From: an uncultured Spartobacteria bacterium
GTDB taxonomy: Bacteria; Verrucomicrobiota; Verrucomicrobiia; Chthoniobacterales; UBA6821
Assembly (NCBI GenBank): GCA_903868795.1
Contig: CAIPWR010000126.1
Location: 5,172 to 69,171 of the forward strand
DNA: 64,000 nucleotides
Reading direction: 5' to 3'
The translations under genes were made by a program, and so were the position numbers. The number at the start of each line of letters is the position of its first letter. Position 1 is the first letter of the stretch. A model generated the notes under the pieces. That model had not been told where the DNA came from. It worked only from the letters and a program-made list of their open reading frames with translations, and did not search any database. Of the stretch, positions 1 to 64,000 are shown one piece after another.

Positions 1-629
1 ACTCCGGCCGTGAGGAAAGCCTCACGGCGTTCCACGCACGTTCCACAGGTGCCGCAATGAACCTCGCTACCCTTGTAACACGACCAGGTTTTGGAAAAAT
101 CAACGCCCAGCTCTACCCCACGACGAACGATTCCGGCCTTGTCCACAGAAATAAAAGGTCGGAGCAGTTCGATTTGCGCGTACGTTCCCTCTCGGATAGC
201 ACGGGCCATCGGCTCCATGAAGGACTCACGGCAGTCGGGATAGATCGCATGGTCTCCGGAGTGAGCGGCTATCACGACAGCTTCCGCTCCTCTGCTTTCG
301 GCAAATCCTGCGGCGATGGAGAGCATGATCCCGTTGCGGAAAGGAACGACTGTGCTTTTCATCGATTGCTCCTCGTAGTGGCCGTCCGGAATAGCGCCGC
401 CGCTACTCAGCAGATCCGAACGGAATTCTCCCGCCACGAATGCAAGCGGCGCGATGCTGTGAGGAATGCCGAGCAGCGTGCAGTGATAAGACGCCATGGG
501 GAGCTCCTTTGCGTGATGTTTGGCCCCATAGTCAAAACTGAGCGCTGCCACGACCTTATGAGAGCGATTGGCATCGTGCAGGGCCGTGACGGAATCCAGG
601 CCGCCGCTCACCAAGACGACGACTTTCAC
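1..629 (-). CDS. queC: 7-cyano-7-deazaguanine synthase QueC (3' end runs off the window)
   Basis: Minus-strand translation from GTG at 629 gives KVVVLVSGGLDSVTALHDA (PP-loop SGGxDS), then VVPFRNGIMLSIAAGFAE, then HCGTCGTCVERREAFLTAG (QueC Cys-cluster C-terminus). It is absent from the ORF track because there is no stop inside the window. The GTG overlaps the queF stop (GTGA, 626-629). Confidence 0.85.
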   Translation of the reverse strand, partial: MKVVVLVSGGLDSVTALHDANRSHKVVAALSFDYGAKHHAKELPMASYHCTLLGIPHSIAPLAFVAGEFRSDLLSSGGAIPDGHYEEQSMKSTVVPFRNGIMLSIAAGFAESRGAEAVVIAAHSGDHAIYPDCRESFMEPMARAIREGTYAQIELLRPFISVDKAGIVRRGVELGVDFSKTWSCYKGSEVHCGTCGTCVERREAFLTAG

Positions 630-1075
630 CGGCTCCTTGTCTTAGCTTTAGAGCCTTCGTAAATCGCTTCAACACGGATACCGATGCCGCCGCGTGGCGA
701 GAAGTCGCCTATTACCAAGGCCCGACGCGGCGAGATCGCCCGGACGACGTCATCCAGGATCCGGTTGGTGATTCCTTCAGCGAAGACCGCCTGGTTGCGG
801 TAAGCCCCGAGGTACTGCTTGAGCGATTTACTCTCAATGCAACGACGATCCGGTGTGTATCGGATGACGATCTCCGCGAAGTCAGGCTGGCCAGTCACGG
901 GACAATGGGAGGTAAATTCGTTGGTGGAAAATGTCACCTCGTAATCGCGCTTGGAGGGACTTTCAAAGGTTTCCAAAACAGCCTCCTCCGGTGAGGAGAG
1001 TTGCGGGAGAGGACCACCGCCCAGCAGGGTGAGGTTCCGGGTGTCTGACTGAGATTTGGATCGTTGCTTGGCCAT
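626..1075 (-). CDS. queF: NADPH-dependent 7-cyano-7-deazaguanine reductase QueF (type I)
   Basis: ORF 626..1150. Conserved core TSHCPVTGQPDFAEIVIRYTPDRRCIESKSLKQYLGAYRN. Start trimmed to Met26 (1075); 1150 remains possible. Translationally coupled to queC. Confidence 0.85.
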   Translation of the reverse strand: MAKQRSKSQSDTRNLTLLGGGPLPQLSSPEEAVLETFESPSKRDYEVTFSTNEFTSHCPVTGQPDFAEIVIRYTPDRRCIESKSLKQYLGAYRNQAVFAEGITNRILDDVVRAISPRRALVIGDFSPRGGIGIRVEAIYEGSKAKTRSR

Positions 1076-1438
1076 GGAACGATGCTTTCTCAGCGGGCAT
1101 CGTCCGCCAAGCCAGAAGTCTTCGGCAAGAGGCTGAACCTTGATTTCCACCTATGGGGATGTTTTGTGAATAAGTTGTGGGAAGTGGCATCTTTCCTCCT
1201 TTCGACAAGCGTGGAACAGATGGAAGATTTCGATGCGCCATACCGCTTTCTACCTCGTTCATGAGCCCTGACGCCGTGGAACACTCTCTGATCACGACCT
1301 GATCAGCGTTTCCCTCGTGGCGATTCTGTAACATCCGATCAAATCAGGCTCTGCAACCCTTCTCCTCATAAAACCTGGAAAGGCGACTCTGTGAATAACC
1401 TGTGGTTTTATCACTCTAGCGTGAAAACCGAATGTCTA

Positions 1439-1714
1439 TCAGCCACATCTCGGGGGTAGTTTGGAATAGACCTCTTCAAGGGATAACTCATCGATGATCA
1501 GTAGCTTCTTGCGGGAGGTTGCCCCGTGATCAATACGAACAGCTCGCTTCGGCAGGCATAGGGTTTCGGCTAAAAATGCACAGAGCACCTCGTTGGCCTT
1601 TCCCTCCACAGGAGGAGCATGAACCTTCACTTTCAATGCTGGTCCCAGCCAACCAATGACTTCGCTCCGAGGAGCATTCGGGACAGCCTTGATCTCGAGG
1701 CGACAACCGGCCAT
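1439..1714 (-). CDS. DUF167 (YggU-like) family protein
   Basis: 91-aa ORF. EIKAVPNAPRSEVIGW...LKVKVHAPPVEGKANEVLCAFLAE is the typical DUF167 pattern. Confidence 0.65.
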   Translation of the reverse strand: MAGCRLEIKAVPNAPRSEVIGWLGPALKVKVHAPPVEGKANEVLCAFLAETLCLPKRAVRIDHGATSRKKLLIIDELSLEEVYSKLPPRCG

Positions 1715-1741
1715 GGCGGTGAGATTTTCCTTCGGGAAGCG

Positions 1742-3139
1742 CTAGGCTAAGGCTTTCAGTAATTTGGCATGGAGGCCATCGAAGGCTCCGTTGCTCAGAA
1801 CAACGAGGACATCACCCTCCTTCAACTGCGGAAAGAGCTTCTCGATGATTCTGTCTGCTGAAGGCTCATGGAAGGAAGGCTTGCCGGCCCGTTCCAGATC
1901 GGCGACGAGGCGCTCTGCATCAAGACGCTCCTCTGGTTTGAGATCGGCCGCGCGATTCACCTCACCAATAACGACACCGTGCGCGGCGGCAAAAGCCTTC
2001 GGAAACACCTCCTGAAAAATAGCGCGTCGCGTCGTATTGGAACGAGGCTCAAAGAGCGCCCAAAGTCGGGAGCCGGCGTACTGATGAGAGAGCCCCTCAA
2101 GGGTCTGGCGAATAGCCGTGGGATGATGACCGAAGTCGTCGATGATGGTGATGCCACCGACCACGCCCCGTACTTCCTGACGCCTCTTGATGCCACGAAA
2201 TTCCAAGAGGGCCTCTTGGATTAACTTGATAGGGACCCCGTAAAAGTGTGCAGCAGAGACAGCCATTGCTGCGTTGCGGATATTGAATTCCCCGGACATC
2301 GGAAGCTCGAATTTCTCCCCGAAGAGCTCGAAGCCGCTGCACCCATTCTTCTGCCACGGATGAAGGATCCGGTTCGCGGCATTTTCCGAGAACCCCACCT
2401 CGACGATCGGTGCCTGGCAGTTCCGTGCGACATCGATGCAGTTCGGATCATCTCCGTTGATCAAGACCATCCCCTCCGAGGGAACGACATTGAGGAGTCG
2501 ACGGAAGCTCAGTTTGATTGCCTCCAGGTTCTCGAAGATGTCGGCATGGTCGAACTCGATATTATTCACCACGACGAGCTCGGGCAGGTAATGGAGAAAT
2601 TTCGAGCGCTTATCGAAAAAGGCTGTGTCGTATTCATCGCCCTCGATGACGAAGTGCCGCGAGGTCGTAGGATCACGCAGACAGGCACCCTGCCCCAGAT
2701 TTGCGGGTAACCCTCCGATCAGATAGGAGGGATTCTTTCCGGCATGTTCCAGAATCCATGCCGTGATCGATGTCGTGGTGGTCTTCCCGTGGGTTCCTGT
2801 GACCACGATGTTGTGTCGTCCACGCAGAAAGTGAGCCCTGAGCACCTCGGGCAACGAGGCGTAGTTCAGCTTGCGGTTCAGGACCGCCTCGACCTCGGGA
2901 TTGCCGCGGGAGATGGCGTTGCCGACCACGATGAGCGCCTCTTCCTTGGGAAGGTTTTCGGGCCGGAATCCAGCGCACACATCGATTCCACGCGCTGCAA
3001 GGAAGTCGCTCATCGGTGGATAGGCCTGATGATCAGACCCCGTCACCTTCCATCCTTGTTCTTTCATGCCGACAGCCACCGCTCCCATAGCTGTCCCGCA
3101 GATGCCTATAAAGTGGACCCGGCGTACAGTGCCGCTCAT
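1742..3139 (-). CDS. mpl: UDP-N-acetylmuramate:L-alanyl-gamma-D-glutamyl-meso-DAP ligase (murein peptide ligase)
   Basis: 465 aa. N-terminus VHFIGICGTAMGAVAVGMKEQGWKVTGSDHQAYPPMSDFL resembles Mpl rather than MurC. GTHGKTTTTS P-loop. 4-nt ATGA overlap with the upstream pta-like gene. Confidence 0.8.
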   Translation of the reverse strand: MSGTVRRVHFIGICGTAMGAVAVGMKEQGWKVTGSDHQAYPPMSDFLAARGIDVCAGFRPENLPKEEALIVVGNAISRGNPEVEAVLNRKLNYASLPEVLRAHFLRGRHNIVVTGTHGKTTTTSITAWILEHAGKNPSYLIGGLPANLGQGACLRDPTTSRHFVIEGDEYDTAFFDKRSKFLHYLPELVVVNNIEFDHADIFENLEAIKLSFRRLLNVVPSEGMVLINGDDPNCIDVARNCQAPIVEVGFSENAANRILHPWQKNGCSGFELFGEKFELPMSGEFNIRNAAMAVSAAHFYGVPIKLIQEALLEFRGIKRRQEVRGVVGGITIIDDFGHHPTAIRQTLEGLSHQYAGSRLWALFEPRSNTTRRAIFQEVFPKAFAAAHGVVIGEVNRAADLKPEERLDAERLVADLERAGKPSFHEPSADRIIEKLFPQLKEGDVLVVLSNGAFDGLHAKLLKALA

Positions 3140-4197
3140 AACCCGGAGCCCTCCAGAGGGTAGAGCTTACGATACTCGATGGCCTGAAGGCCGATGATGG
3201 CTGCAACGGCGGCGATGTCCTCGCTCAGGGTGCCGCGGGAGAGCTCCGCAGCAGGCCGGGAGAGTCCGGTCACAATCTGCCCATAGACTCGGGCTCCGGA
3301 GAGGTATTGGACCAATTTGGCGGCGATATTGCCGGAATTCAGATCGGGGAAGATCAGGACATTGGCTTTTCCAGCAACAAGGCTATCCGGAAGCTTGATC
3401 TGCGCAACCGCTGGCACGATCGCTGTGTCACCCTGAAGCTCCCCGTCGATTTCCATCGGGTAATCCAATCCGGCAGAACCTCCGATGCGCACGGCTAGCT
3501 CCTTGGCCTGTGCGGCAGCCGCTGCCATTTTGATCGCGGAGGCATGGGCGGAACTTCCATGCGTGGAGAAGCTGAGGAAAGCGATACGCGGGGTCTTTCC
3601 AAAGACCTGCCGCGCCAGAAGCCCCGTCTGGACACCGATCGATGCGAGTTGATCAACCGTTGGCTCGGGCACGACGCCGCAGTCAGCAAAGAACAAAACT
3701 CCTTCGTCCCCGAACTCATGGCGCGGCACCTCCACAACCATCGCGCCCGAAACCACCGGGGCGTGGGGAAGTGGCTTGATAAGCTGCAATAAAGGGCGGA
3801 AGAGGGAGGATGAATAGGATCCCACTCCTCCGACCAGACCATCTACCAGCCCATGCTGCAACATCATGCAGGCAAAGTAATTCGGAGTGATGAGAAGGTT
3901 GCGCAGATCCCCTTCGGCCATGCCCTTGTACCGTTCCAGCATCGCGGCCATTTTGAGAAAGCGGGGCATTTCCGACGAGGTATCAGGATCGACGATGGCC
4001 ACCTTCTCCAGCGAGACGGCGTTTGCTGACGCGACCTGCTCGATCTCGTCACGTTTACCGATAAGGATCGCCACCCCGAGGCCCCGGTCATTGAACATCC
4101 GGGCCGCGCGGACCACGCGGGGATCATTGCCATCGGGAAAAACAATCCTCTTGGGATGACGGCGGAGTTTTGCGTAAACGGATTCGAGGAACGACAT
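3136..4197 (-). CDS. phosphate acetyl/butyryl-transferase family protein (Pta-like)
   Basis: 353 aa. KRIVFPDGNDPRVVRAARMF...GLVDGLVGG...ANVLIFPDLNSGNIAAKL are typical PTA_PTB family blocks. Confidence 0.75.
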   Translation of the reverse strand: MSFLESVYAKLRRHPKRIVFPDGNDPRVVRAARMFNDRGLGVAILIGKRDEIEQVASANAVSLEKVAIVDPDTSSEMPRFLKMAAMLERYKGMAEGDLRNLLITPNYFACMMLQHGLVDGLVGGVGSYSSSLFRPLLQLIKPLPHAPVVSGAMVVEVPRHEFGDEGVLFFADCGVVPEPTVDQLASIGVQTGLLARQVFGKTPRIAFLSFSTHGSSAHASAIKMAAAAAQAKELAVRIGGSAGLDYPMEIDGELQGDTAIVPAVAQIKLPDSLVAGKANVLIFPDLNSGNIAAKLVQYLSGARVYGQIVTGLSRPAAELSRGTLSEDIAAVAAIIGLQAIEYRKLYPLEGSGL

Positions 4198-4333
4198 CTT
4201 CCAGTAAGGTTGGAAAAGATCCGCCTGTTAGACAAGAATGTTCCCAAATCACTGCTGGGACAGGTGCAACTTCTCCCTCGCAGCTTCATTTTCTCCTAAC
4301 AGCCCAAAGCCTTAAGCGCTAAAGTCCAAACCA

Positions 4334-4717
4334 ATGATCACCAAACTCCTTCATACCCGTTATCGCGTTTCAGATTTGGAAAAAACCGTCTCCTTTTACC
4401 GCGATGTGATCGGTCTCCAGGAAGTCCGCCGTAGCGAAAGTGGTCGCGGCTCCAAGCTAGTTTTTCTGAAGGCTCCTGGATCTGAAGAAGAGATCGAGAT
4501 CTGCGAATACCATGCCAGCGGCCCCGTGCAAGTTGGTCCTGATCTGACCCATCTCGCCTTTGAAGTCACGGATTTGGTGGCCTTTGCGAAAGAGGCCGCT
4601 GCCAAGGGTTACCCTCTCAGTGACGGTCCTCATCACACCTCCTCGGGCTCGATTATTGCTTTTATCGATGCCCCAGAAGGATACGAGGTGGAGCTGATCC
4701 AACACGCCCTTCGCTAA
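4334..4717 (+). CDS. VOC/glyoxalase I family protein (lactoylglutathione lyase-like)
   Basis: 127 aa. LLHTRYRVSDLEKTVSFYRDVIGL...THLAFEV...GYEVELIQ is a glyoxalase-fold pattern. Confidence 0.7.
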   Translation: MITKLLHTRYRVSDLEKTVSFYRDVIGLQEVRRSESGRGSKLVFLKAPGSEEEIEICEYHASGPVQVGPDLTHLAFEVTDLVAFAKEAAAKGYPLSDGPHHTSSGSIIAFIDAPEGYEVELIQHALR

Positions 4718-4774
4718 GTGCAATCCTGATATTTTTACTTCAGCCTTCAACGATTAGCCTTCAGTATTTTTTTC

Positions 4775-5227
4775 ATGATCCCCGTGCCCGAACCAAAAAA
4801 GGTCGTTGAGACCTCCACGAAATTCCTCACCGAGTTCAAGGAATTCATCAGCCGCGGAAACGTCGTCGATCTGGCCATTGGCGTCATCATGGGTGCCGCC
4901 TTCGGCAAGATCGTCACCGCTCTGGTCAGCGACATCATCATGCCCCCGATCGGTCTGATTCTGAAAGGCATCAACTTTAAGGATCTCTACCTACCCCTCA
5001 ACGGCAAGCACTACGCCACGCTCGCCGACGCCCAGAAAGACGGTGCCGCCATTCTGGCGTATGGCAACTTCATCAACACGGTGATCGAGTTTGTGATTAT
5101 CAGTGCCTGCGTCTTCGCCCTTGTCAAAGCGATCAATACCCTCAAGAGGACCGAAGCGGCAGTCGCCAAGCCGACCAGAACCGAGGAACTGCTCACCGAG
5201 ATCCGCGATTCTCTGAAGAAGGAGTGA
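4775..5227 (+). CDS. mscL: large-conductance mechanosensitive channel
   Basis: 150 aa. EFKEFISRGNVVDLAIGVIMGAAFGKIVTALVSDIIMPPIG is the MscL signature. Confidence 0.9.
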   Translation: MIPVPEPKKVVETSTKFLTEFKEFISRGNVVDLAIGVIMGAAFGKIVTALVSDIIMPPIGLILKGINFKDLYLPLNGKHYATLADAQKDGAAILAYGNFINTVIEFVIISACVFALVKAINTLKRTEAAVAKPTRTEELLTEIRDSLKKE

Positions 5228-5234
5228 TGCTTCG

Positions 5235-5534
5235 ATGAAACGGCTTCTCTGTTTCCTAACAGCTGTCTTTGTTGCGGCGACATCCGTTCATGCCGGGTCT
5301 AAACCCAAGGCATCGAGTCCAGCCTCAAAACCGACACCCGACCCCACGAAGGATCCGATCGTTCAGCATATCCTGAGAGACCTTCAGCCGTCTCATCCTC
5401 ATCTGACTGCTAAAGAAATCGTTCAGACCAGCAATGCCGACCTCCGAAAGATGTACGTCGATATCTATACCAAGCAGGGAATGAAGCTGATGGAGGCCAA
5501 GGAAAAGGCTGCGTCCATACCGCTTAAAAACTGA
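5235..5534 (+). CDS. small secreted hypothetical protein
   Basis: 99-aa ORF with signal-peptide-like N-terminus MKRLLCFLTAVFVAATSVHA. AGGAG lies about 10 nt upstream. No recognisable domain. Confidence 0.45.
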   Translation: MKRLLCFLTAVFVAATSVHAGSKPKASSPASKPTPDPTKDPIVQHILRDLQPSHPHLTAKEIVQTSNADLRKMYVDIYTKQGMKLMEAKEKAASIPLKN

Positions 5535-5590
5535 TCCGCGCCGTATTCGGGGCACATACTTTGCCGTCGGTTTTAGCTTGGGGGATTTCA

Positions 5591-5959
5591 CTAGGAACCA
5601 TTTTTGAGGGCCTTGTTGAATTCGGGCACAATGGCTTCCTGGGAATGTCTTCCTGACATTTTCAGCACCACGCCACCAGTCCGATTATCAACGATGGATA
5701 TTTTAAATTTATAAATCGGGCAGCTGTCATACACGCAATACCCATCCCAAGACCAACTTGTCGTGAGCGTGTAGTGGCTCTGGTCACCCCCGAACTTCCA
5801 GCCATGACGATAGAGCGCCTTCTTTAAACGTGCATCGAGACCAAAGCTATTGGTAGGAACGATGATGGTTTTCTCAACAAGATCAATCGCACTGTATTTA
5901 CAAGTGTCGATGTGCGCACACCCAGTTAGCGACAGGAGACTGATAGCCGAAATCGCCAT
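5591..5959 (-). CDS. putative lipoprotein, unknown function
   Basis: ORF 5591..6079, but its first 15-46 codons overlap the tRNA-Gly gene. Lipobox LLSLTGC follows Met41 (5959). Met19 (6025) is the alternative start. Confidence 0.5.
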   Translation of the reverse strand: MAISAISLLSLTGCAHIDTCKYSAIDLVEKTIIVPTNSFGLDARLKKALYRHGWKFGGDQSHYTLTTSWSWDGYCVYDSCPIYKFKISIVDNRTGGVVLKMSGRHSQEAIVPEFNKALKNGS

Positions 5960-6032
5960 CAGGATAAAAATTCTTTTAAACCACAGTCTGTTGTCCACTT
6001 GGGCGATCCGGAAAAAAGATGGCATGTAAAAC

Positions 6033-6103
6033 AGCGGGTGAAGGGAATCGAACCCTCGTCTCAGGCTTGGGAAGCCCACATTCTACCATTGAACCACACC
6101 CGC
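6033..6103 (-). tRNA. tRNA-Gly (anticodon CCC)
   Basis: Reverse complement GCGGGTG-TG-GTTCAATGGTAGAAT-G-TGGGC-TTCCCAA-GCCTG-AGACG-AGGGTTCGATTCCCTT-CACCCGC-T folds as a cloverleaf. 7-bp acceptor stem, T-loop GGTTCGATTCC, anticodon loop TT-CCC-AA. Confidence 0.9.
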
Positions 6104-6111
6104 AGTGGGTT

Positions 6112-6645
6112 TTAATTCCAAGAGTTGATGATGTTGGTTTGGGAGCCGTTCGTCCAGACAGTCCAGACTGCGATGTGCTTGGTCAGGTTAGTTGTCGATC
6201 CAGCAACTCCAAAGCTCAGGCCGTTGGTATAATTTGTATCGAGCATGACACTATAGGTGTTGCTCCAAGGATCTAGGAAACCTCCTGAATTCGTTCCCCC
6301 TTTGCCGTTCTTCCAGAGGCTTGATTCCAGGAAGATCAAGCCTCTGGGGTTGTTGCTGGCATCATTGGTGGTGCAAAGAATGGCCGTAGCATTTGTATCC
6401 ATATTGGTTGTCGGGAAATTAGGCAGGCGGCCATACTCTGTCTCGTAAGCCGTGATCGCCGTGGCGATCTGAACCGCCTGGTTCTTGGCCGTGGTTTTCT
6501 TGGCTGAATTAATGGCAGATTGTGCAGCGGGGAAAAGCAGTCCCATCAGTACGGCAATGATCGCTATCACCACGAGCAGTTCGATCAGTGTGAATGCTGA
6601 AGCCGTTGCGCTGGATCTTGAGGGGGAAGTGGGAAGGAATTTCAT
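6112..6645 (-). CDS. prepilin-type N-terminal cleavage/methylation domain protein (type II secretion/pseudopilin-like)
   Basis: ORF 6112..6828 trimmed to Met62. AFTLIELLVVIAIIAVLMGLLFPA is the classic prepilin methylation motif. Confidence 0.75.
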   Translation of the reverse strand: MKFLPTSPSRSSATASAFTLIELLVVIAIIAVLMGLLFPAAQSAINSAKKTTAKNQAVQIATAITAYETEYGRLPNFPTTNMDTNATAILCTTNDASNNPRGLIFLESSLWKNGKGGTNSGGFLDPWSNTYSVMLDTNYTNGLSFGVAGSTTNLTKHIAVWTVWTNGSQTNIINSWN

Positions 6646-6724
6646 CACGCTACTTTCTGCCGACTCGATTCCCGTACAAGCATTTTCTTGTTTGCTCGGT
6701 GAAGAAAGCATCCGATGGTAACCC

Positions 6725-9154
6725 GTGCCCAAGAACAGCCCTCGCGGCCCCAAGAAAACGAAGCATTCCCAAACCTCCGGCAAGCCCTCACACGGGAAGC
6801 CACGAGGTGAACGAACTGCTGCGCCCAAACAGAAAACGGCTCGCGGCGCTAAGGAATCACCTAGGCTTAGCTCCGGTCAAAAACCGCAGAAGCCCCGCGG
6901 AGCCAAATCTTCCCAAGCACCCCGAAAATCTCCCGCACCTCGCAGGCAGGAACCCTTGAATCAACGTCTAGTCGCTGATTTAATCCCGCTGCTGGAAGGC
7001 GAGCCACTCCAGGCTGCCGGGATAGCAAGCGCACTGCGACTAGATCGGAGTAATCTTCCTCTCTTGGATCAGACACTGGCTACTCTGGAACGGACTGGTC
7101 GCATTGTTCGGGTTCGCAAGGATCACTACATTTTGCCAGAGACTGCGGATCTCTTCACAGGTAAACTGCAGATCCATGCCGGCGGATCCGGCCACGTGCT
7201 TGCGGATCAGGAGGGGGGAAAGGATCTCTTTATCTCCGCTGATAATCTTGGCACCGCACTCCATGGCGATCGCGTCGTTGCGCGCCTTATCCATCAACCC
7301 CGCTTCCACGGGCGCCCACGACGCGACGGCCGACAGGAAGGGCGTATCATCCGGGTCGTCGAGAGAGTCGGCACACCCATTGTCGGCACCCTTCAGAAGA
7401 CGACGAATTTCTATCACGTTGTCGCAGACGACCCGCGCTTCCCCCGGACGCTCTATGTTCCTTCTCCTGAAGGCGCAACAATCGGTGAGAAAGTCGTCGC
7501 ACAACTCGACCGCTGGGAGAACAGCCAGGTCAATCCTGAGGGCCACATCGTGGAGGTGCTCGGAGCAGCAGATGCCCCCGGGGTCGACATGCTCTCCGTC
7601 ATCCACAAGCATGGCCTGCCTCGCGAATTTCCGGCTCCGGTCAGCATCGAGGCTGAAAAGTTTGGGAGCGCCATCACGGCACGCGACCTCGTCGGTCGTG
7701 AAGATCTTCGCGACCATAGCATCATCACCATTGATCCCGACACGGCACGCGACTTCGACGACGCCGTCGAGGTACAACCGACCGACTACGGCTGGGAAGT
7801 GGCCGTTCACATCGCCGACGTCTCCCATTACGTGAAACCAGGCACGGCCCTGGACAACGAGGCTCGCTCGCGGGGCAACAGCGTCTACCTTGCCGACCGC
7901 GTCATCCCGATGCTCCCCGAAAATCTCTCCAACGGCCTCTGCAGCCTTCGCCCCAATGAGGACCGCTTGGCCTTCAGCGTGTTTGCCCAGATCAACCGGG
8001 ATGGGAGCGTGCGCAAAGTCCGCTTCGGGCGCTCTGTCATCCGCAGCTCGGCTCGCCTCACTTACCGTGAGGCACTTGCGATGCTCGAATCCCCCCCGAC
8101 CGACGAAGTAAGCCGCCGCGTCCATGCGGCATGGGACTGCTCCTCAACCCTTCGAAAGCGGCGCTTCGCCGCCGGGGCCCTCGATCTCGAGATGCCGGAG
8201 GTGAAGGTCTGGCTGGATAAGGAGGGGCATCCCGTGAAGCTCGAGCTCGTCGAGAACGACATCTCCCACCAGCTCATCGAGGAGCTCATGCTGCTCGCCA
8301 ACGAACAAGTCGCGCGCCATCTCAAGCGTAAGAACCAGCCGAACATCTACCGCATCCACGAGAAACCCCAGCCAGAAAAGCTCGACGAGTATCGGGAGCT
8401 AGCCGCCACCTACGGGGTCAAGGCCGGCGATCTGAGCAACCGGGCAGAGCTGCAGAAACTACTCGATGGCCTTAAGGGCAAGCCCTACGCAAGCGCCCTC
8501 AAGATAGGCCTGCTGAAGAGCCTGAAGCGGGCTCGTTACTCTCCCGACCCGCTCGGTCATTTCGGCCTCTCCAAGTCTGACTACAGCCACTTTACGAGCC
8601 CCATCCGCCGCTATGCGGATCTCCTGACGCACCGTTCGCTCGCGCGCGATCTCGATCCGAAGCAGCACGGACCACTCTCTACGGACCTCGGCCCCGTCAG
8701 TGAGCACCTCTCCACGACAGAGCGCACCGCCGCTGATGCCGAGAAGGAATCGGTCCGGCTCAAGAAGCTGGAGTACTTTGGCAAGCTTGCAGAGGGGGCC
8801 ACCGAGGGAGGCGTTGCGCCCACTTTTGCAGCCAAGGTGATCGAGGCCCGCAACTACGGCCTGCTCGTCGAGCTGCCCGAGGCCATGATGACTGGTCTCG
8901 TGCCGGTATCTTCCATGGATGACGACTTCTACATTTTTGACGGTCCTCGCTCTCGACTTGTCGGGAAGAATTCACGGAAAATTCTCAAGGCTGGTGACGA
9001 ACTCCGCGTCCAGGTCGCCCGTGTCGACCCGTTTAAACAGCAAATTGACTTCAAGATCGCCAAGGAACCCCGTGCGGGGAAATCCACGAAGCCTCAGAGT
9101 GCCCGCGGGGCGCATGGCGGAAAGGCCGACTTCATGGAGGGGCTCACCTGGTAA
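6725..9154 (+). CDS. rnr: ribonuclease R with long basic N-terminal extension
   Basis: 809 aa. RNB catalytic region ITIDPDTARDFDDAV...VYLADRVIPMLPE...FTSPIRRYADLLTHR. S1-like C-terminus. GTG start. First about 85 aa are K/R/P-rich low complexity. Confidence 0.9.
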   Translation: MPKNSPRGPKKTKHSQTSGKPSHGKPRGERTAAPKQKTARGAKESPRLSSGQKPQKPRGAKSSQAPRKSPAPRRQEPLNQRLVADLIPLLEGEPLQAAGIASALRLDRSNLPLLDQTLATLERTGRIVRVRKDHYILPETADLFTGKLQIHAGGSGHVLADQEGGKDLFISADNLGTALHGDRVVARLIHQPRFHGRPRRDGRQEGRIIRVVERVGTPIVGTLQKTTNFYHVVADDPRFPRTLYVPSPEGATIGEKVVAQLDRWENSQVNPEGHIVEVLGAADAPGVDMLSVIHKHGLPREFPAPVSIEAEKFGSAITARDLVGREDLRDHSIITIDPDTARDFDDAVEVQPTDYGWEVAVHIADVSHYVKPGTALDNEARSRGNSVYLADRVIPMLPENLSNGLCSLRPNEDRLAFSVFAQINRDGSVRKVRFGRSVIRSSARLTYREALAMLESPPTDEVSRRVHAAWDCSSTLRKRRFAAGALDLEMPEVKVWLDKEGHPVKLELVENDISHQLIEELMLLANEQVARHLKRKNQPNIYRIHEKPQPEKLDEYRELAATYGVKAGDLSNRAELQKLLDGLKGKPYASALKIGLLKSLKRARYSPDPLGHFGLSKSDYSHFTSPIRRYADLLTHRSLARDLDPKQHGPLSTDLGPVSEHLSTTERTAADAEKESVRLKKLEYFGKLAEGATEGGVAPTFAAKVIEARNYGLLVELPEAMMTGLVPVSSMDDDFYIFDGPRSRLVGKNSRKILKAGDELRVQVARVDPFKQQIDFKIAKEPRAGKSTKPQSARGAHGGKADFMEGLTW

Positions 9155-9234
9155 GGTCAGCACGACCCAAGCAAGGCTTTCCAAGCGCAAAACACTTCTA
9201 CTCCAGAGCTACCTTGTCATAGTCTTTAGGGATC

Positions 9235-10209
9235 GTGAGCAGTATATCCCACCCCATCTCCATTGACCATCTGGAGGAAATCTACCATTCCCCGTTCTTC
9301 GACCTCATCCAGCGTTCCCGCTCGGTCCATCTCCAGAACTGGGATGAGGATAATGTCCAGCTCTGCACCCTGCTGAGCGTGAAGACCGGCGGCTGCAGTG
9401 AGGACTGCTCATACTGTGCCCAGAGCTCCCGCTACAAGACCGGCATCGAGGCCGGTAAGCTCATGGGATGTGATGAGATCCTGCCGCTTGCCAAGCAAGC
9501 CCGGGAAAGCGGCACGACCCGTTTCTGCATGGGTGCTGCTTGGAAGGGGGTCAAGTCGGGTGACAGCCGCTTCAACTCTATGCTCGAGACTGTGCGTGAG
9601 GTCAGCAAGCTCGGCATGGAGGTCTGTGTAACGCTAGGACAACTTGGTGACGAAGAGGCCCGCCAGCTGAAGGAAGCGGGCGTGACCGCCTACAATCACA
9701 ACATCGATACCTCACCCGAGTTCTACCCGCAGATTGTCTCCAGCCATACCTTCAACGACCGCCTCAACACCATCTCCTCCGTCCAGAAGGCCGGCATGGC
9801 TGTCTGCTGCGGCGGCATCATCGGCATGGGCGAGACGGAGCGCGATCGCCTGCGGATGCTCGAGGTGCTCTGCGGGTTCAATCCTCCTCCGGAGAGTGTT
9901 CCCATCAACTGCCTTATGGCCATGCCCGGCACCCCGCTGGAGGAACAGCCGGTTGTCGACATTTTCGAACTTGTACGCCTAATCGCCACAACCCGAATCA
10001 TGCTGCCGAAGGCCCGCATTCGACTCTCCGCTGGGCGCACCCGTCTCACCCGCGAAGGGCAGGCACTCTGCTTCTTCGCAGGTGCAAACTCCGTGTTCTA
10101 CGGCGACAAACTCTTGACGGCGGCCAATCCCGGCACCAATGACGATCTCGACCTGCTCCGCGCCATCGACCTTGCTCCCATGGAGCAGGGCATGCCCGCA
10201 GCGGTTTAA
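9235..10209 (+). CDS. bioB: biotin synthase
   Basis: 324 aa. Radical-SAM motif CSEDCSYCAQS and the YNHNIDTS block. Confidence 0.9.
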   Translation: MSSISHPISIDHLEEIYHSPFFDLIQRSRSVHLQNWDEDNVQLCTLLSVKTGGCSEDCSYCAQSSRYKTGIEAGKLMGCDEILPLAKQARESGTTRFCMGAAWKGVKSGDSRFNSMLETVREVSKLGMEVCVTLGQLGDEEARQLKEAGVTAYNHNIDTSPEFYPQIVSSHTFNDRLNTISSVQKAGMAVCCGGIIGMGETERDRLRMLEVLCGFNPPPESVPINCLMAMPGTPLEEQPVVDIFELVRLIATTRIMLPKARIRLSAGRTRLTREGQALCFFAGANSVFYGDKLLTAANPGTNDDLDLLRAIDLAPMEQGMPAAV

Positions 10210-10218
10210 GTTGACTTT

Positions 10219-10294
10219 GCGCTCGTAGCTCATCGGATAGAGCAGGGGTTTTCTAAACCCTTGGTAGCAGGTTCGATTCCTGCCGGGCGCACCA
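10219..10294 (+). tRNA. tRNA-Arg (anticodon TCT), CCA encoded
   Basis: GCGCTCG-TA-GCTCATCGGATAGAGC-A-GGGGT-TTTCTAA-ACCCT-TGGTAG-CAGGTTCGATTCCTG-CCGGGCGC-ACCA gives a cloverleaf with anticodon loop TT-TCT-AA. Confidence 0.9.
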
Positions 10295-10306
10295 CGTTTC
10301 CACACC

Positions 10307-11314
10307 ATGGACTCCCCAGAAAAATCACCCCGCATCCTCATTATCCGTCGGGACAATATCGGGGACCTGGTCTGCACGACTCCCTTGATCCGCGCACTCA
10401 GAGAGCAGCTTCCGACGGCCTATATCGCCGCCCTGGTGACAAAATACAACTTGGCCGTGATGGCAGGGAACTCTGATATCGATGCCCTCTTCTCTTACAC
10501 GAAAGCGAAGCATCTTGAGAAAGGGGAAAGCCACTTTGGCATCCTCTGGAGCCGTCTAAAGACAATCTGGACTCTGCGCCAGCAACGTTTTGACTGGATC
10601 CTCCTGCCAGGTGGAGCGCAACGCAGCTCGCTACGTTTTGCCAAATGGATCGGAGCCAAGAAGATTCTGGTTCGGGATGATGAGGATGCGGCGGGCGGTG
10701 AGCACCATGTCGAGCAATGCTGCCACCAGCTTGTGCGGATGGGGCTTCAGTTCGGGGCGCCAGAGGCTCGACTGACCCCTGACAAAGCCCGAGTTGGAAA
10801 ACTCAAGACCTCCTTGCCTCGGGAGTGGAGTCGTTACTCCGGACCGGTCATTGCGCTGCACCTTAGCTCACGAAAACTATCCCAGCGCTGGCCTGCGGAA
10901 CGATTTGCCGAGCTGGCCCGCGCGCTACATGAGGAACTCGATGCCAAATTTCTTCTGCTCTGGTCTCCCGGTTCCGCCGATAACCCACTCCATCCCGGCG
11001 ATGATGACAAGGCCCGCGATGTGCTAACTTCCACGGCAGGCCTACCACTCCACCCCATTCCCACAGAACGACTTGAAGACCTGATCGCCGCGCTCTCCCT
11101 CTGCGACTCCATCATCTGTAGCGATGGTGGGGCGATGCACCTTGCTGCCGCTCTCGGCAAACCGATGGTCTGCCTCTTTGGTGATTCCGATCCGGAGCAT
11201 TGGGGCCCGTGGAAGGTGCCGAGCGTGGTGCTGCACCCGCCCAGCCGCGAGGTGACCGATATCTCCATGGAGGAAGTTTCCGCCGCGTTTCTAGAACTCG
11301 TTCGTAAGCCTTAG
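10307..11314 (+). CDS. glycosyltransferase family 9 (LPS heptosyltransferase-like), paralog 1
   Basis: 335 aa. ILIIRRDNIGDLVCTTPLIRAL...CSDGGAMHLAAALGKPMVCLFG are GT9 hallmarks. Confidence 0.8.
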   Translation: MDSPEKSPRILIIRRDNIGDLVCTTPLIRALREQLPTAYIAALVTKYNLAVMAGNSDIDALFSYTKAKHLEKGESHFGILWSRLKTIWTLRQQRFDWILLPGGAQRSSLRFAKWIGAKKILVRDDEDAAGGEHHVEQCCHQLVRMGLQFGAPEARLTPDKARVGKLKTSLPREWSRYSGPVIALHLSSRKLSQRWPAERFAELARALHEELDAKFLLLWSPGSADNPLHPGDDDKARDVLTSTAGLPLHPIPTERLEDLIAALSLCDSIICSDGGAMHLAAALGKPMVCLFGDSDPEHWGPWKVPSVVLHPPSREVTDISMEEVSAAFLELVRKP

Positions 11315-11334
11315 GTACTGCTGAATTTCATCCC

Positions 11335-12108
11335 ATGCTCGAGATCACGATTCTGGCCAGCGGTAGTAGTGGCAATGCTGCACTGGTCAGGACCGAAACG
11401 GCCTCTTTCCTAGTCGATGCGGGTCTGAGCACCAAGGAACTGACGCTGCGGTTGGCTTCATGTGGCGTGGAACCGCGCGACCTCTGCGCCATTCTGGTGA
11501 CTCATGAACATGGTGATCACACCAAGGGTCTCGCCCAGTGGTCGAAGAAACATGCCACTCCGATCTACTGCAACCGTCAGACAGCGGCGGTTCTCCGCGA
11601 TAAAGTCATCGACTTCAACGGATGGAAAATCTTTGAAAGCGGCAGTGATTTCGCCTTGGAAGGAACGACGATCCGCTCCTTCCTAATTCCACACGATGCC
11701 GTGGAGCCGGTCGGATTCGTGATCCGGGAGAGGACCTATTCCTTTGGCTTCCTCACCGACCTCGGTCATGCCACGACGCTCGTTACCGAATCGCTACGCG
11801 GAGTAGATGGTCTGCTGATCGAGGCGAACTACGATGAGCAACTCCTCGAGAACGACACGAAGCGTCCTTGGTCCATCAAGCAACGCATCCAGTCGCGCCA
11901 CGGGCATCTCTCGAACACCGCAGCGGCGAAAACCGTTTCTAGGATCCGCCATGATGGCCTTGCCCACCTTCTCCTGGGTCATCTCAGCCGTGACTGCAAC
12001 AGTGAGGAGTTAGCGTTGGCTGCCATGAGTCAGAGGCTCGGCGAGAGTAGACTCAACCTCTTCTGCGCTCTTCAAGATGAAGTATCAGCTCCCGTCCGAT
12101 TTTGTTGA
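11335..12108 (+). CDS. MBL-fold metallo-hydrolase
   Basis: 257 aa. ILASGSSGNAALV...THEHGDHTKG (HxHxDH motif). Confidence 0.75.
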   Translation: MLEITILASGSSGNAALVRTETASFLVDAGLSTKELTLRLASCGVEPRDLCAILVTHEHGDHTKGLAQWSKKHATPIYCNRQTAAVLRDKVIDFNGWKIFESGSDFALEGTTIRSFLIPHDAVEPVGFVIRERTYSFGFLTDLGHATTLVTESLRGVDGLLIEANYDEQLLENDTKRPWSIKQRIQSRHGHLSNTAAAKTVSRIRHDGLAHLLLGHLSRDCNSEELALAAMSQRLGESRLNLFCALQDEVSAPVRFC

Positions 12109-12543
12109 TTAAGAGTGCGCTTGCTCTCTCACGATCAAGTAGATCCAGTTGAGCACGATCAGCATGACAACTCCAATTCGGATGCCGAGTGCGTTTGATT
12201 GGGAAAGGTTTTTCCAGCGCAGGCGAGGCAGCTCCGCGGCTACAACTATCACGCAATAAAGGAGATAGATGGTTATTCCTAAAAAGAGGGCAATCCCAAG
12301 CGGGTTAAACAGAAAAGCTGCCTCCACATTCCCATGAAGCAGGCAGCGGAGTCCCCGAGTCATACCGCAGGTAGGGCAGGGTAGACCACTCAGCGTATGG
12401 AGCGGACAAAGCGGGGTTGGTAAACCTGCAGAGAGCCAGCCGATCGCAAGAACGCCGCCAAGTGCGATCACTAGTCCCCAAGTCAGCTCAGGATCGTGCT
12501 CACCTGGAAAAAGAGGTCTCCAGTAGAATCGAGGGAGCCTCAA
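12109..12543 (-). CDS. DUF2752 domain membrane protein
   Basis: 144 aa. CPLHTLSGLPCPTCGMTRGLRCLLHG motif plus TM helices. Confidence 0.6.
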   Translation of the reverse strand: MRLPRFYWRPLFPGEHDPELTWGLVIALGGVLAIGWLSAGLPTPLCPLHTLSGLPCPTCGMTRGLRCLLHGNVEAAFLFNPLGIALFLGITIYLLYCVIVVAAELPRLRWKNLSQSNALGIRIGVVMLIVLNWIYLIVREQAHS

Positions 12544-12554
12544 GGAATAATGAC

Positions 12555-13472
12555 TTATGGAAGCTTAGGCAGGCTCGGCAGACCGCCCCCCATCTGATGG
12601 CTTAACTCGGCGATGCCTAATCCCGCTGCCGTTCCCAACAAGAGAAGGAGGCCACAGCAAAGCAATCCCGGAAGGGTGATGGCGAGCGTGGCCCTCCAAC
12701 CTTCGGTGTGTTGTGCCTCTTTCAGACCAATGATGATCGCGTAGGCGCCCCAGATGACCCCAACGAGGCTACCGCAGAGCGGGATGATATTCAGGACAGC
12801 CGCGCTGGCTTGTGCATAGCAGATGACTCGGAATGTGGTTTCAAATGGCCTGTTGGCACCGCCGAGAAGTTTCAAGCAGAGATGTGTAATGCCTGAGGAG
12901 ATGAAGGCGCTCACGACATAGAGAGCAGGGGAGAGGAGGACTGAGCCTATCAGCGCCACGGAGAAAGATGATCCTGTGGGCAGGGATGTGGCATGAGGGA
13001 TCTTGGGGGCAAACAGCGCAGGATTCATTGTTGTCATCGCAATCTGGTAGAAAGCGGAGACGGCAAACATGGCGCTGCTGACCAACACGAAATAGAGGAG
13101 GGGATTGGCCAACCCTCCCGTCTGCTTCATGGTGGCGAAGGTCTGTGTCGGGCGTAAAAGAACATCGCCGATCGTCTGCGAGAGTGCGGCGAAAATACCG
13201 ATCCTCTCACGCTCTTCCCAAGCAGGGCCCTCCCCGTCGACGGGCAGAGTAGCTGTGAGGGGCTCATCCATGCTTGCAGGAGTAAGCGATGGCGGGGGAA
13301 GCTCCATTCCCCATTGTGGGGCCATCTCTCCGAGAGGTTTCCACTCGGCCATGCCATCGCGCCAGGCAAGATCGCCCGCCGCGAAGCGTCCTGAATGAAT
13401 CCCCTCCCGAACCGCTGCTTCGCTGAACGAGCCTAGGGACTGGTGGTTGCGCGCAATATGGATGTTGGACAT
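12555..13472 (-). CDS. GYF_2 (DUF4339) plus Yip1-type membrane domain protein
   Basis: 305 aa. N-terminal GSFSEAAVREGIHSGRFAAGDLAWRDGMAEWKPLGEM. Multi-TM Yip1-like C-terminal half. Confidence 0.6.
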   Translation of the reverse strand: MSNIHIARNHQSLGSFSEAAVREGIHSGRFAAGDLAWRDGMAEWKPLGEMAPQWGMELPPPSLTPASMDEPLTATLPVDGEGPAWEERERIGIFAALSQTIGDVLLRPTQTFATMKQTGGLANPLLYFVLVSSAMFAVSAFYQIAMTTMNPALFAPKIPHATSLPTGSSFSVALIGSVLLSPALYVVSAFISSGITHLCLKLLGGANRPFETTFRVICYAQASAAVLNIIPLCGSLVGVIWGAYAIIIGLKEAQHTEGWRATLAITLPGLLCCGLLLLLGTAAGLGIAELSHQMGGGLPSLPKLP

Positions 13473-13569
13473 GGCAGAAGGCTAGAGGATGAAAGTTGAA
13501 GTATGAAGTATGAAAAGACTCCCGAAAACCCTTCATAATTCATCACTCATCCTTCATATTTTCCCACCA

Positions 13570-14436
13570 ATGCCTTCTCCTCATACACTTCTGATGACGC
13601 TGGATTGCCCTGATCAGGTGGGGTTGCTGGCCAAGATCACAGGCTTTGTTGCCGAGCAGCGCGGCAACTTCGTCGAGGTGAACCAGTACACCGACACGAT
13701 CAACAACTGGTTCCTGGCCCGCTTTGCCTTTGAGGTGCCGGAGGGCGTCACGCTTGAAACGGTGCGCACTGCATTTGCTCCGATTGCCGTGAGCATCAAT
13801 GCCAGTTGGTCGATCAGGGACAGCTCCAAGCCTTTAAGAACGGTGCTGCTCGTAAGCAAAGAGGATCACTGTCTGGCAGATCTGATCTGGCGCTGGCGTT
13901 CCAAGGAAATGAATATCGAGGTGCCGCTTGTGATCTCGAATCACGATTCCCTGCGTGCCTCGGTGGAGAAGGAGGGCCTTCCTTTCCTGCATCTTCCGAT
14001 TCCCGCTGATGAGGCGGGGAAAGAAGCGGCGTTCCGTCGGGTGAGCGATGCCATCTGCGACGTTTCGGGAGAACTCACGGTCCTCTGCCGGTACATGCAG
14101 ATCCTTCCCGGGTGGTTCTGTGAGGAGCACCACAACCGCGTCATCAACATCCACCACTCCTTGCTCCCGGCCTTTGCCGGGGCCGATCCTTACCGTCGTG
14201 CCTACGATCGGGGCGTGAAGCTGATCGGGGCGACCTGTCACTATGCCACGCCGGAACTGGATGCGGGCCCGATCATCCATCAGGAGATGATTCCAATTGA
14301 ACACTTCCATACGCCCGCCGAGATGCGCCGACTTGGACGCGACTGCGAGCGCCTTGCCTTGGCCCGTGGTGTTCGCCTCCATGTCGATGATCGCGTCGTC
14401 GTCCATGGCTCACGCGCCATCGTCTTCGGTGATTGA
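13570..14436 (+). CDS. purU: formyltetrahydrofolate deformylase
   Basis: ORF 13510..14436 trimmed to Met21. ACT-like N-terminus LLMTLDCPDQVGLLAKITGFV and formyltransferase core VINIHHSLLPAFAGADPY. Confidence 0.85.
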   Translation: MPSPHTLLMTLDCPDQVGLLAKITGFVAEQRGNFVEVNQYTDTINNWFLARFAFEVPEGVTLETVRTAFAPIAVSINASWSIRDSSKPLRTVLLVSKEDHCLADLIWRWRSKEMNIEVPLVISNHDSLRASVEKEGLPFLHLPIPADEAGKEAAFRRVSDAICDVSGELTVLCRYMQILPGWFCEEHHNRVINIHHSLLPAFAGADPYRRAYDRGVKLIGATCHYATPELDAGPIIHQEMIPIEHFHTPAEMRRLGRDCERLALARGVRLHVDDRVVVHGSRAIVFGD

Positions 14437-14440
14437 TCTC

Positions 14441-15121
14441 ATGACCACTTCCTCCTCCGTTCATCTGTGCGCCCGAGGGCTTTGCCAAACTTACGATTTG
14501 GGAGAGACGAAGCTTCAGGTGCTTAAGGGCGTCAACCTTGATGTGAATATGGGTGAGGTGGTCTTTCTCCGCGGCGCATCCGGAGCGGGCAAATCAACCC
14601 TCCTCTACATCCTTGCTGGTCTGGAGCATCCGAGGGAGGGAAGTGTCGAGTTCGAGGGCGAGCAACTCTTTGCTCTCAAGGGGGATCGTGAAGCCCTCCT
14701 GCGCAACCGCCGCATGGGATTTGTTTTTCAATCCTATTTTCTTTTGCCGGAACTGACGGCCCTGGAAAATGTCCTGCTTCCCTCCATGCTGGGAGGCAGG
14801 AAAAACCACGCCCATGCCCGCAGCCTGCTCGACCGGGTAGGACTTTCAGGACGCCTCGACCATCTTCCCTCGCAACTCAGCGGTGGAGAGCAGCAGCGTG
14901 TGGCGATTGCCCGCGCCCTGGTGAATGATCCCAGCATTCTTTTTGCCGACGAACCCACGGGGAATCTCGACTCGGTGACGGGAGCAGGAATCATCGAACT
15001 GCTTCTGAGCCTTGCCCGACAGGATGGACGAACATTCGTAGCCGTTACGCACGACCCTGCCCTTGCCGCCCTCGGTGACCGTCAGCTTTACCTGCGGGAT
15101 GGTCACTTGGAACCCGCCTGA
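14441..15121 (+). CDS. ABC transporter ATP-binding protein (LolD/MacB-ATPase-like)
   Basis: ORF 14297..15121 trimmed to Met49. Walker A GASGAGKST, signature LSGGEQQRVAIARAL, Walker B ILFADEPTGNLD. Confidence 0.85.
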   Translation: MTTSSSVHLCARGLCQTYDLGETKLQVLKGVNLDVNMGEVVFLRGASGAGKSTLLYILAGLEHPREGSVEFEGEQLFALKGDREALLRNRRMGFVFQSYFLLPELTALENVLLPSMLGGRKNHAHARSLLDRVGLSGRLDHLPSQLSGGEQQRVAIARALVNDPSILFADEPTGNLDSVTGAGIIELLLSLARQDGRTFVAVTHDPALAALGDRQLYLRDGHLEPA

Positions 15122-15125
15122 TCTC

Positions 15126-15578
15126 ATGACCGATTCCCCATCCCCCGTTCCAGAATCGACAATCGTTACCCCCGTTCAGGTGATGTTCTTTGATACCGAT
15201 GCGGGTGGCGTCGTCCACAACATCGCCTACCTCCGTTTCATCGAGACGGCCCGCACGCTGCTCGCTGTCAATCTCGGAATGGATTGGGCGCGGATGGCCC
15301 AGACCTCGGTCTATCCCGTCGTAGTGCGCACCGAAATCGACTACAAAAGGCCTGCAATCCTCGGAGACGAGCTCGAAGTTCACGGACGCTTGGGTGAGGC
15401 CACCCCGGCACGCTTCTGGTGCCACTTTCAGATCAGGCGCCCGCGAGACGGCGCGCTGCTGATCACCTGCCAGCAAGCGCTGGCCTTCGTGAAGATGCCC
15501 GAAGGGAAGCCTCTCCGCCTCCCCAAAGGTTGGCCTGAGCCCTTTGCCCCGGAGTTGCTCTCTCCATCAGGGGAGTAG
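15126..15578 (+). CDS. acyl-CoA thioesterase, 4HBT/YbgC family
   Basis: ORF 15063..15578 trimmed to Met22. VQVMFFDTDAGGVVHNIAYLRFIE is the hotdog-fold thioesterase motif. Confidence 0.7.
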   Translation: MTDSPSPVPESTIVTPVQVMFFDTDAGGVVHNIAYLRFIETARTLLAVNLGMDWARMAQTSVYPVVVRTEIDYKRPAILGDELEVHGRLGEATPARFWCHFQIRRPRDGALLITCQQALAFVKMPEGKPLRLPKGWPEPFAPELLSPSGE

Positions 15579-15644
15579 TCTCTCGACGGAATCACTTGGT
15601 CGATTTTAGACTTCATTTTTAACCTTCACCTTCAACTTTTTTCC

Positions 15645-16571
15645 ATGGAACAAGTCGTCATCATCGGATCCGGTTGCGCCGGATGGACCGCCGCGATCTA
15701 TACTGCGCGCGCCAATCTGAACCCTCTCCTCATCACGGGCCAGCAACCAGGGGGGTTGCTGACGACGACCTCCAGCGTTGAGAACTTCCCCGGCTTCCGC
15801 AACGGCATCGAGGGAACCGCACTGATGTTGGAGATGCAGGAGCAGGCCACACGCTTTGGCACCCGCATCCAGTACCTGAGCCGCGTGGAGTCGGTCGACT
15901 TCTCCTCAGCGCCCCTCAAGATCACCGTCGACGGTAAGGTGATCGAGTCCCGCAGCGTCATCGTAGCCGTCGGTGCCGGACACCGCCACCTTGGCGTCCC
16001 CGGAGAGCATAAGCTCGAGAACAAGGGTGTTACCTACTGCGCCACCTGCGACGGCGCGCTTCCCGTTTTCCGCAACCAGCCTCTCGTGGTTGTCGGAGGA
16101 GGAGACTCCGCCTGTGAGGAAGCCAGCTACCTCACCCGCTTCGCATCCCAAGTTTATCTCATCCATCGACGCGATTCGCTCCGTGCCTCCAGGATCATGG
16201 CTGAGCGGACACTCGCCAACCCCAAGATCACCCCGGTATGGAATTCTGTGGTCGATGAGGTTCTCGATGTCACCGAAAACCGCGTCACAGGCGTGCGCCT
16301 TAAGAACATCGTGACCGGTGAAAATAGCACTCTCGGTTGCGCCGGCGTCTTCGTGGCGATCGGTCACACTCCGAATACGCAGATCTTCCAGGGGCAGCTC
16401 ACCATGGATGAGGCGGGATACCTCACCCTTGCCGAAGGAAGCCGCACCAATATTCCCGGGGTCTTTGCTGCAGGAGACTGCGCCGATTCCGTCTACCGCC
16501 AGGCCATCACGGCTGCGGGCATGGGCTGCGCTGCCGCGATCGACGCGGAGCGCTGGCTTGCCGGAATCTAA
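15645..16571 (+). CDS. trxB: thioredoxin-disulfide reductase
   Basis: 308 aa. GSGCAGWTAAIY FAD site, redox CATCDG, GGGDSACEEA NADPH site. Confidence 0.9.
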   Translation: MEQVVIIGSGCAGWTAAIYTARANLNPLLITGQQPGGLLTTTSSVENFPGFRNGIEGTALMLEMQEQATRFGTRIQYLSRVESVDFSSAPLKITVDGKVIESRSVIVAVGAGHRHLGVPGEHKLENKGVTYCATCDGALPVFRNQPLVVVGGGDSACEEASYLTRFASQVYLIHRRDSLRASRIMAERTLANPKITPVWNSVVDEVLDVTENRVTGVRLKNIVTGENSTLGCAGVFVAIGHTPNTQIFQGQLTMDEAGYLTLAEGSRTNIPGVFAAGDCADSVYRQAITAAGMGCAAAIDAERWLAGI

Positions 16572-16612
16572 AGAAGCGTATTGCGGGTCGTTTTAAACGG
16601 CCTCCCGCCTCC

Positions 16613-17779
16613 ATGGTCATTTGCGATCTCACCCAATTCTACTCTCCGTTCTCGGGGGGGGTGAGGCGTTATGTCGCGGAGAAAGCGAGTCACTTGGAAG
16701 CAGCAGGAGATCGCCACGTGCTCATCATTCCGGGCGAAAAGACCGAGCATCGCGTCGAGGGACTCCAGACTATCTATACCATCGAGTCGCCGCTGATTTC
16801 GCGGACGGCCCGCTATCGTGCCCTGATCAATCTCAACCTGGTCGAGGAGGCCTTGGAGCGCGAACAGCCGGACCTCATCGAATCGGGGGATCCGTATCAG
16901 ATTGCCTGGAAGGCCCTCGCTTCGGGGCGTGCTCTCGGTATTCCCACGGTCGGCTTCTACCACTCTCATTTTCCGGATGCGGTGCTCCGCTCGGTGGCCA
17001 AGTATTTCGGCTCCATCTCCGTGATGATGGCCGAGGAAATTGGAAAGAAGTACGCCGTCACGCTCTACAACCGCTTCGAGCGGACGCTCGTCCCGAGCGC
17101 CGGCCTCTCCGATCTCCTCCGCGCATGGGGGATGGAGAACATCGAAACACTCGAGCTTGGCGTCGACACAGACATTTTCTTCCCCGACAAAGAGCGTGGT
17201 CGTGCGGCCCGCCGGGCGCTCGGCTGGCCCGCTGATAAACAAGTGCTGCTCTATGTCGGCAGGCTCAATGCCGACAAGAATGTCCGAACGCTTTTCGAGG
17301 CTTTCGAGCTGCTTCACCAGACCAATCCCGGGCGTTTCCATCTGGCCGTGGTGGGAGATGGCATGCTTCGCGGAGTGCTTCATCGTCTGGAAGAAGAGAC
17401 AGGAGCTGTGAGCTGGATTCGGTACTGCAATGGGGCGCAGGAGTTGGCTGATATCTACCGTGCCGCCGATCTCTTCGTTCATCCCGGGGTTAAGGAGACC
17501 TTCGGCCTGGTGACTCTCGAGAGCCAGGCCTGCGGCACCCCCGTCGTCGGTATCCGTGGAAGCTACATGGATGCTATCAACTTCAGCGGCCTGCACAACT
17601 GGTCGGTCGAGAACAACCCGGAGGCGTTGGCGGAGGCGATCCGAACGGTCGCAGATCAGGATCTTGCCACCTCGGGCCTTAGCGCCTCGGCCTTCGTGGG
17701 AAGCCGCTATGGTTGGAAGGAGGTCTTCGGGCGTCTCTTTGCGATTTACCGGGAGGTGATCGCCTCGTACAACCCATAG
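16613..17779 (+). CDS. glycosyltransferase family 4 (GT-B)
   Basis: 388 aa. LLYVGRLNADKN...ETFGLVTLESQACGTPVVG is the typical GT1/GT4 EX7E region. The opposite-strand 432-aa ORF is a shadow. Confidence 0.8.
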   Translation: MVICDLTQFYSPFSGGVRRYVAEKASHLEAAGDRHVLIIPGEKTEHRVEGLQTIYTIESPLISRTARYRALINLNLVEEALEREQPDLIESGDPYQIAWKALASGRALGIPTVGFYHSHFPDAVLRSVAKYFGSISVMMAEEIGKKYAVTLYNRFERTLVPSAGLSDLLRAWGMENIETLELGVDTDIFFPDKERGRAARRALGWPADKQVLLYVGRLNADKNVRTLFEAFELLHQTNPGRFHLAVVGDGMLRGVLHRLEEETGAVSWIRYCNGAQELADIYRAADLFVHPGVKETFGLVTLESQACGTPVVGIRGSYMDAINFSGLHNWSVENNPEALAEAIRTVADQDLATSGLSASAFVGSRYGWKEVFGRLFAIYREVIASYNP

Positions 17780-17780
17780 G

Positions 17781-18464
17781 GTGTCTTCCGTATCCAAAGC
17801 AGCCCAGCCGGTTTCATCTTTTAAAAACGGCGTCGTGATTCGCCGCTTTGAGTCCCGTGACCGCAAGGCCGTGCGTCATCTCTGCTGTGAGACCGGCTTT
17901 CTGGGTAAGGCGATTGATCCTGTCTTCGAGGATCGGGAAATTTTTGCCGACTACCTGACCCGGTATTACACGGACATCGAGCCGGAGTCTTCGTTCGTGC
18001 TTGAGCAAGAAGGTGTTGTGAAGGGGTATCTTCTAGGCTCCTACCGGCCCTTCCGACAGCAGCTCTTCAACTTCTTCAACAACATCCATCTTTTCACCCG
18101 CGGGATGGCAATGTACCCCTTTTACAACAAGGCCACGCGCGACTTCATCGGTTGGATCCTTCGTACCTCGTGGAAGGAGGTTCCTCAGGCTCCTCGTCGG
18201 AGTGCCCATTTCCATTTCAATATTCTGCCCGAAGCGCAGGGTCTTGCCCACAGCACCAAGCTGATGAACAGCTATCTAGATCACCTCCGCAGCAAGGGTG
18301 TGCGCCAAGTCTACGGCCAAGTGGTGACTTTTGAAGCGCGGCGCGGAGCCAGGGTTTTTGAGCGCTATGGCTTCCAAGTGCTTAACCGCAGCGAAATTAC
18401 GAAATACCGCAAGACCCATCCTGAGCCCGTTTACCTCACCACGGTGCTAAAGGAGCTGCGCTAG
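17781..18464 (+). CDS. GNAT-family N-acetyltransferase (tentative)
   Basis: 227 aa. IRRFESRDRKAVRHLCCETGF...RSKGVRQVYGQV...FERYGF fits the GNAT pattern loosely. Confidence 0.5.
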   Translation: MSSVSKAAQPVSSFKNGVVIRRFESRDRKAVRHLCCETGFLGKAIDPVFEDREIFADYLTRYYTDIEPESSFVLEQEGVVKGYLLGSYRPFRQQLFNFFNNIHLFTRGMAMYPFYNKATRDFIGWILRTSWKEVPQAPRRSAHFHFNILPEAQGLAHSTKLMNSYLDHLRSKGVRQVYGQVVTFEARRGARVFERYGFQVLNRSEITKYRKTHPEPVYLTTVLKELR

Positions 18465-18599
18465 GCTCTAGCTTTTCAGGAGGTAGGTCGGCCCGCTCTT
18501 TCGGAAAGACTCTTGAGTTTTCCGCGCTTGGGTCGAGTGTTCAAGACAGCTATGACCTAAAAGCCTACAGCCTAAACCGCTAACAACCTTTCTTCCCCC

Positions 18600-19697
18600 A
18601 TGACTGACACGGAAGCAGCCATCATCCTGAACATGCTTCCCCAAGTGGGACCCGTACGGGTGCGACGGCTGATGGAGCGCTTCGGATCTCTTTCTGCCAT
18701 TCTCAGCGCCTCCGGCTCCGATCTTCGAACCGTGGAAGGGATCGGCCCTGAAGTTTCCTCAGTCATTACCTCTTGGAAAGAGCATGCCGACCTGGATGCC
18801 GAATTGGCTTTGGTCGAGAAAGCCAGGGCTCGTGTCCTCACTCCGTCTGACTCCGAGTATCCCGAACTCCTGAAAGAGATCCATGACCCACCGATCGTGC
18901 TCTATGTCTTGGGTAATCTGGAGGAGAAGGACCAGCGGAACGGTATCGGCATCGTCGGCACGCGGAAGGCAAGCCACTACGCCTTGGAGTCCGCGAAGAA
19001 GCTTGGCTACCAGCTCGCCTACTCGGGGCTGACGATCTATAGCGGCTTGGCACGAGGCATCGACACGGCCGCCCATCAGGCGGCTCTTGCTGCCAATGGC
19101 CGCACCGTCGCCGTTCTGGGTAGCGGACTCGCCCACCTCTATCCCGAAGAGAATATTCTCTTGGCTGAGAAAATTGTCGCGGGCCACGGCGCGGTGATCA
19201 GCGAGTTCCCCATGGGAACCACTCCGACTAAACAGACCTTCCCGAAGCGGAACCGGATCATCAGCGGCTGCTCCTTCGGCCTGCTCGTGGTGGAGGCGGG
19301 ATTGAACAGCGGCGCGCTGATCAGCGCGAGGGAGGCTGGGGATCAGGGACGCTCCCTCTATGTGGTGCCCGGCCGGATCGATCATCCTGGCACGCTCGGA
19401 TCGAATCGCCTGATCCAGCAGGGGGCGAAGCTCGTGATCGATGCAGGTGATATTCTGGCTGATCTTCCCATGATCTTTGCAACGCCACCCGAGCTCTCCC
19501 GCAGCCGACCCAAGGTGGAACTGACCGGTGAGGAGCTCCTTGTTTACGAGGCTATCGGGGAGGATCCGACCCCAGTGGATACGATCATTGCGAAATCCGG
19601 TTTGCCAGCGGCGACGGTCTCTTCTAGGTTGCTCGCCCTTGAGCTAGGTCGCCATGTTCGCTCGCAACCCGGCAACCGGTTCCTCAAACTGATCTGA
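18600..19697 (+). CDS. dprA: DNA-processing protein DprA/Smf
   Basis: 365 aa. IGIVGTRKASHYA...SGLARGIDTAAHQAAL...RNRIISG are DprA Rossmann-domain blocks. Confidence 0.85.
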   Translation: MTDTEAAIILNMLPQVGPVRVRRLMERFGSLSAILSASGSDLRTVEGIGPEVSSVITSWKEHADLDAELALVEKARARVLTPSDSEYPELLKEIHDPPIVLYVLGNLEEKDQRNGIGIVGTRKASHYALESAKKLGYQLAYSGLTIYSGLARGIDTAAHQAALAANGRTVAVLGSGLAHLYPEENILLAEKIVAGHGAVISEFPMGTTPTKQTFPKRNRIISGCSFGLLVVEAGLNSGALISAREAGDQGRSLYVVPGRIDHPGTLGSNRLIQQGAKLVIDAGDILADLPMIFATPPELSRSRPKVELTGEELLVYEAIGEDPTPVDTIIAKSGLPAATVSSRLLALELGRHVRSQPGNRFLKLI

Positions 19698-19889
19698 TAA
19701 ATTAGGACTGCGCGTTACAGAGGTTGAACTGTTAAAATGTTACAAAGAACCGAACCGTCGTTCTCTTGCTGATTTCTTAGATCTGCATTTTCTTTTCCCG
19801 ATTCGATTTTTCCTGCTTTGCTCCCAACTCCCCAGACTTCCCCTTTTAACGTTTTACCGATTGCTTTTGTTTAACTTCTGAACCCAACC

Positions 19890-22559
19890 ATGTCCAAAAC
19901 CCTAGTCATCGCCGAAAAGCCAAGCGTTGCCGCAGATCTGGCCCGAGCCTTGGGGGGAAAGGCCGCAAGGGCCGAGTTCTTTGAGGTGGATGACTACATC
20001 ATCACCTCGGCGGTGGGTCACTTGGTGGAGCTCTGCCTCCCCAATAAAATGACAGGGGGCAAAGGCCTCTCCTGGAAGCTCGATGCCCTGCCGATCATTC
20101 CCGAGGAATTTGAGCTGCAGCCGATTGCACGCTCCGCAGACCGCCTTGCAGTGGTCAAGCGACTACTCAAGAAGCCAGAAGTCACGGAAGTCATCAATGC
20201 CTGCGACGCCGGCCGTGAGGGAGAGCTTATTTTTCACAACATCATCCAGTTGACCGGCTGCAAAAAGCCGGTGAAGCGACTCTGGCTCCAGTCGATGACC
20301 AAGGAGGCGATCCAGGAGGGCTTTGCCCACCTTCGCGACGATGCCGAAATGCAGCCGCTCGCGGCGGCAGCTGTCTGCCGCTCCGAGAGCGACTGGCTTG
20401 TCGGGATCAACAGCACCCGAGCCCTCACCGCTGTGAACTCCGGGCAGGGCGGCTTCCAGCTGACACCTGTTGGCCGCGTCCAGACCCCGACACTCGCGAT
20501 CCTCGTCGAGCGGGAAGAGAAGATCCGAGCCTTCGTTCCGAAGACCTACTTCGAGGTCCATGGAGTCTTTTCCGTTGCTGCCGGAAGCTATCACGGCCGC
20601 TGGTTCGATGAGGGTTTTAAGAAATCAGAGGGAGACGCCGACTCGGCGGACAAAAAAGCGGAGCGCCTCTGGGATCACTCGCGTGCCGAGTCGATCCGTG
20701 CCAAGTGTGCAGACAAGCCAGGCGTCATCGAGGAAACCAAGCGGTCAACCAGTCAGGCTGCACCGCTCCTCTATGATCTGACCACCCTCCAGCGTGAGGC
20801 CAACGGGCGCTTCGGCTTCAGTGCCAAGCGCACCCTCCAACTGGCCCAGCGCCTCTACGAGCATCACAAGGTGCTCACCTACCCCCGTACTGACTCTCGT
20901 TATCTGCCCGAGGATAATCTCCCTGCTGTAAAAGCAGCCTTTAAGTCCTTTGAAGACAAGGAACTGCGCAAGCATGCGACTCATGCATTGGAGCAGAATT
21001 GGGTCATTAAGACCGGCAAGGTCTTCAATAACGCCAAGGTCTCCGACCACCATGCTATCATTCCTACCGGGGCCTCCATCGCCGGCCTCGACGAGGTTGA
21101 GGCCAAGCTCTTCCAGATGGTCGCCCAGCGCTTCGTCGCAGTCTTCTATCCTCCGGCCCGCTTTGATGTCACCACCCGCATCACCCGCGTGGAGGGTGAG
21201 CCCTTCAAGAGTGAGGGGAAAGTCCTTACCGATCCGGGATGGCAGGCTGTCTATGGCAAGCAGGCCGTTGCCGAGGGTGAAGAGGATGCCAAGACCTTGG
21301 TTCCTGTAGCAGGAGTAGAAGGTAATCTGGAGACCGCTCGCACCGACTCTGTCGACGTGCATGAAGCGCAGACGCGTCCGCCGGCCCGCTACAACGAAGC
21401 AACCCTGCTCAGCGCCATGGAGGGTGCTGGCAAGCTGGTGGAAGATGAGGAACTGCGCGAGGCCATGAGCCTGCGAGGTCTCGGCACGCCGGCTACACGC
21501 GCCGCCATTATCGAGGGACTTCTGGGCGACGGTTATGTCCTGCGCGAGGGTCGGGACCTCACTGCTACCAGCAAGGGATTGGCATTGGTCAACCTGCTCA
21601 AACACATGGGAGTGGCCGTCCTGACCTCTCCCGAGCTGACCGGTGAGTGGGAGCATAAGCTTAAGCAGATGGAGGCCGGGGAATTCAAGCGTCCCGAGTT
21701 CATGGAGGAGATTCGCGGCTTCACGCGCGACATCATCACGAAAGCCCAAGGCTTCACCGATGACGCCGAGGGTGCCTTCCCTGACCTGGAGGTTATCTGC
21801 CCCAAGTGCGGCAAGGGCCCCTTCAAGGAGAATGTCCGCCAGTTCAAATGCAGAAATTGCGATCTGAGCCTCTGGAAGTCCCTGGCTGGACGGCCGCTGG
21901 AGCGCCCCGAGATCACCGAGCTCCTCACGAAAAAAACCGTCGGACCCTTGGATGGCTTCCGCAGTCGCTTCGGGAAACCTTTCTCAGCAGAGCTGGAGTT
22001 TGATCCCGAGTTCAAACTCAAGTTTGTCTTTGGCGAGCGTGAGGGCGACCCCGCCGCCGAGGAGGCACTGCGCAATTCCGAGGCCATCGCGCCATGCCCT
22101 GTCTGCAAAAAAGGAACCATCCGCGAAGGTGTCACCAGCTATGTCTGCGACCAGTCGATCGGGGCAGACAAGACCTGTGAATTCCGAACGGGCAAGACCA
22201 TCCTCCAACGCGCCATCCCGCGTGAAGAAATCGTCAAACTATCCGAAACCGGCAGGACGAATCTCATCGCCGGCTTCGTCTCTAAGAAAGGCCGCAAATT
22301 TGCAGCCTACCTCAAGCTCGAAGGGAAGAAGGTCGGCTTTGAGTTTGAACCTAGGGAACCGAAAGCCGCGAAAGACGGAGACTCCACCGTGAAGCGTGGG
22401 CGCTTCGGCAAACCGCTCAAACCGAATCTCACCACCGATGCAGTCGCTGATGCGGTGGAGAAGAAAACGACTAAGGCGGCAAAGGGTACTAAGCCCAAGG
22501 CGTCTTCAGTGAAAAAGAAAGCACCTGCTAGAAAGAAGTCCGCCGAAACCCCGGTCTAA
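19890..22559 (+). CDS. topB: DNA topoisomerase III with Zn-ribbon / Topo C-terminal repeats and Lys-rich tail
   Basis: 889 aa. TOPRIM start MSKTLVIAEKPSVAADLARAL (TopB-like, not the TopA VESPAKA form). Active site LTYPRTDSRYL. C-terminal CPKCG...CRNC and CPVCKKG...C motifs. GFVSKKGRKFAAYLKL repeat. Confidence 0.85.
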   Translation: MSKTLVIAEKPSVAADLARALGGKAARAEFFEVDDYIITSAVGHLVELCLPNKMTGGKGLSWKLDALPIIPEEFELQPIARSADRLAVVKRLLKKPEVTEVINACDAGREGELIFHNIIQLTGCKKPVKRLWLQSMTKEAIQEGFAHLRDDAEMQPLAAAAVCRSESDWLVGINSTRALTAVNSGQGGFQLTPVGRVQTPTLAILVEREEKIRAFVPKTYFEVHGVFSVAAGSYHGRWFDEGFKKSEGDADSADKKAERLWDHSRAESIRAKCADKPGVIEETKRSTSQAAPLLYDLTTLQREANGRFGFSAKRTLQLAQRLYEHHKVLTYPRTDSRYLPEDNLPAVKAAFKSFEDKELRKHATHALEQNWVIKTGKVFNNAKVSDHHAIIPTGASIAGLDEVEAKLFQMVAQRFVAVFYPPARFDVTTRITRVEGEPFKSEGKVLTDPGWQAVYGKQAVAEGEEDAKTLVPVAGVEGNLETARTDSVDVHEAQTRPPARYNEATLLSAMEGAGKLVEDEELREAMSLRGLGTPATRAAIIEGLLGDGYVLREGRDLTATSKGLALVNLLKHMGVAVLTSPELTGEWEHKLKQMEAGEFKRPEFMEEIRGFTRDIITKAQGFTDDAEGAFPDLEVICPKCGKGPFKENVRQFKCRNCDLSLWKSLAGRPLERPEITELLTKKTVGPLDGFRSRFGKPFSAELEFDPEFKLKFVFGEREGDPAAEEALRNSEAIAPCPVCKKGTIREGVTSYVCDQSIGADKTCEFRTGKTILQRAIPREEIVKLSETGRTNLIAGFVSKKGRKFAAYLKLEGKKVGFEFEPREPKAAKDGDSTVKRGRFGKPLKPNLTTDAVADAVEKKTTKAAKGTKPKASSVKKKAPARKKSAETPV

Positions 22560-22693
22560 AGCTTCTTTCCGGAGCAGGAACAACCTCCCCCACAACCGGG
22601 TTTCTTTCGGGCACGAAGCCATCGGGTGACAAAGAAAACGGCGGAGGCCACGACGAGACCAAGGGCGATGGCTGTCTGAAACTCTGGGCTCAT
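22556..22693 (-). CDS. FeoB-associated Cys-rich membrane peptide (45 aa), not in ORF track
   Basis: Hand translation gives MSPEFQTAIALGLVVASAVFFVTRWLRARKKPGCGGGCSCSGKKL*, i.e. one TM helix plus a C-terminal Cys/Gly cluster. It lies directly downstream of feoAB on the same strand. Its stop overlaps the topB stop region. Confidence 0.6.
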   Translation of the reverse strand: MSPEFQTAIALGLVVASAVFFVTRWLRARKKPGCGGGCSCSGKKL

Positions 22694-22774
22694 GTCATTA
22701 ATGTAGCACAGGCTGTTGGTCTGCTCTTCCTAAAAGTCTAACAGCCTTCAGCCTAAACCCCTAGGCATTCACCC

Positions 22775-25273
22775 CTAGTGAAAACCTATCAATCGCCCGC
22801 CCTGGTAGACTAGGAGCGAAAGCAGATACGCCGTGCCGGTCATGTAGCAGAACTGGAAGAGAGGCCAGCGGAAGCTATTGGTTTCGCGGCGCACCACGGC
22901 CAGCGTGCTGACGCACTGCATGGAGAAGACAAAGAAGATCAGGATGGAGAGGCAGGTCAGCGGGGAGAAGACGGGTGTGCCATCCGGCCGCTGCTGCTTG
23001 CGCAGAGTCTCTCCCAGCATGTCGGGTGCGTCGCCTTTCTTCCGCTCGACGTTATAGACGACCGACATCGTGCCGACGAAGACCTCACGGGCGGCCTGCG
23101 CGGCCACAAGCCCGATGCCGATCTTCCAATCCATGCCAAGTGGCGCGAGAGCCGGCTCGAGCGTGCGTCCGATATGACCCGCAAAGCTCTGCTGGAGCTG
23201 CTCCGTCTTTGTGGGCTCGTGGGGCTCATGGGCTTCACCTGTTCCCTCAGAAACATGCATTTTCGGAAAGCTGGCGAGGAACCAAAGGATGATCGAGATC
23301 CCGAGGATCACCGTACCGGCGCGCTTCAGGAAGATCCCCGCCCGCTGGAACATCTGGGAGACGATCTGATGAAGTGAGGGGAGTCGGTACGGAGGAAGCT
23401 CCATAAGAAAGAGGGGTGTTTCCGCCTTGAGGATCGTTTTCTTAAACAGCCAGGCAAAGAAGAGCGCGGCGATGGTGCCCAGTAGGTAGAGTCCCATCAT
23501 GAGTGCCCCCTTGGTCCAGACGGAGCCTGTTCCGGAAGGCCAGAGCGCGGCGATCATCAAGGCATAGACCGGAAGCCTTGCCGAACAGCTCATCAAGGGT
23601 GCCACGAGGATCGTGACAAGGCGATCCTTGGGATTCTCAATGGTGCGGGTCGACATGATGCCGGGAATCGCACAGGCATAGGAACTGAGTAGTGGAATGA
23701 ACGACTTCCCGTGGAGGCCGACCTTGCTCATCACGCGATCCATCAGGAAAGCCGCGCGCGCCATGTAGCCCGTGTCCTCCAAAAGACCGATGAAGAAGAA
23801 GAGAATCAAGATCTGCGGCAGGAAGATGACGACCCCCCCCACACCCGCCAGCACGCCGTCGGTAAGAAGATCCCGGAGATCCCCTGAGGGCATCAGTCCC
23901 TGAACCAACTCCGAAAGCTTATCGAAGCCCGCGTCGATCCAATCCATCGGGTATTGGGCGATCGTGAAGATCGAGACGAACATCAGCGTCATGGCACCAA
24001 GGAAGAAGATCCAACCCCAGAGCCGGTGAGTCAGCAGGTCGTCGAGTCGCTGAGTCAGTCGGTCGCTCGCGTCATGCGTTCCCCCTTGGGCAGCATGGCA
24101 GAGCTGCTCAATGCCATGATAGCGGGCGGTGACCAGCTTCTCACGCCATCCTGGCAACTCACGATCGAGGGCGGCCCGTTCTGCAAGGACGATGCCCAGC
24201 GCCTCACCAGCTACCAATTCAGCGGAAAGATTCGGGGTCTCAGCATCGGCCGCGGCAAGCAGGATGGAGGCCTTCAGCCGAACAAGTGGATCACGCGGCT
24301 TGCGATGATCGGGAGCCGGAGTTCCCGGCCAGTGAGAGGCGATTGCATCCGCAGCCTTCGTGAGATGGGAAGAAAGTTCCGGTTTCCAGTTGCTATGCGG
24401 CACCTCGGCGCGGCTCAGCGCAAGGCGCAGGGGAAGAAGCGTCTCCCTGCGGGTTGCCTGAACAGGAATAACTGGAACCCCCAGCTCCTCCGCAAGTAAC
24501 TCGGGATCCACTGGGGTACCCTGAGCCTTGGCGACATCGATCATGTTCAGCGCGATGACCGTGGGGAGTCCCAACTCCAGTACCTGAGTGATAAAGTACA
24601 AATTCCGCTCCAGATGCGAGGCGTCGATCACGCAGAGGATGCGCCCGGGACGCGGCGTGTCCTGACGGAGATCCATCAACACATCGCGGGTGATGCGCTC
24701 ATCGGGCGCATGGGCGCCCAGACTGTAACTCCCCGGAAGGTCGAGCAGTTCGATTTTCTCCCCATGCTGTCCAATGAACTGGCCCGACTTCTTCTCGACG
24801 GTAACGCCCGGGTAGTTCCCAACTTTCTGCCTGAGGCCTGTCAGCGCGTTGAAGAGCGTGGTCTTGCCGCTATTGGGATTGCCCACCACGGCATAGGACT
24901 TGGGCTGGCTTGCTGCCAAATGACTCTGTGTGTTCGGCTCAACCGATGCATGCGAGATCGAGAGAACGGTTCTACTCGCACTCCTCGTGACCACATGCGC
25001 CGGAGGCACGAAAGGAAGCGCTTTGCCTCCACTCTCGGAATCGGCTTCATCAAGTTCTCCCAACACTTGGGCCGCATCGGCATTGCGGATGCTGAGCTCG
25101 AAGCCACGCAGGCGGAACTCCATCGGATCCCCAAGAGGAGCACTGCGTACAAAGGTGACTGTCGTTCCAAGAAGAAGACCCATTTCCCGGAGACGCATCG
25201 CAAGCTGCTCATCAGCGGGCAACCGGGTGATGACGGCCTGCTGGCCCGGCTTGAGTGAGGAAAGTGGAATCAT
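22775..25273 (-). CDS. feoB: ferrous iron transporter, FeoA-FeoB fusion
   Basis: 832 aa. N-terminal FeoA/SH3-like LKPGQQAVITRL...GDPMEFRLRGFELSIR, G-domain VGNPNSGKTTLFNALTG, and a multi-TM permease. Confidence 0.9.
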   Translation of the reverse strand: MIPLSSLKPGQQAVITRLPADEQLAMRLREMGLLLGTTVTFVRSAPLGDPMEFRLRGFELSIRNADAAQVLGELDEADSESGGKALPFVPPAHVVTRSASRTVLSISHASVEPNTQSHLAASQPKSYAVVGNPNSGKTTLFNALTGLRQKVGNYPGVTVEKKSGQFIGQHGEKIELLDLPGSYSLGAHAPDERITRDVLMDLRQDTPRPGRILCVIDASHLERNLYFITQVLELGLPTVIALNMIDVAKAQGTPVDPELLAEELGVPVIPVQATRRETLLPLRLALSRAEVPHSNWKPELSSHLTKAADAIASHWPGTPAPDHRKPRDPLVRLKASILLAAADAETPNLSAELVAGEALGIVLAERAALDRELPGWREKLVTARYHGIEQLCHAAQGGTHDASDRLTQRLDDLLTHRLWGWIFFLGAMTLMFVSIFTIAQYPMDWIDAGFDKLSELVQGLMPSGDLRDLLTDGVLAGVGGVVIFLPQILILFFFIGLLEDTGYMARAAFLMDRVMSKVGLHGKSFIPLLSSYACAIPGIMSTRTIENPKDRLVTILVAPLMSCSARLPVYALMIAALWPSGTGSVWTKGALMMGLYLLGTIAALFFAWLFKKTILKAETPLFLMELPPYRLPSLHQIVSQMFQRAGIFLKRAGTVILGISIILWFLASFPKMHVSEGTGEAHEPHEPTKTEQLQQSFAGHIGRTLEPALAPLGMDWKIGIGLVAAQAAREVFVGTMSVVYNVERKKGDAPDMLGETLRKQQRPDGTPVFSPLTCLSILIFFVFSMQCVSTLAVVRRETNSFRWPLFQFCYMTGTAYLLSLLVYQGGRLIGFH

Positions 25274-25383
25274 GAATGCTGTCTCGTATGCCTCTGATCA
25301 GAAGGGAATGATACGAGATTGAGACGCAGTATCAATTAGGGGGCTGACCAATGCCAGTGGATTCTCTGAGGCGTGGGGATTTT

Positions 25384-25932
25384 CTAACGGCTTCGTCCAG
25401 CTCTCCCGAGCGTGGGTTTTTTTGAGGAACCCTTTGCTCCTTTTGATCCTTTCGATCCCTTGCCACCTTTGAAGTTTTTGCAGGTGCCGAGCAGACGGAG
25501 CATGTCGCAACTCCCCTCGATCCGGATTGCTTTCTGTGTCGGAGAGAAGCCAAGCCGACGGGTGATGCAGTTCTGCATGATGTCGATGTTCGGATCCTCG
25601 AACTCTACGATCTTGCGGCAGTCCACACAGATCAGATGATTGTGGTGCGGGCTGCGCAAGAAATTCGGATCGTAAAGTCGTTCCCCGCCTCCGAGTGAGA
25701 TCTCCCGCAGCATGCCACTCTCCACTAGCAGGGAGATCGTCCGATAAATCGTGGCACGGGAAACAGCATGGCCTTTGCCGATTTTTGGCAAGAGATCCTC
25801 GGGTCGGAAGTGATCATCGTTGCGGAAGATGAGCGTTACCAACGCCTCGCGCTGTTTCGTGAAACGGAGCCCCTTGGAGGCGAAGAACGCCTGGGCTTGC
25901 CCAAGAATGGCCTGAAGGGATTGTGGATCCAT
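25384..25932 (-). CDS. fur: Fur-family transcriptional regulator with K/G-rich C-terminal tail
   Basis: 182 aa. ATIYRTISLLVESGML (wHTH) and HHNHLICVDCRKIVEF (metal site). About 30 extra residues KGGKGSKGSKGAKGSSKKP at the end. Confidence 0.85.
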   Translation of the reverse strand: MDPQSLQAILGQAQAFFASKGLRFTKQREALVTLIFRNDDHFRPEDLLPKIGKGHAVSRATIYRTISLLVESGMLREISLGGGERLYDPNFLRSPHHNHLICVDCRKIVEFEDPNIDIMQNCITRRLGFSPTQKAIRIEGSCDMLRLLGTCKNFKGGKGSKGSKGAKGSSKKPTLGRAGRSR

Positions 25933-25994
25933 GGTCTTAAGCCAGAAGTTGCATGCGGAAGCGGATCACGAGAGGAGGGGGTAGGCGATCACAA

Positions 25995-27623
25995 TCAGGG
26001 CGTATACCGCTGAGCGATGGGGAGACGACGCCCCATGCCGAAGGCGCGGCCGGTGACTTTGAGACCAGGGGCGGCCTGCTCTCGCTTGTACTCGTTGCGG
26101 TCGACCATGCCGGTGATGCGACGGACCAGAGCCTCCTCGTAGCCGCGCGCCACGATCTCGCGGATCGGCAGATTCTCCTCCACATAGAGACCCAGCACGG
26201 CATCGAGCAGGTCGTACGGGGGAAGAGAATCCTGATCGGTCTGATTAGGGCGAAGCTCGGCACTGGGAGGCTTCTCGATGGTCGCTGCAGGGATGATTTC
26301 CTTGGTCCTGTTGATCCAGTGCGACAGCTCGTAGACCAAGGTTTTGGGAAGATCAGAAATGACCGCCAGTCCACCGCACATATCGCCGTAGAGGGTGCAG
26401 TAGCCGACGGCTAGCTCGCTCTTGTTCCCAGTGGTCAGGAGGAGGCTCCCGAACTTATTGGAAAGGGCCATCATCGTGACACCTCGCAAGCGTGCCTGCA
26501 GATTCTCCTCCGTGGCATCCTCGGAACGTCCTTGGAACGCCTTGCTTAGGCCGGAAACCATCGTTTTATACGATTCCACAATGGGGAGGTTAAAACATTT
26601 GATGCCAAGGTTTTCCGCAAGTGATACTGCATCTTTTACACTTCCCTCGGAGGAGTAGGGGCCGGGCATGGCTGCACCGATGACATGCTCTTTACCGAGG
26701 GCCTCGACAGCCAGCACGGCGGTCAAGGCGGAGTCGATCCCACCACTCAAACCCAGAACCGCACTCTTAAATCCGCATTTCCTGAAATAATCCCGGAGTC
26801 CGAGTACGAGCGCACGGTAGAGTTCAGCCAGTTGATCGCGTTCTTCAGGCTGATACACATGGCTAGGTTCTTCAACAACAAGAAGTTGCTCCATGAATCC
26901 TGACATCTCTTGAACGCGATCTCCTTTGGCTGAGAAGGCCAAGGAGTGGCCGTCAAAGACCAACTGGTCATTGCCACCTACGGAGTTGCAGTAATAGATA
27001 GGGACTGCAAATCGCTGGGCCTGAGAATGTAGCATCTGAAGCCTGCGAGCCGATTTTCCAAATTGGAACGGTGAGGCGCTGAGATTGATCAGCATGTCTG
27101 CTCCCGCCTGCACCAAATCGGCAGGGGGATCTACCCGGTAGAGAGGTCCGGGTAGGAACTCGGGCGTCCAGAGGTCTTCACAGATGGTGACGCCGATTTT
27201 TTTATCTCCGATCTTGATTGGGGTGGAGGCCTGACCAGGCTCAAAGTAGCGAGCCTCATCAAAGACGTCATAAGTGGGGAGAAGCCTCTTGTGAATGATG
27301 ACGGGCTCGGCGCCCTTCCTTAAAAGAGCGGCTGCATTATGGAACGGCTTGCCAGTGCCAGAGAGATTCCGATCGATGAAGCCGACCAACAGAGGCACAT
27401 CGCCAATTCCTACCTGAATTCCAGAAAGAGCTTCCAGGTTACGCTCCACAAATTCTCCCGCAAAGATCAGGTCGAGCGGTGGATATCCGGGAATCGAGAG
27501 CTCCGGCGTCACCACGATCTCCGCACCCTCTGCCACCAGCTCATGATAAGCAGCAAGGATCTTGGCGGAATTCCCCGCAAAGTCACCGATGGTCGTATTG
27601 ATCTGGGCGATGCCGACTTTCAT
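25995..27623 (-). CDS. nadE: glutamine-dependent NAD+ synthetase
   Basis: ORF 25995..27740 trimmed to Met40 (MKVGIAQIN, CN-hydrolase domain). The C-terminal NAD synthase domain has LGLSGGIDSALTA. Start 27740 is possible. Confidence 0.9.
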   Translation of the reverse strand: MKVGIAQINTTIGDFAGNSAKILAAYHELVAEGAEIVVTPELSIPGYPPLDLIFAGEFVERNLEALSGIQVGIGDVPLLVGFIDRNLSGTGKPFHNAAALLRKGAEPVIIHKRLLPTYDVFDEARYFEPGQASTPIKIGDKKIGVTICEDLWTPEFLPGPLYRVDPPADLVQAGADMLINLSASPFQFGKSARRLQMLHSQAQRFAVPIYYCNSVGGNDQLVFDGHSLAFSAKGDRVQEMSGFMEQLLVVEEPSHVYQPEERDQLAELYRALVLGLRDYFRKCGFKSAVLGLSGGIDSALTAVLAVEALGKEHVIGAAMPGPYSSEGSVKDAVSLAENLGIKCFNLPIVESYKTMVSGLSKAFQGRSEDATEENLQARLRGVTMMALSNKFGSLLLTTGNKSELAVGYCTLYGDMCGGLAVISDLPKTLVYELSHWINRTKEIIPAATIEKPPSAELRPNQTDQDSLPPYDLLDAVLGLYVEENLPIREIVARGYEEALVRRITGMVDRNEYKREQAAPGLKVTGRAFGMGRRLPIAQRYTP

Positions 27624-27795
27624 CGATGGAATCGTATCAGAGCAATTCCTGACATGCGTCACAAAAGTATTCTCCTCAGCAGAAACGTGAGGCGTCTGCG
27701 CCGGGGTGCCGTGTGCAAAATCTTTCTTCATGTTTTTCATTCTGCCTTTTTCCTTTTAACTTTTCTGCTCTATCTCCTTCATCCCATTCATCCCT

Positions 27796-28677
27796 GTGAG
27801 CAAATCCCCTCCCGCTGATCTCTTCCCTCTGCTCGGTTCCCATGTTCCAACCATCGGGGGCGTTGCCACAGCAATCGACCGGGCCGTTGGGATCGGCTGC
27901 ACGGCGATGCAGATCTTTGTGAAAAACAATATGCAATGGTTTGCCAAGCCGCTACCAGACGCCGAAGCGAAGGCTTTCACCGAGCACCCCCTGCGCTCGC
28001 GACTAGGGGCAGTGGTGGCTCATGCCGGATATCTGATCAATCTCGGGGTCGAGGGCACCGAGAATCACGAAAAGTCCCTGAAATCTCTCTCCGACGAAAT
28101 GCTGCGCTGCGAGCAGCTTGGCATCCGCTCCTTGGTCCTCCATCCAGGCTCTCATCTCGGCGCTGGAATTGAGGCCGGCACCGCCTGCGTAATTCGTAAT
28201 CTCGACCGACTTCATGCGGAACATCCGAAGCTCAAGGTACGCATCACCCTCGAGACCACAGCCGGACAGGGTGCTTGTCTGGGGGCACGCTTCGAGGAGA
28301 TTGCGGCGATTCTCGCGGGTGTGAAGGATCCCAAGCGGCTGGAGGTCTGCCTCGACACGGCTCATGCCTTCGCCGCCGGGTATGATCTCTCTGCTCCGAA
28401 GGGAGCCGAGCAAACCTTCGCCGAGTTTGATCGTGTGATTGGGCTGAACCGACTCTCCTGCCTACATATCAATGACTCCAAAGCGAAGCTGGGATCACGC
28501 GTCGACCGGCATGACAATCTCGGAAAGGGACTGATCGGACTCGATGCCTTCCGATGGATCATGCGCTCCCCGGAGCTGGCGACGATCCCGAAGATCCTGG
28601 AAACCCCGAAGGGAAAAGACCTCGCAGAAGACGTTGAAGCGATGGCCCTGCTGAGGAGTTTTCTGCAGAAGAACTGA
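27796..28677 (+). CDS. nfo: deoxyribonuclease IV (endonuclease IV)
   Basis: 293 aa. LLGSHVPTIGG...VAHAGYLINL...LETTAGQG...CLDTAHAFAAGYD...HINDSK are Nfo metal-site blocks. Confidence 0.9.
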   Translation: MSKSPPADLFPLLGSHVPTIGGVATAIDRAVGIGCTAMQIFVKNNMQWFAKPLPDAEAKAFTEHPLRSRLGAVVAHAGYLINLGVEGTENHEKSLKSLSDEMLRCEQLGIRSLVLHPGSHLGAGIEAGTACVIRNLDRLHAEHPKLKVRITLETTAGQGACLGARFEEIAAILAGVKDPKRLEVCLDTAHAFAAGYDLSAPKGAEQTFAEFDRVIGLNRLSCLHINDSKAKLGSRVDRHDNLGKGLIGLDAFRWIMRSPELATIPKILETPKGKDLAEDVEAMALLRSFLQKN

Positions 28678-28691
28678 ATCCCGACTTTATT

Positions 28692-28842
28692 AATATAGAA
28701 CTCAGGAAAGCAGGAGGTGCCTTAAGAACTCATGAGTGCGGATAATAATCCGGGAAAAACTGGCAGTCGTCAGCGCTCTGTTCTTTGGATGGTTGTCTTG
28801 AATGACACCCTCTCTTTTTCATGAGTTCCTGAGTTCCATATT
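28692..28842. repeat. 151-bp intergenic module bounded by 17-bp terminal inverted repeat AATAT(A/G)GAACTCAGGAA (copy 1 of 2)
   Basis: Left end AATATAGAACTCAGGAA (28692-28708). Right end TTCCTGAGTTCCATATT (28826-28842). They match 16/17 as reverse complements. The same termini occur at 45344-45484. Confidence 0.5.
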
Positions 28843-28865
28843 CAACAAGCCTGCGGTTAATCCGG

Positions 28866-29165
28866 TTGATTTTACGCATGGTCGGTCTTAAAAATGCGGT
28901 TTCCATGTACGAAGAAGAGAACTCCGCCTACTCGAACGCCTACCGCCAGTATTCCCAGGACAATGTCCTCGAAGTCCGTGAGCTGCAGGTGGAGAGGAAG
29001 TTTTTCCGCCTCGAAGTCCGCGAGAATGACCGCGGCCGCTTTCTGAGGATCACCGAGGAGAACCAAGGTCGACGCAACACCGTGATCGTGCCTGATTCCG
29101 GCTTCGGAGATTTTGCCAAGGCGATTACCGAGGTGCTTGCTTCGCAGACCCAGGCCGAGTCCTAG
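28866..29165 (+). CDS. PUR-alpha-like ssDNA/RNA-binding protein (DUF3276 family, tentative)
   Basis: 99 aa. VERKFFRLEVRENDRGRFLRITEE..RRNTVIVPDSGFGDFAKAI matches the bacterial PUR repeat pattern. The real start may be Met5 (28878) or Met14 (28905). Confidence 0.55.
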   Translation: MILRMVGLKNAVSMYEEENSAYSNAYRQYSQDNVLEVRELQVERKFFRLEVRENDRGRFLRITEENQGRRNTVIVPDSGFGDFAKAITEVLASQTQAES

Positions 29166-29216
29166 AAGTCCTTAGATCTCACTAAGGACTTACTGCAGAT
29201 CCAGGGAAAATAGGGG

Positions 29217-29738
29217 ATGACTGATACGAACGCCTCGCGAAGCACAGAGGATCTCTGCAGCAGTTGTGGCATGTGCTGTGACGGCGTGCTCTTTCACTCG
29301 GTCGAGCTCCAATCGGGAGACCAACCCAGAAAGCTTTCTGCGCTCGGGCTGAAGATCCGCAAGCAGAAGGGGGTCGAATATTTCCTTCAGCCCTGCTCCG
29401 CTCACCGGGAAGTCGAGGGCAAATGCTCCTGTGTGATCTATGAGGATCGCCCGGTACGATGCCGCGCCTTTGACTGCCAACAGCTCCGAGGCGTTCTCGC
29501 GGGCGATATCACCCAGGAGGTGGCTCTGGTTAAAATCCGAGAGGCTCGGGAGAAGGTCGCTCTGGTCCATTCCCTCATGGCTCAGATTTCGGAGACGAAT
29601 CCCAATCGATCCCTCGCTCATCGTGTCGCGAATGCCCTCACCCTTCCGAAGGATGGCGTTCCATCACCTCAGCATGATGAGCTCAAGGTCGCCATGGAGC
29701 ATCTCGAGTCCTTCCTGGTAAAGGAATTCCGGGTTTAG
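29217..29738 (+). CDS. YkgJ-family cysteine-cluster protein
   Basis: 173 aa. CSSCGMCCDGVLF ... CSCVIYEDRPVRCRAFDC is the CxxCxxCC-type motif of UPF0153/YkgJ. Confidence 0.6.
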   Translation: MTDTNASRSTEDLCSSCGMCCDGVLFHSVELQSGDQPRKLSALGLKIRKQKGVEYFLQPCSAHREVEGKCSCVIYEDRPVRCRAFDCQQLRGVLAGDITQEVALVKIREAREKVALVHSLMAQISETNPNRSLAHRVANALTLPKDGVPSPQHDELKVAMEHLESFLVKEFRV

Positions 29739-29776
29739 TTAAGAACAACGTTCTCTAAATCTCGCCTCCGGCGTCC

Positions 29777-30808
29777 GTGAATACTCCTCTTCAGATTCTG
29801 GTCATCCGGCGCGATAATATTGGCGATCTGATCTGCACGACCCCGCTGCTCCACGGACTACGCCGGAAGTATCCCGATGCTCGAATCTCCGTTCTGGCTA
29901 GCAGTTACAATCTGGAGGTGCTGGAGAGAAATCCCGATGTGGATGAGGTCTTTGTTTTTCTCAAGAAGCATCAAAAGAGCCATGGACACGGGCGTCTGAG
30001 GATGCTTTGGAACCGTTGGCGCCTACGCCAGACAATCCGAGATCGCCGCTTCGATCACATCATCCTGGCCAATGGGGGCTGGCGCTATGCCCATACGCTT
30101 GGTGGGAAGCAGCTGATCGGATTCCGTGAACCCGGAGAGCCGGACCACCGTCAGCCCGACGTGCTGGCACCGGATCATGGAGGCTTTGACGAACATGCGG
30201 TTTCCAAGATGGCAAAGCTGGGTGCGCTCCTCGGCGCGAAGGAGACGTGCGGAGCCACGAAGCTTTTCCCCGATACAGATCTGGTCGCGAAGGAGCGGGC
30301 TCGTCTTGTCTCGTTGGGTTGGGATCCGAAAAGGGCCTCCGTGGCGCTTCACATCAGCTCTCGTAAGCCGGACCAGCGGTGGCCAGAGGAATCGTTCGTC
30401 GAACTTGCCAAGTCATTAACTGCCTCGGGGAACCTTCAGGTTCTGCTCTTCTGGTCACCCGGCGCCGAGAATGACCCCATGCATCCCGGTGACGATGGGA
30501 AAGCGCAGCGCATCCTCAATCGACTGCACGGTTTACCGGCCTTTCCCTGCCCCACTGCAGAAATCAAACAACTGATCGCCTCGCTTTCCCTCGCCGACCA
30601 AATGATCTGTAGCGATGGGGGAGCCATGCATGTCGCGGCGGCTTTGAATAAACCGATCGTCTGCTTCTTCGGCACCAGCTTCGTGCCCGAATGGCATCCG
30701 TGGGGAGTACCCTATATCGCTCTTCAGAAGCCTTCTCGGCAAGTCGCCGATATCACTGTTGAGGAAACAATCGCGGCTTTTGCCGAACTGCAGCGCAAAT
30801 TATTCTAG
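29777..30808 (+). CDS. glycosyltransferase family 9 (heptosyltransferase-like), paralog 2
   Basis: 343 aa. ILVIRRDNIGDLICTTPLLHGL...CSDGGAMHVAAALNKPIVCFFG. Clearly paralogous to 10307..11314. Confidence 0.8.
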   Translation: MNTPLQILVIRRDNIGDLICTTPLLHGLRRKYPDARISVLASSYNLEVLERNPDVDEVFVFLKKHQKSHGHGRLRMLWNRWRLRQTIRDRRFDHIILANGGWRYAHTLGGKQLIGFREPGEPDHRQPDVLAPDHGGFDEHAVSKMAKLGALLGAKETCGATKLFPDTDLVAKERARLVSLGWDPKRASVALHISSRKPDQRWPEESFVELAKSLTASGNLQVLLFWSPGAENDPMHPGDDGKAQRILNRLHGLPAFPCPTAEIKQLIASLSLADQMICSDGGAMHVAAALNKPIVCFFGTSFVPEWHPWGVPYIALQKPSRQVADITVEETIAAFAELQRKLF

Positions 30809-30954
30809 GATTGCTTTTCAGCTTTGAGATGAGTCGTGGTAACCATCGGCTGTTTTCCTGATCTTTGGGCTTTTCTCTCAGCGTCTCTGCACTTCTGCGC
30901 GAGTCCTTGTCATTATCGATGACCCAGTGATCGTGCCAGAAAGTGGCTGATGAA

Positions 30955-31688
30955 CTAGCGTCCGCTCACCGCCACATAGACTGTTCCGGTGGATTCTCCC
31001 CCGCGGATGGGGTTCGGAAAGCTCACGACGATCGCCTCCACCCGCACGAAGACCTCCCTGAGTCTTGAGCTGAATGCTTCGTCAGGTGACTCGTCCGACC
31101 ACATGGCGAATACTCCTCCAGGATGCAGATGACGGCGCAACGTCTGCAGTCCTTCCACGGTGTAGAATGCGCCGTGGCGTGGATTGAGCCAATGCTGCGG
31201 CGTGTGATCAATGTCCAGAAGGACGGCATGAAATCTAGCTCCTGGGGACTCCGTGTGAAATCCAAGCTCCGGATGGGCCGCGAGGGCGAAGAAATCGCCC
31301 TCGACGTACCGTGTCCGCGGGTCGGATGAGAGACCCGCGCCCAGCGGCACCATCCCCCTCTGATGCCACCGGATCACAGGCGCCAGATAGTCAATGATGC
31401 TGAGAGATCCCACCTTTGGATTTTCAGCGCAGCCGCGGCCGTGTACCCGAGCCCGAGACCTCCGACGACGACATGCAGCAACTCTCCCTCGGGCGCTTCC
31501 ACGGCAGCCAGCCCCAGATCGGCAAGAGCCTCCTCAACCACATGGAAGAGACTGCTCATCAGAAATTCCCCGTTGAGGATGATCTCGTGAACGACCTCGT
31601 TCTCCAGCATGGGAATCTTGCGCCTCCTCAGGATCAGCTCTCCCAGCGGCGTCGCGCAGTAATCAAGCTCTTCGAAGGATTTTTCCAT
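30955..31688 (-). pseudogene. spermidine-synthase-like SAM methyltransferase-fold gene split by a 1-nt frameshift
   Basis: Track ORFs 31374..31763 and 30955..31413 overlap in different frames. The first carries ...HVVVGGLGLGYTAAAAL, then goes out of frame. The second carries GSLSIIDYLAPVIRW...FHAVLLDIDHTP...GGVFAMWS. Together they form one enzyme. The break is near 31423-31427 (CTG-AAAAT). N-terminal Met26 (31688) is taken as the start. Confidence 0.6.
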
Positions 31689-31702
31689 TCGATTTTCTAC
31701 CC

Positions 31703-33421
31703 TCAGTTCCGAGCACGGCGCCGGGCCTCTCGGCTGTTGGCGTGACCTCCCTGACTCCACCAAGCGGGTGCAGGAGCGGGTGCCTTTCCCACGGCTTTAG
31801 TGTTAGATTTTGATTTAGACTTCGCCGGATGGTTCTTTCCGGTCAATCGCTTGGCAACTTTCCCAGCTTCGATCTTCCGATACATCTCCAGACGGCAGTT
31901 GAATCCCCCAAGATCGACTGTCCTCTGGTATTCCCTCTGCAACGTTGGATCCGTGGGTTCGGTGCGCAGAGGATTCACAAAGACAAGGCGCCCTCCGATG
32001 CGCAGAGCGCGGGATGCAGCGGCATAGAGATCGGCGAAGAGCCCCTGCATATCTTTGATACGGACTCGTCGGCCGAGTGGAGGGTTCGTGATGATCAGGG
32101 AGATGCTTCCGGGAGCGATGGGCGCTTTCCTGAAATCACACTCCGTGAAGGTGCTTGTCGTCGATGTACCCATTCCCTCGATCTTTGCTCCGTCGAAATT
32201 AGCCCGGGCAACCCCGATCGCCCTGGGATCAAGATCCGTACCATAAACAGCCGTGACCCCGCCCAGCAGTCCGCGCTCGATGAGCTCCAACCCCGAGCCA
32301 CAGAAGGGATCCCACACCACCTCGTCATCGGAAAATCCTGCCAGACGCGCCATGCAGGCTGCTAGTGGCGGGTGCGAAGCGGCTGCGATGTCCTCCTGCC
32401 TGTAGCCTAGCCTCGGGTCGGGATAAAGCCGTGGGCGCAGTTCGACAACCGATTCCCCACGGCTCGTTGGCATCACGTCGATCGACCAAGGCGCCTGCCG
32501 GGCATCATTCAAAATCTCGGGACAGAGGGCGTAGGCGCGATCGATCACCTGACGGATAGCGCCGCGCTGGTGGCCGCGTCCCGCAAGTTCCATCCGGTAT
32601 CGGGGAACACCCTCGGTGCCGTTGAGCATCAGATCGCGGGCTCGCTCCGAGGCGATGCATCGGGCCAGGGGCTCCACCCACTTCGGCCCCTCCTCTCCGC
32701 TCACCGTTCCGAGGGGAAAGGCCACCGTTGCAAAGCACCGTATTCGGTAGAGCGAGGCCAATTGGAATTCCTTCAGCGGCTTCAGCGTCACGCATCCAGG
32801 CTTGGCTGATTCAATCAGCCATTCCATCGGGGAGAGTTTTTCCTCAGCCTCTTCGCGAACGAATTCCTCCAGTCCACGGCGGCAACGCAGGAGCACTCGC
32901 ATTTCTGAGTCCCCACGACGGAGGGGAAGCCATGCATCGAGAAGGACCCCTCCCGCATCTTCCTTGCGCGAGACACCCGCCTTCACCTTCTGCACCGTGA
33001 TGGCCGGCAGCGCGATTCCCTCTTCGATCATCTCGAGCGTTGCCTCGCCGCCGACCTTCTCCAGAGCGCGTCCCAGATGGTGCATCTCGCGGCCCGCTTT
33101 CTCCTCACCCACATTCTTTAGAAGGGACAGCATCTCGCGTTCTCCTTCTTCCCCGGCACCGATCTTTGGCAGTGCGGTGAGGGCATAACGTCGGATCTTC
33201 TCCTGCGGGTCTTTCAGTAAGGTGATCAGCCACTCTCGGACAGCGGCTTTTTCCTCCTCGGTCCCGAAGCGCGAGAAGATCATCCCGACCGCTCTGATCA
33301 CGGCCACGTGCTCCAGACGCTCACGGGGTGACGCCGTATTGAAGCGTGCTACCTCCCCATTCCAGAGTTCCTCCTTGGGAAGATCGCGCAGCCGCTTGTA
33401 GAGATCTTGATCCGACTTCAT
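31703..33421 (-). CDS. class I SAM-dependent RNA methyltransferase (UPF0020/THUMP-type) with HEAT-like N-terminus and basic tail
   Basis: 572 aa. DPFCGSGLELIERG (motif I) and IITNPPLGRRV (NPPxG catalytic motif). N-terminal HEAT-like LLKDPQEKIRRYALTALPKIG. C-terminal K/S/A/P/R-rich tail. Confidence 0.6.
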   Translation of the reverse strand: MKSDQDLYKRLRDLPKEELWNGEVARFNTASPRERLEHVAVIRAVGMIFSRFGTEEEKAAVREWLITLLKDPQEKIRRYALTALPKIGAGEEGEREMLSLLKNVGEEKAGREMHHLGRALEKVGGEATLEMIEEGIALPAITVQKVKAGVSRKEDAGGVLLDAWLPLRRGDSEMRVLLRCRRGLEEFVREEAEEKLSPMEWLIESAKPGCVTLKPLKEFQLASLYRIRCFATVAFPLGTVSGEEGPKWVEPLARCIASERARDLMLNGTEGVPRYRMELAGRGHQRGAIRQVIDRAYALCPEILNDARQAPWSIDVMPTSRGESVVELRPRLYPDPRLGYRQEDIAAASHPPLAACMARLAGFSDDEVVWDPFCGSGLELIERGLLGGVTAVYGTDLDPRAIGVARANFDGAKIEGMGTSTTSTFTECDFRKAPIAPGSISLIITNPPLGRRVRIKDMQGLFADLYAAASRALRIGGRLVFVNPLRTEPTDPTLQREYQRTVDLGGFNCRLEMYRKIEAGKVAKRLTGKNHPAKSKSKSNTKAVGKAPAPAPAWWSQGGHANSREARRRARN

Positions 33422-33549
33422 CGGAGTATCATGCCCGCTTGAGGCGCAGAACCGAGTTTTAATCTCCGCCGGCTTCCCCTTCCTTCATTTGTTTACTGAA
33501 GTTTTTTTGGACTCGGATCGGATCCCACCCTACAAAAGGGGCACACCTC

Positions 33550-33939
33550 ATGAAGCGATTTCTTCCCCTCCTGGCCGTATTGCTTGTATCGGCCTGCACT
33601 TCCCACCTGCAGCAGAAAGAAAATTTTCTTCGTGAAGCCGGGTTCCTAGCCGTGCGGCCGACAACCCCCAAGCAGATCGCGAAAGCCCAGGCCCTCCATC
33701 CGGGGAAGATCACTCAGATCACGCGCAAGGGACACACGCTTTATGTCTTCTCGGATCCCAGCAAGCATCTGCTCCTTCTTGGAGGCACTACCCAGTTTGA
33801 GCACTATCAGCAGATCCTTTATAAAAAGCAGGTCGATCCCGCGATCGAGAACCATGCCTTTGACAAGGCCCTCGAGTATGATGACTACGCCTGGGGCGGC
33901 ATGATGGGCCCCTACTTCGGCATGCCGATGTTCTACTAA
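33550..33939 (+). CDS. lipoprotein of unknown function, tandem paralog A
   Basis: 129 aa. Lipobox LLVSAC. Homologous along its length to the next gene. Confidence 0.55.
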   Translation: MKRFLPLLAVLLVSACTSHLQQKENFLREAGFLAVRPTTPKQIAKAQALHPGKITQITRKGHTLYVFSDPSKHLLLLGGTTQFEHYQQILYKKQVDPAIENHAFDKALEYDDYAWGGMMGPYFGMPMFY

Positions 33940-33952
33940 CCACCACCACTCC

Positions 33953-34354
33953 ATGAAACAATCCATCCGCCACCTCCCGCTTCTTGCCCTCCTGTTCCTT
34001 GCGCTTGTTCTGTCGGCGTGCGCCTCTCATCTGCAGAAGAAGGAGAGCTTCCTGACTCAAGCGGGCTTTCGCACGGTGAAGCCATCGACCCCCGAGCAGA
34101 TCGCCCACTTCCAATCTCTGCCTTCCGGTCACATCCGCCATGAAGAGCGGAATGGGAAGACCCTCTATATGCTGGCCGACAGCTCCAAGAACCTCCTGCT
34201 GGTTGGCGGCGAGGCCGAGTACGCACAATACCAGGAGATCCTCTACTCCAAGGAAGTGGAGCCGGGTAAGAAAGCGGACAAGATCACCAAGGGGATCGCT
34301 AACATCTGGGATCAAGGCTGGGGATCCGTCCTCGGCTCCATGGTCCCGCAATAG
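33953..34354 (+). CDS. lipoprotein of unknown function, tandem paralog B
   Basis: 133 aa. Lipobox LVLSAC. Shares blocks SHLQxKExFLxxAGF..V.P.TP.QIA and LLL.GG...Y..YQ.ILY.K.V.P with paralog A. Confidence 0.55.
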   Translation: MKQSIRHLPLLALLFLALVLSACASHLQKKESFLTQAGFRTVKPSTPEQIAHFQSLPSGHIRHEERNGKTLYMLADSSKNLLLVGGEAEYAQYQEILYSKEVEPGKKADKITKGIANIWDQGWGSVLGSMVPQ

Positions 34355-34376
34355 ACGCACCACGCCTCTCACCTTC

Positions 34377-34946
34377 ATGAACGTTCCACGCATCCTGGCC
34401 TTCGGTGGCAGTCTCCGTAAGGATTCCTACAATCAGAAACTTGCTGCTATCGCCGCCGAGGGAGCGAGAGAAGCGGGCGCCGAGGTCACGCTGATCTCGT
34501 TGCGTGATTTTCCGATGCCGCTCTTTGATCAGGACCTCGAAGCTGCGCATGGGATGCCTGCTGAGGCCAAGCGCCTCAAGGAACTCTTCCTCTCGCATCA
34601 GGGGCTACTGATTGCCTCGCCGGAATACAATAGCGGCTACTCCGCCGCTCTGAAGAATGCCATCGACTGGGTTTCTCGAAGCGAAACGTCCGACGAACCT
34701 GCACTCTCAGCCCTGGCGGGTAAAAGCGCCGTCATCATGGCCGCCTCTCCCGGAGGCCTCGGCGGTCTCCGCGGATTGGTTCCCCTCCGCATGCTCCTTG
34801 GCAACCTCGGCATCACCCTGCTCCCTGACCAGATGGCGATCCCCTCGGCCTTTCAGGCCTTCGGCCCGGACGGCCACCTCGTCGATCCCAAACAGGAAGA
34901 GAAGGTGAAAGCCCTCGGTGCAGCGCTAGCGGTGCAGTTGAAGTAG
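34377..34946 (+). CDS. NADPH-dependent FMN reductase family protein
   Basis: ORF 34140..34946 trimmed to Met80. ILAFGGSLRKDSYNQKLA...LLIASPEYNSGYSAALKNAIDWVSR is the FMN_red signature. Its last 49 codons are duplicated at 36270-36416. Confidence 0.8.
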   Translation: MNVPRILAFGGSLRKDSYNQKLAAIAAEGAREAGAEVTLISLRDFPMPLFDQDLEAAHGMPAEAKRLKELFLSHQGLLIASPEYNSGYSAALKNAIDWVSRSETSDEPALSALAGKSAVIMAASPGGLGGLRGLVPLRMLLGNLGITLLPDQMAIPSAFQAFGPDGHLVDPKQEEKVKALGAALAVQLK

Positions 34947-35023
34947 CAACTCGTTTGATTCGCGGCTGAACTGGAATCTGCCATCCCACGCGCCTCTGCG
35001 TGAGTCATAGTTTAAAGCGTTGT

Positions 35024-36121
35024 TTATCGAAGGGAGACGTTGCTCAGGAGTTGGAAGAGAGGCTCATTGATGAAGAAGTTCGACTTCCCCCTCTTCTCTT
35101 TGCGGAGGATTCCTTCGGCGACGAGCTGCTCCAGATATTTCGATGCGGTGACACGCGAGACTCCGAGATCCTTCTCCACGAACTCGATCTTCGTGTAGGG
35201 ATGGTGGAAGAGATTGTTGAGCAGATCCTGCGAATAGATTTTCTCAAGCCGCGTCCGGATCCGCTCCTTCGTCTCCTGCATGAGATCGCGGAGCGACTTC
35301 ACCAGGGCGATCTCACTCCGGGCGGTCATGGAGACGCCGCGGACCATGTAGAGACACCACTCCTTCCAGAGTCCCTTGTCCCGGGCTTCCTGCAGGAGCC
35401 TGTAGTATTCCCCCTTGGTCGTGGTGATGTAGCGGCTCAGGTAGAGCACAGGGAGATCGAGGAGTCCCTCCCTCTGCAGGATCAACAAATTCAGGATACG
35501 CCCCGTCCGACCGTTCCCATCGTAGAAGGGATGAATGCTCTCGAACTGGTGATGGGCGATTGCCATGCGAAGGATCGGGTTCAGATCATCCTCGGCATGG
35601 AGAAATGAGATGAGATTGTCCATCAGGGCTTCCACCTCGGCGGCACTTTGCGGTGGCTCATAGACAATCCGGCCTGTGGCGGGATTTTTCAGAACAGTTC
35701 CGGGGAGTTTCCGCAGGCCTGCCTTTCTCGGTTCGATCCGCGCCTGCACATCCAGCAGCGTTTTCAGCCGGATCAGACCGCTCTGACGGACATCATCGAA
35801 TCCCACTTGCAGGGCCTCGACATAGTGACGCACCTCCTTCACAGCACCGGGAGCAGCCTCCTCCTCACGGTCCGCGAAGATCTCATCGTGGCTCGTGATG
35901 ATATTCTCGATCTCGGAGCTGTCCTTGGCCTCCTGAATGGCAAGCGTACTGATCAGGATCGACTGGTTTGGCAGGGATTCGCAGAGCCCTTTTAGTTCGG
36001 CAAGATGGCGCTCCGCCTCGGCAACAGCCATCCAGACCTCTCGGCAATCGAGCATCGAGAGATCAGAGATGGGAAGAGGAGATAGCGTGGACATAGATAG
36101 AAACGGTCGAAATCTTTTCAC
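35024..36121 (-). CDS. fic: Fic family protein (AMPylase-type) with N-terminal inhibitory motif and C-terminal wHTH
   Basis: 365 aa. Catalytic loop HPFYDGNGRTGR. SSEIEN fits the (S/T)xxxE(G/N) auto-inhibition helix. C-terminal GVSRVTASKYLEQLVAEGIL. Confidence 0.9.
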   Translation of the reverse strand: MKRFRPFLSMSTLSPLPISDLSMLDCREVWMAVAEAERHLAELKGLCESLPNQSILISTLAIQEAKDSSEIENIITSHDEIFADREEEAAPGAVKEVRHYVEALQVGFDDVRQSGLIRLKTLLDVQARIEPRKAGLRKLPGTVLKNPATGRIVYEPPQSAAEVEALMDNLISFLHAEDDLNPILRMAIAHHQFESIHPFYDGNGRTGRILNLLILQREGLLDLPVLYLSRYITTTKGEYYRLLQEARDKGLWKEWCLYMVRGVSMTARSEIALVKSLRDLMQETKERIRTRLEKIYSQDLLNNLFHHPYTKIEFVEKDLGVSRVTASKYLEQLVAEGILRKEKRGKSNFFINEPLFQLLSNVSLR

Positions 36122-36269
36122 GAATCACAAAATGTGTAAAGAAAAACTCTTATTCTATGCGTGATTCCTGCTTCATGCATAGAACATGGCGTCCGCATCG
36201 ACACACTCGGGAACTCATGCAAAGAAAAGTGTTTTCTCTATGCATATCCACCGCAAACGGTCTCCCTTG

Positions 36270-36416
36270 GGCAACCTTGGCATCACCCTGCTCCCCGACC
36301 AGATTGCGATCCCCTCGGCCTTTCAGGCCTTCGGCCCGGACGGCCACCTCGTTGACCCCAAACAGGAAGCCAAAGTCAAAGCCCTCGGCGCCACGCTGGT
36401 AGAGAATCTGAAGTAT
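36270..36416 (+). pseudogene. orphan duplicate of the FMN-reductase 3' end (last 48 codons, stop mutated to TAT)
   Basis: GNLGITLLPDQIAIPSAFQAFGPDGHLVDPKQEAKVKALGATLVENLK compared with residues of 34800-34946 gives 42/48 aa identical. There are about 20 nt mismatches in 147 by hand alignment. The offset is exactly 1470 nt with no indels. No upstream coding part exists. Confidence 0.75.
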
Positions 36417-36557
36417 GCTTGGGATTTATGGCGCAAGGCGGTGTTGCTGCTCGCTTGCAGTAGTTCACTACAGCGGCACTCGCGACGCCTAGCCCTATCC
36501 AAACTTCCAACCCGTAGAATACACGGTAGCCTTTCAGAAATGGCTTACTTTTGGATA

Positions 36558-36586
36558 TTGACTTACTTTTTTGCCGTTCGTAAGAT
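36558..36586 (+). promoter_or_regulatory. sigma70-like promoter TTGACT-N17-TAAGAT upstream of the antitoxin gene
   Basis: TTGACT at 36558-36563, a 17-nt spacer, TAAGAT at 36581-36586. The ATG at 36597 lies only 10 nt after the -10 element, giving a near-leaderless transcript. The 9-bp direct repeat CTTACTTTT at 36544 and 36562 overlaps the -35. Confidence 0.35.
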
Positions 36587-36596
36587 TTATTCAAGC

Positions 36597-36830
36597 ATGA
36601 CTACTGAAACCATCACCTTCACCACCAAGGGACAGGTTGTGATCCCTGCTCCAATCCGCCGTATGTTCGGCATTGAGGAGGGTACCAAAGGGGCGGTAAC
36701 CGTGACGGAAGATGGGATCCTGATCCGCCCCATCACGAAGGCCTACATCAGCGGTCTGCGCGGATCGCTGAAGCACCTCCCCCTGATGGAAGTGCTGACC
36801 GAGGATCGCGTGCGCGAACGAGATCTCTAA
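36597..36830 (+). CDS. AbrB/MazE/SpoVT-family antitoxin (VapB-like)
   Basis: 77 aa (Met138 of track ORF 36186..36830). TKGQVVIPAPIRRMFGIEEGTKGAVTVTEDGILIRP is the swapped-hairpin SpoVT/AbrB motif. Ends 1 nt before the PIN gene. Confidence 0.75.
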   Translation: MTTETITFTTKGQVVIPAPIRRMFGIEEGTKGAVTVTEDGILIRPITKAYISGLRGSLKHLPLMEVLTEDRVRERDL

Positions 36831-36831
36831 A

Positions 36832-37239
36832 ATGGCTGCCAAGGTACTCGATAGCTGGGCGCTCCTAGCGTTCTACAAAGACGAACCATGCGCTTCCGAA
36901 GTGGAAAAACTTATCCAGCAGGCTGCTGACAAAGGAAGGCCCCTCCTCCTCAGCGTGATCAACTGGGCTGAGATCCACTACTCCCTCGAGAGAGCTGGTG
37001 GCAAAGCTGTCGCTGAGAGGGTCGCCGAGCAAATCGCCGAACTTCCGATCCAAGTGGTCGGCGTTGGTGATGATATGAAGACCGCTCGAACTGCCGCTGC
37101 ATTCAAGGCAGCGAACAAGATGAGTCTTGCTGATGCCTTTGCCGCGGCCCTAGCCAAGGAGAAGAAAGCCGAACTCGTAACAGGTGATCCTGAGTTCAAG
37201 GCATTAGAAGGTCAGATCAAGATCCATTGGCTCAAGTAA
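36832..37239 (+). CDS. vapC: PIN-domain toxin (VapC-like)
   Basis: 135 aa. N-terminal VLDSWALLAF (Asp), INWAEIHY (Glu), LADAFAAALA and TGDPEF acidic positions are typical of PIN/VapC. Confidence 0.8.
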   Translation: MAAKVLDSWALLAFYKDEPCASEVEKLIQQAADKGRPLLLSVINWAEIHYSLERAGGKAVAERVAEQIAELPIQVVGVGDDMKTARTAAAFKAANKMSLADAFAAALAKEKKAELVTGDPEFKALEGQIKIHWLK

Positions 37240-37250
37240 CCGTACTTTTT

Positions 37251-39182
37251 ATGACTGCTCGATGGCATTTCAATAAGCACAGACCTTGTGATCGGATGAG
37301 GGATCCGGAAAACGAAGCGTTTTTTACGGCCGAAGGTTTGGAAAACCTGAGCGAGGCATTGGTGAGAGAGGGAATTCAAAATTCTCTGGATGCCTCGGAT
37401 TCAAACAGCGGAACAAGGAACGTTCATGTCAAAATCAGATATGTCAGCCATGGCCTACCCGGGGTCTCAAATTATTTGAAGGAGGCGTTCCTACCGGTGT
37501 TGGACAATTTTTCTAAAGGTTTAGGTGTCGACAAAAGCGTTATTGAAAAAAACCTGAGTGAAACAGGTGTGTCTTTAGTTTTTGAGGACTTTGGTACCAA
37601 GGGCCTCACTGGTGATGTGCGTGAGGTTCGGATAGAACCATCGCTCCAAAATGCCTTCTTCAGTTTCTTCCGAGCGGAGGGAAGATCAGGCAAAGATGGA
37701 GACCGTATCGGGCGATGGGGTATTGGAAAACAGGTCTTTCCCACCAGCAGCCAACTCCATGCAATCCTTGGGGTTACTGTCAGGAGAGAAAGTCCCGAAA
37801 AAGTTCTAATGGGGAGCGCCGTGGTTCGGAGCCATTGCGTCGATGACCAAGATTATCAGCCAGATGCGTGGTTCGGTATCAGGGGTGATGAGCAGTCTGC
37901 AGTCATGCCTTTAGAACATACCGATGGCGTTGAAACTTTCTGTGGCATCTTTGGTTTGGAGAGGGGCTCGCGCGCAGGGCTTTCTGTTTTGATACCCGCC
38001 GTTGATCCTAGAATTGAGGTCAAAGATCTTATCAACGGTGTTCTCAAGAGCTTTTTTTGGACCGTTCTCAAAGGTGAACTATCTGTGTCGATTGTCGGAC
38101 CAGATGGAGAGATCAAGGAAATCAATAATTCCACAATTTCCGATCATCTCCTGAGTCTTGAGCCGAAAGATGCAGGTATCATTAATTGTGCAGTTTGGGC
38201 GGCAAACATGGAGGCAGAGAAGATGGTTATACTTGAAGGTAGTGAAGCCAGGATCCCGAAATGGCCGGAATCCAGAGACAAACTTCTGACAGAGGGAAAA
38301 ATCGAGGAGATCCGATCTTCGCTAGAGAGTTTGGGCAGGGTTGGAGTACGTGTGCCGGTTCTTGTTAGGGTGAAAGGCAGTGAAGAAGAAACTAAAGCGC
38401 ACTTTGACGTTTTTTTGGAAAGGACCAAGGAACCGGAATCCAGAACAGTTTTTCTAAGAGACGGGATAGTCATCACAGATGTCAGGTCTCCCAGCATCGC
38501 CGGGAGTAGGAGCCTAGTTGTTGCAAGCCACGAAAAAATCGCGCGCCTCCTAGGCGACTCAGAAGGTGTAAACCATACTCAATGGCAAAAAGACTCCCCA
38601 AAGTTTCACAACAAATACGTCTACGGACCCGACACCATAACATTTGTCCAGAGAAGTGCTTATGAAATCTCGAGAAGCGTTCAAGGGGCTGATTCAAGCG
38701 GGGACCCCACATTGCTAAGGGATTATTTCTCGATACCAGAAGAATCCGGAGAAAAAGAAAGAGGGAAGAAAGAAAGGCCTGGAATTAAGCCTGCTCTACC
38801 GATTCCACCCCCACCTCCACCGCGGAAATCTTGGTACACAGTCCAGCAAGATGCCCGAGGAGGCGGATTTGTTATTGGTGCTGGAGACGAGGATTCCACA
38901 AAAATAACTTTCCCTTTTTCTCTGCGTATAAAACTCGGTTACGCCGTCCGAAGCGGAAATCCGATCAAAAAATGGAGTCCTGCCGACTTTGAAGTGAACA
39001 AAGATCCAATATGCTCAAATCCTGATAACAAAGGTATTGAGATAGAGGCCGTTGACGGGAACGAGCTTACAATAAAGATACTTTCACACGATTTTACATT
39101 TGGTCTTCAAGGTTTTGATAAACACCGGGATCTTGAGGTCAGGGTCAATAAGCTGACTGATAACAATGAAGAGGACGTTTAA
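37251..39182 (+). CDS. divergent GHKL (Bergerat-fold, MORC/HATPase_c_3-like) ATPase with large uncharacterised C-terminal region; cassette ORF1
   Basis: Track ORF 37227..39182 (TTG start); ATG at 37251 preferred. In 651-aa numbering: N-box EALVREGIQNSLDA (E48, N52, D55), G1-like VFEDFGTKGLTG (D121, G123, G126), G2-like GRWGIGKQVF (162-171). Poly-Pro linker PIPPPPPP (525-532) and a final domain of about 117 aa. Confidence 0.6.
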   Translation: MTARWHFNKHRPCDRMRDPENEAFFTAEGLENLSEALVREGIQNSLDASDSNSGTRNVHVKIRYVSHGLPGVSNYLKEAFLPVLDNFSKGLGVDKSVIEKNLSETGVSLVFEDFGTKGLTGDVREVRIEPSLQNAFFSFFRAEGRSGKDGDRIGRWGIGKQVFPTSSQLHAILGVTVRRESPEKVLMGSAVVRSHCVDDQDYQPDAWFGIRGDEQSAVMPLEHTDGVETFCGIFGLERGSRAGLSVLIPAVDPRIEVKDLINGVLKSFFWTVLKGELSVSIVGPDGEIKEINNSTISDHLLSLEPKDAGIINCAVWAANMEAEKMVILEGSEARIPKWPESRDKLLTEGKIEEIRSSLESLGRVGVRVPVLVRVKGSEEETKAHFDVFLERTKEPESRTVFLRDGIVITDVRSPSIAGSRSLVVASHEKIARLLGDSEGVNHTQWQKDSPKFHNKYVYGPDTITFVQRSAYEISRSVQGADSSGDPTLLRDYFSIPEESGEKERGKKERPGIKPALPIPPPPPPRKSWYTVQQDARGGGFVIGAGDEDSTKITFPFSLRIKLGYAVRSGNPIKKWSPADFEVNKDPICSNPDNKGIEIEAVDGNELTIKILSHDFTFGLQGFDKHRDLEVRVNKLTDNNEEDV

Positions 39183-39912
39183 TTTTACAGGGCGTAAGAA
39201 TATCAACAGGGAAGATGTCGCTGTGACACTTGTTCGTACCCCAACAGCACTGTCATTCAACGCCAATCCCAATTTGGAGGGCTATAGTTTTCCTGGGGAT
39301 GCGGATATATGGATTGAAATATACCGCGGAAACCTCATTAAACAATGCTATTGGGGAAAGGTTTCGCAGCCTGAAGCTCCGCTAGATCGCGATCTCAGCG
39401 TATTTGAAGTCCCCGACGGAATTCAATTCAGGTTGCGCGTCGTGAGTCTTGCTGATGGCAATCTGCTAAAGATGCTTGGCGAGGCCGATCACGTTACGTC
39501 AAAGGATACAGAGGATAATCCAGACAATAGAAAGCCATTGATCACACCGGTTCCAGATGATCTGGGGCAACAGCTTTGGAAGATCGATTTCATCGCAGAT
39601 CCGCCGGTTCTTCTGATTAACAACCAAGCCAAAGATGGCTGGAAGGACATAGCCCGATCCAGTGTGTTTATAGCTTTGGTGTATCCTCAAGTCATGAGAA
39701 GCATGTTGTCCAAAATCCTGATTGAGGATGAATGGGACGAAGATGGAGCAGATTGGCAGGATAATTGGATGCACTTTGCCAAGCGAAACTACACCGCCAA
39801 AGTTTTACCCGCAGTCTCCGATCATGAAGGAAGAGAGCGATGGATCGAGGATGCAGTGGATGCATTTGCATCCATAAAGAATCTCAAAGACCTATGGGAC
39901 GCGAACAGCTAG
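39166..39912 (+). CDS. hypothetical protein, cassette ORF2 (no recognisable domain)
   Basis: 248-aa ORF whose ATG lies 17 nt inside ORF1 (translational coupling). Acidic, Trp-rich C-terminal half EDEWDEDGADWQDNWMHF. Lower-GC codon usage, like its neighbours. Confidence 0.6.
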   Translation: MKRTFNFTGRKNINREDVAVTLVRTPTALSFNANPNLEGYSFPGDADIWIEIYRGNLIKQCYWGKVSQPEAPLDRDLSVFEVPDGIQFRLRVVSLADGNLLKMLGEADHVTSKDTEDNPDNRKPLITPVPDDLGQQLWKIDFIADPPVLLINNQAKDGWKDIARSSVFIALVYPQVMRSMLSKILIEDEWDEDGADWQDNWMHFAKRNYTAKVLPAVSDHEGRERWIEDAVDAFASIKNLKDLWDANS

Positions 39913-39918
39913 ACTAAC

Positions 39919-40641
39919 ATGAATATTCGCCGTTTTAACGATAAAGGATTGGCAGCATTCAGGAATTACTTGGATGAGGTGAAATCTGATCCGACCTTGT
40001 CTGTACCAACCAATCTTCTAGAAGACGACGAATGCACTGAAATTATTTCCTCCAAGGTGGAATTATCGGCTCGTTTACTGCCCACAAGAATGGAGGCAGG
40101 TACTTTTCTATTAGAGATTGTAGAAAAAATTGGGCTTACTACTCCCGAAAAAGATGTGGGTTTTTGGTCGTGGATGGCGCTGGTCTTTTTTGAATCTCTT
40201 TGCCCTGTGGATCGGGCTGGAAAACGTAAAATGGGTGATAAGTCCAGATGTATACTTGAGCTTCGTCACGATCGCTTCTACAGGCATCTACTTTTGGGCC
40301 CATTCCTGATTGTTCGGGCGCATAAAGATAATCCTGATCGGGCGGTTGTCCTTTTGAGTAATCCGCCAAGTACACCCGGAGATATTTCCGAGCAGTTTTC
40401 TTCAAGATTGGAGCAGATAACCAACAAGGGCCTCGTTGAGCTTCTTTCAAGACTCTACTTTGATCCGATACACAAAACGATTAGACGAGGCGCTGCTGGA
40501 AAAGGAGGGGGTTCCGTGAGACGATTATCTATGCTAATCAATCAACTAGATCTCACCTACTACCTCTATGGCATGACAGGCGAGGCCTTGGCTCAGCTTT
40601 TGCCCAAAGAATTCGACAAGTTTCGGAAAGCTGCAGACTAA
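39919..40641 (+). CDS. hypothetical protein, cassette ORF3 (no recognisable domain)
   Basis: 240-aa ORF starting 6 nt after ORF2 and ending 6 nt before the methyltransferase. No motif I can place. Confidence 0.6.
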   Translation: MNIRRFNDKGLAAFRNYLDEVKSDPTLSVPTNLLEDDECTEIISSKVELSARLLPTRMEAGTFLLEIVEKIGLTTPEKDVGFWSWMALVFFESLCPVDRAGKRKMGDKSRCILELRHDRFYRHLLLGPFLIVRAHKDNPDRAVVLLSNPPSTPGDISEQFSSRLEQITNKGLVELLSRLYFDPIHKTIRRGAAGKGGGSVRRLSMLINQLDLTYYLYGMTGEALAQLLPKEFDKFRKAAD

Positions 40642-40647
40642 ACAAAG

Positions 40648-42132
40648 GTGAGTTTCCTTGTAATTGATCTGTTCGCTGGGCCTGGAGGGCTTGGGGAAGG
40701 TTTTGATTCCCTTTCGGATGAGAAGGGTAATGCCGCATTCAAAATAGCCCTTTCCATTGAATGTGATGATTTTGCCCACCGAACCCTTGAGCTAAGAAGT
40801 TTCTACAGACAATTCCACAAGAAGGATGTTCCAGGGGACTACTACCGTTACCTGAGAGGTGAGATTTCACGGGAAATACTTTTTTTGAAAAATCCTCGCG
40901 AGGCAGATCAAGCTATGGCTATAGCTGCAAAGATTCGCCTAGGGGTCGCGGAAGCACATGAGGTTCACAAAAGAATAAGCAGCGCTCTAGCTGCACGTGG
41001 AAAAAACCCTTGGGTACTTATAGGAGGGCCTCCATGCCAGGCTTATTCACTTGTGGGAAGATCGCGAAGAAGAGGCGAATGCCGAGCAAAGTTCGAAAGC
41101 GATGAAAAGCATCTCCTCTATAAGCAATATTTACAAATCATCCATGATCATCGTCCGGCAGTCTTTGTGATGGAGAATGTGAAAGGGATCCTTTCGGCCA
41201 AATTGGGAGGAGACAGGATTTTTTCTCGTATCTGTAACGATCTTGCTGCAGAGGGATATGATCTTTATGGCTTAAATGGAAAAGAACCCAGATCCACAGA
41301 GCTATTTGGAAACGGAGGCTGGGATCCTTCTATGTTTGTAGTTCGATCAGAGGATTATGGTATTCCTCAAGCAAGACACAGAGTTTTCATCGTAGGGCTC
41401 AGCCGTGAATACTTTCCCGGGAAAGTTTCACCATCCGCTGTTCAACTTTTGGCTTCCGGAAGACAAGTGACCGTTGAGGAAACAATCCGAGATATGCCGG
41501 AAATATGGAGCGGTCTCTCATCCGATCGAGGGGATACAGTAGGCTGGTTAAAGGCGCGTGATCGGGGCCTTAAAAAGGCCGGATATTCGAGGGTGGCATC
41601 CACAATGATGCCTGAGGCGGGCCACGGAGGACGGTTTATTGCGGGTAAGACGCCTGTATCCTTCAAACGCGAATGGTTTAATGATGCACGTATAAAAGGG
41701 GTTATTCAGCACGAGTCACGCACGCATATGGACGGCGATGTTTCGCGTTATGCGTTTGCTGCTGCTGTTGCACCCCAGTATGGATGCAGCCCCTCGATCC
41801 ATGATTTCCCAAAAGCCCTGCTCCCCGCTCATAAAAATGTTCATTCTGACGAAGGTGAAACCATCCCATTTGCTGATCGCTTCAGGGTTCAAATGTTCGG
41901 GGGCCCTTCCACAACGATCACGAGCCACATCTCCAAAGACGGGCACTACTACATTCATCCTGATCCGGAACAGGCTAGGAGCCTTACCGTTAGAGAGGCT
42001 GCACGATTGCAGACGTTTCCAGACAATTACTTTTTTGAGGGTCCAAGGACTCAGCAATACCACCAAGTAGGTAATGCTGTGCCGCCTTTGTTGGCGCATC
42101 AGATAGCAGCCATCGTTCATCGGTTGCTCTAG
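40648..42132 (+). CDS. dcm: DNA (cytosine-5)-methyltransferase
   Basis: 494 aa, GTG start. Motif I DLFAGPGGLGEGF, motif IV GGPPCQAYS (Cys130), motif VI FVMENVKG, motif VIII IPQARHRVFIVG, motif IX TVREAARLQTFPD, motif X QVGNAVPPLLA. Confidence 0.92.
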   Translation: MSFLVIDLFAGPGGLGEGFDSLSDEKGNAAFKIALSIECDDFAHRTLELRSFYRQFHKKDVPGDYYRYLRGEISREILFLKNPREADQAMAIAAKIRLGVAEAHEVHKRISSALAARGKNPWVLIGGPPCQAYSLVGRSRRRGECRAKFESDEKHLLYKQYLQIIHDHRPAVFVMENVKGILSAKLGGDRIFSRICNDLAAEGYDLYGLNGKEPRSTELFGNGGWDPSMFVVRSEDYGIPQARHRVFIVGLSREYFPGKVSPSAVQLLASGRQVTVEETIRDMPEIWSGLSSDRGDTVGWLKARDRGLKKAGYSRVASTMMPEAGHGGRFIAGKTPVSFKREWFNDARIKGVIQHESRTHMDGDVSRYAFAAAVAPQYGCSPSIHDFPKALLPAHKNVHSDEGETIPFADRFRVQMFGGPSTTITSHISKDGHYYIHPDPEQARSLTVREAARLQTFPDNYFFEGPRTQQYHQVGNAVPPLLAHQIAAIVHRLL

Positions 42133-42282
42133 CTGTAATGACTGACTCCGTTACCAACGAGTAGCGTTTCAGTAAAAGGCTCAGCAAGTTTGGATGCAGG
42201 GCAAGGCGCGTGAGAGCGGGCGTAGTAGTCCTACGCCAACCGAGCGGCAACACAGCCCTGCGCCAAAATCGCTAGCCGCTAG

Positions 42283-45273
42283 CTACGCAGTCCGCCCACA
42301 GCAGGACTTGTACTTCTTGCCGCTACCACACGGACAGGGATCATTCCGTCCCACTGTCTTCGGAGCCCTCTGCGCCGCAGGCTTCTGCTGCATCGCCTGT
42401 TCAAACGCGGTCTGTGGTGCGGTCTGCGTGTTATCGGCTTCTCCCTCATTAGCCCCGATGTGTCCCTCGGAGCCGAGCAGATCCTTCTGCATGAGGTGAC
42501 GCGGGAGGGAGGCGAGCAACTGCTCAAACGCCTGGAGGTTGGTCGTGGAGCGGAAGAGGTTGTTCAGGACCTCGTTCTTGATGCTCTCCATCAGCTCCAC
42601 AAACATGGCGTAGGCCTCGGTCTTGTACTCGGTGAGCGGATCCTTCTGACCGTAGGCACGGAGGTAGACGGCCTCGCGGAGTCCATCCATGGCGTAGAGG
42701 TGCTCCTGCCAGAGGCGGTCGACGGCGTTCAGGATGACATACTTCTCGAGTCCGGAGCGGGCGGCCTCGTCCTCGATCGCAGCCTTGCGGTCGTAGGCCT
42801 CGACGAGCGTCTTGGCCAGCCACTCGCCGTTCTCTTCGATCTCGCGAGTCTCGAAAGCACACTTCTCCTTGGTGAGTCCTACGGGGAAGGTGGAGTTCAC
42901 CCACTGGAGGAGTCCGGCGACATCAGGCTCGGAATCACTGCTTTCGGTCGTGAGGAAGGCAGCGACTTTCTTCGGCACGACTTCATTGATGACCTCATGA
43001 ATGAGGGTGCGAGGATTCTCGGAATCCATGACCTCGTTGCGGTAGCCGTAGATGACTTCGCGCTGTTGGTTCATCACGTCGTCGAACTCGAGGGTCCGAC
43101 GGCGCATGAGGTAGTTCCGCTGCTCGACACGCTTCTGGGCGGTCTCGACGCTCTTGTTGAGCCAGGGATGCTCGAGCTCCTCGCCCTCCTGCATGCCGAA
43201 GGTCTCCATGATCTTGGTCATGCGGTCGGCTGCGCCGAAGTTCCTCATGAGGTCGTCCTCGAAGCTGATGTAGAAGCGGGAACGGCCCGGATCTCCCTGA
43301 CGCGCGCAGCGTCCGCGCAACTGGCGGTCGATGCGGCGCGACTCATGCCGCTCGGTGCCCAGGACGAAAAGTCCGCCCAACTCGGCGACGCCTTCACCGA
43401 GCTTAATGTCAGTTCCGCGGCCGGCCATGTTCGTCGAGATGGTGACGGCTCCACGCATACCGGCGCGCGAGATGATCTCGGCCTCCTGCATGTGGAACTT
43501 GGCGTTCAGCACGGTGTGGGGAATATGTTCGCGCTTGAGCATGCGGCTCAGGACTTCGGAAGCCTCGACGCTGGCGGTACCTACAAGGATCGGCTGGCCA
43601 CGGCCGTGGGAGGCCTTGATCTCCTCGATGGCGGCGGCCATCTTCTCGCGGCGCGTCTTGTAGATGCGGTCGTTCTCGTCGAGACGGGCGACGGGGCGGT
43701 TCGTCGGGATGACGGTGACATCGAGTCCGTAGATGTCGTGAAATTCATTCGCCTCGGTCTCGGCCGTGCCGGTCATGCCTCCGAGCTTCTCGTAGAGACG
43801 GAAGTAGTTCTGGATGGTGATCGTCGCCATCGTCTGGGTCTCGCGGTCGATCTGGACCCCTTCCTTGGCCTCGACGGCCTGGTGGAGCCCATCGCTCCAG
43901 CGGCGACCCGCCATCTTGCGGCCGGTGAAGGTATCGACAATGACGACCTTGTTCTCCTCGACGACATATTCGACATCCTTCTCGTAGAGGCAGTAGGCCT
44001 TCAGCAACTGGGCAATGTTATGCATCCGCTCGGCGGAGTGGTCGCAGTGCTGCTGTGCGGCGGCTTTCTTGGCGGCCTTCTCGGAATCGGAGAGCGCGGT
44101 GTCGGTCTCGATGTCCGCGAACTCCGTGAGGAGATCGGGGAGGACGAAGGCGTTCGGGTCATCGGGGTTCAGGAAACTCCGGCCCATCTCGGTGAGGTCG
44201 GCCTCCTGCTGCTTCTCTTCGATGGTGAAGTAGAGTTCTTCCTTCAACGCCACGAGCGCGTCCTTGGAGGTATCCTGGTAGAACGAGAGCTCGGCCTTGT
44301 CGGTGAGGCGGCGCAGCTCGGGATCCTCCATGGCGCGGAGGAAGCCCTTGTTGCGGGGCTGGCCGAGCTTCACCTTGAAGAGGGCCATGCCGGCGGCTTC
44401 TTTTTCGCCCTTCGCGAAGAGTTCCTTGGCGTCGGCGACGAGTTTGTTGACGTGGGCTGTCTGCTTGCGGACAAGCTGTTCGACCAACGGCTTGAAGCGG
44501 TCGTACTGGTGCGTCGAAACGGTGGCCGGCCCACTGATGATGAGCGGGGTGCGGGCCTCGTCGATCAGGATGGAGTCGACCTCATCGACGATGGCGTAGT
44601 AATGCCCGCGCTGGACCTGCTGCTCGCGGCTGGTCGCCATGCCGTTATCTCGGAGGTAATCGAAGCCGAACTCGCTGTTCGTTCCGTAGGCGATGTCGCA
44701 CTCGTACTGGGCACGGCGCTCCTCTGGGGACTGGTCGTGCTGGATGATGCCGGTGGTAAGTCCCAGGAAAGCGTAGAGTTGACCCATGCACTCGGCGTCG
44801 CGGCGGGCGAGGTAGTCGTTCACTGTCACGACATGGACGCCGAGCCCGGTGAGGGCATTGAGATAAACGGGGAGGGTCGCCACGAGGGTCTTTCCCTCGC
44901 CGGTGGCCATCTCGGAGATGCGTCCCTTGTGGAGCACCATGCCGCCGACCAGCTGGACGTCGAAGTGAACCATGTTCCAGGTGTACTCGTAGTCGCAGAC
45001 CATGAACTGCATCCCGACCATGCGGCGGGCGGCGTTCTTCACGACTGCGAAAGCCTCGGGGAGGATCTCGTTCAGGCGCTTCTGCAGAAGGGCGGGATCC
45101 TGAATCTGGGAAAGCTCGGCCTTCCAGGCAGCGGTCTTCTCACGGAGTGCCTCGTCGGGGAGCGACTGGAGTGACTGCTCGATCTCGTTGATCTTGGCAA
45201 CAAGCGGGAGCATCCGGCGCACTTCGCGCTGGTTTTTCGATCCGACGATTTTCTTTAAGATCCAGTTAAACAT
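42283..45273 (-). CDS. secA: preprotein translocase ATPase SecA
   Basis: 996 aa. MATGEGKTLVATLP Walker A, DEVDSILIDEARTPLIISG, C-terminal Zn motif CPCGSGKKYKSCCG. Confidence 0.95.
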   Translation of the reverse strand: MFNWILKKIVGSKNQREVRRMLPLVAKINEIEQSLQSLPDEALREKTAAWKAELSQIQDPALLQKRLNEILPEAFAVVKNAARRMVGMQFMVCDYEYTWNMVHFDVQLVGGMVLHKGRISEMATGEGKTLVATLPVYLNALTGLGVHVVTVNDYLARRDAECMGQLYAFLGLTTGIIQHDQSPEERRAQYECDIAYGTNSEFGFDYLRDNGMATSREQQVQRGHYYAIVDEVDSILIDEARTPLIISGPATVSTHQYDRFKPLVEQLVRKQTAHVNKLVADAKELFAKGEKEAAGMALFKVKLGQPRNKGFLRAMEDPELRRLTDKAELSFYQDTSKDALVALKEELYFTIEEKQQEADLTEMGRSFLNPDDPNAFVLPDLLTEFADIETDTALSDSEKAAKKAAAQQHCDHSAERMHNIAQLLKAYCLYEKDVEYVVEENKVVIVDTFTGRKMAGRRWSDGLHQAVEAKEGVQIDRETQTMATITIQNYFRLYEKLGGMTGTAETEANEFHDIYGLDVTVIPTNRPVARLDENDRIYKTRREKMAAAIEEIKASHGRGQPILVGTASVEASEVLSRMLKREHIPHTVLNAKFHMQEAEIISRAGMRGAVTISTNMAGRGTDIKLGEGVAELGGLFVLGTERHESRRIDRQLRGRCARQGDPGRSRFYISFEDDLMRNFGAADRMTKIMETFGMQEGEELEHPWLNKSVETAQKRVEQRNYLMRRRTLEFDDVMNQQREVIYGYRNEVMDSENPRTLIHEVINEVVPKKVAAFLTTESSDSEPDVAGLLQWVNSTFPVGLTKEKCAFETREIEENGEWLAKTLVEAYDRKAAIEDEAARSGLEKYVILNAVDRLWQEHLYAMDGLREAVYLRAYGQKDPLTEYKTEAYAMFVELMESIKNEVLNNLFRSTTNLQAFEQLLASLPRHLMQKDLLGSEGHIGANEGEADNTQTAPQTAFEQAMQQKPAAQRAPKTVGRNDPCPCGSGKKYKSCCGRTA

Positions 45274-45343
45274 GAAATTGGGCCCTTTTGGGGAATGGTC
45301 ACTAAACCTTAAGTGAGCTGTTGGGGCAACGCCGAACAGATAA

Positions 45344-45484
45344 AATATGGAACTCAGGAACTCAGGAAAACCTGATGAAAATTAGCGGTTTGAAAGAAGC
45401 TGCACTCGCAGACAAGGGTCTGAAATGGTGGGTAATCTAAACGTGTCATGTCCCCTTGAATTCTCAATTCCTGAGTTCCATATT
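45344..45484. repeat. 141-bp intergenic module bounded by the same 17-bp terminal inverted repeat AATATGGAACTCAGGAA (copy 2 of 2)
   Basis: Left AATATGGAACTCAGGAA (45344-45360, followed by a second CTCAGGAA). Right TTCCTGAGTTCCATATT (45468-45484). These are perfect reverse complements. The module abuts the tadA stop codon. Confidence 0.5.
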
Positions 45485-46005
45485 CATTCAGCCTGTCCGC
45501 GTCGTTCGGCGAAAAAGCTTTTGAGCAGCTGACCGCTTTCCTGACCGAGCACGCCCCCTGTGATTTCACACCGGTGGCTGAGTCCATCCATCTGAAGGAT
45601 ATTGATGCTGCCGCCGGCTGCCCCTCCCCTCGGATCATGGCATCCAAAGATGACTCTCCTGACCCGGGAATTCACCAGGGCTCCCGCACACATTGGGCAG
45701 GGCTCCTTGGTCACATAGAGATCGCATTCGTTGAGGCGCCAGTCGCCGATCGAGTTCTCGGCCTGGGTGATCGCGAGCATCTCGGCATGGGCTGTCGCGT
45801 CCTTGAGCGTCTCCACCAGATTTGAGGCGCGTGCAATGATCTTCCCCTCGCGGACGACCACGGCACCAATCGGCACCTCCTCGGCCTCGTAGGCCTTCAT
45901 GGCCTGGCGAAGCGCCTGACCCATGAAGTAGTCGTCACTGGTCAGATCAATGATCGGATCTTCCAACGGCCCCTCTCCACCCGAGTCGTTGAGGATGATT
46001 CTCAT
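45484..46005 (-). CDS. tadA: tRNA adenosine(34) deaminase
   Basis: 173 aa. EVPIGAVVV...HAEMLAI...EPCPMCAGAL are CDA zinc motifs. Confidence 0.9.
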   Translation of the reverse strand: MRIILNDSGGEGPLEDPIIDLTSDDYFMGQALRQAMKAYEAEEVPIGAVVVREGKIIARASNLVETLKDATAHAEMLAITQAENSIGDWRLNECDLYVTKEPCPMCAGALVNSRVRRVIFGCHDPRGGAAGGSINILQMDGLSHRCEITGGVLGQESGQLLKSFFAERRGQAE

Positions 46006-46143
46006 GCTGTGCCGAAGTGGAGGCAGGGTAGGGGTTAAAAAGTTAGAACGTTGAAGTGTTACAAAGATTGATGCGGGGCCCCATACGCGGAATGGATCCT
46101 CTTTTCACCTTTTAACTTTCTAACGATTTTAACCCGGATGGTC

Positions 46144-46806
46144 CTACCCCCGCAATGCGCGGATCTCCGCAGCGCGGTCGGCGGCCTTGAAGACCGAGGT
46201 GCCCGCCACCATGACATCGGCACCAGCCTCTCGGCAGAGAGCGGCGGTCTCCACATCGATCCCTCCATCCACCTCGATCAGGAAACCTAGTCCCAGATCC
46301 GTGCGGATCCGATCGGCATCGCGGATCTTGCCGAGCATGTCGTTCATGAAGGGCTGGCCGCCGAATCCCGGCTCGACCGTCATGATCAGGAGAATATCAA
46401 AGCGGCCGAAGAGCTCTCGGGCCTGATCGAGAGGGGTGCCCGGCTTGATGGAGAGGCCCGCTTTCTTGCCGGCGGCACGCACGGTGTCCAGCGTGACGCC
46501 CGCATCGTGGTTGGCCTCGAGGTGCGAGGTTACTGACGCAACTCCGGGAACGCTCATGAATTGCGCGATGTAGCGGTCGGGACGCTGGATCATGAGATGG
46601 ACATCGAGCGGGAGGCCCGTGTGGCGTCCGGCAGCTTTCACGATCGGCTCACCGAAGGAAATGTTCGGGACGAAGTCCCCATCCATCACGTCGCAATGGA
46701 TCCAATCGGCGCCCGCGTCCGTCACGCTCTTGACCTCATCCCCCAGGCGACCGAAGTCACAGGCGAGAATTGAGGGGGCAATGATGGAAGGGCGCTGAGC
46801 TGGCAT
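46144..46806 (-). CDS. rpe: ribulose-phosphate 3-epimerase
   Basis: ORF 46144..46851 trimmed to Met16. IAPSILACDFGRLGDEV...HCDVMDGDFVPNISFG...DVHLM...VEPGFGGQ. Confidence 0.9.
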   Translation of the reverse strand: MPAQRPSIIAPSILACDFGRLGDEVKSVTDAGADWIHCDVMDGDFVPNISFGEPIVKAAGRHTGLPLDVHLMIQRPDRYIAQFMSVPGVASVTSHLEANHDAGVTLDTVRAAGKKAGLSIKPGTPLDQARELFGRFDILLIMTVEPGFGGQPFMNDMLGKIRDADRIRTDLGLGFLIEVDGGIDVETAALCREAGADVMVAGTSVFKAADRAAEIRALRG

Positions 46807-46828
46807 GCGAATCGTCCGGAGTGGGTGC

Positions 46829-48217
46829 TTAAATATGGATGGCGTGACCAAGGGCGGCCTCGGTCGCCTCGAAGACCGCCTCGCTCAATGTCGGGTGCGC
46901 GTGGATCGTGGAGGCGATGTCGTCATAGGTCGCCTCGAGGGTGATGGCGAGTCCCATCTCTGCGATCATCTCGGTGGCGTCCGCTCCGATGATGTGGGCT
47001 CCGACGATCTCACCATGCGGCTCGTTGAAGAGGAGCTTCACGAAGCCGTCGGTCTCGCCGACCGCCTGGGCCTTGCCACTGGCCTGGAATGGGAACTTGC
47101 CGATCTTGACCTTGAGGCCCTTTTCCTTGGCTGCGCGCTCGGTGAGTCCGACACTCGCAACCTGCGGCTGGCAGTAGGTGCAACCGGGGAAGGTACGCTT
47201 GCGGGCGGGTGTGCGTTTTCCGAACATTCCCTCGACGGCCTGGACAGCCTCCCAGCTGGCGACGTGCGCGAGCCATGGGGGTCCGATGATATCTCCCGCC
47301 GCGTAGACGCCGGGAATGCTGGTCTCGTAGCGGTCGTTGACGGCGATATATCCTCGGTCGTCGAGCTTGATCGCGGCCGCACCTCCGGGAAGGAGTGGCG
47401 AAACGCCGATCGCCACGAGCGCGACGTCTGCGGTGAGGGTTTCGTTGGCTCCACCGGAGACTGTGATCTTCACCCCCTCTTTCGTGGCTTCAGCCTTCTC
47501 GACCTTGGTGCCGGTGAGGATGCGGATGCCCTGCTTGACGAGCGACTTCTCTAGCGTGACGGAGACCTCCGTGTCCTCGACGGGAAGGATGTTGGGCATC
47601 ATCTCGACGATGGTTACCTTCGTGCCGAAGGCATTGAAGAAGTAGGCGAACTCGACACCGATCGCACCGGCACCGATGACGATGATCTCCTTGGGCTGCT
47701 TGGCGATGGCGAGTGCGTGGCGGCTGCCGATGACGCTGGTTCCGTTGAACGCAAAGCCTGGCATCTCGCGGGTGACGACGCCGGTGGCGATGAGAATCTT
47801 CGGCGCCGTGAGGGTCTGGTCCTTTCCATCTGCTCCGCGAACCTCAACAGTTCCTGCCTTGGGCGCGCTCGCGTCGCCCTTGATATAATCGACCTTGTTC
47901 TTCTTGAAGAGGAACTCGATTCCGCCGGCGAGCTTATCCGCGACCTTGCGGGAACGCCCGATGACCTTGTCCCAGTCGTACTTGAGCCCGGAAACCTCGA
48001 GCCCGAAGTCAGCGGCGTGGTGACCGATCAGGGAATAGAGTTCGGCATTCTTGAGCAGGGCCTTGGTCGGAATGCAGCCCCAGTTCAGGCACGTGCCTCC
48101 GGCGCGTTCCTTCTCGACAACAGCGACGCGCTTGCCGAGTTGGGCGGCGCGGATCGCGCCAACATATCCGGCGGGGCCGCCGCCGATGACGATGAGGTCG
48201 TAGGGTGTCGTGGACAT
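46829..48217 (-). CDS. lpdA: dihydrolipoyl dehydrogenase
   Basis: ORF 46829..48256 trimmed to Met14. YDLIVIGGGPAGY, redox-active GGTCLNWGCIPTK, C-terminal HAHPTLSE. Confidence 0.9.
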   Translation of the reverse strand: MSTTPYDLIVIGGGPAGYVGAIRAAQLGKRVAVVEKERAGGTCLNWGCIPTKALLKNAELYSLIGHHAADFGLEVSGLKYDWDKVIGRSRKVADKLAGGIEFLFKKNKVDYIKGDASAPKAGTVEVRGADGKDQTLTAPKILIATGVVTREMPGFAFNGTSVIGSRHALAIAKQPKEIIVIGAGAIGVEFAYFFNAFGTKVTIVEMMPNILPVEDTEVSVTLEKSLVKQGIRILTGTKVEKAEATKEGVKITVSGGANETLTADVALVAIGVSPLLPGGAAAIKLDDRGYIAVNDRYETSIPGVYAAGDIIGPPWLAHVASWEAVQAVEGMFGKRTPARKRTFPGCTYCQPQVASVGLTERAAKEKGLKVKIGKFPFQASGKAQAVGETDGFVKLLFNEPHGEIVGAHIIGADATEMIAEMGLAITLEATYDDIASTIHAHPTLSEAVFEATEAALGHAIHI

Positions 48218-48330
48218 AAGTAAAAAGAGATTCTTTGCGGAGGGGCCGTGCGTCAAAAAGATTCTCGTTGATCCTTTGCGTTAGCAGATTTCCCAAGAGA
48301 CTTTTTTCTGCCCTAGGTTATCGTATCTTC

Positions 48331-48669
48331 ATGGAAATAACCTTGTCCTTGATCGGTGATATTCCGATCTTCCATCTCAATGGCAGGCTCGACATGACGT
48401 CGAGCCCACTTTTGGAAGAGCGCCTCAAACCCCTACTAATAGTGCTGGGACAGAAAATGGTCTTCGACTGCTCGGATCTCTCCTACATCAGCAGCGCTGG
48501 GCTCCGGGTCTTTCTTTCGACCATGCGTCATCTCTCTGCACAAGGTGGGGGTGTCGGTTTTGCGCGACTCAGTCCCCCTGTGGGAGATCTTTTCCGCTTG
48601 GCGGGCCTTGAGGATCTCTTCCTAATCACACCAACCGTCGAGGAAGCAGCCACAAAACTCCAAAGCTGA
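48331..48669 (+). CDS. STAS-domain anti-sigma-factor antagonist
   Basis: ORF 48235..48669 trimmed to Met33. DLSYISSAGLRVFL is the SpoIIAA-type phospho-Ser region. Confidence 0.7.
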   Translation: MEITLSLIGDIPIFHLNGRLDMTSSPLLEERLKPLLIVLGQKMVFDCSDLSYISSAGLRVFLSTMRHLSAQGGGVGFARLSPPVGDLFRLAGLEDLFLITPTVEEAATKLQS

Positions 48670-50553
48670 TCAGTCCTTTTGGAACTGCTTTGCCACTTCT
48701 GATTCCTTACGGATCCAGACAGAGAGCACCGAAATATCTGCCGGGGTGATACCGCTAATCCGCGACGCTTGTCCCAGTGTCTCCGGGGCAAACGCCGCAA
48801 GTTTCTGGCGGGCCTCCAATCTCAGGCTGGGAATGTTGTCGTAGGCAAGCGTCTTGGGAATTTGGGTTTCCTCCTGATGACGCTGCCGTTCGATTTGATC
48901 CTCCTCCCGCCGAAGGTACCCCTCATACTTCAGGTCAATTTCCATCAGGCTCCAGACTTCATCCGTATAGCGTCCTAAAAGATCCGAGGGAAGCTTCTCG
49001 GGTGTGTTTTCGGAACGCTTCAGCCACTGGGCGAGGGGGATTCCCTCATGATGGAGAGAAAGGGCCTCCTTACGCAGGGAAGAAAGGACCGCTATCTTCT
49101 TCATGAAGGCCTGACGTCGGTAATCACAGGCCATTCCTATCTTTAAAGCCCTGCCGGTCAATCTGATATCACAATTATCTTGGCGGAGGCGCAAGCGGTA
49201 TTCCGCGCGGCTGGTGAACATCCGATACGGCTCTGGAGTTCCCCTGGTCACGAGGTCATCGATCATAACCCCTATGTACGCTTCTTCTCGTCCGAGAAGT
49301 AAGGCCTCTTTTTTCTGCACTTTCAATGCTGCATTGATACCAGCCATCAGTCCTTGTGCTGCGGCCTCTTCATATCCCGATGTCCCATTGATCTGACCAG
49401 CAAAGTAGAGCCCTTCGATCTTCTTGGTCTCTAGGGTAGAATGGAGCTGGTGGGGAGGGCAATAATCGTACTCGACCGCATATCCAGGCCTAAGAATCTC
49501 TGCCTTCTCAAGTGCCGGGATCGACCTGATGAACTCGTACTGAATTTCGTAGGGGAGGCTCGTAGAGACCCCGTTCACATAGACCTCGCCAGTATGGCGT
49601 CCCTCCGGTTCCAGGAAAATCTGGTGGCGGGTCTTGTCGGCAAACTTCACCACCTTATCCTCAATGGATGGGCAATACCGTGGTCCCACCCCCTCAATCG
49701 CTCCCGCATAAAGAGGTGATTGGTGGAGGTTGGATCGGATGATCTCGTGGGTCTGTTCTGTGGTGTAGGTGATCCAACAGGGGATTTGTTCCACATGGAA
49801 CATTCCATCACTAAAATAATTCAGCGTGTGGAGGTCATCCTTTGAGCGGCTGATACTCTCGGGAATGTAGGAGAACCTTGGTGGAGGCGTCTCGCCCTCC
49901 TGTATCTCGCACTTTCCAAAATCGATTGATTTGGCCAAAAGTCGGCATGGTGTGCCTGTCTTGAATCTCCCAACCTCAAAGCCTAGTTCCTTAAGGTGGT
50001 CGCTTAGCGTAGAGATGGTATCTCCCATTCGACCTCCCGCCTGGGTTTGCATTCCCACATGAAGAAGCCCCCTCATGAAGGTCCCTGTCGTGACAACGAC
50101 CGAACTGCTTAAGAAACGGAGCCCGATATTTGTTTCCACTCCTGTCACGTGATCCCCCTCCACTATCAGTCTGGTAATGTTGGCTTGTTTGAGAGAGAGG
50201 TTCGGGAGATCTTCTAAGATAGCCTTCATGCGAAATTGATAGGCCTTCTTATCACATTGGGCGCGCGGAGCACGGACACTAGGGCCCTTGGATGCATTCA
50301 GCATGCGAAACTGAATCCCGGTGGCATCTGTATTCAATCCCATCAATCCGCCCAGCGCATCAATCTCTCGAACCATGTGGCCCTTGGCCAACCCCCCGAT
50401 GGCAGGATTACAAGACATCTGTCCGATGGTATCGGCGTTCTGGGTCAAAAGGAGTGTTTTAGCCCCAAGACGCGCGCTTGCATGGGCCGCTTCAATACCA
50501 GCGTGGCCTGCACCAATAACCACGACATCGAATTGTTCTGGATAGGTATACAT
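48670..50553 (-). CDS. mnmG: tRNA uridine-5-carboxymethylaminomethyl synthesis enzyme MnmG (GidA)
   Basis: 627 aa. [16 protein letters not shown]...[16 protein letters not shown]...[11 protein letters not shown]. Confidence 0.95.
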
Positions 50554-50955
50554 TTTCTATGTTCCACATGGAACTTTCATATAAGCTATTATATTAAAGG
50601 TACTTGTGTTTTATTTTTAGATATTCTTTGTTTGAGAACTCTTTTGGGAACTCTTTGTGGATGAATGTCTCTTTCTGGTGCTTCTTTGTTCCATGAAACA
50701 GTATTTTCTCCCATCCACCACACCAATGAATTCCTCATTCACACTCGATGGTCATGCCATAGACCCAGTATGGAGAATGATTTGCAGAAGATTCATTCTG
50801 ATTGTTCACACAGTTATTATTAAGAAGAAATTGGCCCAAAGATTATTTTATCAATCCATTCTGTGAACAAACCGAATCTGCGCGAAGTTCTTCAATAAAA
50901 GGATCTCGAAGAATTCTTTCAGTGTCGGCTTTAAGCAAATAGAAAAGAACGTCAC
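50554..50955. other. AT-rich divergent intergenic region with DnaA-box-like 9-mers (candidate oriC or relic)
   Basis: 402 bp between divergent mnmG and an ompA-like gene. 9-mers against TTATCCACA: TCATCCACA (rc of 50656-64, 8/9), TTGTTCACA (50802-10) and its inverted copy (50862-70), TGTTCCACA (50560-68), each 7/9. AT-rich run at 50575-50640. Confidence 0.3.
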
Positions 50956-51933
50956 ATGGGAAGCGTATCGTTAAAAAGACCGCGGAGCGTCACAAGATCT
51001 CTTTTCGTGTGGATCTTCGCAGCCTGCTTCCTCAGCTCCCTGTTGGTGCATTTGTTTTTTCTAGGTGAATCCAAGTCATGGATCCTCCCGGGGTTCTCCG
51101 CAGCCAGTTATGATACGATCGTGCCGAGAACATTTCGAATGAAACGGGTGGAGATCGATCCAAAAACGTTGACTGATACCGAACCTGTCATTGAGAAAAA
51201 GGAACAGCATGTGCCTGTAGTGATTTCCCAAGATCACCCTGAGAACAATGCTCAGTCCCTAGTGCAGGGTCAGTCGCACGTCATGCAACGACCCAAAGAA
51301 ATACTCCCCGATGTGGGAATAGATAAAATGGTTGGAAAACTTCCAGGAGTGGAAAGTCTCGCTACCGGCGCGCCATCAACGATGCCAAGCCTGCCTGAAA
51401 CGTTGCTTGAACCACCATCCAAAGCGGATAGGACGACGCTGCTGCAAAAAAAAAATGCGAGAGAAGATGGGGTTTCGGGAGCTCTGGAAAAAGCCGGGGA
51501 ATCAAGCGATGTGGGATCATCAACGAATTTCAGCAATATCGATGATCTGTTGGCAGGAACAGCGATGCTCTCCCCGACAACGGCACCCATTCTGATGCCG
51601 ACAGATCTGCTCTTTGAATATGACTCTGACGCGTTACGGAAGGAAGCAGCGCTCTCTCTATCAAAACTCGGTGATCTCATCCGAAGGAATGGACAGGCAT
51701 CTTTTCGAATTGAAGGACATACCGATTCTTTCGGAAGTGAAGACTACAATAACCAACTCAGCCTTAGGCGTGCTGAAGCAGTGAAAACCTGGCTGATCCA
51801 GAACGCAGGCTTGGATCCACGGCAGATCACCACAGCGGGACTTGGAAAGAAACATCTCCTGGCCCCCTCTACTGGTAGTGTTGCGGAACAACAACTCAAC
51901 AGGCGCGTCGAAATTGTCATCACCACGCACTAA
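50956..51933 (+). CDS. OmpA/MotB-domain protein with N-terminal membrane anchor
   Basis: 325 aa. TM helix LFVWIFAACFLSSLLVHLFFL. C-terminal OmpA_C block FEYDSDAL...IEGHTDSFGSEDYNNQLSLRRAEAV...NRRVEIV. Confidence 0.75.
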   Translation: MGSVSLKRPRSVTRSLFVWIFAACFLSSLLVHLFFLGESKSWILPGFSAASYDTIVPRTFRMKRVEIDPKTLTDTEPVIEKKEQHVPVVISQDHPENNAQSLVQGQSHVMQRPKEILPDVGIDKMVGKLPGVESLATGAPSTMPSLPETLLEPPSKADRTTLLQKKNAREDGVSGALEKAGESSDVGSSTNFSNIDDLLAGTAMLSPTTAPILMPTDLLFEYDSDALRKEAALSLSKLGDLIRRNGQASFRIEGHTDSFGSEDYNNQLSLRRAEAVKTWLIQNAGLDPRQITTAGLGKKHLLAPSTGSVAEQQLNRRVEIVITTH

Positions 51934-51944
51934 CGGAGAACCCC

Positions 51945-54707
51945 ATGGAAGGAATCATCCCGCTCTCTGAACATCGAGCCCGCATTCAGAAGGAAGTTGC
52001 GCGTAAGCTTTCGGATGTTCTCGTGGGAGAAAAGGAGTTGCCCATTGCTAAACTCCAGTCCTTTCGCAAGAAGGAAGAGCACAGGCTGAAGATTTGGCAC
52101 CGCGCTGGGGGAGGAGGAAAAGAGATTGCGGGAAGAAGAACAGAAATCGTCGATATCCTCGTGAAGGAGATTTTCCAATTTGCCACGGTCAAAGAACGTG
52201 GAGAAAAAGAAATTCCAGGATTTCTCGTAAGTGCTTTTGGGGGCTATGGACGAAGGGAACTCAATCCCTTTAGCGACGTGGACATCACGTTCCTTCATGA
52301 GGGGAATAAACCTACTGAGGGCATGGAAAGGATCATCTCGACGTGCCTCATGGCATTGTGGGATCTCGGTTTTAAGGTGGGACATGCCACGCGGTCGGTA
52401 CAGGGCGCCCTAAGTCAGGCGAACGCCGATATGATGACCAAGACGGCAATGCTGGAAAGCCGCCTACTTGCTGGAGACAAAAAACTTTTTCAAGAGTTCC
52501 GGAGCCAATTCGAGGTCACCTGCGTCAAGGGGAAGGAGAAGGATTATATTGCCTTTCGAATCGATAATCTTAAGGAACTGCGGGCAAAATACGGATCGAG
52601 CGTCTTCATGCAGGAACCGAATATCAAGTCGGGTTGCGGTGGTCTACGCGACTATCAGAACCTTCTCTGGACAGGGATGTTCCATTCGGGAGCCTATACG
52701 GTAAAGAAACTTGTGGAGGAAAAAATCCTCCGCGAGAGGGAGAGAAAGTCCCTGGAAGAAGCGCATGATTTTCTTCTGCGGGTTCGCACAGAGATGCACT
52801 ATCAAACTGGGCGGGCTTCCGAGCAACTTACCCTCCAGCTCCAAGGGAAGGTCGCCACGGCTTTGGGCTATCCCGAGAAGAACATCCTTCGTCGCTGCGA
52901 GGCATTCATGCGCGACTATTACCGCCACACCCGCGCGATTCACCTCATCAGCACCCTGGCCCTCGGAAGAATTCGCGAGCAGCAGGGAAGCCGCCTGACG
53001 CTGCTGAATAAAATCCTCGGGCGACAGGAGAGCGTGGACGAGATGGTCATCAGAAACGGGGAGATATTTCCCAAGACCCGGGATATTTTCAACAAAGAGC
53101 CGGCGCGCCTCATGCGGGCTTTCCAGATAGCCCAGACACGCAATGTGAATTTCTCCGCAGAGTTGGAGGATCTCGTGAAGAGAAGGCTGAACCTCGTCGA
53201 CCGAACCTTTCAGTATAACAAGGAAAACTGTACGGTCTTTCTTTCCATCCTCTCAAGGAAAGGGGAGGTCGGGCGCATCCTGCGACTCATGCACAACCTG
53301 GGGTTCTTGGGCAAATACATGCCGGAGTTTGAACCACTCACCTGCTTGGTTCAGCATGAGTTTTTCCATCGGTACACAGCCGATGAGCACACGCTGCTCT
53401 GCATCGACAAAATAGATGCACTCCTATTGACAACGGAGCAAAAGCTATCCCGGTACCGCAAGCTCTTCCGTAACTTCGAGGATCCCGCGATCCTCTACCT
53501 TGCAATGCTTCTTCATGACACGGGCAAGGCTGCAAACACGAAGCATCATGAGGAGGCCAGTGCGCTGGCAGCCCAACGGGTAGCCAGAAGGCTTCAGCTC
53601 AATCCAGCGAGGAAGAAGATGCTCATCGCGCTCGTCGACAATCACGGTGAGATGAGCGGAACCGCACGCAGCAGGAATGTTGAGGATCCGGCGACAGTGG
53701 AGGAATTCGCGGAAATCATTCGGGATCCCGTAACCCTCGATGCACTCATGGTGATCACACTGGCTGACGGCATGGGCACGAGCGACGATGGATGGAGTGA
53801 TTGGAAGGAGCAGATGGTCTGGTCACTGTATCACCAGACACGCGGATTACTCACAAACAGTATCGGATTCCGAGAGGAGCAGCAACGGCGCCGGGAAGAA
53901 CTCCGTCGGAAGGTCACCGGCGCGTTGCCTGATTTGTTTGAAGAGGAAACGGCAGCGCATATGGAACGAATGCCGGATCGTTATTTTCACACGAAGGATG
54001 CAGCGGAAATATACCGCCACATTAGGTTATTTCATCGATTCTTCGAGGAGGGGATGATCAGTGAAGGACCCAATCTCTCCACCGTAATCGAATGGGTGGA
54101 CCATCCCGAGGCAGGATATGCCGAAGTTCTCGTTTGTGGATGGGATCGGGAGCGCCTTCTGGAGAGGATTGCCGCTGCGTTCCTGGAAGCCGGGATTAAT
54201 GTGCTCGGAGCCGACATCTATACACGCAGTGACAACCTGGCCCTCGACATTTTCAAGGTCACCAACAATCGCAGCGAACCGCTGCCGAGAGAGCGGGAGC
54301 GCAAGGTATTCGAGCAAAAACTCCGCGAGTCCCTCATGGCACCCGGCCATAGGCTTGTCCCTGCACCAAAAGAAAAACCAGGCATTCGCGCGGACAAGAC
54401 ATCCGTTAGTGAAGAGGAAGAACTGCCCGTGTGGGTTGTGGTGAACAATAACGCGCACCCATCGTGCACCATCCTCGAAGTCCAGGCACCCGATCGTATG
54501 GGGCTTCTCTATCATTTGTTGAGGGCCATCTCCCACGGCGGCATCACGATCGAGGCGGCACGCATCGCCACGGAGCAAAAGGCCGCACTGGATGTTTTTT
54601 ACCTCCGTACCAAGGAGGGCGGAAAGCTCGAGGATCACCATCAACTCATGCGGCTCGAGCGTCGGCTCCGAGCTGCAGCGGCACGCGCCGGAAAAACCAA
54701 CGGATGA
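51945..54707 (+). CDS. glnD: [protein-PII] uridylyltransferase / uridylyl-removing enzyme
   Basis: 920 aa. NTase GGYGRRELNPFSDVDI, HD domain HRYTADEHTL...LLHDTGK, two C-terminal ACT-like segments. Confidence 0.9.
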   Translation: MEGIIPLSEHRARIQKEVARKLSDVLVGEKELPIAKLQSFRKKEEHRLKIWHRAGGGGKEIAGRRTEIVDILVKEIFQFATVKERGEKEIPGFLVSAFGGYGRRELNPFSDVDITFLHEGNKPTEGMERIISTCLMALWDLGFKVGHATRSVQGALSQANADMMTKTAMLESRLLAGDKKLFQEFRSQFEVTCVKGKEKDYIAFRIDNLKELRAKYGSSVFMQEPNIKSGCGGLRDYQNLLWTGMFHSGAYTVKKLVEEKILRERERKSLEEAHDFLLRVRTEMHYQTGRASEQLTLQLQGKVATALGYPEKNILRRCEAFMRDYYRHTRAIHLISTLALGRIREQQGSRLTLLNKILGRQESVDEMVIRNGEIFPKTRDIFNKEPARLMRAFQIAQTRNVNFSAELEDLVKRRLNLVDRTFQYNKENCTVFLSILSRKGEVGRILRLMHNLGFLGKYMPEFEPLTCLVQHEFFHRYTADEHTLLCIDKIDALLLTTEQKLSRYRKLFRNFEDPAILYLAMLLHDTGKAANTKHHEEASALAAQRVARRLQLNPARKKMLIALVDNHGEMSGTARSRNVEDPATVEEFAEIIRDPVTLDALMVITLADGMGTSDDGWSDWKEQMVWSLYHQTRGLLTNSIGFREEQQRRREELRRKVTGALPDLFEEETAAHMERMPDRYFHTKDAAEIYRHIRLFHRFFEEGMISEGPNLSTVIEWVDHPEAGYAEVLVCGWDRERLLERIAAAFLEAGINVLGADIYTRSDNLALDIFKVTNNRSEPLPRERERKVFEQKLRESLMAPGHRLVPAPKEKPGIRADKTSVSEEEELPVWVVVNNNAHPSCTILEVQAPDRMGLLYHLLRAISHGGITIEAARIATEQKAALDVFYLRTKEGGKLEDHHQLMRLERRLRAAAARAGKTNG

Positions 54708-57292
54708 TCCCGAAACCTCAAGGAAGTATCTTCTGGAGGGGGAGCATCCGCCCCCTTCTTCTTCAACCGCGAGCTGCGATGCTCAGCATCCTGAGTATCG
54801 CACTCGGGGTGGCGGTCTTCCTCGCGATCACGATCGCCAACCGTGGTGCGGTCGAGAGCTTTCACCGGGCATTTGCAATGATCACGGGAAAAGCCGATTT
54901 GGAAATCCGAGGTCATGTCCCCGAATCGGTCCTACTTGAGGTGATGAAAACTCCAGGGGTCGCGGCAGCTACGCCGCTGATCGAGGCGATGGTGACGCTA
55001 CCCGATTATCCCGGAGAGTCGCTCCATCTCGTCGGCATCGATCCATTCACAGCCGCGGGATTGCTTGGGCTCGCACCATCCTTCGGATCAGGGAAAAAGG
55101 ATGGAGAGGGAGACCTTGCCACTTGGCTGGGGGATGACTCCGGGATTGCGGTCCTTCGGGAGTTTCCCGGAAGACATCATCTCCAGCAGGGCGATTCCAT
55201 CCGGCTCCAGGGAGCAGGTCCATCCCGTCACCTGATCTTGCGTCACCTGATCAGGACGGATGATGCCTCGGCGGAAGGGCGTGGAGGAATAGCCGCACTC
55301 GATTTGGCAACGGCTCAGGAGTGGGTGGGGGAGCCAGGTTACCTGAGTGCAATCCTGATCAAGCTGCGTGATCCCGGAGAGAAGCAGGAGGTCACGGAAC
55401 GGTTGAGACGACTTCTGCCTGAGGATGTCACGGTGCAACCCCCGGCGCGGCGAACGCAGCAGGTCGATATCATGCTGGCCGCTTTCCGTCTCAACCTCAC
55501 GGCGTTGAGCCTTGTTTCGTTGATGGTTGGAATGTTCTTTGTTGGTAATTCTGCAGCCGCTTCTGTAGTTCGTCGCAGGGTGTCACTCGGGATCCTTCGA
55601 GCTCTTGGGACCAGCAGGCCCATGATTCTTACCATGGTGCTTGTGGAAGCAGCGCTTAGCGGATTCATCGGTTCGCTCCTAGGTATTCTGGCCTCACCCG
55701 TGATCGCTGGAATCTTGGCTGCCCCGGTGGCTCAGACAGTGACGGCACTTTACTTGCCAGTTGATGCTCACGGAGGCTGGCCCTCCCCGTTGGAAGCCAT
55801 TGCTGGCATGGTTGCAGGTGTCCTGGCTGCGCTGGTGGCCGCCTGGATACCGGCCCAGCAAGCGGCGTCCGTCGATCCGACCAAGGTCCTTCATCCGGGA
55901 ACGGCACCCGAGATCTTTCCCATGCCAGCGCTCCCGCTTGCGTGCTGGGGAGCGGGGGTCCTGCTGCTTGGATTTATTTGCTCACTCGGCGCTTTGTACG
56001 GGGGTTTGGCGTTACTTGGGTTTGGTGCAGCGTTTTTTGTCCTGGCGGGGTTTTCGCTGATGGTTCCGTTGGTGACAGTAGTTGCGGCCGGGCTCCTGCG
56101 GAGTGTCTTGGCCCGACCCCTCTTGTCGCGAGGCGTTATCCTTAGGATTGCCCTCGAACAGACCATGCGCTCGCTGCATCGGACGGCCCCGACGATTGCT
56201 GCGCTCGCAGCCGCAGCCTCGATGACGGTCGGCATCAGCGTCATGATTCACTCCTTCCGCGGCAGCGTGATCACCTGGACAGGACGGACGCTGACGGCTG
56301 ACCTGTTCATCGCACCCGCAGCCAACGAGCTGTTGGGACTTGCGCACACGATGCCCGAAACGGCGACGGAGTGGTGGAGAAAGCAGCCATCGGTTTCCGC
56401 CGTGGGAACGTTCCGAGAGGTGGAGGCTCGCAGTGTGGAGGGAGCCCAGGTGACGTTGGGCGTAGTCTCGGGGCCCGCGCGCGGATCCATTGATTTTCTT
56501 CACGGAGAGGTGGCTAAAAAAACCAGGGCGCTGGAGCGCGGTGAGGGAGTGGCGCTTTCCGAAAGTCTGGGGCGCCGGCTGAAACTCGGGACGGGTGATA
56601 AGCTGGTGCTTTCAGGACCCAAAGGACCTCTGACGCTTCCCGTGGTCGACCTTTACCGGGATTACACACGCGATCGAGGCATCGCGATGATTGGCGCGGA
56701 TTATTTCGCCAAGGTCTGGGGAGCCCAAGGGGTGCACTCGCTTGCGATCGAGTTTACGGCCGGAACACCCGAGAAGGTTAGGGATGCTGCGAGCGCCTCA
56801 TTTTTCTCTGCCTTTGGGGGTAAGGAGGCGTTCATCTGCTATAGCAATCATGCGTTGAAGGCCCGCATCTTGGAGATCTTCAACCAGACCTTTGCGGTGA
56901 CAGCCGTGCTTAAAACTATTTCGATAGCCGTCGCTATCGGAGGCGTGATGCTTACGCTCGGCATTCTGGTGATGGAAAGGACGCGCGAGTTGGGTGTGCT
57001 CAAGGCCATAGGTGCATCGCGTGGTCAGATTGTGCGCGTGATGCTTGCCGAGGCTTCACTGATAGGCTTGCTCGCCAGTCTTGTGGGAATCGTGAGTGGA
57101 GCAGCCCTTGCCTTGGTGCTGACGTGGGTGATCAATAAGGCCTTTTTCGGATGGAGTATCGATCTTGCCTACCCTTGGTCTGATATCGCGGTGCTCCCTC
57201 TATGGATGACGGCGGCAGCACTCGTGGCCGGAATGATTCCCGCCCTCCGCGCCTCCATGGTTCCGCCTGCCTCCGCTCTCAGAATGGAGTGA
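54704..57292 (+). CDS. ABC transporter permease with two FtsX domains (MacB/LolE-like)
   Basis: ORF 54464..57292 trimmed to Met81 (ATGA overlap with the glnD stop). Two FtsX-type 4-TM modules (LRALGTSRPMIL..., LKAIGASRGQIV...). Confidence 0.8.
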   Translation: MIPKPQGSIFWRGSIRPLLLQPRAAMLSILSIALGVAVFLAITIANRGAVESFHRAFAMITGKADLEIRGHVPESVLLEVMKTPGVAAATPLIEAMVTLPDYPGESLHLVGIDPFTAAGLLGLAPSFGSGKKDGEGDLATWLGDDSGIAVLREFPGRHHLQQGDSIRLQGAGPSRHLILRHLIRTDDASAEGRGGIAALDLATAQEWVGEPGYLSAILIKLRDPGEKQEVTERLRRLLPEDVTVQPPARRTQQVDIMLAAFRLNLTALSLVSLMVGMFFVGNSAAASVVRRRVSLGILRALGTSRPMILTMVLVEAALSGFIGSLLGILASPVIAGILAAPVAQTVTALYLPVDAHGGWPSPLEAIAGMVAGVLAALVAAWIPAQQAASVDPTKVLHPGTAPEIFPMPALPLACWGAGVLLLGFICSLGALYGGLALLGFGAAFFVLAGFSLMVPLVTVVAAGLLRSVLARPLLSRGVILRIALEQTMRSLHRTAPTIAALAAAASMTVGISVMIHSFRGSVITWTGRTLTADLFIAPAANELLGLAHTMPETATEWWRKQPSVSAVGTFREVEARSVEGAQVTLGVVSGPARGSIDFLHGEVAKKTRALERGEGVALSESLGRRLKLGTGDKLVLSGPKGPLTLPVVDLYRDYTRDRGIAMIGADYFAKVWGAQGVHSLAIEFTAGTPEKVRDAASASFFSAFGGKEAFICYSNHALKARILEIFNQTFAVTAVLKTISIAVAIGGVMLTLGILVMERTRELGVLKAIGASRGQIVRVMLAEASLIGLLASLVGIVSGAALALVLTWVINKAFFGWSIDLAYPWSDIAVLPLWMTAAALVAGMIPALRASMVPPASALRME

Positions 57293-57428
57293 TCAACAAT
57301 GGACGAAGAAAAAAGGGACAAAGCAGAGCGATGCTCTAAAAAAACGAAATTTTTTAAAAAAGAACTTGCACAAGGAAGGCAATCCTATAAGTTGGGCTTA
57401 TCGAAAGATTGTTCTGGGGGGAACAACA

Positions 57429-57466
57429 GGCCGTCGTACCATATGGTGCGGCGGCCTGTATCTTTT
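57429..57466 (+). terminator. rho-independent terminator-like hairpin
   Basis: GGCCGTCGTACC-ATAT-GGTGCGGCGGCC forms a 12-bp stem (3 G-U pairs), followed by TGTATCTTTT. Preceded by a second hairpin TTGTTC-TGGGGG-GAACAA (57409-57426). Confidence 0.5.
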
Positions 57467-57595
57467 AGAGCTAGAACGGCCGCATACTGGGTTTTTAGGT
57501 CCTAGGGATTGATAAAGGCGGCCTGAAGATTTATTCAGCGGTTCCCAAGAGGGCGGGGAGTAGGCATACTTTCATTACTAACGCAAAGATCCTTC

Positions 57596-60500
57596 ATGCC
57601 GCCCCGTTTTAAAAACACCGAGGATCCAGAGCATCCTCCAGCTATGTCGGGAACGCCGACGGCATGGCGAACGTTGACCTTACTGGCTTTAGTAATAGCG
57701 ATCTGGATTTTCTCCAACCCAGTATTCAGCACAGCGCTGAGGGGTGGCCTTTCACTGGCTGCCTGGGGGTATGGCGGGGAGCTGCACATTGATCAACTCT
57801 CCATCGCTGACAATGGATGGATTCAAGCGCGGGGGATTACTTGGCTTTTAGGCCCGCCTGATCACCGAAGCAGTTTCAAGTCGGATGCGGTCGGGGTGCG
57901 ACTCTCCTCGTGGAAACAACTGCTGCATCTTTCGGAGGGTGGCCCGCAGAGATTGGTCAGAGAGATGATGGTGGGCAAGACCAAGATACTGCTGGATACC
58001 AGAAGCAGCGCACACGCCGTAAAGACGCAGGTGATCCTCCCTGTAAGGAACATGCTTTCCTTGGTACAGCCCTCCCTTTTTCTTCCGTCGGCATCCTTTA
58101 CGTTAGGATCCGCCGATCTGGTAATGATTGGAGATCATCACCGAGTTGCAGTGAATGGACTGTCACTTCGGCTCCCGGATCGATGGGCCGGACGGATTTC
58201 GTACAGCGACGGGTCATTGGATGTCGGGGCCTGGCATCGAGTTCTCCCTAAAACTTCCGTGCCTGCCTCTTGGGAAGGGGGAACCCTCAGGCTGGGCGAA
58301 TTGGATTTGGGAAACGAATTACTCCTCAGGGAAACGACGCTCCGACCGGTGGGTGACAGCATTGATTTTGGAATCCGTGGAACAGTAGGCCAAGGACTAA
58401 TACGTGGTGATGGCACCGTGAGTTCACCTTTAAATCCCAAGCATCTGGAGCTGACGCTTGTTGGGGAAGGTCTTGCGCTTGATGCCTTCCGTGAATGGAT
58501 GAAGGAGGAAAAGAAAGCGACCGGAGTCATCAGCCAGGCTCGGTTGACGTTTCGCGGTGATCCCACCAACCCAGTGGATGCCGACAGCTCGCTACGCGTG
58601 ATCGCCAGGGATTTTCGTTGGGAGGGAAAGGGATGGGAGACACTGCGGTTGGTTGCCACTCTCACGGGGCGCAACCTCACCCTTTCCGAACTTCATCTCC
58701 AGCAACAGGAGAATGAAGTGACGGCATCGGGTCAGAGCCATCTCCCCTCAGATTGGCACGCCGCGCTTCGTGCCCCGTTCACCGGAAAGTTTCATGCGGA
58801 GCTTGAAGATGCCAGTGCGTTGGCGGGACTGGCCGGGCCGGAGTTTACCCAGCTGGGCGGAGGGCTGCTCCTCGAGGGCGAAATCCATGGCTCGGAGAAC
58901 AAGGCCGAGGGCTACTGCAATCTTAGAGGCACCGGCATGACCATTCGGAAGCTTCCGCTCGACTGGGTGAAAGGATGCATGATCTTCGCCGGCGATCAGA
59001 CTCGGCTGGCTTCTCTGGAAGCATGGAGCGGGCGCGATCATCTCAATCTCAGCGGTCAAGTGGCCAATAGCAGACCCCATGCTTATAAGGCCGAGGCGCA
59101 AGCCGATGTCCGTGACCTGACCAAGCGACTTTCGCAGTTGGGAGTCACCACCGCCTCCGTCATTGGCGGAGGCGCCGTGAAGTTCCGCTGGCAGGGCGAG
59201 GGCACCGCGGATGTCCACACGGGATCCTTCGAGATGGAGGTTAATGATTGGGTGAGCAAGTGGACGACTACCGGCATGTCGGGAACCTTCGAGGGATCGT
59301 ATGCACCCGGCAAAGTCGAACTCACGAAGGCTAAATTCAAGCAGGACGACCTGACGCTTGGGGGGAAGCTTTCGGCAGCGGCCGCAGCGTTCCGCGCTAC
59401 GGACATTGTGGCAACACGTGCTGGAAAACCGTTGCCGCTGGTGAAGGGAGATATCCTGCTTCCATTCAATGCGCTAGAATTCTGGCAGAGCGGCGATCTG
59501 CTCAAGACCATCGCGATGGATAGTCCCGTGGATATCAATCTCGCACTTCAAGGAATCAAGGCCGAAGAGATTGCAGGGTTGTTGGGCCAGCAAATTCCGT
59601 TTGTGGGAACCTTGGATGGGTCGATCTCTGCAAAGGGAAGCCCAGCCAAACCGGTGATTCATTCCGCACTGAGTATCCGTAACTTTTCACCGAAGCAAGG
59701 CGGTCCGAAAGCAGATCTATCCATTGCGGTGGAGGCCGGGGATGGGAAGGCTAGCGCAAAACTCCTTCAGGAACCCGCGTCTACGTCGCCTCTCTCCCTT
59801 GAGCTCGCGGCGCCGCTGCACTTGATCAAGGAACAAGGGACAATTTGCATGGGGGATACGGATCAGCCAATCCACGGATCCGCAACATTCCGACATGTTC
59901 CTTTGGACGGGTGGGTCAGCATGATGAGGTTGGACTCCTGGCCGCTGAAGAATGCACGCGTGGATGGGAAAATCCTCTTCTCCGGCGCCTGGCGACAACC
60001 CGTCATGGAAGGCGGCTTGCTCCTTGAAGCCGAGGAAGGGCACCTGTTTGGCTCCCACACACTGGAGCATCTTTCTCTGCCCATAACGCTCTCTTTCGCG
60101 AAAGCGGTATTCGGATCTGGAAGTGCGGTCTACCGCGACAAGCCCGTGATGTTATCAGGAGAGCTCTCATGGGAACAATCCCCATGGAAAGGCGGACTTC
60201 GTCTCCAGGGGAAGGATCTACCGTTGACTCTTGGAAGTGGACTGGAAGCTTTAGCGGATGCCGATCTGGTGTTTGCTGCCACGACTCCGCAAACGCCGTT
60301 GTTGAGCGGATCACTTCAGCTGCACGGACTTACTGGAGTGGTGCATCCCGATCTCACACCCTCCTTTGCCCCGCCCGCTTGTCTCCTTTCCTCTTCAGAT
60401 TCTGAGAGTTCCCGGAGTCCGGCGAGTGACAACGGAGTAAAAAATCTGCAAATCGATCTCTCGCTCCGCACTGATGGGCTAGTATCGCTGGATCCGCAAA

Positions 60501-60985
60501 CGAACAGCGCCCTTGCCCTGGATGTGAAAGCAGGTGGGGCTGCTCTTGACCCCTCTTTTTCAGGAACGGTCCAGGGAAAGAACATGGAGCTTACCCTTCC
60601 ATGCGGCACTTTTTATGCGCCGCAAGTCAGAGTGCTCCTCAAGGACTCGAGTTATACGCTCTCAGGTGACGACGCTTATGGACTTACCAAAGGTGGTTTC
60701 TGCTTCCTTTCCCTGAACGGTGTCCTCCCTCATCCGAAGATAGCTTTTGAAGGAGAGCCCGGGGACATGGCTCCGGATCTGCTGATGGCTATGGCCACTG
60801 GACGAGCCGAGTGGTCAAAGCGATATCTGACAGAAGGGTCATCATGGTGCCGGCAGAGCCTGATGTTGCCCCTCCCTGCGACGAAATGGATGACCTCTCG
60901 CATGGGAGAGTACGAACCGGGGGCACTAGGATTCTACGGAGCACCCTGGATCTGGAATATTTCGTGGGGAGGAGCCCAAAAATAA
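57596..60985 (+). CDS. large N-terminally anchored envelope protein, TamB/AsmA-like (tentative)
   Basis: 1129 aa. Single N-terminal TM WRTLTLLALVIAIWIF. Long beta-rich G/S/L repetitive body typical of AsmA/TamB-type proteins. No motif-level proof. Confidence 0.45.
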   Translation: MPPRFKNTEDPEHPPAMSGTPTAWRTLTLLALVIAIWIFSNPVFSTALRGGLSLAAWGYGGELHIDQLSIADNGWIQARGITWLLGPPDHRSSFKSDAVGVRLSSWKQLLHLSEGGPQRLVREMMVGKTKILLDTRSSAHAVKTQVILPVRNMLSLVQPSLFLPSASFTLGSADLVMIGDHHRVAVNGLSLRLPDRWAGRISYSDGSLDVGAWHRVLPKTSVPASWEGGTLRLGELDLGNELLLRETTLRPVGDSIDFGIRGTVGQGLIRGDGTVSSPLNPKHLELTLVGEGLALDAFREWMKEEKKATGVISQARLTFRGDPTNPVDADSSLRVIARDFRWEGKGWETLRLVATLTGRNLTLSELHLQQQENEVTASGQSHLPSDWHAALRAPFTGKFHAELEDASALAGLAGPEFTQLGGGLLLEGEIHGSENKAEGYCNLRGTGMTIRKLPLDWVKGCMIFAGDQTRLASLEAWSGRDHLNLSGQVANSRPHAYKAEAQADVRDLTKRLSQLGVTTASVIGGGAVKFRWQGEGTADVHTGSFEMEVNDWVSKWTTTGMSGTFEGSYAPGKVELTKAKFKQDDLTLGGKLSAAAAAFRATDIVATRAGKPLPLVKGDILLPFNALEFWQSGDLLKTIAMDSPVDINLALQGIKAEEIAGLLGQQIPFVGTLDGSISAKGSPAKPVIHSALSIRNFSPKQGGPKADLSIAVEAGDGKASAKLLQEPASTSPLSLELAAPLHLIKEQGTICMGDTDQPIHGSATFRHVPLDGWVSMMRLDSWPLKNARVDGKILFSGAWRQPVMEGGLLLEAEEGHLFGSHTLEHLSLPITLSFAKAVFGSGSAVYRDKPVMLSGELSWEQSPWKGGLRLQGKDLPLTLGSGLEALADADLVFAATTPQTPLLSGSLQLHGLTGVVHPDLTPSFAPPACLLSSSDSESSRSPASDNGVKNLQIDLSLRTDGLVSLDPQTNSALALDVKAGGAALDPSFSGTVQGKNMELTLPCGTFYAPQVRVLLKDSSYTLSGDDAYGLTKGGFCFLSLNGVLPHPKIAFEGEPGDMAPDLLMAMATGRAEWSKRYLTEGSSWCRQSLMLPLPATKWMTSRMGEYEPGALGFYGAPWIWNISWGGAQK

Positions 60986-60990
60986 AATTT

Positions 60991-61872
60991 ATGGAAAGTA
61001 TGACAGGACATGGGCGGGGTAGCACCCAAGCGGATGGGTGGCGGATCACCGTGGAATGCGGTTCGGTAAACCGGAAAGGGATCGAGATCGCAATCTCATT
61101 GCCCAAGCCACTTTCCATTCTGGAGCCCAAACTTCGAGAAATGATTCAGAAAAGAATCGGCCGCGGGCGTATCAATCTTACGGTCTCGCTTGATAAAGCC
61201 TGCGGTCCGGATACGAACCAAAGCGTGGTAGACAAACAGGCGGCCCGCCGCGCACTCCAGGAACTCCAGGCTTTGCAATCGGAACTATCGTTGCCCGGAG
61301 AGATCTCGTTGGAATTGTTACTCCGATCACCGGGTGTACTAAGAAACGGAGGGGATGAAAATCCTGATGCCGATAAGCTCTGGCCCGTGCTGCAGCTAGC
61401 TCTCAATGAAGCGCTGGACCGGATGATCGCGATGAGGAAAAAGGAGGGGGCCCATCTGGTCACGGACTTGCTCAAACGCATCAAGCTCCTTGAGTCCGCC
61501 GCCAAGGCGATCCGCACCCGTGTGCCCGGCGTTCTGCGTCAGCGGCGAGATCACCTCAAGTCCCGATTGGAAGAATTGGGACTACCGTTGCCGGCCAATG
61601 ATCCCGCGCTGGCCCGTGAACTCGCCTTCATGGCGGAGCGCAGCGACATCACCGAGGAACTGACGCGCCTGGAGAGCCATTTTGCGCAGTGCCGTGAATC
61701 ATTGGGGGGTACCGATCCTGCGGGAAGGACCCTCGACTATCTGGCGCAGGAGATGTTTCGAGAGTTTAATACACTCGGCAACAAAGCAGGTGATGCCTCC
61801 ATCTCCCAACGGGTCGTGCAATCCAAAGCGGAGCTTGATAGGATCCGCGAACAGGTAGCCAACCTCGAGTAA
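60991..61872 (+). CDS. yicC: YicC/YloC family protein
   Basis: ORF 60811..61872 trimmed to Met61. MTGHGRG start and C-terminal EEL(T)RLESH...REFNTLGNKA (DUF1732) blocks. Confidence 0.85.
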   Translation: MESMTGHGRGSTQADGWRITVECGSVNRKGIEIAISLPKPLSILEPKLREMIQKRIGRGRINLTVSLDKACGPDTNQSVVDKQAARRALQELQALQSELSLPGEISLELLLRSPGVLRNGGDENPDADKLWPVLQLALNEALDRMIAMRKKEGAHLVTDLLKRIKLLESAAKAIRTRVPGVLRQRRDHLKSRLEELGLPLPANDPALARELAFMAERSDITEELTRLESHFAQCRESLGGTDPAGRTLDYLAQEMFREFNTLGNKAGDASISQRVVQSKAELDRIREQVANLE

Positions 61873-61877
61873 TCCTC

Positions 61878-62513
61878 GTGAATAATCCATCCCAGCACTT
61901 TCTCCGCTCCGGTATTCTTTTTGTGATTTCAGCACCTTCGGGTGCCGGAAAGACGACTCTCTGCACCGCGCTGCGGCAGAAGCCCGACTTCGTCTGGTCG
62001 GTTTCCTGCACGACCCGCTCTCCTAGAACAGGAGAAATTGATGGAGAGGATTATCACTTTCTATCGCGTGAGGAATTCACCCGGCGTCTTGCTGGCAATG
62101 AATTCCTGGAGCATGCGGAGGTGCACGGAAACCATTATGGAACGCTGAAGGGTCCCGTTCTTGAAAACCTAAGGAACGGAATCGACGTGCTTCTCGATAT
62201 TGATACGCACGGTGTCGACAATATCCGGGCCTGTGGCGATCCCATTATCCTGCAAGCACTCGCCGATGTCTTCATCATGCCTCCAGACCTCGAGGAACTC
62301 CGTCGGCGCCTCATGCGCCGTGGAACCGAGACAGCGGAGCAGGTCGAGGTCCGGATGAGCAATGCCGCGCGCGAGATGGAATGCTGGCGTGATTACCGTT
62401 ACACGATCATCAGCGGATCGATGGAAGAGAACATCGAAAAGTTCCGGGCGGTCATGCGGGCCGAGCGATATCTTAGCCGACGGATGTCCGTCGTGACCGA
62501 GGGTACTGCATGA
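61878..62513 (+). CDS. gmk: guanylate kinase
   Basis: 211 aa. ISAPSGAGKTTL P-loop, TTRSPRTGEIDGEDYHF. Confidence 0.9.
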   Translation: MNNPSQHFLRSGILFVISAPSGAGKTTLCTALRQKPDFVWSVSCTTRSPRTGEIDGEDYHFLSREEFTRRLAGNEFLEHAEVHGNHYGTLKGPVLENLRNGIDVLLDIDTHGVDNIRACGDPIILQALADVFIMPPDLEELRRRLMRRGTETAEQVEVRMSNAAREMECWRDYRYTIISGSMEENIEKFRAVMRAERYLSRRMSVVTEGTA

Positions 62514-63076
62514 ACGGAGAGCCGAAGTCCTCGGGACAAACAATTGTCCTCGGCGTCACCGGATCGATCGCTGCATACAAGGCAGCGGAGATTGTCAGTC
62601 AGCTCCGCAAGGCCGGTCATGAAGTCTTTGTGGTGATGACGCGTCGCTCCATGGAATTCATTACACCCCTCACGCTGGCCACGCTCTCGCGCAATCCCGT
62701 GCTTTGTGATCTCTCCGAGGAAACTGCCGGCGCTTGGAAGCCAGGTCATATCGAGTTGGCTGACCGTGCGGACCTCCTGTTGATTGCACCAGCGAGTGCG
62801 AACACGATTGCGCGACTCGCTCATGGATTTGCGGATGACGCTCTCGGATCGGTCGCGCTTGCCACGCGTGCGCCGCTTCTCATCGCGCCGGCGATGAATG
62901 GAAAGATGTGGGATCATCCTGCCACCAGAATGAATGTTGAGACACTGCGCACGCGCGGAGCCTTATTTGTGGGGCCTGCGGAAGGGATGCTCGCGTGCGG
63001 ATATGAAGGACTGGGAAGACTTGCAGAGGTCTCGGAGATCACTTCGCACGTGGAAAAAATTCTCGCTGCGCGGTAG
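62510..63076 (+). CDS. coaC: phosphopantothenoylcysteine decarboxylase (flavoprotein domain only, CoaC)
   Basis: 188 aa. LGVTGSIAAYKAAEIV...LLIAPASANTIARLAHGFADD...APAMN..MW. No CoaB half follows. Confidence 0.8.
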   Translation: MNGEPKSSGQTIVLGVTGSIAAYKAAEIVSQLRKAGHEVFVVMTRRSMEFITPLTLATLSRNPVLCDLSEETAGAWKPGHIELADRADLLLIAPASANTIARLAHGFADDALGSVALATRAPLLIAPAMNGKMWDHPATRMNVETLRTRGALFVGPAEGMLACGYEGLGRLAEVSEITSHVEKILAAR

Positions 63077-63235
63077 GCGTGAGAATGATCCTCGCGGTCG
63101 CGGGGATATGGTGACAAAAAAACTTCAGAAAATCCGTTGACGCACATCATCGAGCAACTTATTCACATTCAGCAGTGACTTATTCACAAACTTTTCACAC
63201 AAGCCGCCCATGCGGAACAAAGGAGGTGGATTGAA

Positions 63236-63415
63236 ATGCCCGTTAAGAAAAAAGCACCCGCAAAGAAAGCCGTTGCCAAGAAGGCTCCTGCTAAGAAAGT
63301 AGTAGCGAAGAAGGCCCCCGCCAAGAAGGTGGTGAAGAAGGCCGTTGCAAAGAAGGTCGTCAAGAAGGCTCCTGCAAAGAAAGCCGTCAAGAAGGCCGTC
63401 GCAAAAAAGAAGTAA
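63236..63415 (+). CDS. histone H1-like lysine/alanine-rich DNA-binding protein (59 aa), not in ORF track
   Basis: Hand translation MPVKKKAPAKKAVAKKAPAKKVVAKKAPAKKVVKKAVAKKVVKKAPAKKAVKKAVAKKK*. Strong AGGAGG 9 nt upstream. Intrinsic terminator directly downstream. Two long antisense ORFs in the track are its shadows. Confidence 0.65.
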   Translation: MPVKKKAPAKKAVAKKAPAKKVVAKKAPAKKVVKKAVAKKVVKKAPAKKAVKKAVAKKK

Positions 63416-63456
63416 GTCCCTCCCGCCGGAACACCCTTTCGGCGACGAGCTAGAAC

Positions 63457-63493
63457 TTGGGGGAAGCGCCATAAACGCTTCCCCCAATTTTTT
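63457..63493 (+). terminator. rho-independent terminator of the H1-like gene
   Basis: TTGGGGGAAGCG-CCATAAA-CGCTTCCCCCAA forms a 12-bp perfect stem, followed by TTTTTT. Confidence 0.7.
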
Positions 63494-63571
63494 GGGTTGA
63501 TGATCCAAGGGAATCACCTTTCCTGCCGTTCCCTACTCGACCACACCCTATCCCTCCGCTAATTAGTTATT

Positions 63572-64000
63572 ATGGACGAATTGATACTCACGACCGCGCG
63601 TGACGCGGCACTTGCCGCCGGTGGAATGATTCGCGGCCACTTCGAGAAGGAACTCAATGTGGACGCCGCCGAGGCGCATGATATCAAACTGGAGCTCGAC
63701 CGCCGTTCACAGGCCTTGATCGAGTCCCTTATATTGGGAGCCTTCCCAGACCATGCCATCTATGGGGAGGAAGGGATCCGCGGAGATCAGAGTGCGGCGG
63801 ATCAATGGATCATTGACCCCATCGACGGCACGGTGAACTTCTTCTATGGAATTCCACATTTTGCAGTCTCCATTGCACACCGTCGTAACGGCTCACTCAC
63901 CACCGGAGTGATCTATCAGCCGATGACCGACGAGCTTTGGGTGGCTTCGAGAGCCACTGGACAAGTCACGCTCAACGGACGCCCGATCCGAGTCAGTAAC
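63572..64000 (+). CDS. inositol monophosphatase family protein (SuhB-like), 3' end off window
   Basis: Hand translation MDELILTTARDAALAAGGMIRG...IYGEEG...WIIDPIDGTVNFFYGIPHFAVSIA (IMPase DPIDGT motif). Open to the window end. Confidence 0.8.
   Translation, partial: MDELILTTARDAALAAGGMIRGHFEKELNVDAAEAHDIKLELDRRSQALIESLILGAFPDHAIYGEEGIRGDQSAADQWIIDPIDGTVNFFYGIPHFAVSIAHRRNGSLTTGVIYQPMTDELWVASRATGQVTLNGRPIRVSN

Follow-up and report, generated by a model that had tools for sequence, protein, structure and literature searches.

We suppose that the direct duplication of the 3' end of an FMN-reductase gene (FMN_red), which brackets a fic gene in the 64,000-nucleotide stretch of DNA analysed here (the window), is the scar of a 3'-end displacement by recombination at a hot spot between the convergent FMN_red and secA genes; we give this reading a probability of about 0.6. 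The mechanism would consist of one homologous crossover and one illegitimate join; in what order the events took place, exactly where the crossover lay and which enzymes acted are deduced from the sequence. The organism belongs to uncultured Verrucomicrobia with Spartobacteria/Chthoniobacterales-like relatives, and the loci used for comparison bear L numbers below. The features of the locus are as follows.

34377-34946, plus strand: FMN-reductase gene, 189 aa, intact, chimeric (Pfam FMN_red, 5.2e-40).
34800-34883, plus strand: proximal part of copy 1 of the repeat, with 4 mismatches to copy 2 and containing the 47-nt block 34836-34882.
34884-34946, plus strand: distal part of copy 1, the putative new gene tail that would have arrived with SoFic.
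34947-35023: spacer of 77 nt that separates the stop codons of the convergent genes FMN_red and SoFic; putatively part of the imported segment.
35024-36094, minus strand: gene of a SoFic-type Fic AMP-transferase, 356 aa, the cargo (PADLOC SoFic, 1.9e-112, near full length).
36095-36269, minus strand: upstream (promoter/operator) region of SoFic.
36270-36416, plus strand: copy 2, without a 5' part; it putatively represents the original FMN_red 3' end (codons 142-189, tail of the 189-aa type) after displacement.
36410-36513, plus strand: "el", a structured hairpin of about 100 nt directly 3' of copy 2 (covariance-model hit, 86.5 bits).
36597-36830, plus strand: VapB, AbrB/MazE-type antitoxin (Pfam MazE_antitoxin, 9.6e-09).
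36832-37239, plus strand: VapC, PIN toxin (Pfam PIN, 5.5e-16).
37227-42132, plus strand: rest of the island, of low GC (0.45-0.50), delineated by composition, PADLOC, Pfam and NCBIfam; it encodes a 651-aa protein with a weak PDC-M33A match, 248-aa and 240-aa proteins without assigned function, and a C5 DNA methyltransferase (40648-42132, plus strand).
42179-42283, minus strand: second el, directly after the SecA stop codon, at the right edge of the hot spot (covariance-model hit, 102.6 bits).
42283-45273, minus strand: secA, the right-hand core gene (Pfam SecA domains).

The dimensions of the repeat agree with the original prediction: the segment 34800-34946 recurs at 36270-36416 at an offset of 1470 nt without indels, in two copies only within the 64-kb window, and the ungapped alignment contains 20 mismatches in 147 nt (14 at codon position 3), with 42 of the 48 residues identical. 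Also as predicted, the TAG stop codon of copy 1 is TAT in copy 2, which has no upstream coding part, and nothing but the 356-aa Fic gene, a single minus-strand ORF at 35024-36094, lies between the copies. A repeat search returned 34800-34945 and 36270-36415 (87% identity, spacing 1470). Homology between the copies sets in sharply at 34800/36270 in the ungapped alignment, while BLAST carries it about 4 nt further to the left through a 1-nt indel (34796-34945 against 36265-36415). Neither a third copy (pattern searches of the window) nor a tRNA near the repeat locus was found. The block 34836-34882 is identical to 36306-36352 over 47 nt, giving two exact matches in the window against none expected by chance, and it is the likely site of the homologous crossover.

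The mismatches are distributed in a polar manner, which the original prediction had overlooked. Four of them fall at offsets 0-84 and 15 at offsets 84-144; over the full 147 nt, stop codon included, the ratio is 4/84 versus 16/63 (Fisher p = 4e-4). At offsets 0-84 copies 1 and 2 are each other's nearest relatives, with every other relative 6-16 mismatches away from copy 1, and at offsets 84-144 their nearest relatives differ: L087 (5 mismatches) and L181 (7) for copy 1, L089 (9) and L179 (11) for copy 2. This pattern identifies the repeat as a mosaic, in which the proximal part should be a recent duplicate and the distal part two old alleles. The earlier supposition that one copy derives from a related but different genome is supported, the two tails coming from different lineages.

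The same chimeric structure is evident when the intact gene is compared with its same-species counterparts. Its 5' 423 nt are of the species type and its last 147 nt constitute copy 1: relative to the same-species L087, the 5' part is 98.8% identical and the 3' 144 nt 89.6%, and the mismatch density, which is 0-4 per 100 nt up to 34805, then climbs to 11 per 100 nt and 14 per 61 nt. Same-species proteins share with the window 138-141 of the 141 N-terminal residues and 37-42 of the 48 C-terminal ones. The tail of copy 1 has a 193-aa layout, terminated early by TAG at codon 190 (TAG CAA CTC GTT TGA), so that "...QLK(stop)QLV(stop)" aligns with "...QLKKQLG(stop)" of L005. Since the tail "TAGCAAC" is common to copy 1 and L181, which belongs to another species, this TAG could represent an old allele and need not be a mutation specific to the window. 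Copy 2 is of the 189-aa type and is followed by the hairpin; its reading frame is intact, and therefore it is a young pseudogene fragment. The end of homology at the stop codon reflects different allelic tail types and is not the boundary of an element's copy. Successive site-specific insertions cutting both copies at the same "...LK" codon were considered and rejected, the 189-aa and 193-aa endings being two allelic tail types.

The arrangement expected of an empty site is present in L179 and L180, which represent another species: el, VapB and VapC come immediately after a complete FMN_red, without an intervening fic. Collinearity with copy 2 begins in the 3' end of this full-length gene and goes on into the hairpin and VapBC (82.6% identity to window positions 36270-37553), and the distance from stop codon to vapB is 182 nt there and 180 nt in the window. 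The relatives that lack fic hold a single copy of the repeat segment each. The original prediction had proposed to look in such relatives for FMN_red joined directly to the sequence right of 36416, as is found in L179/L180, and had named the persistence of both copies in them, which was not seen, as an argument against insertion. A donor-type arrangement is represented by L005, where the same FMN_red-SoFic junction exists and there is no second repeat. Look-ups by exact match with FMN_red, SoFic and VapC gave no arrangement other than that of the window: SoFic is present in every contig with an identical FMN_red that reaches downstream and in every contig with an identical VapC that reaches upstream. 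The same-species pre-insertion state (species-type 5' part, copy-2 tail and VapBC, without SoFic) was not found by these exact look-ups, and the copy-2 tail "...ATLVENLK" occurred in 0 of the 120 best FMN_red homologues. Among the matches listed, a metagenome scan with FMN_red contained few close relatives and was informative for L092, L103 and L124.

The space between FMN_red and SecA is a strain-variable defence-island hot spot, both flanking gene ends of which are recombinant. The window and the same-species strains L087, L170 and L171 have flanks 96-98% identical and four different cargo sets, which in the latter three comprise BrnT and McrBC, an SLFN-like helicase set, and an SMR pump with other genes, respectively. 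Divergence from the same-species strains begins at 34805-34835 on the left and in the last ~280 nt of secA on the right. That recombinant end (42284-42560) shows, against L087 at 42300-42500, 18-52 differences per 100 columns (mismatches plus alignment gaps), versus 0-3 per 100 over most of the remaining gene, with one 100-nt bin at 12.

The cargo protein contains the Pfam domains Fic_N, Fic and SoFic-like_C, all three above cut-offs, and matches PDB SoFic chains over residues 4-350 (1.7e-78); its translation carries HPFYDGNGRTGR, in agreement with the family motif HPFx[D/E]GNGRxxR. As its score against NCBIfam NF046030 is 354.7 bits, below the equivalog cut-off of 550, it should be regarded as a family-level relative and not an equivalog. 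The SoFic anti-phage defence protein is accompanied by a small downstream antitoxin, AS1 (PMC12249575). The only ORF downstream of SoFic in the window is 58 aa long and runs antisense to FMN_red (34813-34989, minus strand); it occupies the same position in L005, is poorly conserved and is probably spurious; as the sole candidate for an AS1-like antitoxin it was rejected.

The SoFic gene is 97.5% identical to that of L005 at the amino acid level and about 90% at the nucleotide level; the spacer shows about 64-78% identity, and collinearity without gaps extends from ~34350 to ~36250, that is, through the FMN_red 3' end, the spacer and SoFic. In other genomes SoFic homologues of 89-92% aa identity reside in unrelated contexts, and no FMN_red sequence was found beside these close homologues. 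Nucleotide homology in the unrelated contexts covers 35022-36241, so that 36095-36241 accompanies SoFic elsewhere; this upstream region includes a palindrome, TTCTATGC-N16-GCATAGAA, at 36153-36184. Homology to L005 stops at ~36251-36266, and 36252-36269 constitutes a non-homologous junction, at which the SoFic upstream region is joined to codon 142: "TCTCCCTTGGGCAACC" versus the resident "GCTCCTTGGCAACC" offers imperfect microhomology only (CTCC/TTGG, with two extra bases). The left junction lies in frame inside FMN_red, within or beside the 47-nt identical block.

To the right of copy 2 comes el, which natively follows FMN_red genes of the 189-aa type. Homologues of it lie behind FMN_red in L179 and, in several genomes, behind SecA, and compensatory changes are seen at 12 of its 22 pairs. 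The covariance model detects two copies in the window and others at a few gene ends elsewhere; the copy at secA is 77% identical to 36417-36506 and inverted. A known RNA family and a genome-wide repeat were both dismissed, there being no match in Rfam and two copies in the window. Nor does the evidence support a need for el as a target for insertion, L094 (see below) having the same scar without it, and an integron gene cassette with attC is not supported: no IntI was found in the Pfam-scanned ORFs, and el follows core genes (FMN_red, SecA, Sod), not cargo genes. VapB and VapC, the former preceded by a promoter-like site (36558-36586), are the first genes of the older island. The remnant of FMN_red misleads public gene callers, which report a false 196-214-aa "MazE antitoxin" fusing the FMN_red fragment, the hairpin and VapB.

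The events may be reconstructed as follows. The chromosome would originally have carried FMN_red with the copy-2 tail, followed by el and the island from VapBC to the methylase. Incoming DNA from a lineage with SoFic after FMN_red, as in L005 and L181, would have crossed over homologously at its left end in the 3' end of FMN_red, at or near 34836-34882, so that the gene gained the new distal tail 34884-34946. The right end, about 175 nt upstream of SoFic, would have been joined illegitimately at codon 142. With this join located upstream of the crossover, some 84 nt of the resident DNA would have been duplicated, the old tail and the hairpin being shifted 1470 nt downstream and the tail becoming a dead fragment. 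Host recombination functions would suffice for this (homology-facilitated illegitimate recombination, HFIR, or a template switch), the cargo containing no recombinase. The net effect would be accretion: SoFic is gained, and VapBC and the methylase system are kept.

Several observations count against the displacement model. The pre-insertion state was not found among the same-species strains; the junction microhomology is imperfect, with its two extra bases; and 4 of 84 positions distinguish the proximal parts of the copies. This exceeds the 1-2% by which strains diverge and implies that the event is not very recent or that the proximal similarity arose in some other way. In addition, HFIR in experiments usually deletes recipient DNA and does not duplicate it.

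Two other genes, SecA and ThiC, show this polar signature around unrelated toxin-antitoxin cargo. In L002 the last 118 nt of SecA are duplicated, with mismatches 3/75 and then 11/43 (p = 8e-4), all 11 being synonymous; the cargo consists of UPF0175, DUF3368 and DUF2283, and el follows the SecA remnant, not the full gene. In L094 the last 126 nt of ThiC are duplicated (0/57, then 14/70, p = 2e-4) around a Zeta-toxin-like pair. About 1.9 Mb of fetched loci were scanned, yielding three to four such cases, with L055 as a possible one; since the search sought duplications, it is biased towards finding them. L003 and L129, which the systematic scan also returned as repeat candidates, lie in repetitive genes and were set aside. 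It is conceivable, though we consider it improbable, that these Verrucomicrobia possess a recurrent route of cassette insertion, independent of a recombinase or relying on a trans-acting one, into the last ~60-150 nt of genes often followed by el. If so, small defence or toxin-antitoxin cassettes would be inserted with a substitute tail, the direct repeats could later mobilise them via host recombination, and the whole would amount to an integron-like accretion system without an integrase, whose footprints would be FMN_red of the window, SecA of L002, ThiC of L094 and possibly L055.

The order of events could also have been the reverse, which we consider unlikely. The chromosome would first have held FMN_red with the copy-1 tail and SoFic; a segment from codon 142 through el, VapBC and the methylase to the secA 3' end would then have been imported with a homologous anchor in secA and an illegitimate join upstream of SoFic, the intervening resident DNA being deleted, and a gene-conversion patch would finally have made the first ~84 nt of the copies alike. 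Such an import would bring in together the low-GC island, the 189-aa-type tail with el and the divergent secA 3' end, and the closest relative of the distal part of copy 1 is indeed the same-species L087 allele (5 mismatches). An anchor and a join accompanied by deletion is, moreover, the usual outcome of HFIR. However, the reverse order requires the additional gene-conversion event. Left-anchored near-identity recurs in the two other independent cases, and this suggests that the insertion itself produces it. The VapBC arrangement, too, may be old in the lineage, because its divergence from L179 is about that of the core flanks (76-83%). As for published models, PMC5361080 offers only the general one of an anchor plus an illegitimate join.

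Rather improbable is a Campbell-type integration, by a single RecA-dependent crossover, of a 1470-bp circle composed of the 147-nt FMN_red 3' fragment and the SoFic cassette. The topology fits, an empty site exists, the direct repeats are exactly the homologous segment and the 47-nt block could serve for the crossover; the repeats could later release the circle again, making it a mobile cassette free of any recombinase. Nevertheless, donor and recipient should then diverge throughout the copies, in place of the near-identity of the first 84 nt, and the circle itself still has to be closed illegitimately at 36269/34800. L005 has the junction without the second repeat, and the expected product of excision, a hybrid gene lacking SoFic, is absent from the record.

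Very improbable, in our opinion, is site-specific integration, in which the copies would be attL and attR of a small element whose attP mimics the FMN_red 3' end and whose integrase acted in trans or was lost. This was the essence of the original prediction, one part of which stands: insertion at the FMN_red 3' end together with a replacement tail is supported by the empty site of L179/L180. Direct repeats of a gene 3' end with a replacement tail are a classic pattern, and an identical core of 47 nt is available. The att scar of a self-integrating element does not hold up, however. Pfam-scanned ORFs at 31.7-33.4 kb and 34-62 kb include no integrase or transposase, and scans of the neighbouring ORFs with Pfam, PADLOC, PHROGs and NCBIfam found no recombinase, just as the original prediction had remarked. 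The 1.3-kb cargo is one gene, whose homologues elsewhere adjoin no FMN_red sequence; L005 lacks an attR-like copy; the repeat is mosaic; and the SecA and ThiC signature, with unrelated cargo and repeats, is not explained by one site-specific recombinase. The suggested search for the segment in known integrative elements gave no support either: BLAST of 34800-36600 against plasmids and phages returned distant Fic-gene matches only (66-73% identity).

That no insertion took place at all, the structure being a local tandem duplication, a paralogue remnant or a chimera of metagenome assembly, is barely credible: the population is known from metagenome assemblies only, in which strain mixtures can yield chimeras, but the arrangement was assembled independently in at least eight contigs from several samples and with several assemblers (two assembler naming styles), and so is not an artefact, the 36269/36270 junction lacks a shared k-mer by which contigs might have been joined falsely, an orthologous locus runs collinear with copy 2, and the distal divergence is mostly synonymous, therefore representing two functional alleles and not the decay of a duplicate.

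The displacement proposed here resembles that known for polymorphic toxins. HFIR was proposed to explain the displacement of T6SS effector-immunity modules, and Rhs and CDI loci contain orphaned 3' regions (Kirchberger et al. 2017, PMC5361080); orphan modules of Rhs and CDI (cdiA-CT/cdiI) are described by Jackson 2009 and Poole 2011, as cited there. In those systems, as we suppose for our locus, a new 3' end with linked cargo recombines in via upstream homology, the old 3' end is moved downstream and kept as an orphan fragment that opens with a short conserved-like stretch and continues into a divergent tail, and there is no dedicated recombinase. The target, however, is here a housekeeping FMN reductase (elsewhere SecA and ThiC), whereas those systems involve polymorphic toxins. 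Old and new tails are equivalent in function, and no new toxin domain is gained; as cargo there is an unrelated gene of the defence or toxin-antitoxin type, which often lies on the opposite strand, and there is one displacement, not an array.

HFIR itself is known from naturally transformable bacteria (de Vries & Wackernagel 2002; Prudhomme et al. 2002; Meier & Wackernagel 2003, all as cited in PMC5361080) and from conjugation in E. coli (PMC3240628). Our locus shares with it one end anchored by homology and the other joined at microhomology, which traps non-homologous DNA. It differs in that the join would lie upstream of the crossover and about 84 nt would be duplicated, while experimental events usually delete recipient DNA, in that as few as 47 identical nt may have served as the effective anchor, and in that our mechanism is deduced from sequence only.

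Integrase islands at the 3' ends of tRNA, tmRNA and protein-coding genes are likewise bracketed by direct repeats of the gene end around foreign DNA, with a substitute tail that keeps the gene intact and with relatives having an empty site. Unlike them, the locus described here has no integrase, its single-gene cargo is found elsewhere without these repeats, and the repeats are 87% identical and mosaic, in contrast to a defined core with unrelated arms.

Finally, in defence-island hot spots conserved core genes enclose different defence systems in close strains, as FMN_red and secA do here; in contrast to other such hot spots, a fragment of the flanking gene is kept inside the island and records the addition of one cargo. 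It is still a matter of debate how hot spots gather defence genes when no dedicated mobility genes are involved. Our locus preserves one addition with its pre-insertion-type (fic-less) arrangement in another species, its donor-type arrangement and both junctions, and this record points to host recombination with a short homologous anchor in the flanking gene and an illegitimate join. As SecA and ThiC bear a polar footprint of the same kind, a systematic search for such scars seems feasible, which would allow estimating how often HFIR, a process known mainly from laboratory transformation, shapes genomes in nature.

A repeat search of the window confirmed the duplication, reported in the original prediction, of the last 147 nt of the FMN-reductase gene (FMN_red): copy 1 (34800-34946) recurs as copy 2 (36270-36416) at an offset of 1470 nt, without indels and in two copies. 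The copies are mismatched at 20 of 147 nt, 14 of these at third codon positions, and share 42 of 48 residues; the stop codon is TAG in copy 1 and TAT in copy 2. A block of 47 nt (34836-34882) is identical in both and has no other occurrence in the window, the chance expectation being none.

Features of the locus (window coordinates)
34377-34946, NADPH-dependent FMN reductase gene, 189 aa (Pfam, 5.2e-40), ending in copy 1
35024-36094, minus strand, SoFic-type Fic protein gene, the sole gene between the copies (PADLOC SoFic, 1.9e-112)
36410-36513, plus strand, first copy of the hairpin element el, right of copy 2
36597-37239, VapB antitoxin and VapC toxin genes, right of the first el
37227-42132, plus strand, low-GC block of four genes (GC 0.45-0.50 versus about 0.57)
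42179-42283, minus strand, second el, between the low-GC block and secA
42283-45273, minus strand, secA

Judging from related loci, copy 2 is the original end of a complete FMN_red gene. In another species (L179/L180) we found the empty site implied by the original prediction: a full-length 189-aa FMN_red runs straight into el, VapB (77 aa), VapC (135 aa) and the next gene. This locus is collinear with window 36270-37553 (82.6% identity), the distance from the stop to vapB being 182 nt there and 180 nt in the window, and its tail type ('...NLK* AWDL...') is also found in the related loci L089 and L092. As for copy 1, it goes together with SoFic. From ~34350 to ~36250 the window aligns without gaps to the related locus L005, whose FMN_red has a SoFic gene after it (97.5% amino acid and about 90% nucleotide identity to that of the window) and no second repeat. 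The window's '...QLK*QLV*' aligns to '...QLKKQLG*' of L005, and the tail of copy 1 therefore has the 193-aa layout, truncated by a TAG at codon 190; a further species, represented by L181, has this TAG and the following four bases in common with the window. That the copies cease to be homologous at the stop codon is due to their two different allelic tail types, and not to an element's copy ending there.

The repeat is a mosaic. At offsets 0-84 from the start of each copy, the two differ at 4 positions and each is the other's nearest relative (6-16 mismatches versus everything else). At offsets 84-144 they differ at 15 positions; here copy 1 is nearest to the same-species strain L087 (5 mismatches) and then to L181 (7), and copy 2 to L089 (9) and then to L179 (11). 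Over the whole 147 nt, mismatches number 4/84 in the proximal versus 16/63 in the distal part (Fisher p = 4e-4). The distal divergence is largely synonymous and is therefore allelic rather than a result of decay. At the right-hand junction (36252-36269) the region upstream of SoFic is joined to codon 142 of FMN_red with imperfect microhomology ('TCTCCCTTGGGCAACC' versus the resident 'GCTCCTTGGCAACC'), and past it the L005-like sequence goes on differently. We suppose, with a probability of about 0.58, that the scar results from one homologous crossover in the 3' end of FMN_red and one illegitimate join. What the data show are the empty site, the collinearity of each copy with its own relative, the mosaic, the hot spot and the lack of a recombinase; in what order things happened, where the crossover lay and which enzymes acted we infer. 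Host recombination would have produced the crossover at or near the 47-nt identical block, with the illegitimate join at codon 142, upstream of it; a join there would have left about 84 nt of resident sequence in two copies and moved the old FMN_red tail, hairpin included, 1470 nt downstream. This reading is weakened by the imperfect microhomology at the junction, by the proximal differences (4/84), which exceed the divergence between strains, and by the search for a same-species haplotype in the pre-insertion state, which found none.

The SoFic protein of the window contains the Pfam domains Fic_N, Fic and SoFic-like_C, matches the PDB SoFic structure (1.7e-78) and carries the motif HPFYDGNGRTGR. 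Genes for homologues with 89-92% amino acid identity lie within type I restriction-modification operons, flanked by hsdS and hsdR (L172-L174), and in two further settings (L175-L178). Those in the operons (L172 3951-9449, L173 2553-9800, L174 265-7551) are on related metagenomic contigs and encode proteins 92% identical to that of the window; the hsdR there is split or has a GIY-YIG domain in some contigs. The nucleotide unit common to SoFic loci comprises the gene and about 147 nt upstream (window 35022-36241), and in L172-L178 it is not accompanied by any FMN_red sequence. Plasmid and phage collections contained nothing beyond distant Fic genes. It includes a perfect 8-nt inverted repeat, TTCTATGC-N16-GCATAGAA (36153-36184), with a related half-site at about 36236-36247; the palindrome, shared with L005 and with SoFic loci elsewhere, may be an operator for SoFic's own C-terminal winged-helix domain. 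A 58-aa Arg/Gly-rich ORF (34813-34989, minus strand), beginning shortly after SoFic, crosses the FMN_red 3' end in antisense and has the same start and stop positions in L005 (10437-10613, minus strand). Only about half of it is conserved, since its second codon positions coincide with FMN_red wobble positions, and it is probably spurious. A SoFic antitoxin of 47 aa, AS1, has been published (PMC12249575), and the ORF is located where AS1 would be expected.

The interval between FMN_red and secA is a defence hot spot. Relatives are uncultured Verrucomicrobia annotated as Spartobacteria or Chthoniobacterales; in three strains of the same species the flanks are 96-98% identical to the window but the cargo differs, being BrnT and McrBC in L087, an SLFN-like helicase set in L170, and an SMR pump with other genes in L171. 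Elsewhere, in other species, as little as 1.2 kb separates the two genes (L092, which has an HNH protein there). The low-GC block of the window encodes, in this order, a 651-aa protein with a weak PADLOC match to PDC-M33A (2.3e-17), two proteins without assigned function (248 and 240 aa; Pfam, NCBIfam, PHROGs and PADLOC gave no family match) and a C5 DNA methyltransferase ending at 42132; the N-terminal motif EALVREGIQNSLDA of the first we take to resemble a GHKL-type ATPase N-box, a putative assignment supported by the weak PDC-M33A match only. Together the four genes may form a methylase-linked defence system that is as yet uncharacterised. Contigs differ in where the first gene is called to start (561, 628, 643 or 651 aa).

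The ends of both flanking genes are recombinant. Versus L087, the upstream genes and most of FMN_red show 0-4 mismatches per 100 nt, a density that climbs to 11 per 100 and 14 per 61 nt between 34805 and the FMN_red stop. In secA, mismatches and alignment gaps together number 18-52 per 100 columns over the last ~280 nt, against mostly 0-3 in the rest of the gene, where one bin reaches 12. Divergence of L170 and L171 from the window begins at ~34826-34835, and the same-species FMN_red proteins match the window at 138-141 of 141 N-terminal residues but at only 37-42 of 48 C-terminal ones. Islands have therefore been exchanged along with the ends of the flanking genes. Upstream of FMN_red, the window (33550-34354), L001 and L087 have a pair of paralogous genes for small lipoprotein-like products (129 and 133 aa) that match no family; in L002 (8306-11066) and L005 (9606-12475) the pair flanks FMN_red, whose position relative to these genes has therefore been rearranged between species.

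The events could also have run in the reverse order, with copy 2, the island and the secA end imported later and a gene-conversion patch following; we consider this order unlikely. RecA-dependent Campbell integration of a 1470-bp circle is quite improbable.

All fetched loci were scanned for direct repeats with one copy ending a long ORF, and the search is thus biased towards duplications. In three loci (L002, L094, L055) an intact gene has a second copy of its 3' end 1-1.4 kb away. In L002 this gene is secA, whose last 118 nt recur 1.27 kb off (14482-14599 in the intact gene, 13209-13326 in the remnant), with mismatches at 3/75 proximal and then 11/43 distal positions (11/11 distal ones synonymous); a UPF0175/DUF3368 toxin-antitoxin pair and a DUF2283 gene are enclosed, and el follows the remnant, not the intact secA. 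The last 126 nt of thiC in L094 (5482-5607 versus 6903-7028) show 0/57 and then 14/70 mismatches and enclose a Zeta-toxin-like pair. A weaker candidate is L055: the duplicated 3' end (6089-6192 versus 7217-7335) belongs to a 406-aa gene, and two secreted-looking proteins are encoded between the copies. L002 and L094 show the polarity of the window's repeat, with identity towards the gene body and divergence towards the stop, and it is significant in both (p = 8e-4 and 2e-4, respectively). Apart from these, a Pirellulales contig (L017) has a 149-nt repeat (7898-8046 versus 9137-9280, 83% identity) that runs from the end of a MarR-like gene through the intergenic stretch into the first codons of the gene after it. 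The copies enclose an Old-Yellow-Enzyme-type gene similar in its N-terminus to the pirin-like gene that follows (putative labels, from ORF translations); this looks like an insertion duplicating a gene start instead of a gene end.

Integrase-mediated att recombination is very unlikely, as three unrelated target sequences and three unrelated cargoes are inexplicable by one site-specific recombinase; among the ORFs examined at 31.7-33.4 kb and 34-62 kb, none had an integrase or transposase domain. Of the insertion originally proposed, the replacement tail, the displaced original tail and the empty site in a relative are supported, but the att site of a self-mobile element is not. The arrangement of FMN_red, SoFic and copy 2 is real, since it was assembled independently in at least eight contigs from several samples, and an artefact or a paralogue remnant is hardly tenable.

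The element el is a conserved structured hairpin of about 100 nt, always in the sense orientation immediately 3' of the stop codons of secA, the 189-aa-type FMN_red and the Fe-superoxide dismutase gene. Compensatory changes occur in 12 of 22 predicted pairs, and no Rfam match was obtained. Only two copies are present in the window, and a shortened el follows FMN_red in L089 and L092. In these Verrucomicrobia it may serve as a terminator or as part of the 3' UTR.

Copies of el in other loci
L179, 5561-5665
L092, 2895-2999
L103, 2016-2120
L124, 1544-1648
L002, 13100-13204
L087, 12449-12553
L177, 8996-9102

With its stop mutated to TAT, the FMN_red remnant reads through the hairpin into vapB as one open frame (36186/36240-36830, plus strand), annotated in public gene calls as a 'MazE antitoxin' of 196-214 aa. 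The true VapB is probably 77 aa long (36597-36830), as in L179, and a promoter-like site (36558-36586) precedes it.

With the crossover and the illegitimate join as the preferred reading, the locus would be a clean natural record of a defence gene added to a hot spot by host recombination, the kind of scar being already known. The event follows the logic of homology-facilitated illegitimate recombination, i.e. a homologous crossover combined with an illegitimate join (PMC5361080; PMC3240628). 'C-terminal displacement' and orphan modules have been described for Rhs, CDI and T6SS effector-immunity loci (PMC5361080), and the event in the window matches both.

Follow-up and report, generated by a model that had tools for sequence, protein, structure and literature searches.

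PDC-M33 is a phage defence candidate catalogued in PADLOC, comprising A (~627 aa), B (~289 aa) and C (~247 aa, DUF6339) (Payne et al., 10.1101/2024.01.29.577857). Our literature searches found no papers on PDC-M33 or DUF6339. A 2008 computational study described the paraMORCs, GHKL+S5 ATPases with links to Dcm and Vsr, and predicted that they act in restriction-modification (R-M) systems (Iyer, Abhiman & Aravind, PMC2292703). In paraMORC2, an ExxxH towards the C-terminal side of the S5 domain is strongly conserved, and the S5 motif of MORC proteins is GhXhhpXXRhl (PMC2292703). GHKL-Shedu (paraMORC3, VcSduA), a GHKL-nuclease fusion, is experimentally anti-phage and requires its catalytic Glu (PMC12137116). 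MutL/MORC-type GHKL ATPases have been predicted in bacterial restriction-like systems since 2008, and almost none has been tested.

The window analysed here, 64,000 nt of contig CAIPWR010000126.1 from an uncultured Spartobacteria bacterium, contains a gene triad (ORF1-ORF2-ORF3) followed by a DNA cytosine methyltransferase (ORF4) and preceded by a VapBC-like pair (Table 1). PADLOC hmmscan matched ORF1 to the PDC-M33A model with an E-value of 2.3e-17; the match was partial, covering model positions 29-288 of 627. Comparison of the ORF1 family with PDC-M33A-positive plasmid proteins by hhalign gave 1.2e-41 over 429 columns. Judged from these profiles, ORF1 is homologous to PDC-M33A, a component of a catalogued candidate whose function is predicted.

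Table 1. Features of the cassette, in window coordinates.
Feature	Position	Strand	Basis or remark
AbrB/MazE-type antitoxin (VapB-like)	36598..36830	+	Pfam MazE_antitoxin 6e-8
PIN-domain toxin (VapC-like)	36832..37239	+	Pfam PIN 5.5e-16
ORF1: GHKL ATPase with probable transducer, Pro-rich linker, C-terminal beta-rich domain	37251..39182	+	AF2, Foldseek, PADLOC, hhalign
Motif I / N-box ExxxNxxD, SEALVREGIQNSLDA, aa 42-56, E48/N52/D55 (651-aa numbering)	37350..37394	+	
Motif II / G1 variant DxGxxG, VFEDFGTKGLTG, aa 118-129, D121	37578..37613	+	
Probable ATP lid between G1 and G2, with invariant K156	37632..37712	+	Position
Motif III / G2 GxxGxGK, GRWGIGKQVF, aa 162-171	37710..37739	+	
Candidate motif IV, G251-L-S253 (G-x-S versus the usual G-T)	37977..37985	+	
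Probable transducer (S5-like) domain, ~residues 236-420 (628-aa numbering), invariant R388	38001..38555	+	Boundaries approximate
Invariant ExxxH (E446, H450), just past the transducer domain	38562..38576	+	
Disordered Pro-rich linker	38691..38825	+	pLDDT <50 at residues 466-499
C-terminal beta-rich domain, ~117 aa	38826..39179	+	Seven predicted strands, pLDDT ~81-91
ORF2, 248 aa, overlapping the ORF1 stop by 17 nt	39166..39912	+	
ORF3, 240 aa, beginning 6 nt past ORF2	39919..40641	+	
C5 DNA cytosine methyltransferase (ORF4), beginning 6 nt past ORF3	40648..42132	+	

The reading frame containing ORF1 spans 37227..39182 (+). Translation probably starts at ATG 37251, giving 643 aa; this start is favoured because an N-terminal MxxxWxF is kept in at least 90% of the relatives in a 60-member alignment. 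A start at TTG 37227 adds eight residues, and the public gene calls begin at 37296, too late. Three numberings consequently apply to the protein: 651 aa (the earlier note), 643 aa (ATG 37251) and 628 aa, with K156/G251/S253/E446/H450 of the 651-aa numbering corresponding to K133/G228/S230/E423/H427 of the 628-aa numbering. The ORF1 family comprises 2139 clusters at 50% identity, and conservation was assessed in 60 members with 29-48% identity.

The earlier note, made from the sequence alone, had placed a divergent set of GHKL motifs in the ORF1 N-terminus. The three strings (E48/N52/D55, D121 and the G2 motif) lie exactly at the coordinates it gave, and their key residues are invariant in the 60 relatives. 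The N-box has four invariant positions, R47, E48, Q51 and N52, and at least 90% of members keep D55. The G1 motif reads D121-F-G-T-K-G126, one residue more than DxGxG, with both the D and the second G invariant together with E120 and L127; in PDC-M33A-like plasmid relatives it becomes D-x-N-T-x-G, retaining D, T, G and L. G162, G165, G167 and K168 are invariant at G2. The segment between G1 and G2 is, by its position, the probable ATP lid (model residues 113-139, pLDDT <50). G251 and S253 are likewise invariant and lie on model strand 228-233, and their order and position make them a candidate equivalent of motif IV. The motif strings exceed chance because these key columns are invariant across 60 members at such low identity.

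The spacings counted in the earlier note, ~70 residues from N-box to G1 and ~40 from G1 to G2, are correct, and the second (~41) is typical. Its comparison with MutL, MORC and Hsp90 holds for that second interval only, since the ~70 residues compare with 25 in E. coli MutL and 42 in yeast Hsp82. In the AF2 model, two additional helices occupy the stretch from N-box to G1.

Sequence searches gave little indication of the fold. Scans of ORF1 against Pfam, NCBIfam and PHROG returned no match, and sequence and profile searches of the PDB returned nothing meaningful. The profile check proposed in the earlier note was negative: no HATPase_c or HATPase_c_3 match was obtained with Pfam in ORF1 or in the homologous region of the 60 relatives. 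The sole HATPase_c_3 match among these relatives (P0312) belongs to an extra fused N-terminal domain, outside the homologous region. With hhalign, the ORF1 profile aligned only at the N-box with the N-terminal domains of E. coli MutL and yeast Hsp82. The register pairs the ORF1 N-box with MutL E29/N33/D36 (E 0.065) and Hsp82 E33/N37/D40 (E 0.11), both non-significant. A broader ORF1 profile gave marginal E-values of 0.004 versus MutL and 0.001 versus a true HATPase_c_3 domain; G2 falls in register with RGRFGTGK of such a Pfam-recognised domain (marginal E 0.0011).

Structure prediction with a Foldseek search did yield a significant Bergerat-fold match. The AF2 model of ORF1 (pLDDT 73.9; weak at the lid, ExxxH loop and linker) gave 41 listed PDB matches at E<=1e-3, and 41/41 were GHKL ATPases, bearing out the claim of a divergent GHKL/Bergerat N-terminus. 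The neighbours include Topo VI-B (2.3e-8), Hsc82, TRAP1, GyrB, SMCHD1, MORC2 and MORC3; sequence identity to the MORC, SMCHD1, Topo VI-B, Hsp90 and GyrB proteins is 6-13%. The N-box falls on model helix 18-33, the first long helix, and G1 comes straight after model strand 92-99. Since Pfam, NCBIfam and PDB sequence searches were empty, the GHKL fold of ORF1 is visible by structure only. Those empty searches, the extra G1 residue and the long N-box-G1 insertion are what a chance resemblance, or a degenerate pseudo-ATPase scaffold, would also produce. We regard this explanation as very improbable: the catalytic and nucleotide-contact residues are all invariant in a very large family, every listed significant structural neighbour is a GHKL ATPase, and the motifs sit on the expected secondary-structure elements. 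As modelled, ORF1 is a genuine, very divergent GHKL (MutL/MORC/Hsp90-type) ATPase with intact catalytic residues and predicted activity.

Downstream of the ATPase domain, the earlier note had seen ~450 aa of unknown sequence and no S5 fold. The latter holds for sequence searches but not for structure, where the Foldseek matches are two-domain GHKL+transducer proteins. These two-domain targets score E 1e-8 to 1e-6 over 450-590 aligned columns, versus ~1e-3 for N-domain-only targets, and therefore indicate a transducer at the residues given in Table 1. Much of the supposedly unknown stretch can accordingly be assigned: in the model, the ~185 aa after the GHKL domain are probably a transducer (S5-like) domain, also within the 429-column match to PDC-M33A-like proteins, and the remaining ~200 aa consist of the ExxxH segment, the linker and the C-terminal domain. 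The ExxxH segment is the best-conserved part of ORF1 (~80% identity), and E446 and H450 are invariant in the 60 members and in PDC-M33A-like plasmid relatives. The linker is the least conserved segment. A hexa-proline before a ~117-aa domain had been noted correctly, although its coordinates (38799-38822) need adjusting, with PPPPPP (aa 527-532) at nt 38805-38822. In the C-terminal domain, Y549, D564 and G606 are invariant and N589, D608, R611 and D612 are conserved in at least 90% of the 60 members. This domain lies outside the hhalign match to PDC-M33A-like proteins; dimerisation, partner docking and catalysis are candidate roles. The modelled layout of ORF1 (GHKL, transducer, ExxxH, Pro-rich linker, C-terminal beta domain) is MutL-like.

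The order ORF1-ORF2-ORF3 was found in every examined genome locus keeping the downstream region (21/27), down to 30% identity, in Verrucomicrobiota, Binatia, Planctomycetota, Nitrospiraceae, Gemmatimonas and others. Here the gene junctions are an overlap or a 6 nt gap. ORF2 follows ORF1 in every locus retaining the region downstream of ORF1 (27-49% identity) and had no match in Pfam, NCBIfam, PADLOC, PHROG or PDB; it is probably an adaptor, because its sequence has few polar invariants. ORF3 is the third gene in every locus retaining it, with conserved polar residues D79, H123, R141, N169, R202, Q209 and E231. Searches of Pfam, NCBIfam, PHROG, PADLOC and PDB (sequence and profile) found nothing meaningful for ORF3. 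Its AF2 model is confident (pLDDT 88.4, pTM 0.86), and Foldseek gave no match (best E 0.89 in PDB and 2.5 in BFVD). ORF3 is thus a candidate effector or reader with a fold matching none in PDB or BFVD. Profile and PDB searches of all three proteins, and Foldseek for ORF3, revealed neither a nuclease nor any other effector domain.

ORF4 matched Pfam DNA_methylase (PF00145, 1.1e-47), TIGR00675 (5e-43) and PADLOC DrmMII (1.5e-96). In the close clade, a Dcm adjoins the triad in every locus with enough flank, on the same strand and at a distance of a few nt to ~100 nt. These methylases are of two unrelated types and occupy two positions: triads 75-82% identical carry methylases with 27-30% identity, on opposite sides. 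Such near-identical triads with unrelated methylases show none of the co-evolution with methylase specificity expected of a classical restriction enzyme. At sequence level, the swaps argue against a restriction enzyme matched to the methylase site, and no triad domain co-varying with methylase type, sought as a target-recognition domain, was found.

GC-content is 0.45-0.49 in the four genes vs 0.54-0.62 in the neighbours. No flanking direct repeats or tRNA bounding an island were found, and the cassette is most likely a horizontally acquired island. Distant triads adjoin AIPR, DUF4420/MzaD-like, Shedu and type II REase+dcm+vsr genes, as well as NOV_C/PDC-S36, HNH, NERD-UvrD and TIR-like/LRV genes.

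With modest confidence, we lean towards reading the triad and methylase as a restriction-like defence module against foreign DNA, with ORF1 as an ATP-driven DNA clamp. ORF1, ORF2 and ORF3 would form a three-protein machine in which ORF1 is the large subunit, and all three would be co-transcribed with the C5 methylase and, here, the upstream VapBC. The methylase would mark host DNA, and ORF1 would dimerise upon ATP binding and clamp DNA, like MutL, MORC and Topo VI-B. Unmarked DNA would then be inactivated via ORF3, the ExxxH site or the C-terminal domain. A defence role is suggested by the PDC-M33A match, the defence-type neighbours of distant triads, and, by analogy, VcSduA (PMC12137116) and the paraMORC prediction (PMC2292703).

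The VapBC pair could offer a different source of effector. It is co-oriented with ORF1, the PIN toxin stop lies 11 nt upstream of the ORF1 ATG, and 13/~24 distinct close-clade loci have an adjacent PIN homologue (41-63% identity), which overlaps the Dcm start in one (L003). The listed 214-aa antitoxin ORF from 36186 is probably over-extended, ATG 36598 being the likelier start; the MazE_antitoxin match covers residues 148-185 of the 214-aa ORF, and homologous loci call antitoxins of 81-97 aa. The single sigma-70-like site (36558-36586) is weak evidence for this start because there are fewer such sites than chance expects; scanning for promoters and terminators gave no useful signal. The triad could in this case be a methylation-independent defence or abortive-infection sensor taking its effector from variable neighbours, here the VapC PIN RNase, with Dcm-Vsr merely co-located or a hitch-hiking orphan. 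Some distant triads do lack an adjacent methylase (L024, L025, L035, L036) and stand beside AIPR, DUF4420, NOV_C, TIR-like/LRV or Shedu genes, and the exchange of methylase type and position among near-identical triads also fits. However, a C5 methylase is found near 6/10 distant plasmid or phage triads, and the retention of Dcm throughout the close clade despite the swaps suggests selection for linkage. VapBC, moreover, comes with an antitoxin of its own and is absent from about half of the loci. We consider a methylation-independent sensor unlikely.

Vsr is encoded beside most close-clade relatives, and E. coli MutL stimulates Vsr. Together with the MutL-like architecture of ORF1 (GHKL with probable transducer, Pro-rich linker, C-terminal domain), this would suit a repair or epigenetic accessory of Dcm-Vsr, a MutL-like helper recruiting or stimulating Vsr at T:G mismatches arising from 5-methylcytosine deamination. 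Yet Vsr is absent throughout the 64 kb of the window, and there are distant triads in defence islands and on plasmids or a prophage that have no Dcm or Vsr beside them. ORF1 has neither a MutL-specific Pfam domain nor a MutS partner, and the patchy spread of the triad by horizontal transfer is of the kind usual for conflict systems. A repair role therefore appears improbable, more so than the sensor.

The restriction-like module can be taken a step further, to a tentative and on balance rather doubtful proposal: the triad may represent a new class of immunity linked to methylation. In it, a MutL/MORC-like clamp and two partners of unrecognised fold would rely on a C5 methylase, exchangeable for another, to mark self in a generic manner. 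Methylation would be read via the methylase or sequence-independently rather than by a nuclease matched to the site, and unmarked DNA would be silenced or destroyed by a new-fold effector (ORF3, or ExxxH with the C-terminal domain). If true, this would be a prokaryotic counterpart of MORC-type epigenetic control. The methylase swaps pose the question of how self could be told from non-self without matching methylase sequence specificity, and an answer would also inform how eukaryotic MORC-type chromatin regulators arose. The ATPase belongs to a family that exceeds 2000 clusters at 50% identity and that neither Pfam nor NCBIfam detects, and it comes with two constant partners, one of which (ORF3) has a confident predicted structure and no known relative.

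In comparison with known systems, the locus shares with PDC-M33 the three-gene layout, similar protein sizes and frequent proximity to C5 methylases, and the match to PDC-M33A takes in the N-box, G1, G2, a conserved Arg and ExxxH. In contrast, ORF2, ORF3 and their relatives have no PDC-M33B, PDC-M33C or DUF6339 match. Identifying ORF3 with DUF6339/PDC-M33C and ORF2 with PDC-M33B was rejected as non-significant (7- and 59-sequence profiles; Pfam scan of 30 ORF3 relatives): hhalign with the genes in the B and C positions gave E 0.013 (probability 3%) for ORF2 and 0.05 for ORF3, with probabilities of 1-3%. Agreement is limited to gene position, size and a D..W..L motif.

As in R-M systems, a methyltransferase is present (ORF4, PF00145), but no nuclease domain was found, and the triad does not vary with methylase type. 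VcSduA is one polypeptide with a C-terminal DUF4263 PD-(D/E)xK nuclease, whereas ORF1 has no such domain and is instead paired with two separate proteins and a methylase. The HEF_HK/Response_reg_2 'paraMORC-like' family (PMC8011034) differs from ORF1 in architecture. ORF1 shares the Bergerat fold and a probable transducer with MORC, SMCHD1, Topo VI-B, Hsp90 and GyrB (Foldseek E 2e-8 to 1e-3), and by analogy ATP-driven dimerisation would be expected. Unlike the MORC/Topo VI-B/GyrB group, it has no topoisomerase, CW or coiled-coil parts. It also departs from MORC proper, as its GIVITDVR has Arg at +7, not +8, and the family consensus REGIxISxV has no conserved Arg at the motif site.

With MutL, ORF1 shares GHKL and a probable transducer, a flexible Pro-rich linker and a small C-terminal domain, and both are tied to methyl-directed processes and Vsr. 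However, ORF1 has no DNA_mis_repair or MutL_C match (Pfam, NCBIfam), its C-terminal domain differs, it has no MutS partner, and it is horizontally mobile with a patchy distribution. The published paraMORC neighbourhoods emphasise SF2 helicases and RE-fold nucleases that are absent here (PMC2292703), and the ORF1 clade is mainly Verrucomicrobiota, unlike paraMORC2. By published description, ORF1 otherwise resembles paraMORC2 in its GHKL and probable S5 domains, intact ATP motifs and Dcm/Vsr neighbourhoods. Cyanobacteria and Gram-positives harbour PDC-M33A-like relatives, as they do paraMORC2 in the published account (PMC2292703), and the ExxxH towards the C-terminal side of the probable S5 region fits the published signature. 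ORF1 thus belongs to a conserved multi-gene system, in line with the earlier note, but not quite to a new one, given the homology to PDC-M33A and the paraMORCs described in 2008 (PMC2292703).

The three GHKL motif strings that the earlier note had read in ORF1, the ATPase gene under study, all lie in its translation exactly where it had placed them, and the G1 box indeed has one extra residue (DxGxxG; DxNTxG in more distant relatives). Translation probably begins at ATG 37251 (643 aa), as at least 90% of relatives share an N-terminal MxxxWxF; TTG 37227 would add 8 residues, and the public gene call (P0001, 628 aa) begins too late, at 37296. Residue numbers are counted from the Met at 37296 unless marked as 651 numbering, which is higher by 23.

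Features of the locus and its surroundings (window positions)
Feature	Position	Strand	Remarks
tRNA-Gly(CCC)	6033-6103		far from island, unassociated
tRNA-Arg(TCT)	10219-10294		far from island, unassociated
Fic/SoFic-type adenylyltransferase	35024-36121	-	Fic_N, Fic, SoFic-like_C; directly upstream of VapBC
VapBC-like pair	36598-37239	+	AbrB/MazE antitoxin and PIN toxin; same strand as ORF1
ORF1	37227..39182	+	open reading frame
N-box SEALVREGIQNSLDA	37350-37394	+	in ORF1 translation
G1-like VFEDFGTKGLTG	37578-37613	+	in ORF1 translation
G2-like GRWGIGKQVF	37710-37739	+	in ORF1 translation
Hexaproline	38805-38822	+	within ORF1
ORF2	39166..39912	+	248 aa; 17-nt overlap with ORF1
ORF3	39919..40641	+	240 aa; 6 nt after ORF2
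C5 cytosine methyltransferase	40648..42132	+	6 nt after ORF3; PF00145 1e-47, PADLOC DrmMII 1.5e-96

ORF1 gave no match in Pfam, including the HATPase_c-type profiles proposed earlier as a check, nor in NCBIfam or PHROGs, and no PDB chain was found with phmmer or the family profile. A Pfam scan of 60 relatives yielded a single HATPase_c_3 match, which belongs to an additional domain joined to the N-terminus of one homologue, P0312. In hhalign comparisons, N-box residues E25/N29/D32 fell in register with MutL E29/N33/D36 (E 0.065-0.11 against E. coli MutL-N and yeast Hsp82-N). A broader ORF1 profile improved the value only to 0.004; against the P0312 HATPase_c_3 domain it reached 0.001, with G2 aligned too. 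P0312 itself (959 aa; 68-2947 of L034, a 3-kb metagenome contig) carries this canonical domain (1.5e-14) before an ORF1-like part, a tandem GHKL arrangement that could be a real fusion or neighbouring genes joined by a lost stop codon or assembly error.

The ORF1 family comprises 2139 clusters at 50% identity (E ≤ 1e-3). Among 60 sampled members (29-48% identity), residues invariant in all were R24, E25, Q28 and N29 (motif I); E97, D98, G103 and L104 (motif II); K133 between G1 and G2; G139, G142, G144 and K145 (motif III); and S152, R223, G228, S230, R388, E423, H427, F478, Y549, D564 and G606. These columns include the motif I-III residues for catalysis and nucleotide contact, as well as a candidate motif IV. 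In the AlphaFold2 model (pLDDT 73.9, pTM 0.65), the N-box sits on helix 18-33, G1 follows strand 92-99 directly and G2 precedes a short helix; low-confidence residues 113-139 occupy the expected ATP-lid position. The structural match on which the GHKL reading hinged was obtained with Foldseek: all 41 PDB matches at E ≤ 1e-3 were GHKL ATPases, including Topo VI-B (2.3e-8), Hsc82/Hsp90/TRAP1, GyrB, ParE, SMCHD1, MORC2, MORC3 and Topo II. Because of the motif conservation in 60 members and the Foldseek-matched model, ORF1 is very likely a GHKL ATPase; a chance or degenerate motif set, which would agree with the empty profile searches, is highly improbable beside these results. The proposed N-box-to-G1 spacing of ~70 residues held but is untypical of MutL (25) or Hsp82 (42), and two extra helices lie between these motifs in the model.

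The earlier description of the rest of ORF1, some 450 residues of unknown sequence in which no S5 fold was recognisable, was too strong. Two-domain GHKL+transducer targets scored best in Foldseek (1e-8 to 1e-6 over 450-590 alignment columns), compared with about 1e-3 for N-domain-only Hsp90 or Grp94 fragments. Modelled residues ~236-420, with strands, then a long helix and invariant R388, probably form a transducer domain. It is followed by an invariant ExxxH (E446, H450 in 651 numbering), the best-conserved ORF1 segment, a proline-rich disordered linker and then a C-terminal domain of seven strands, in which Y549, D564, N589, D608, R611 and D612 are conserved. MutL shares this overall layout of GHKL+transducer, flexible proline-rich linker and small C-terminal domain.

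The four genes from ORF1 to the methylase have a GC content of 0.45-0.49, against 0.54-0.62 in VapBC, Fic and SecA, and are an acquired island amid housekeeping genes; no tRNA or flanking repeat was found marking its ends. VapBC (0.54-0.58) is unlike the island in composition, and the PIN stop codon lies 11 nt upstream of the ORF1 ATG. The antitoxin ORF as listed (36186-36830, 214 aa) is probably over-extended, since its MazE domain is C-terminal, relatives are 81-97 aa and ATG 36598 closely follows the only sigma-70-like site (36558-36586). A second fall in GC, at 50-52 kb, does not mark an island; housekeeping ORFs occur throughout 45484-57292 (TadA-like deaminase, Lpd, MnmG/GidA, OmpA-family protein, GlnD, MacB/FtsX).

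ORF2 is probably an adaptor, as it has few polar invariants, and the many conserved polar residues of ORF3 make it a candidate effector or reader. The mostly helical ORF3 model (pLDDT 88.4, pTM 0.86) had no structural match in either PDB or BFVD, and its fold is apparently unrecognised.

The order ORF1-ORF2-ORF3 (the triad) was intact in every locus keeping the downstream region (21 of 27 genome loci), down to 27-33% identity. These were mostly Verrucomicrobiota MAGs, the rest being Binatia, Limnocylindrales, Natronospirales, Gemmatimonas, Planctomycetota and Nitrospiraceae. A C5 methylase adjoined the triad in all close-clade loci with enough flank; downstream methylases were of the window type (~49% identical) and upstream ones of an unrelated type (27-30%). 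A PIN homologue (41-63% identity) was adjacent in 13 of ~24 distinct loci, whichever side the methylase occupied. Vsr adjoined the methylase or triad in most close-clade loci, and tblastn over the 64-kb window found none; a MutL-like helper in Dcm/Vsr repair, consistent with the former finding and less so with the latter, is improbable. Three loci resemble degraded copies: in L021, ORF1 ends at ~residue 438 and continues into a Dcm fragment, with ORF2 and ORF3 absent, and in L026 and L029 matches are confined to the ends of ORF1.

We lean slightly towards ORF1 as a MutL/MORC-type ATP-gated clamp that serves, together with ORF2 and ORF3, as the restriction-like part of a defence island tied to a methylase. 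ORF1 would close on DNA, joined by the ORF2 adaptor and the ORF3 effector or reader; methylation by the C5 enzyme would mark self, and VapBC may be co-transcribed with the triad as an addiction or abortive-infection module. Several observations count against this restriction-like reading. No nuclease was found in the triad when sought. Methylase type did not predict how the triad proteins grouped: in L001 (methylase downstream), ORF1 is 75-76% identical to those of L013, L015 and L020 (unrelated methylase upstream) and only 66-72% to loci sharing its methylase type, and its ORF2 is 82% identical to upstream-methylase loci versus 68-71% to own-type loci. Co-variation with methylase type, sought per ORF1 domain, was likewise not found. 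From both results the methylase is an exchangeable module, which sits badly with the idea of a classical restriction enzyme that recognises the same site on its own. Moreover, the 30%-identity triads L024, L025 and L030 have no methylase immediately adjacent; neighbours of L024 and L030 are candidate defence genes (NOV_C/PDC-S36, HNH, PLD-helicase, NERD-UvrD). A methylation-independent sensor relying on variable neighbouring effectors would accommodate these loci, and the constant methylase of the close clade less readily; we consider it unlikely.

More distant N-terminal matches (tblastn, 24-32% identity) occurred on plasmids of Rhizobium, haloarchaea, Enterococcus, Synechococcus and Arthrobacter, and in a Clostridium innocuum phage. 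Their annotation repeats the triad layout, with a protein of ~630 aa, one of ~290-356 aa and a DUF6339 protein of ~250-280 aa (Pfam 1.5e-5), which PADLOC assigned to the candidate defence system PDC-M33 (PDC-M33A 4.8e-47, PDC-M33B 2.3e-11, PDC-M33C 1.3e-4). Neighbours include AIPR, DUF4420/MzaD-like PD-(D/E)XK, dcm with a type II REase (and vsr), dcm alone, Shedu or a phage DNA methylase. By profile alignment, ORF1 is homologous to PDC-M33A: hhalign against the distant large subunits gave 100% probability (E 1.2e-41, 429 columns) over residues 1-482, with ExxxH inside and the C-terminal domain outside. No link of ORF2 to PDC-M33B or of ORF3 to PDC-M33C/DUF6339 could be established: hhalign was insignificant (E 0.013 and 0.05, probabilities 1-3%), even when the DUF6339 profile was built from 59 sequences, and Pfam showed no DUF6339 in 30 ORF3 relatives; they agree only in position, size and a short D..W..L motif. 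In the phage locus (L040, NatCom_9291, 2137-5986), the PDC-M33-like genes adjoin an integrase, with a DNA methyltransferase ~1 kb downstream, so a temperate phage also carries the system. A Halorussus plasmid (L042, 1-931) has a second ORF1-like GHKL match ~4 kb away from the first triad and in the opposite orientation.

The PDC set consists of 145 candidates, all untested, that were picked out by "guilt by embedding" within loci of BREX, DISARM and type I R-M systems (bioRxiv 10.1101/2024.01.29.577857). For the GHKL+S5 "paraMORC" families, which occur near Dcm, Vsr, helicases and nucleases, a role in looping DNA within R-M systems has been proposed (Iyer et al. 2008, PMC2292703). The hallmark of paraMORC2, found mainly in cyanobacteria and Gram-positives, is a conserved ExxxH ending the S5 domain (PMC2292703). 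Compared by published description, the ExxxH of ORF1 and its PDC-M33A-like relatives fits paraMORC2, as does the taxon range of those relatives. ORF1 does not match the specific S5 motif of MORC. paraMORC3, a GHKL-Shedu fusion, is anti-phage by experiment and requires the catalytic Glu (PMC12137116). The earlier interpretation of a GHKL module in a new system is thus upheld for the ATPase and not for the novelty of the kind, paraMORC/PDC-M33-type triads being already known as candidates; the locus is a new, divergent form of these triads, linked to cytosine methylases and with two unassigned associated proteins.
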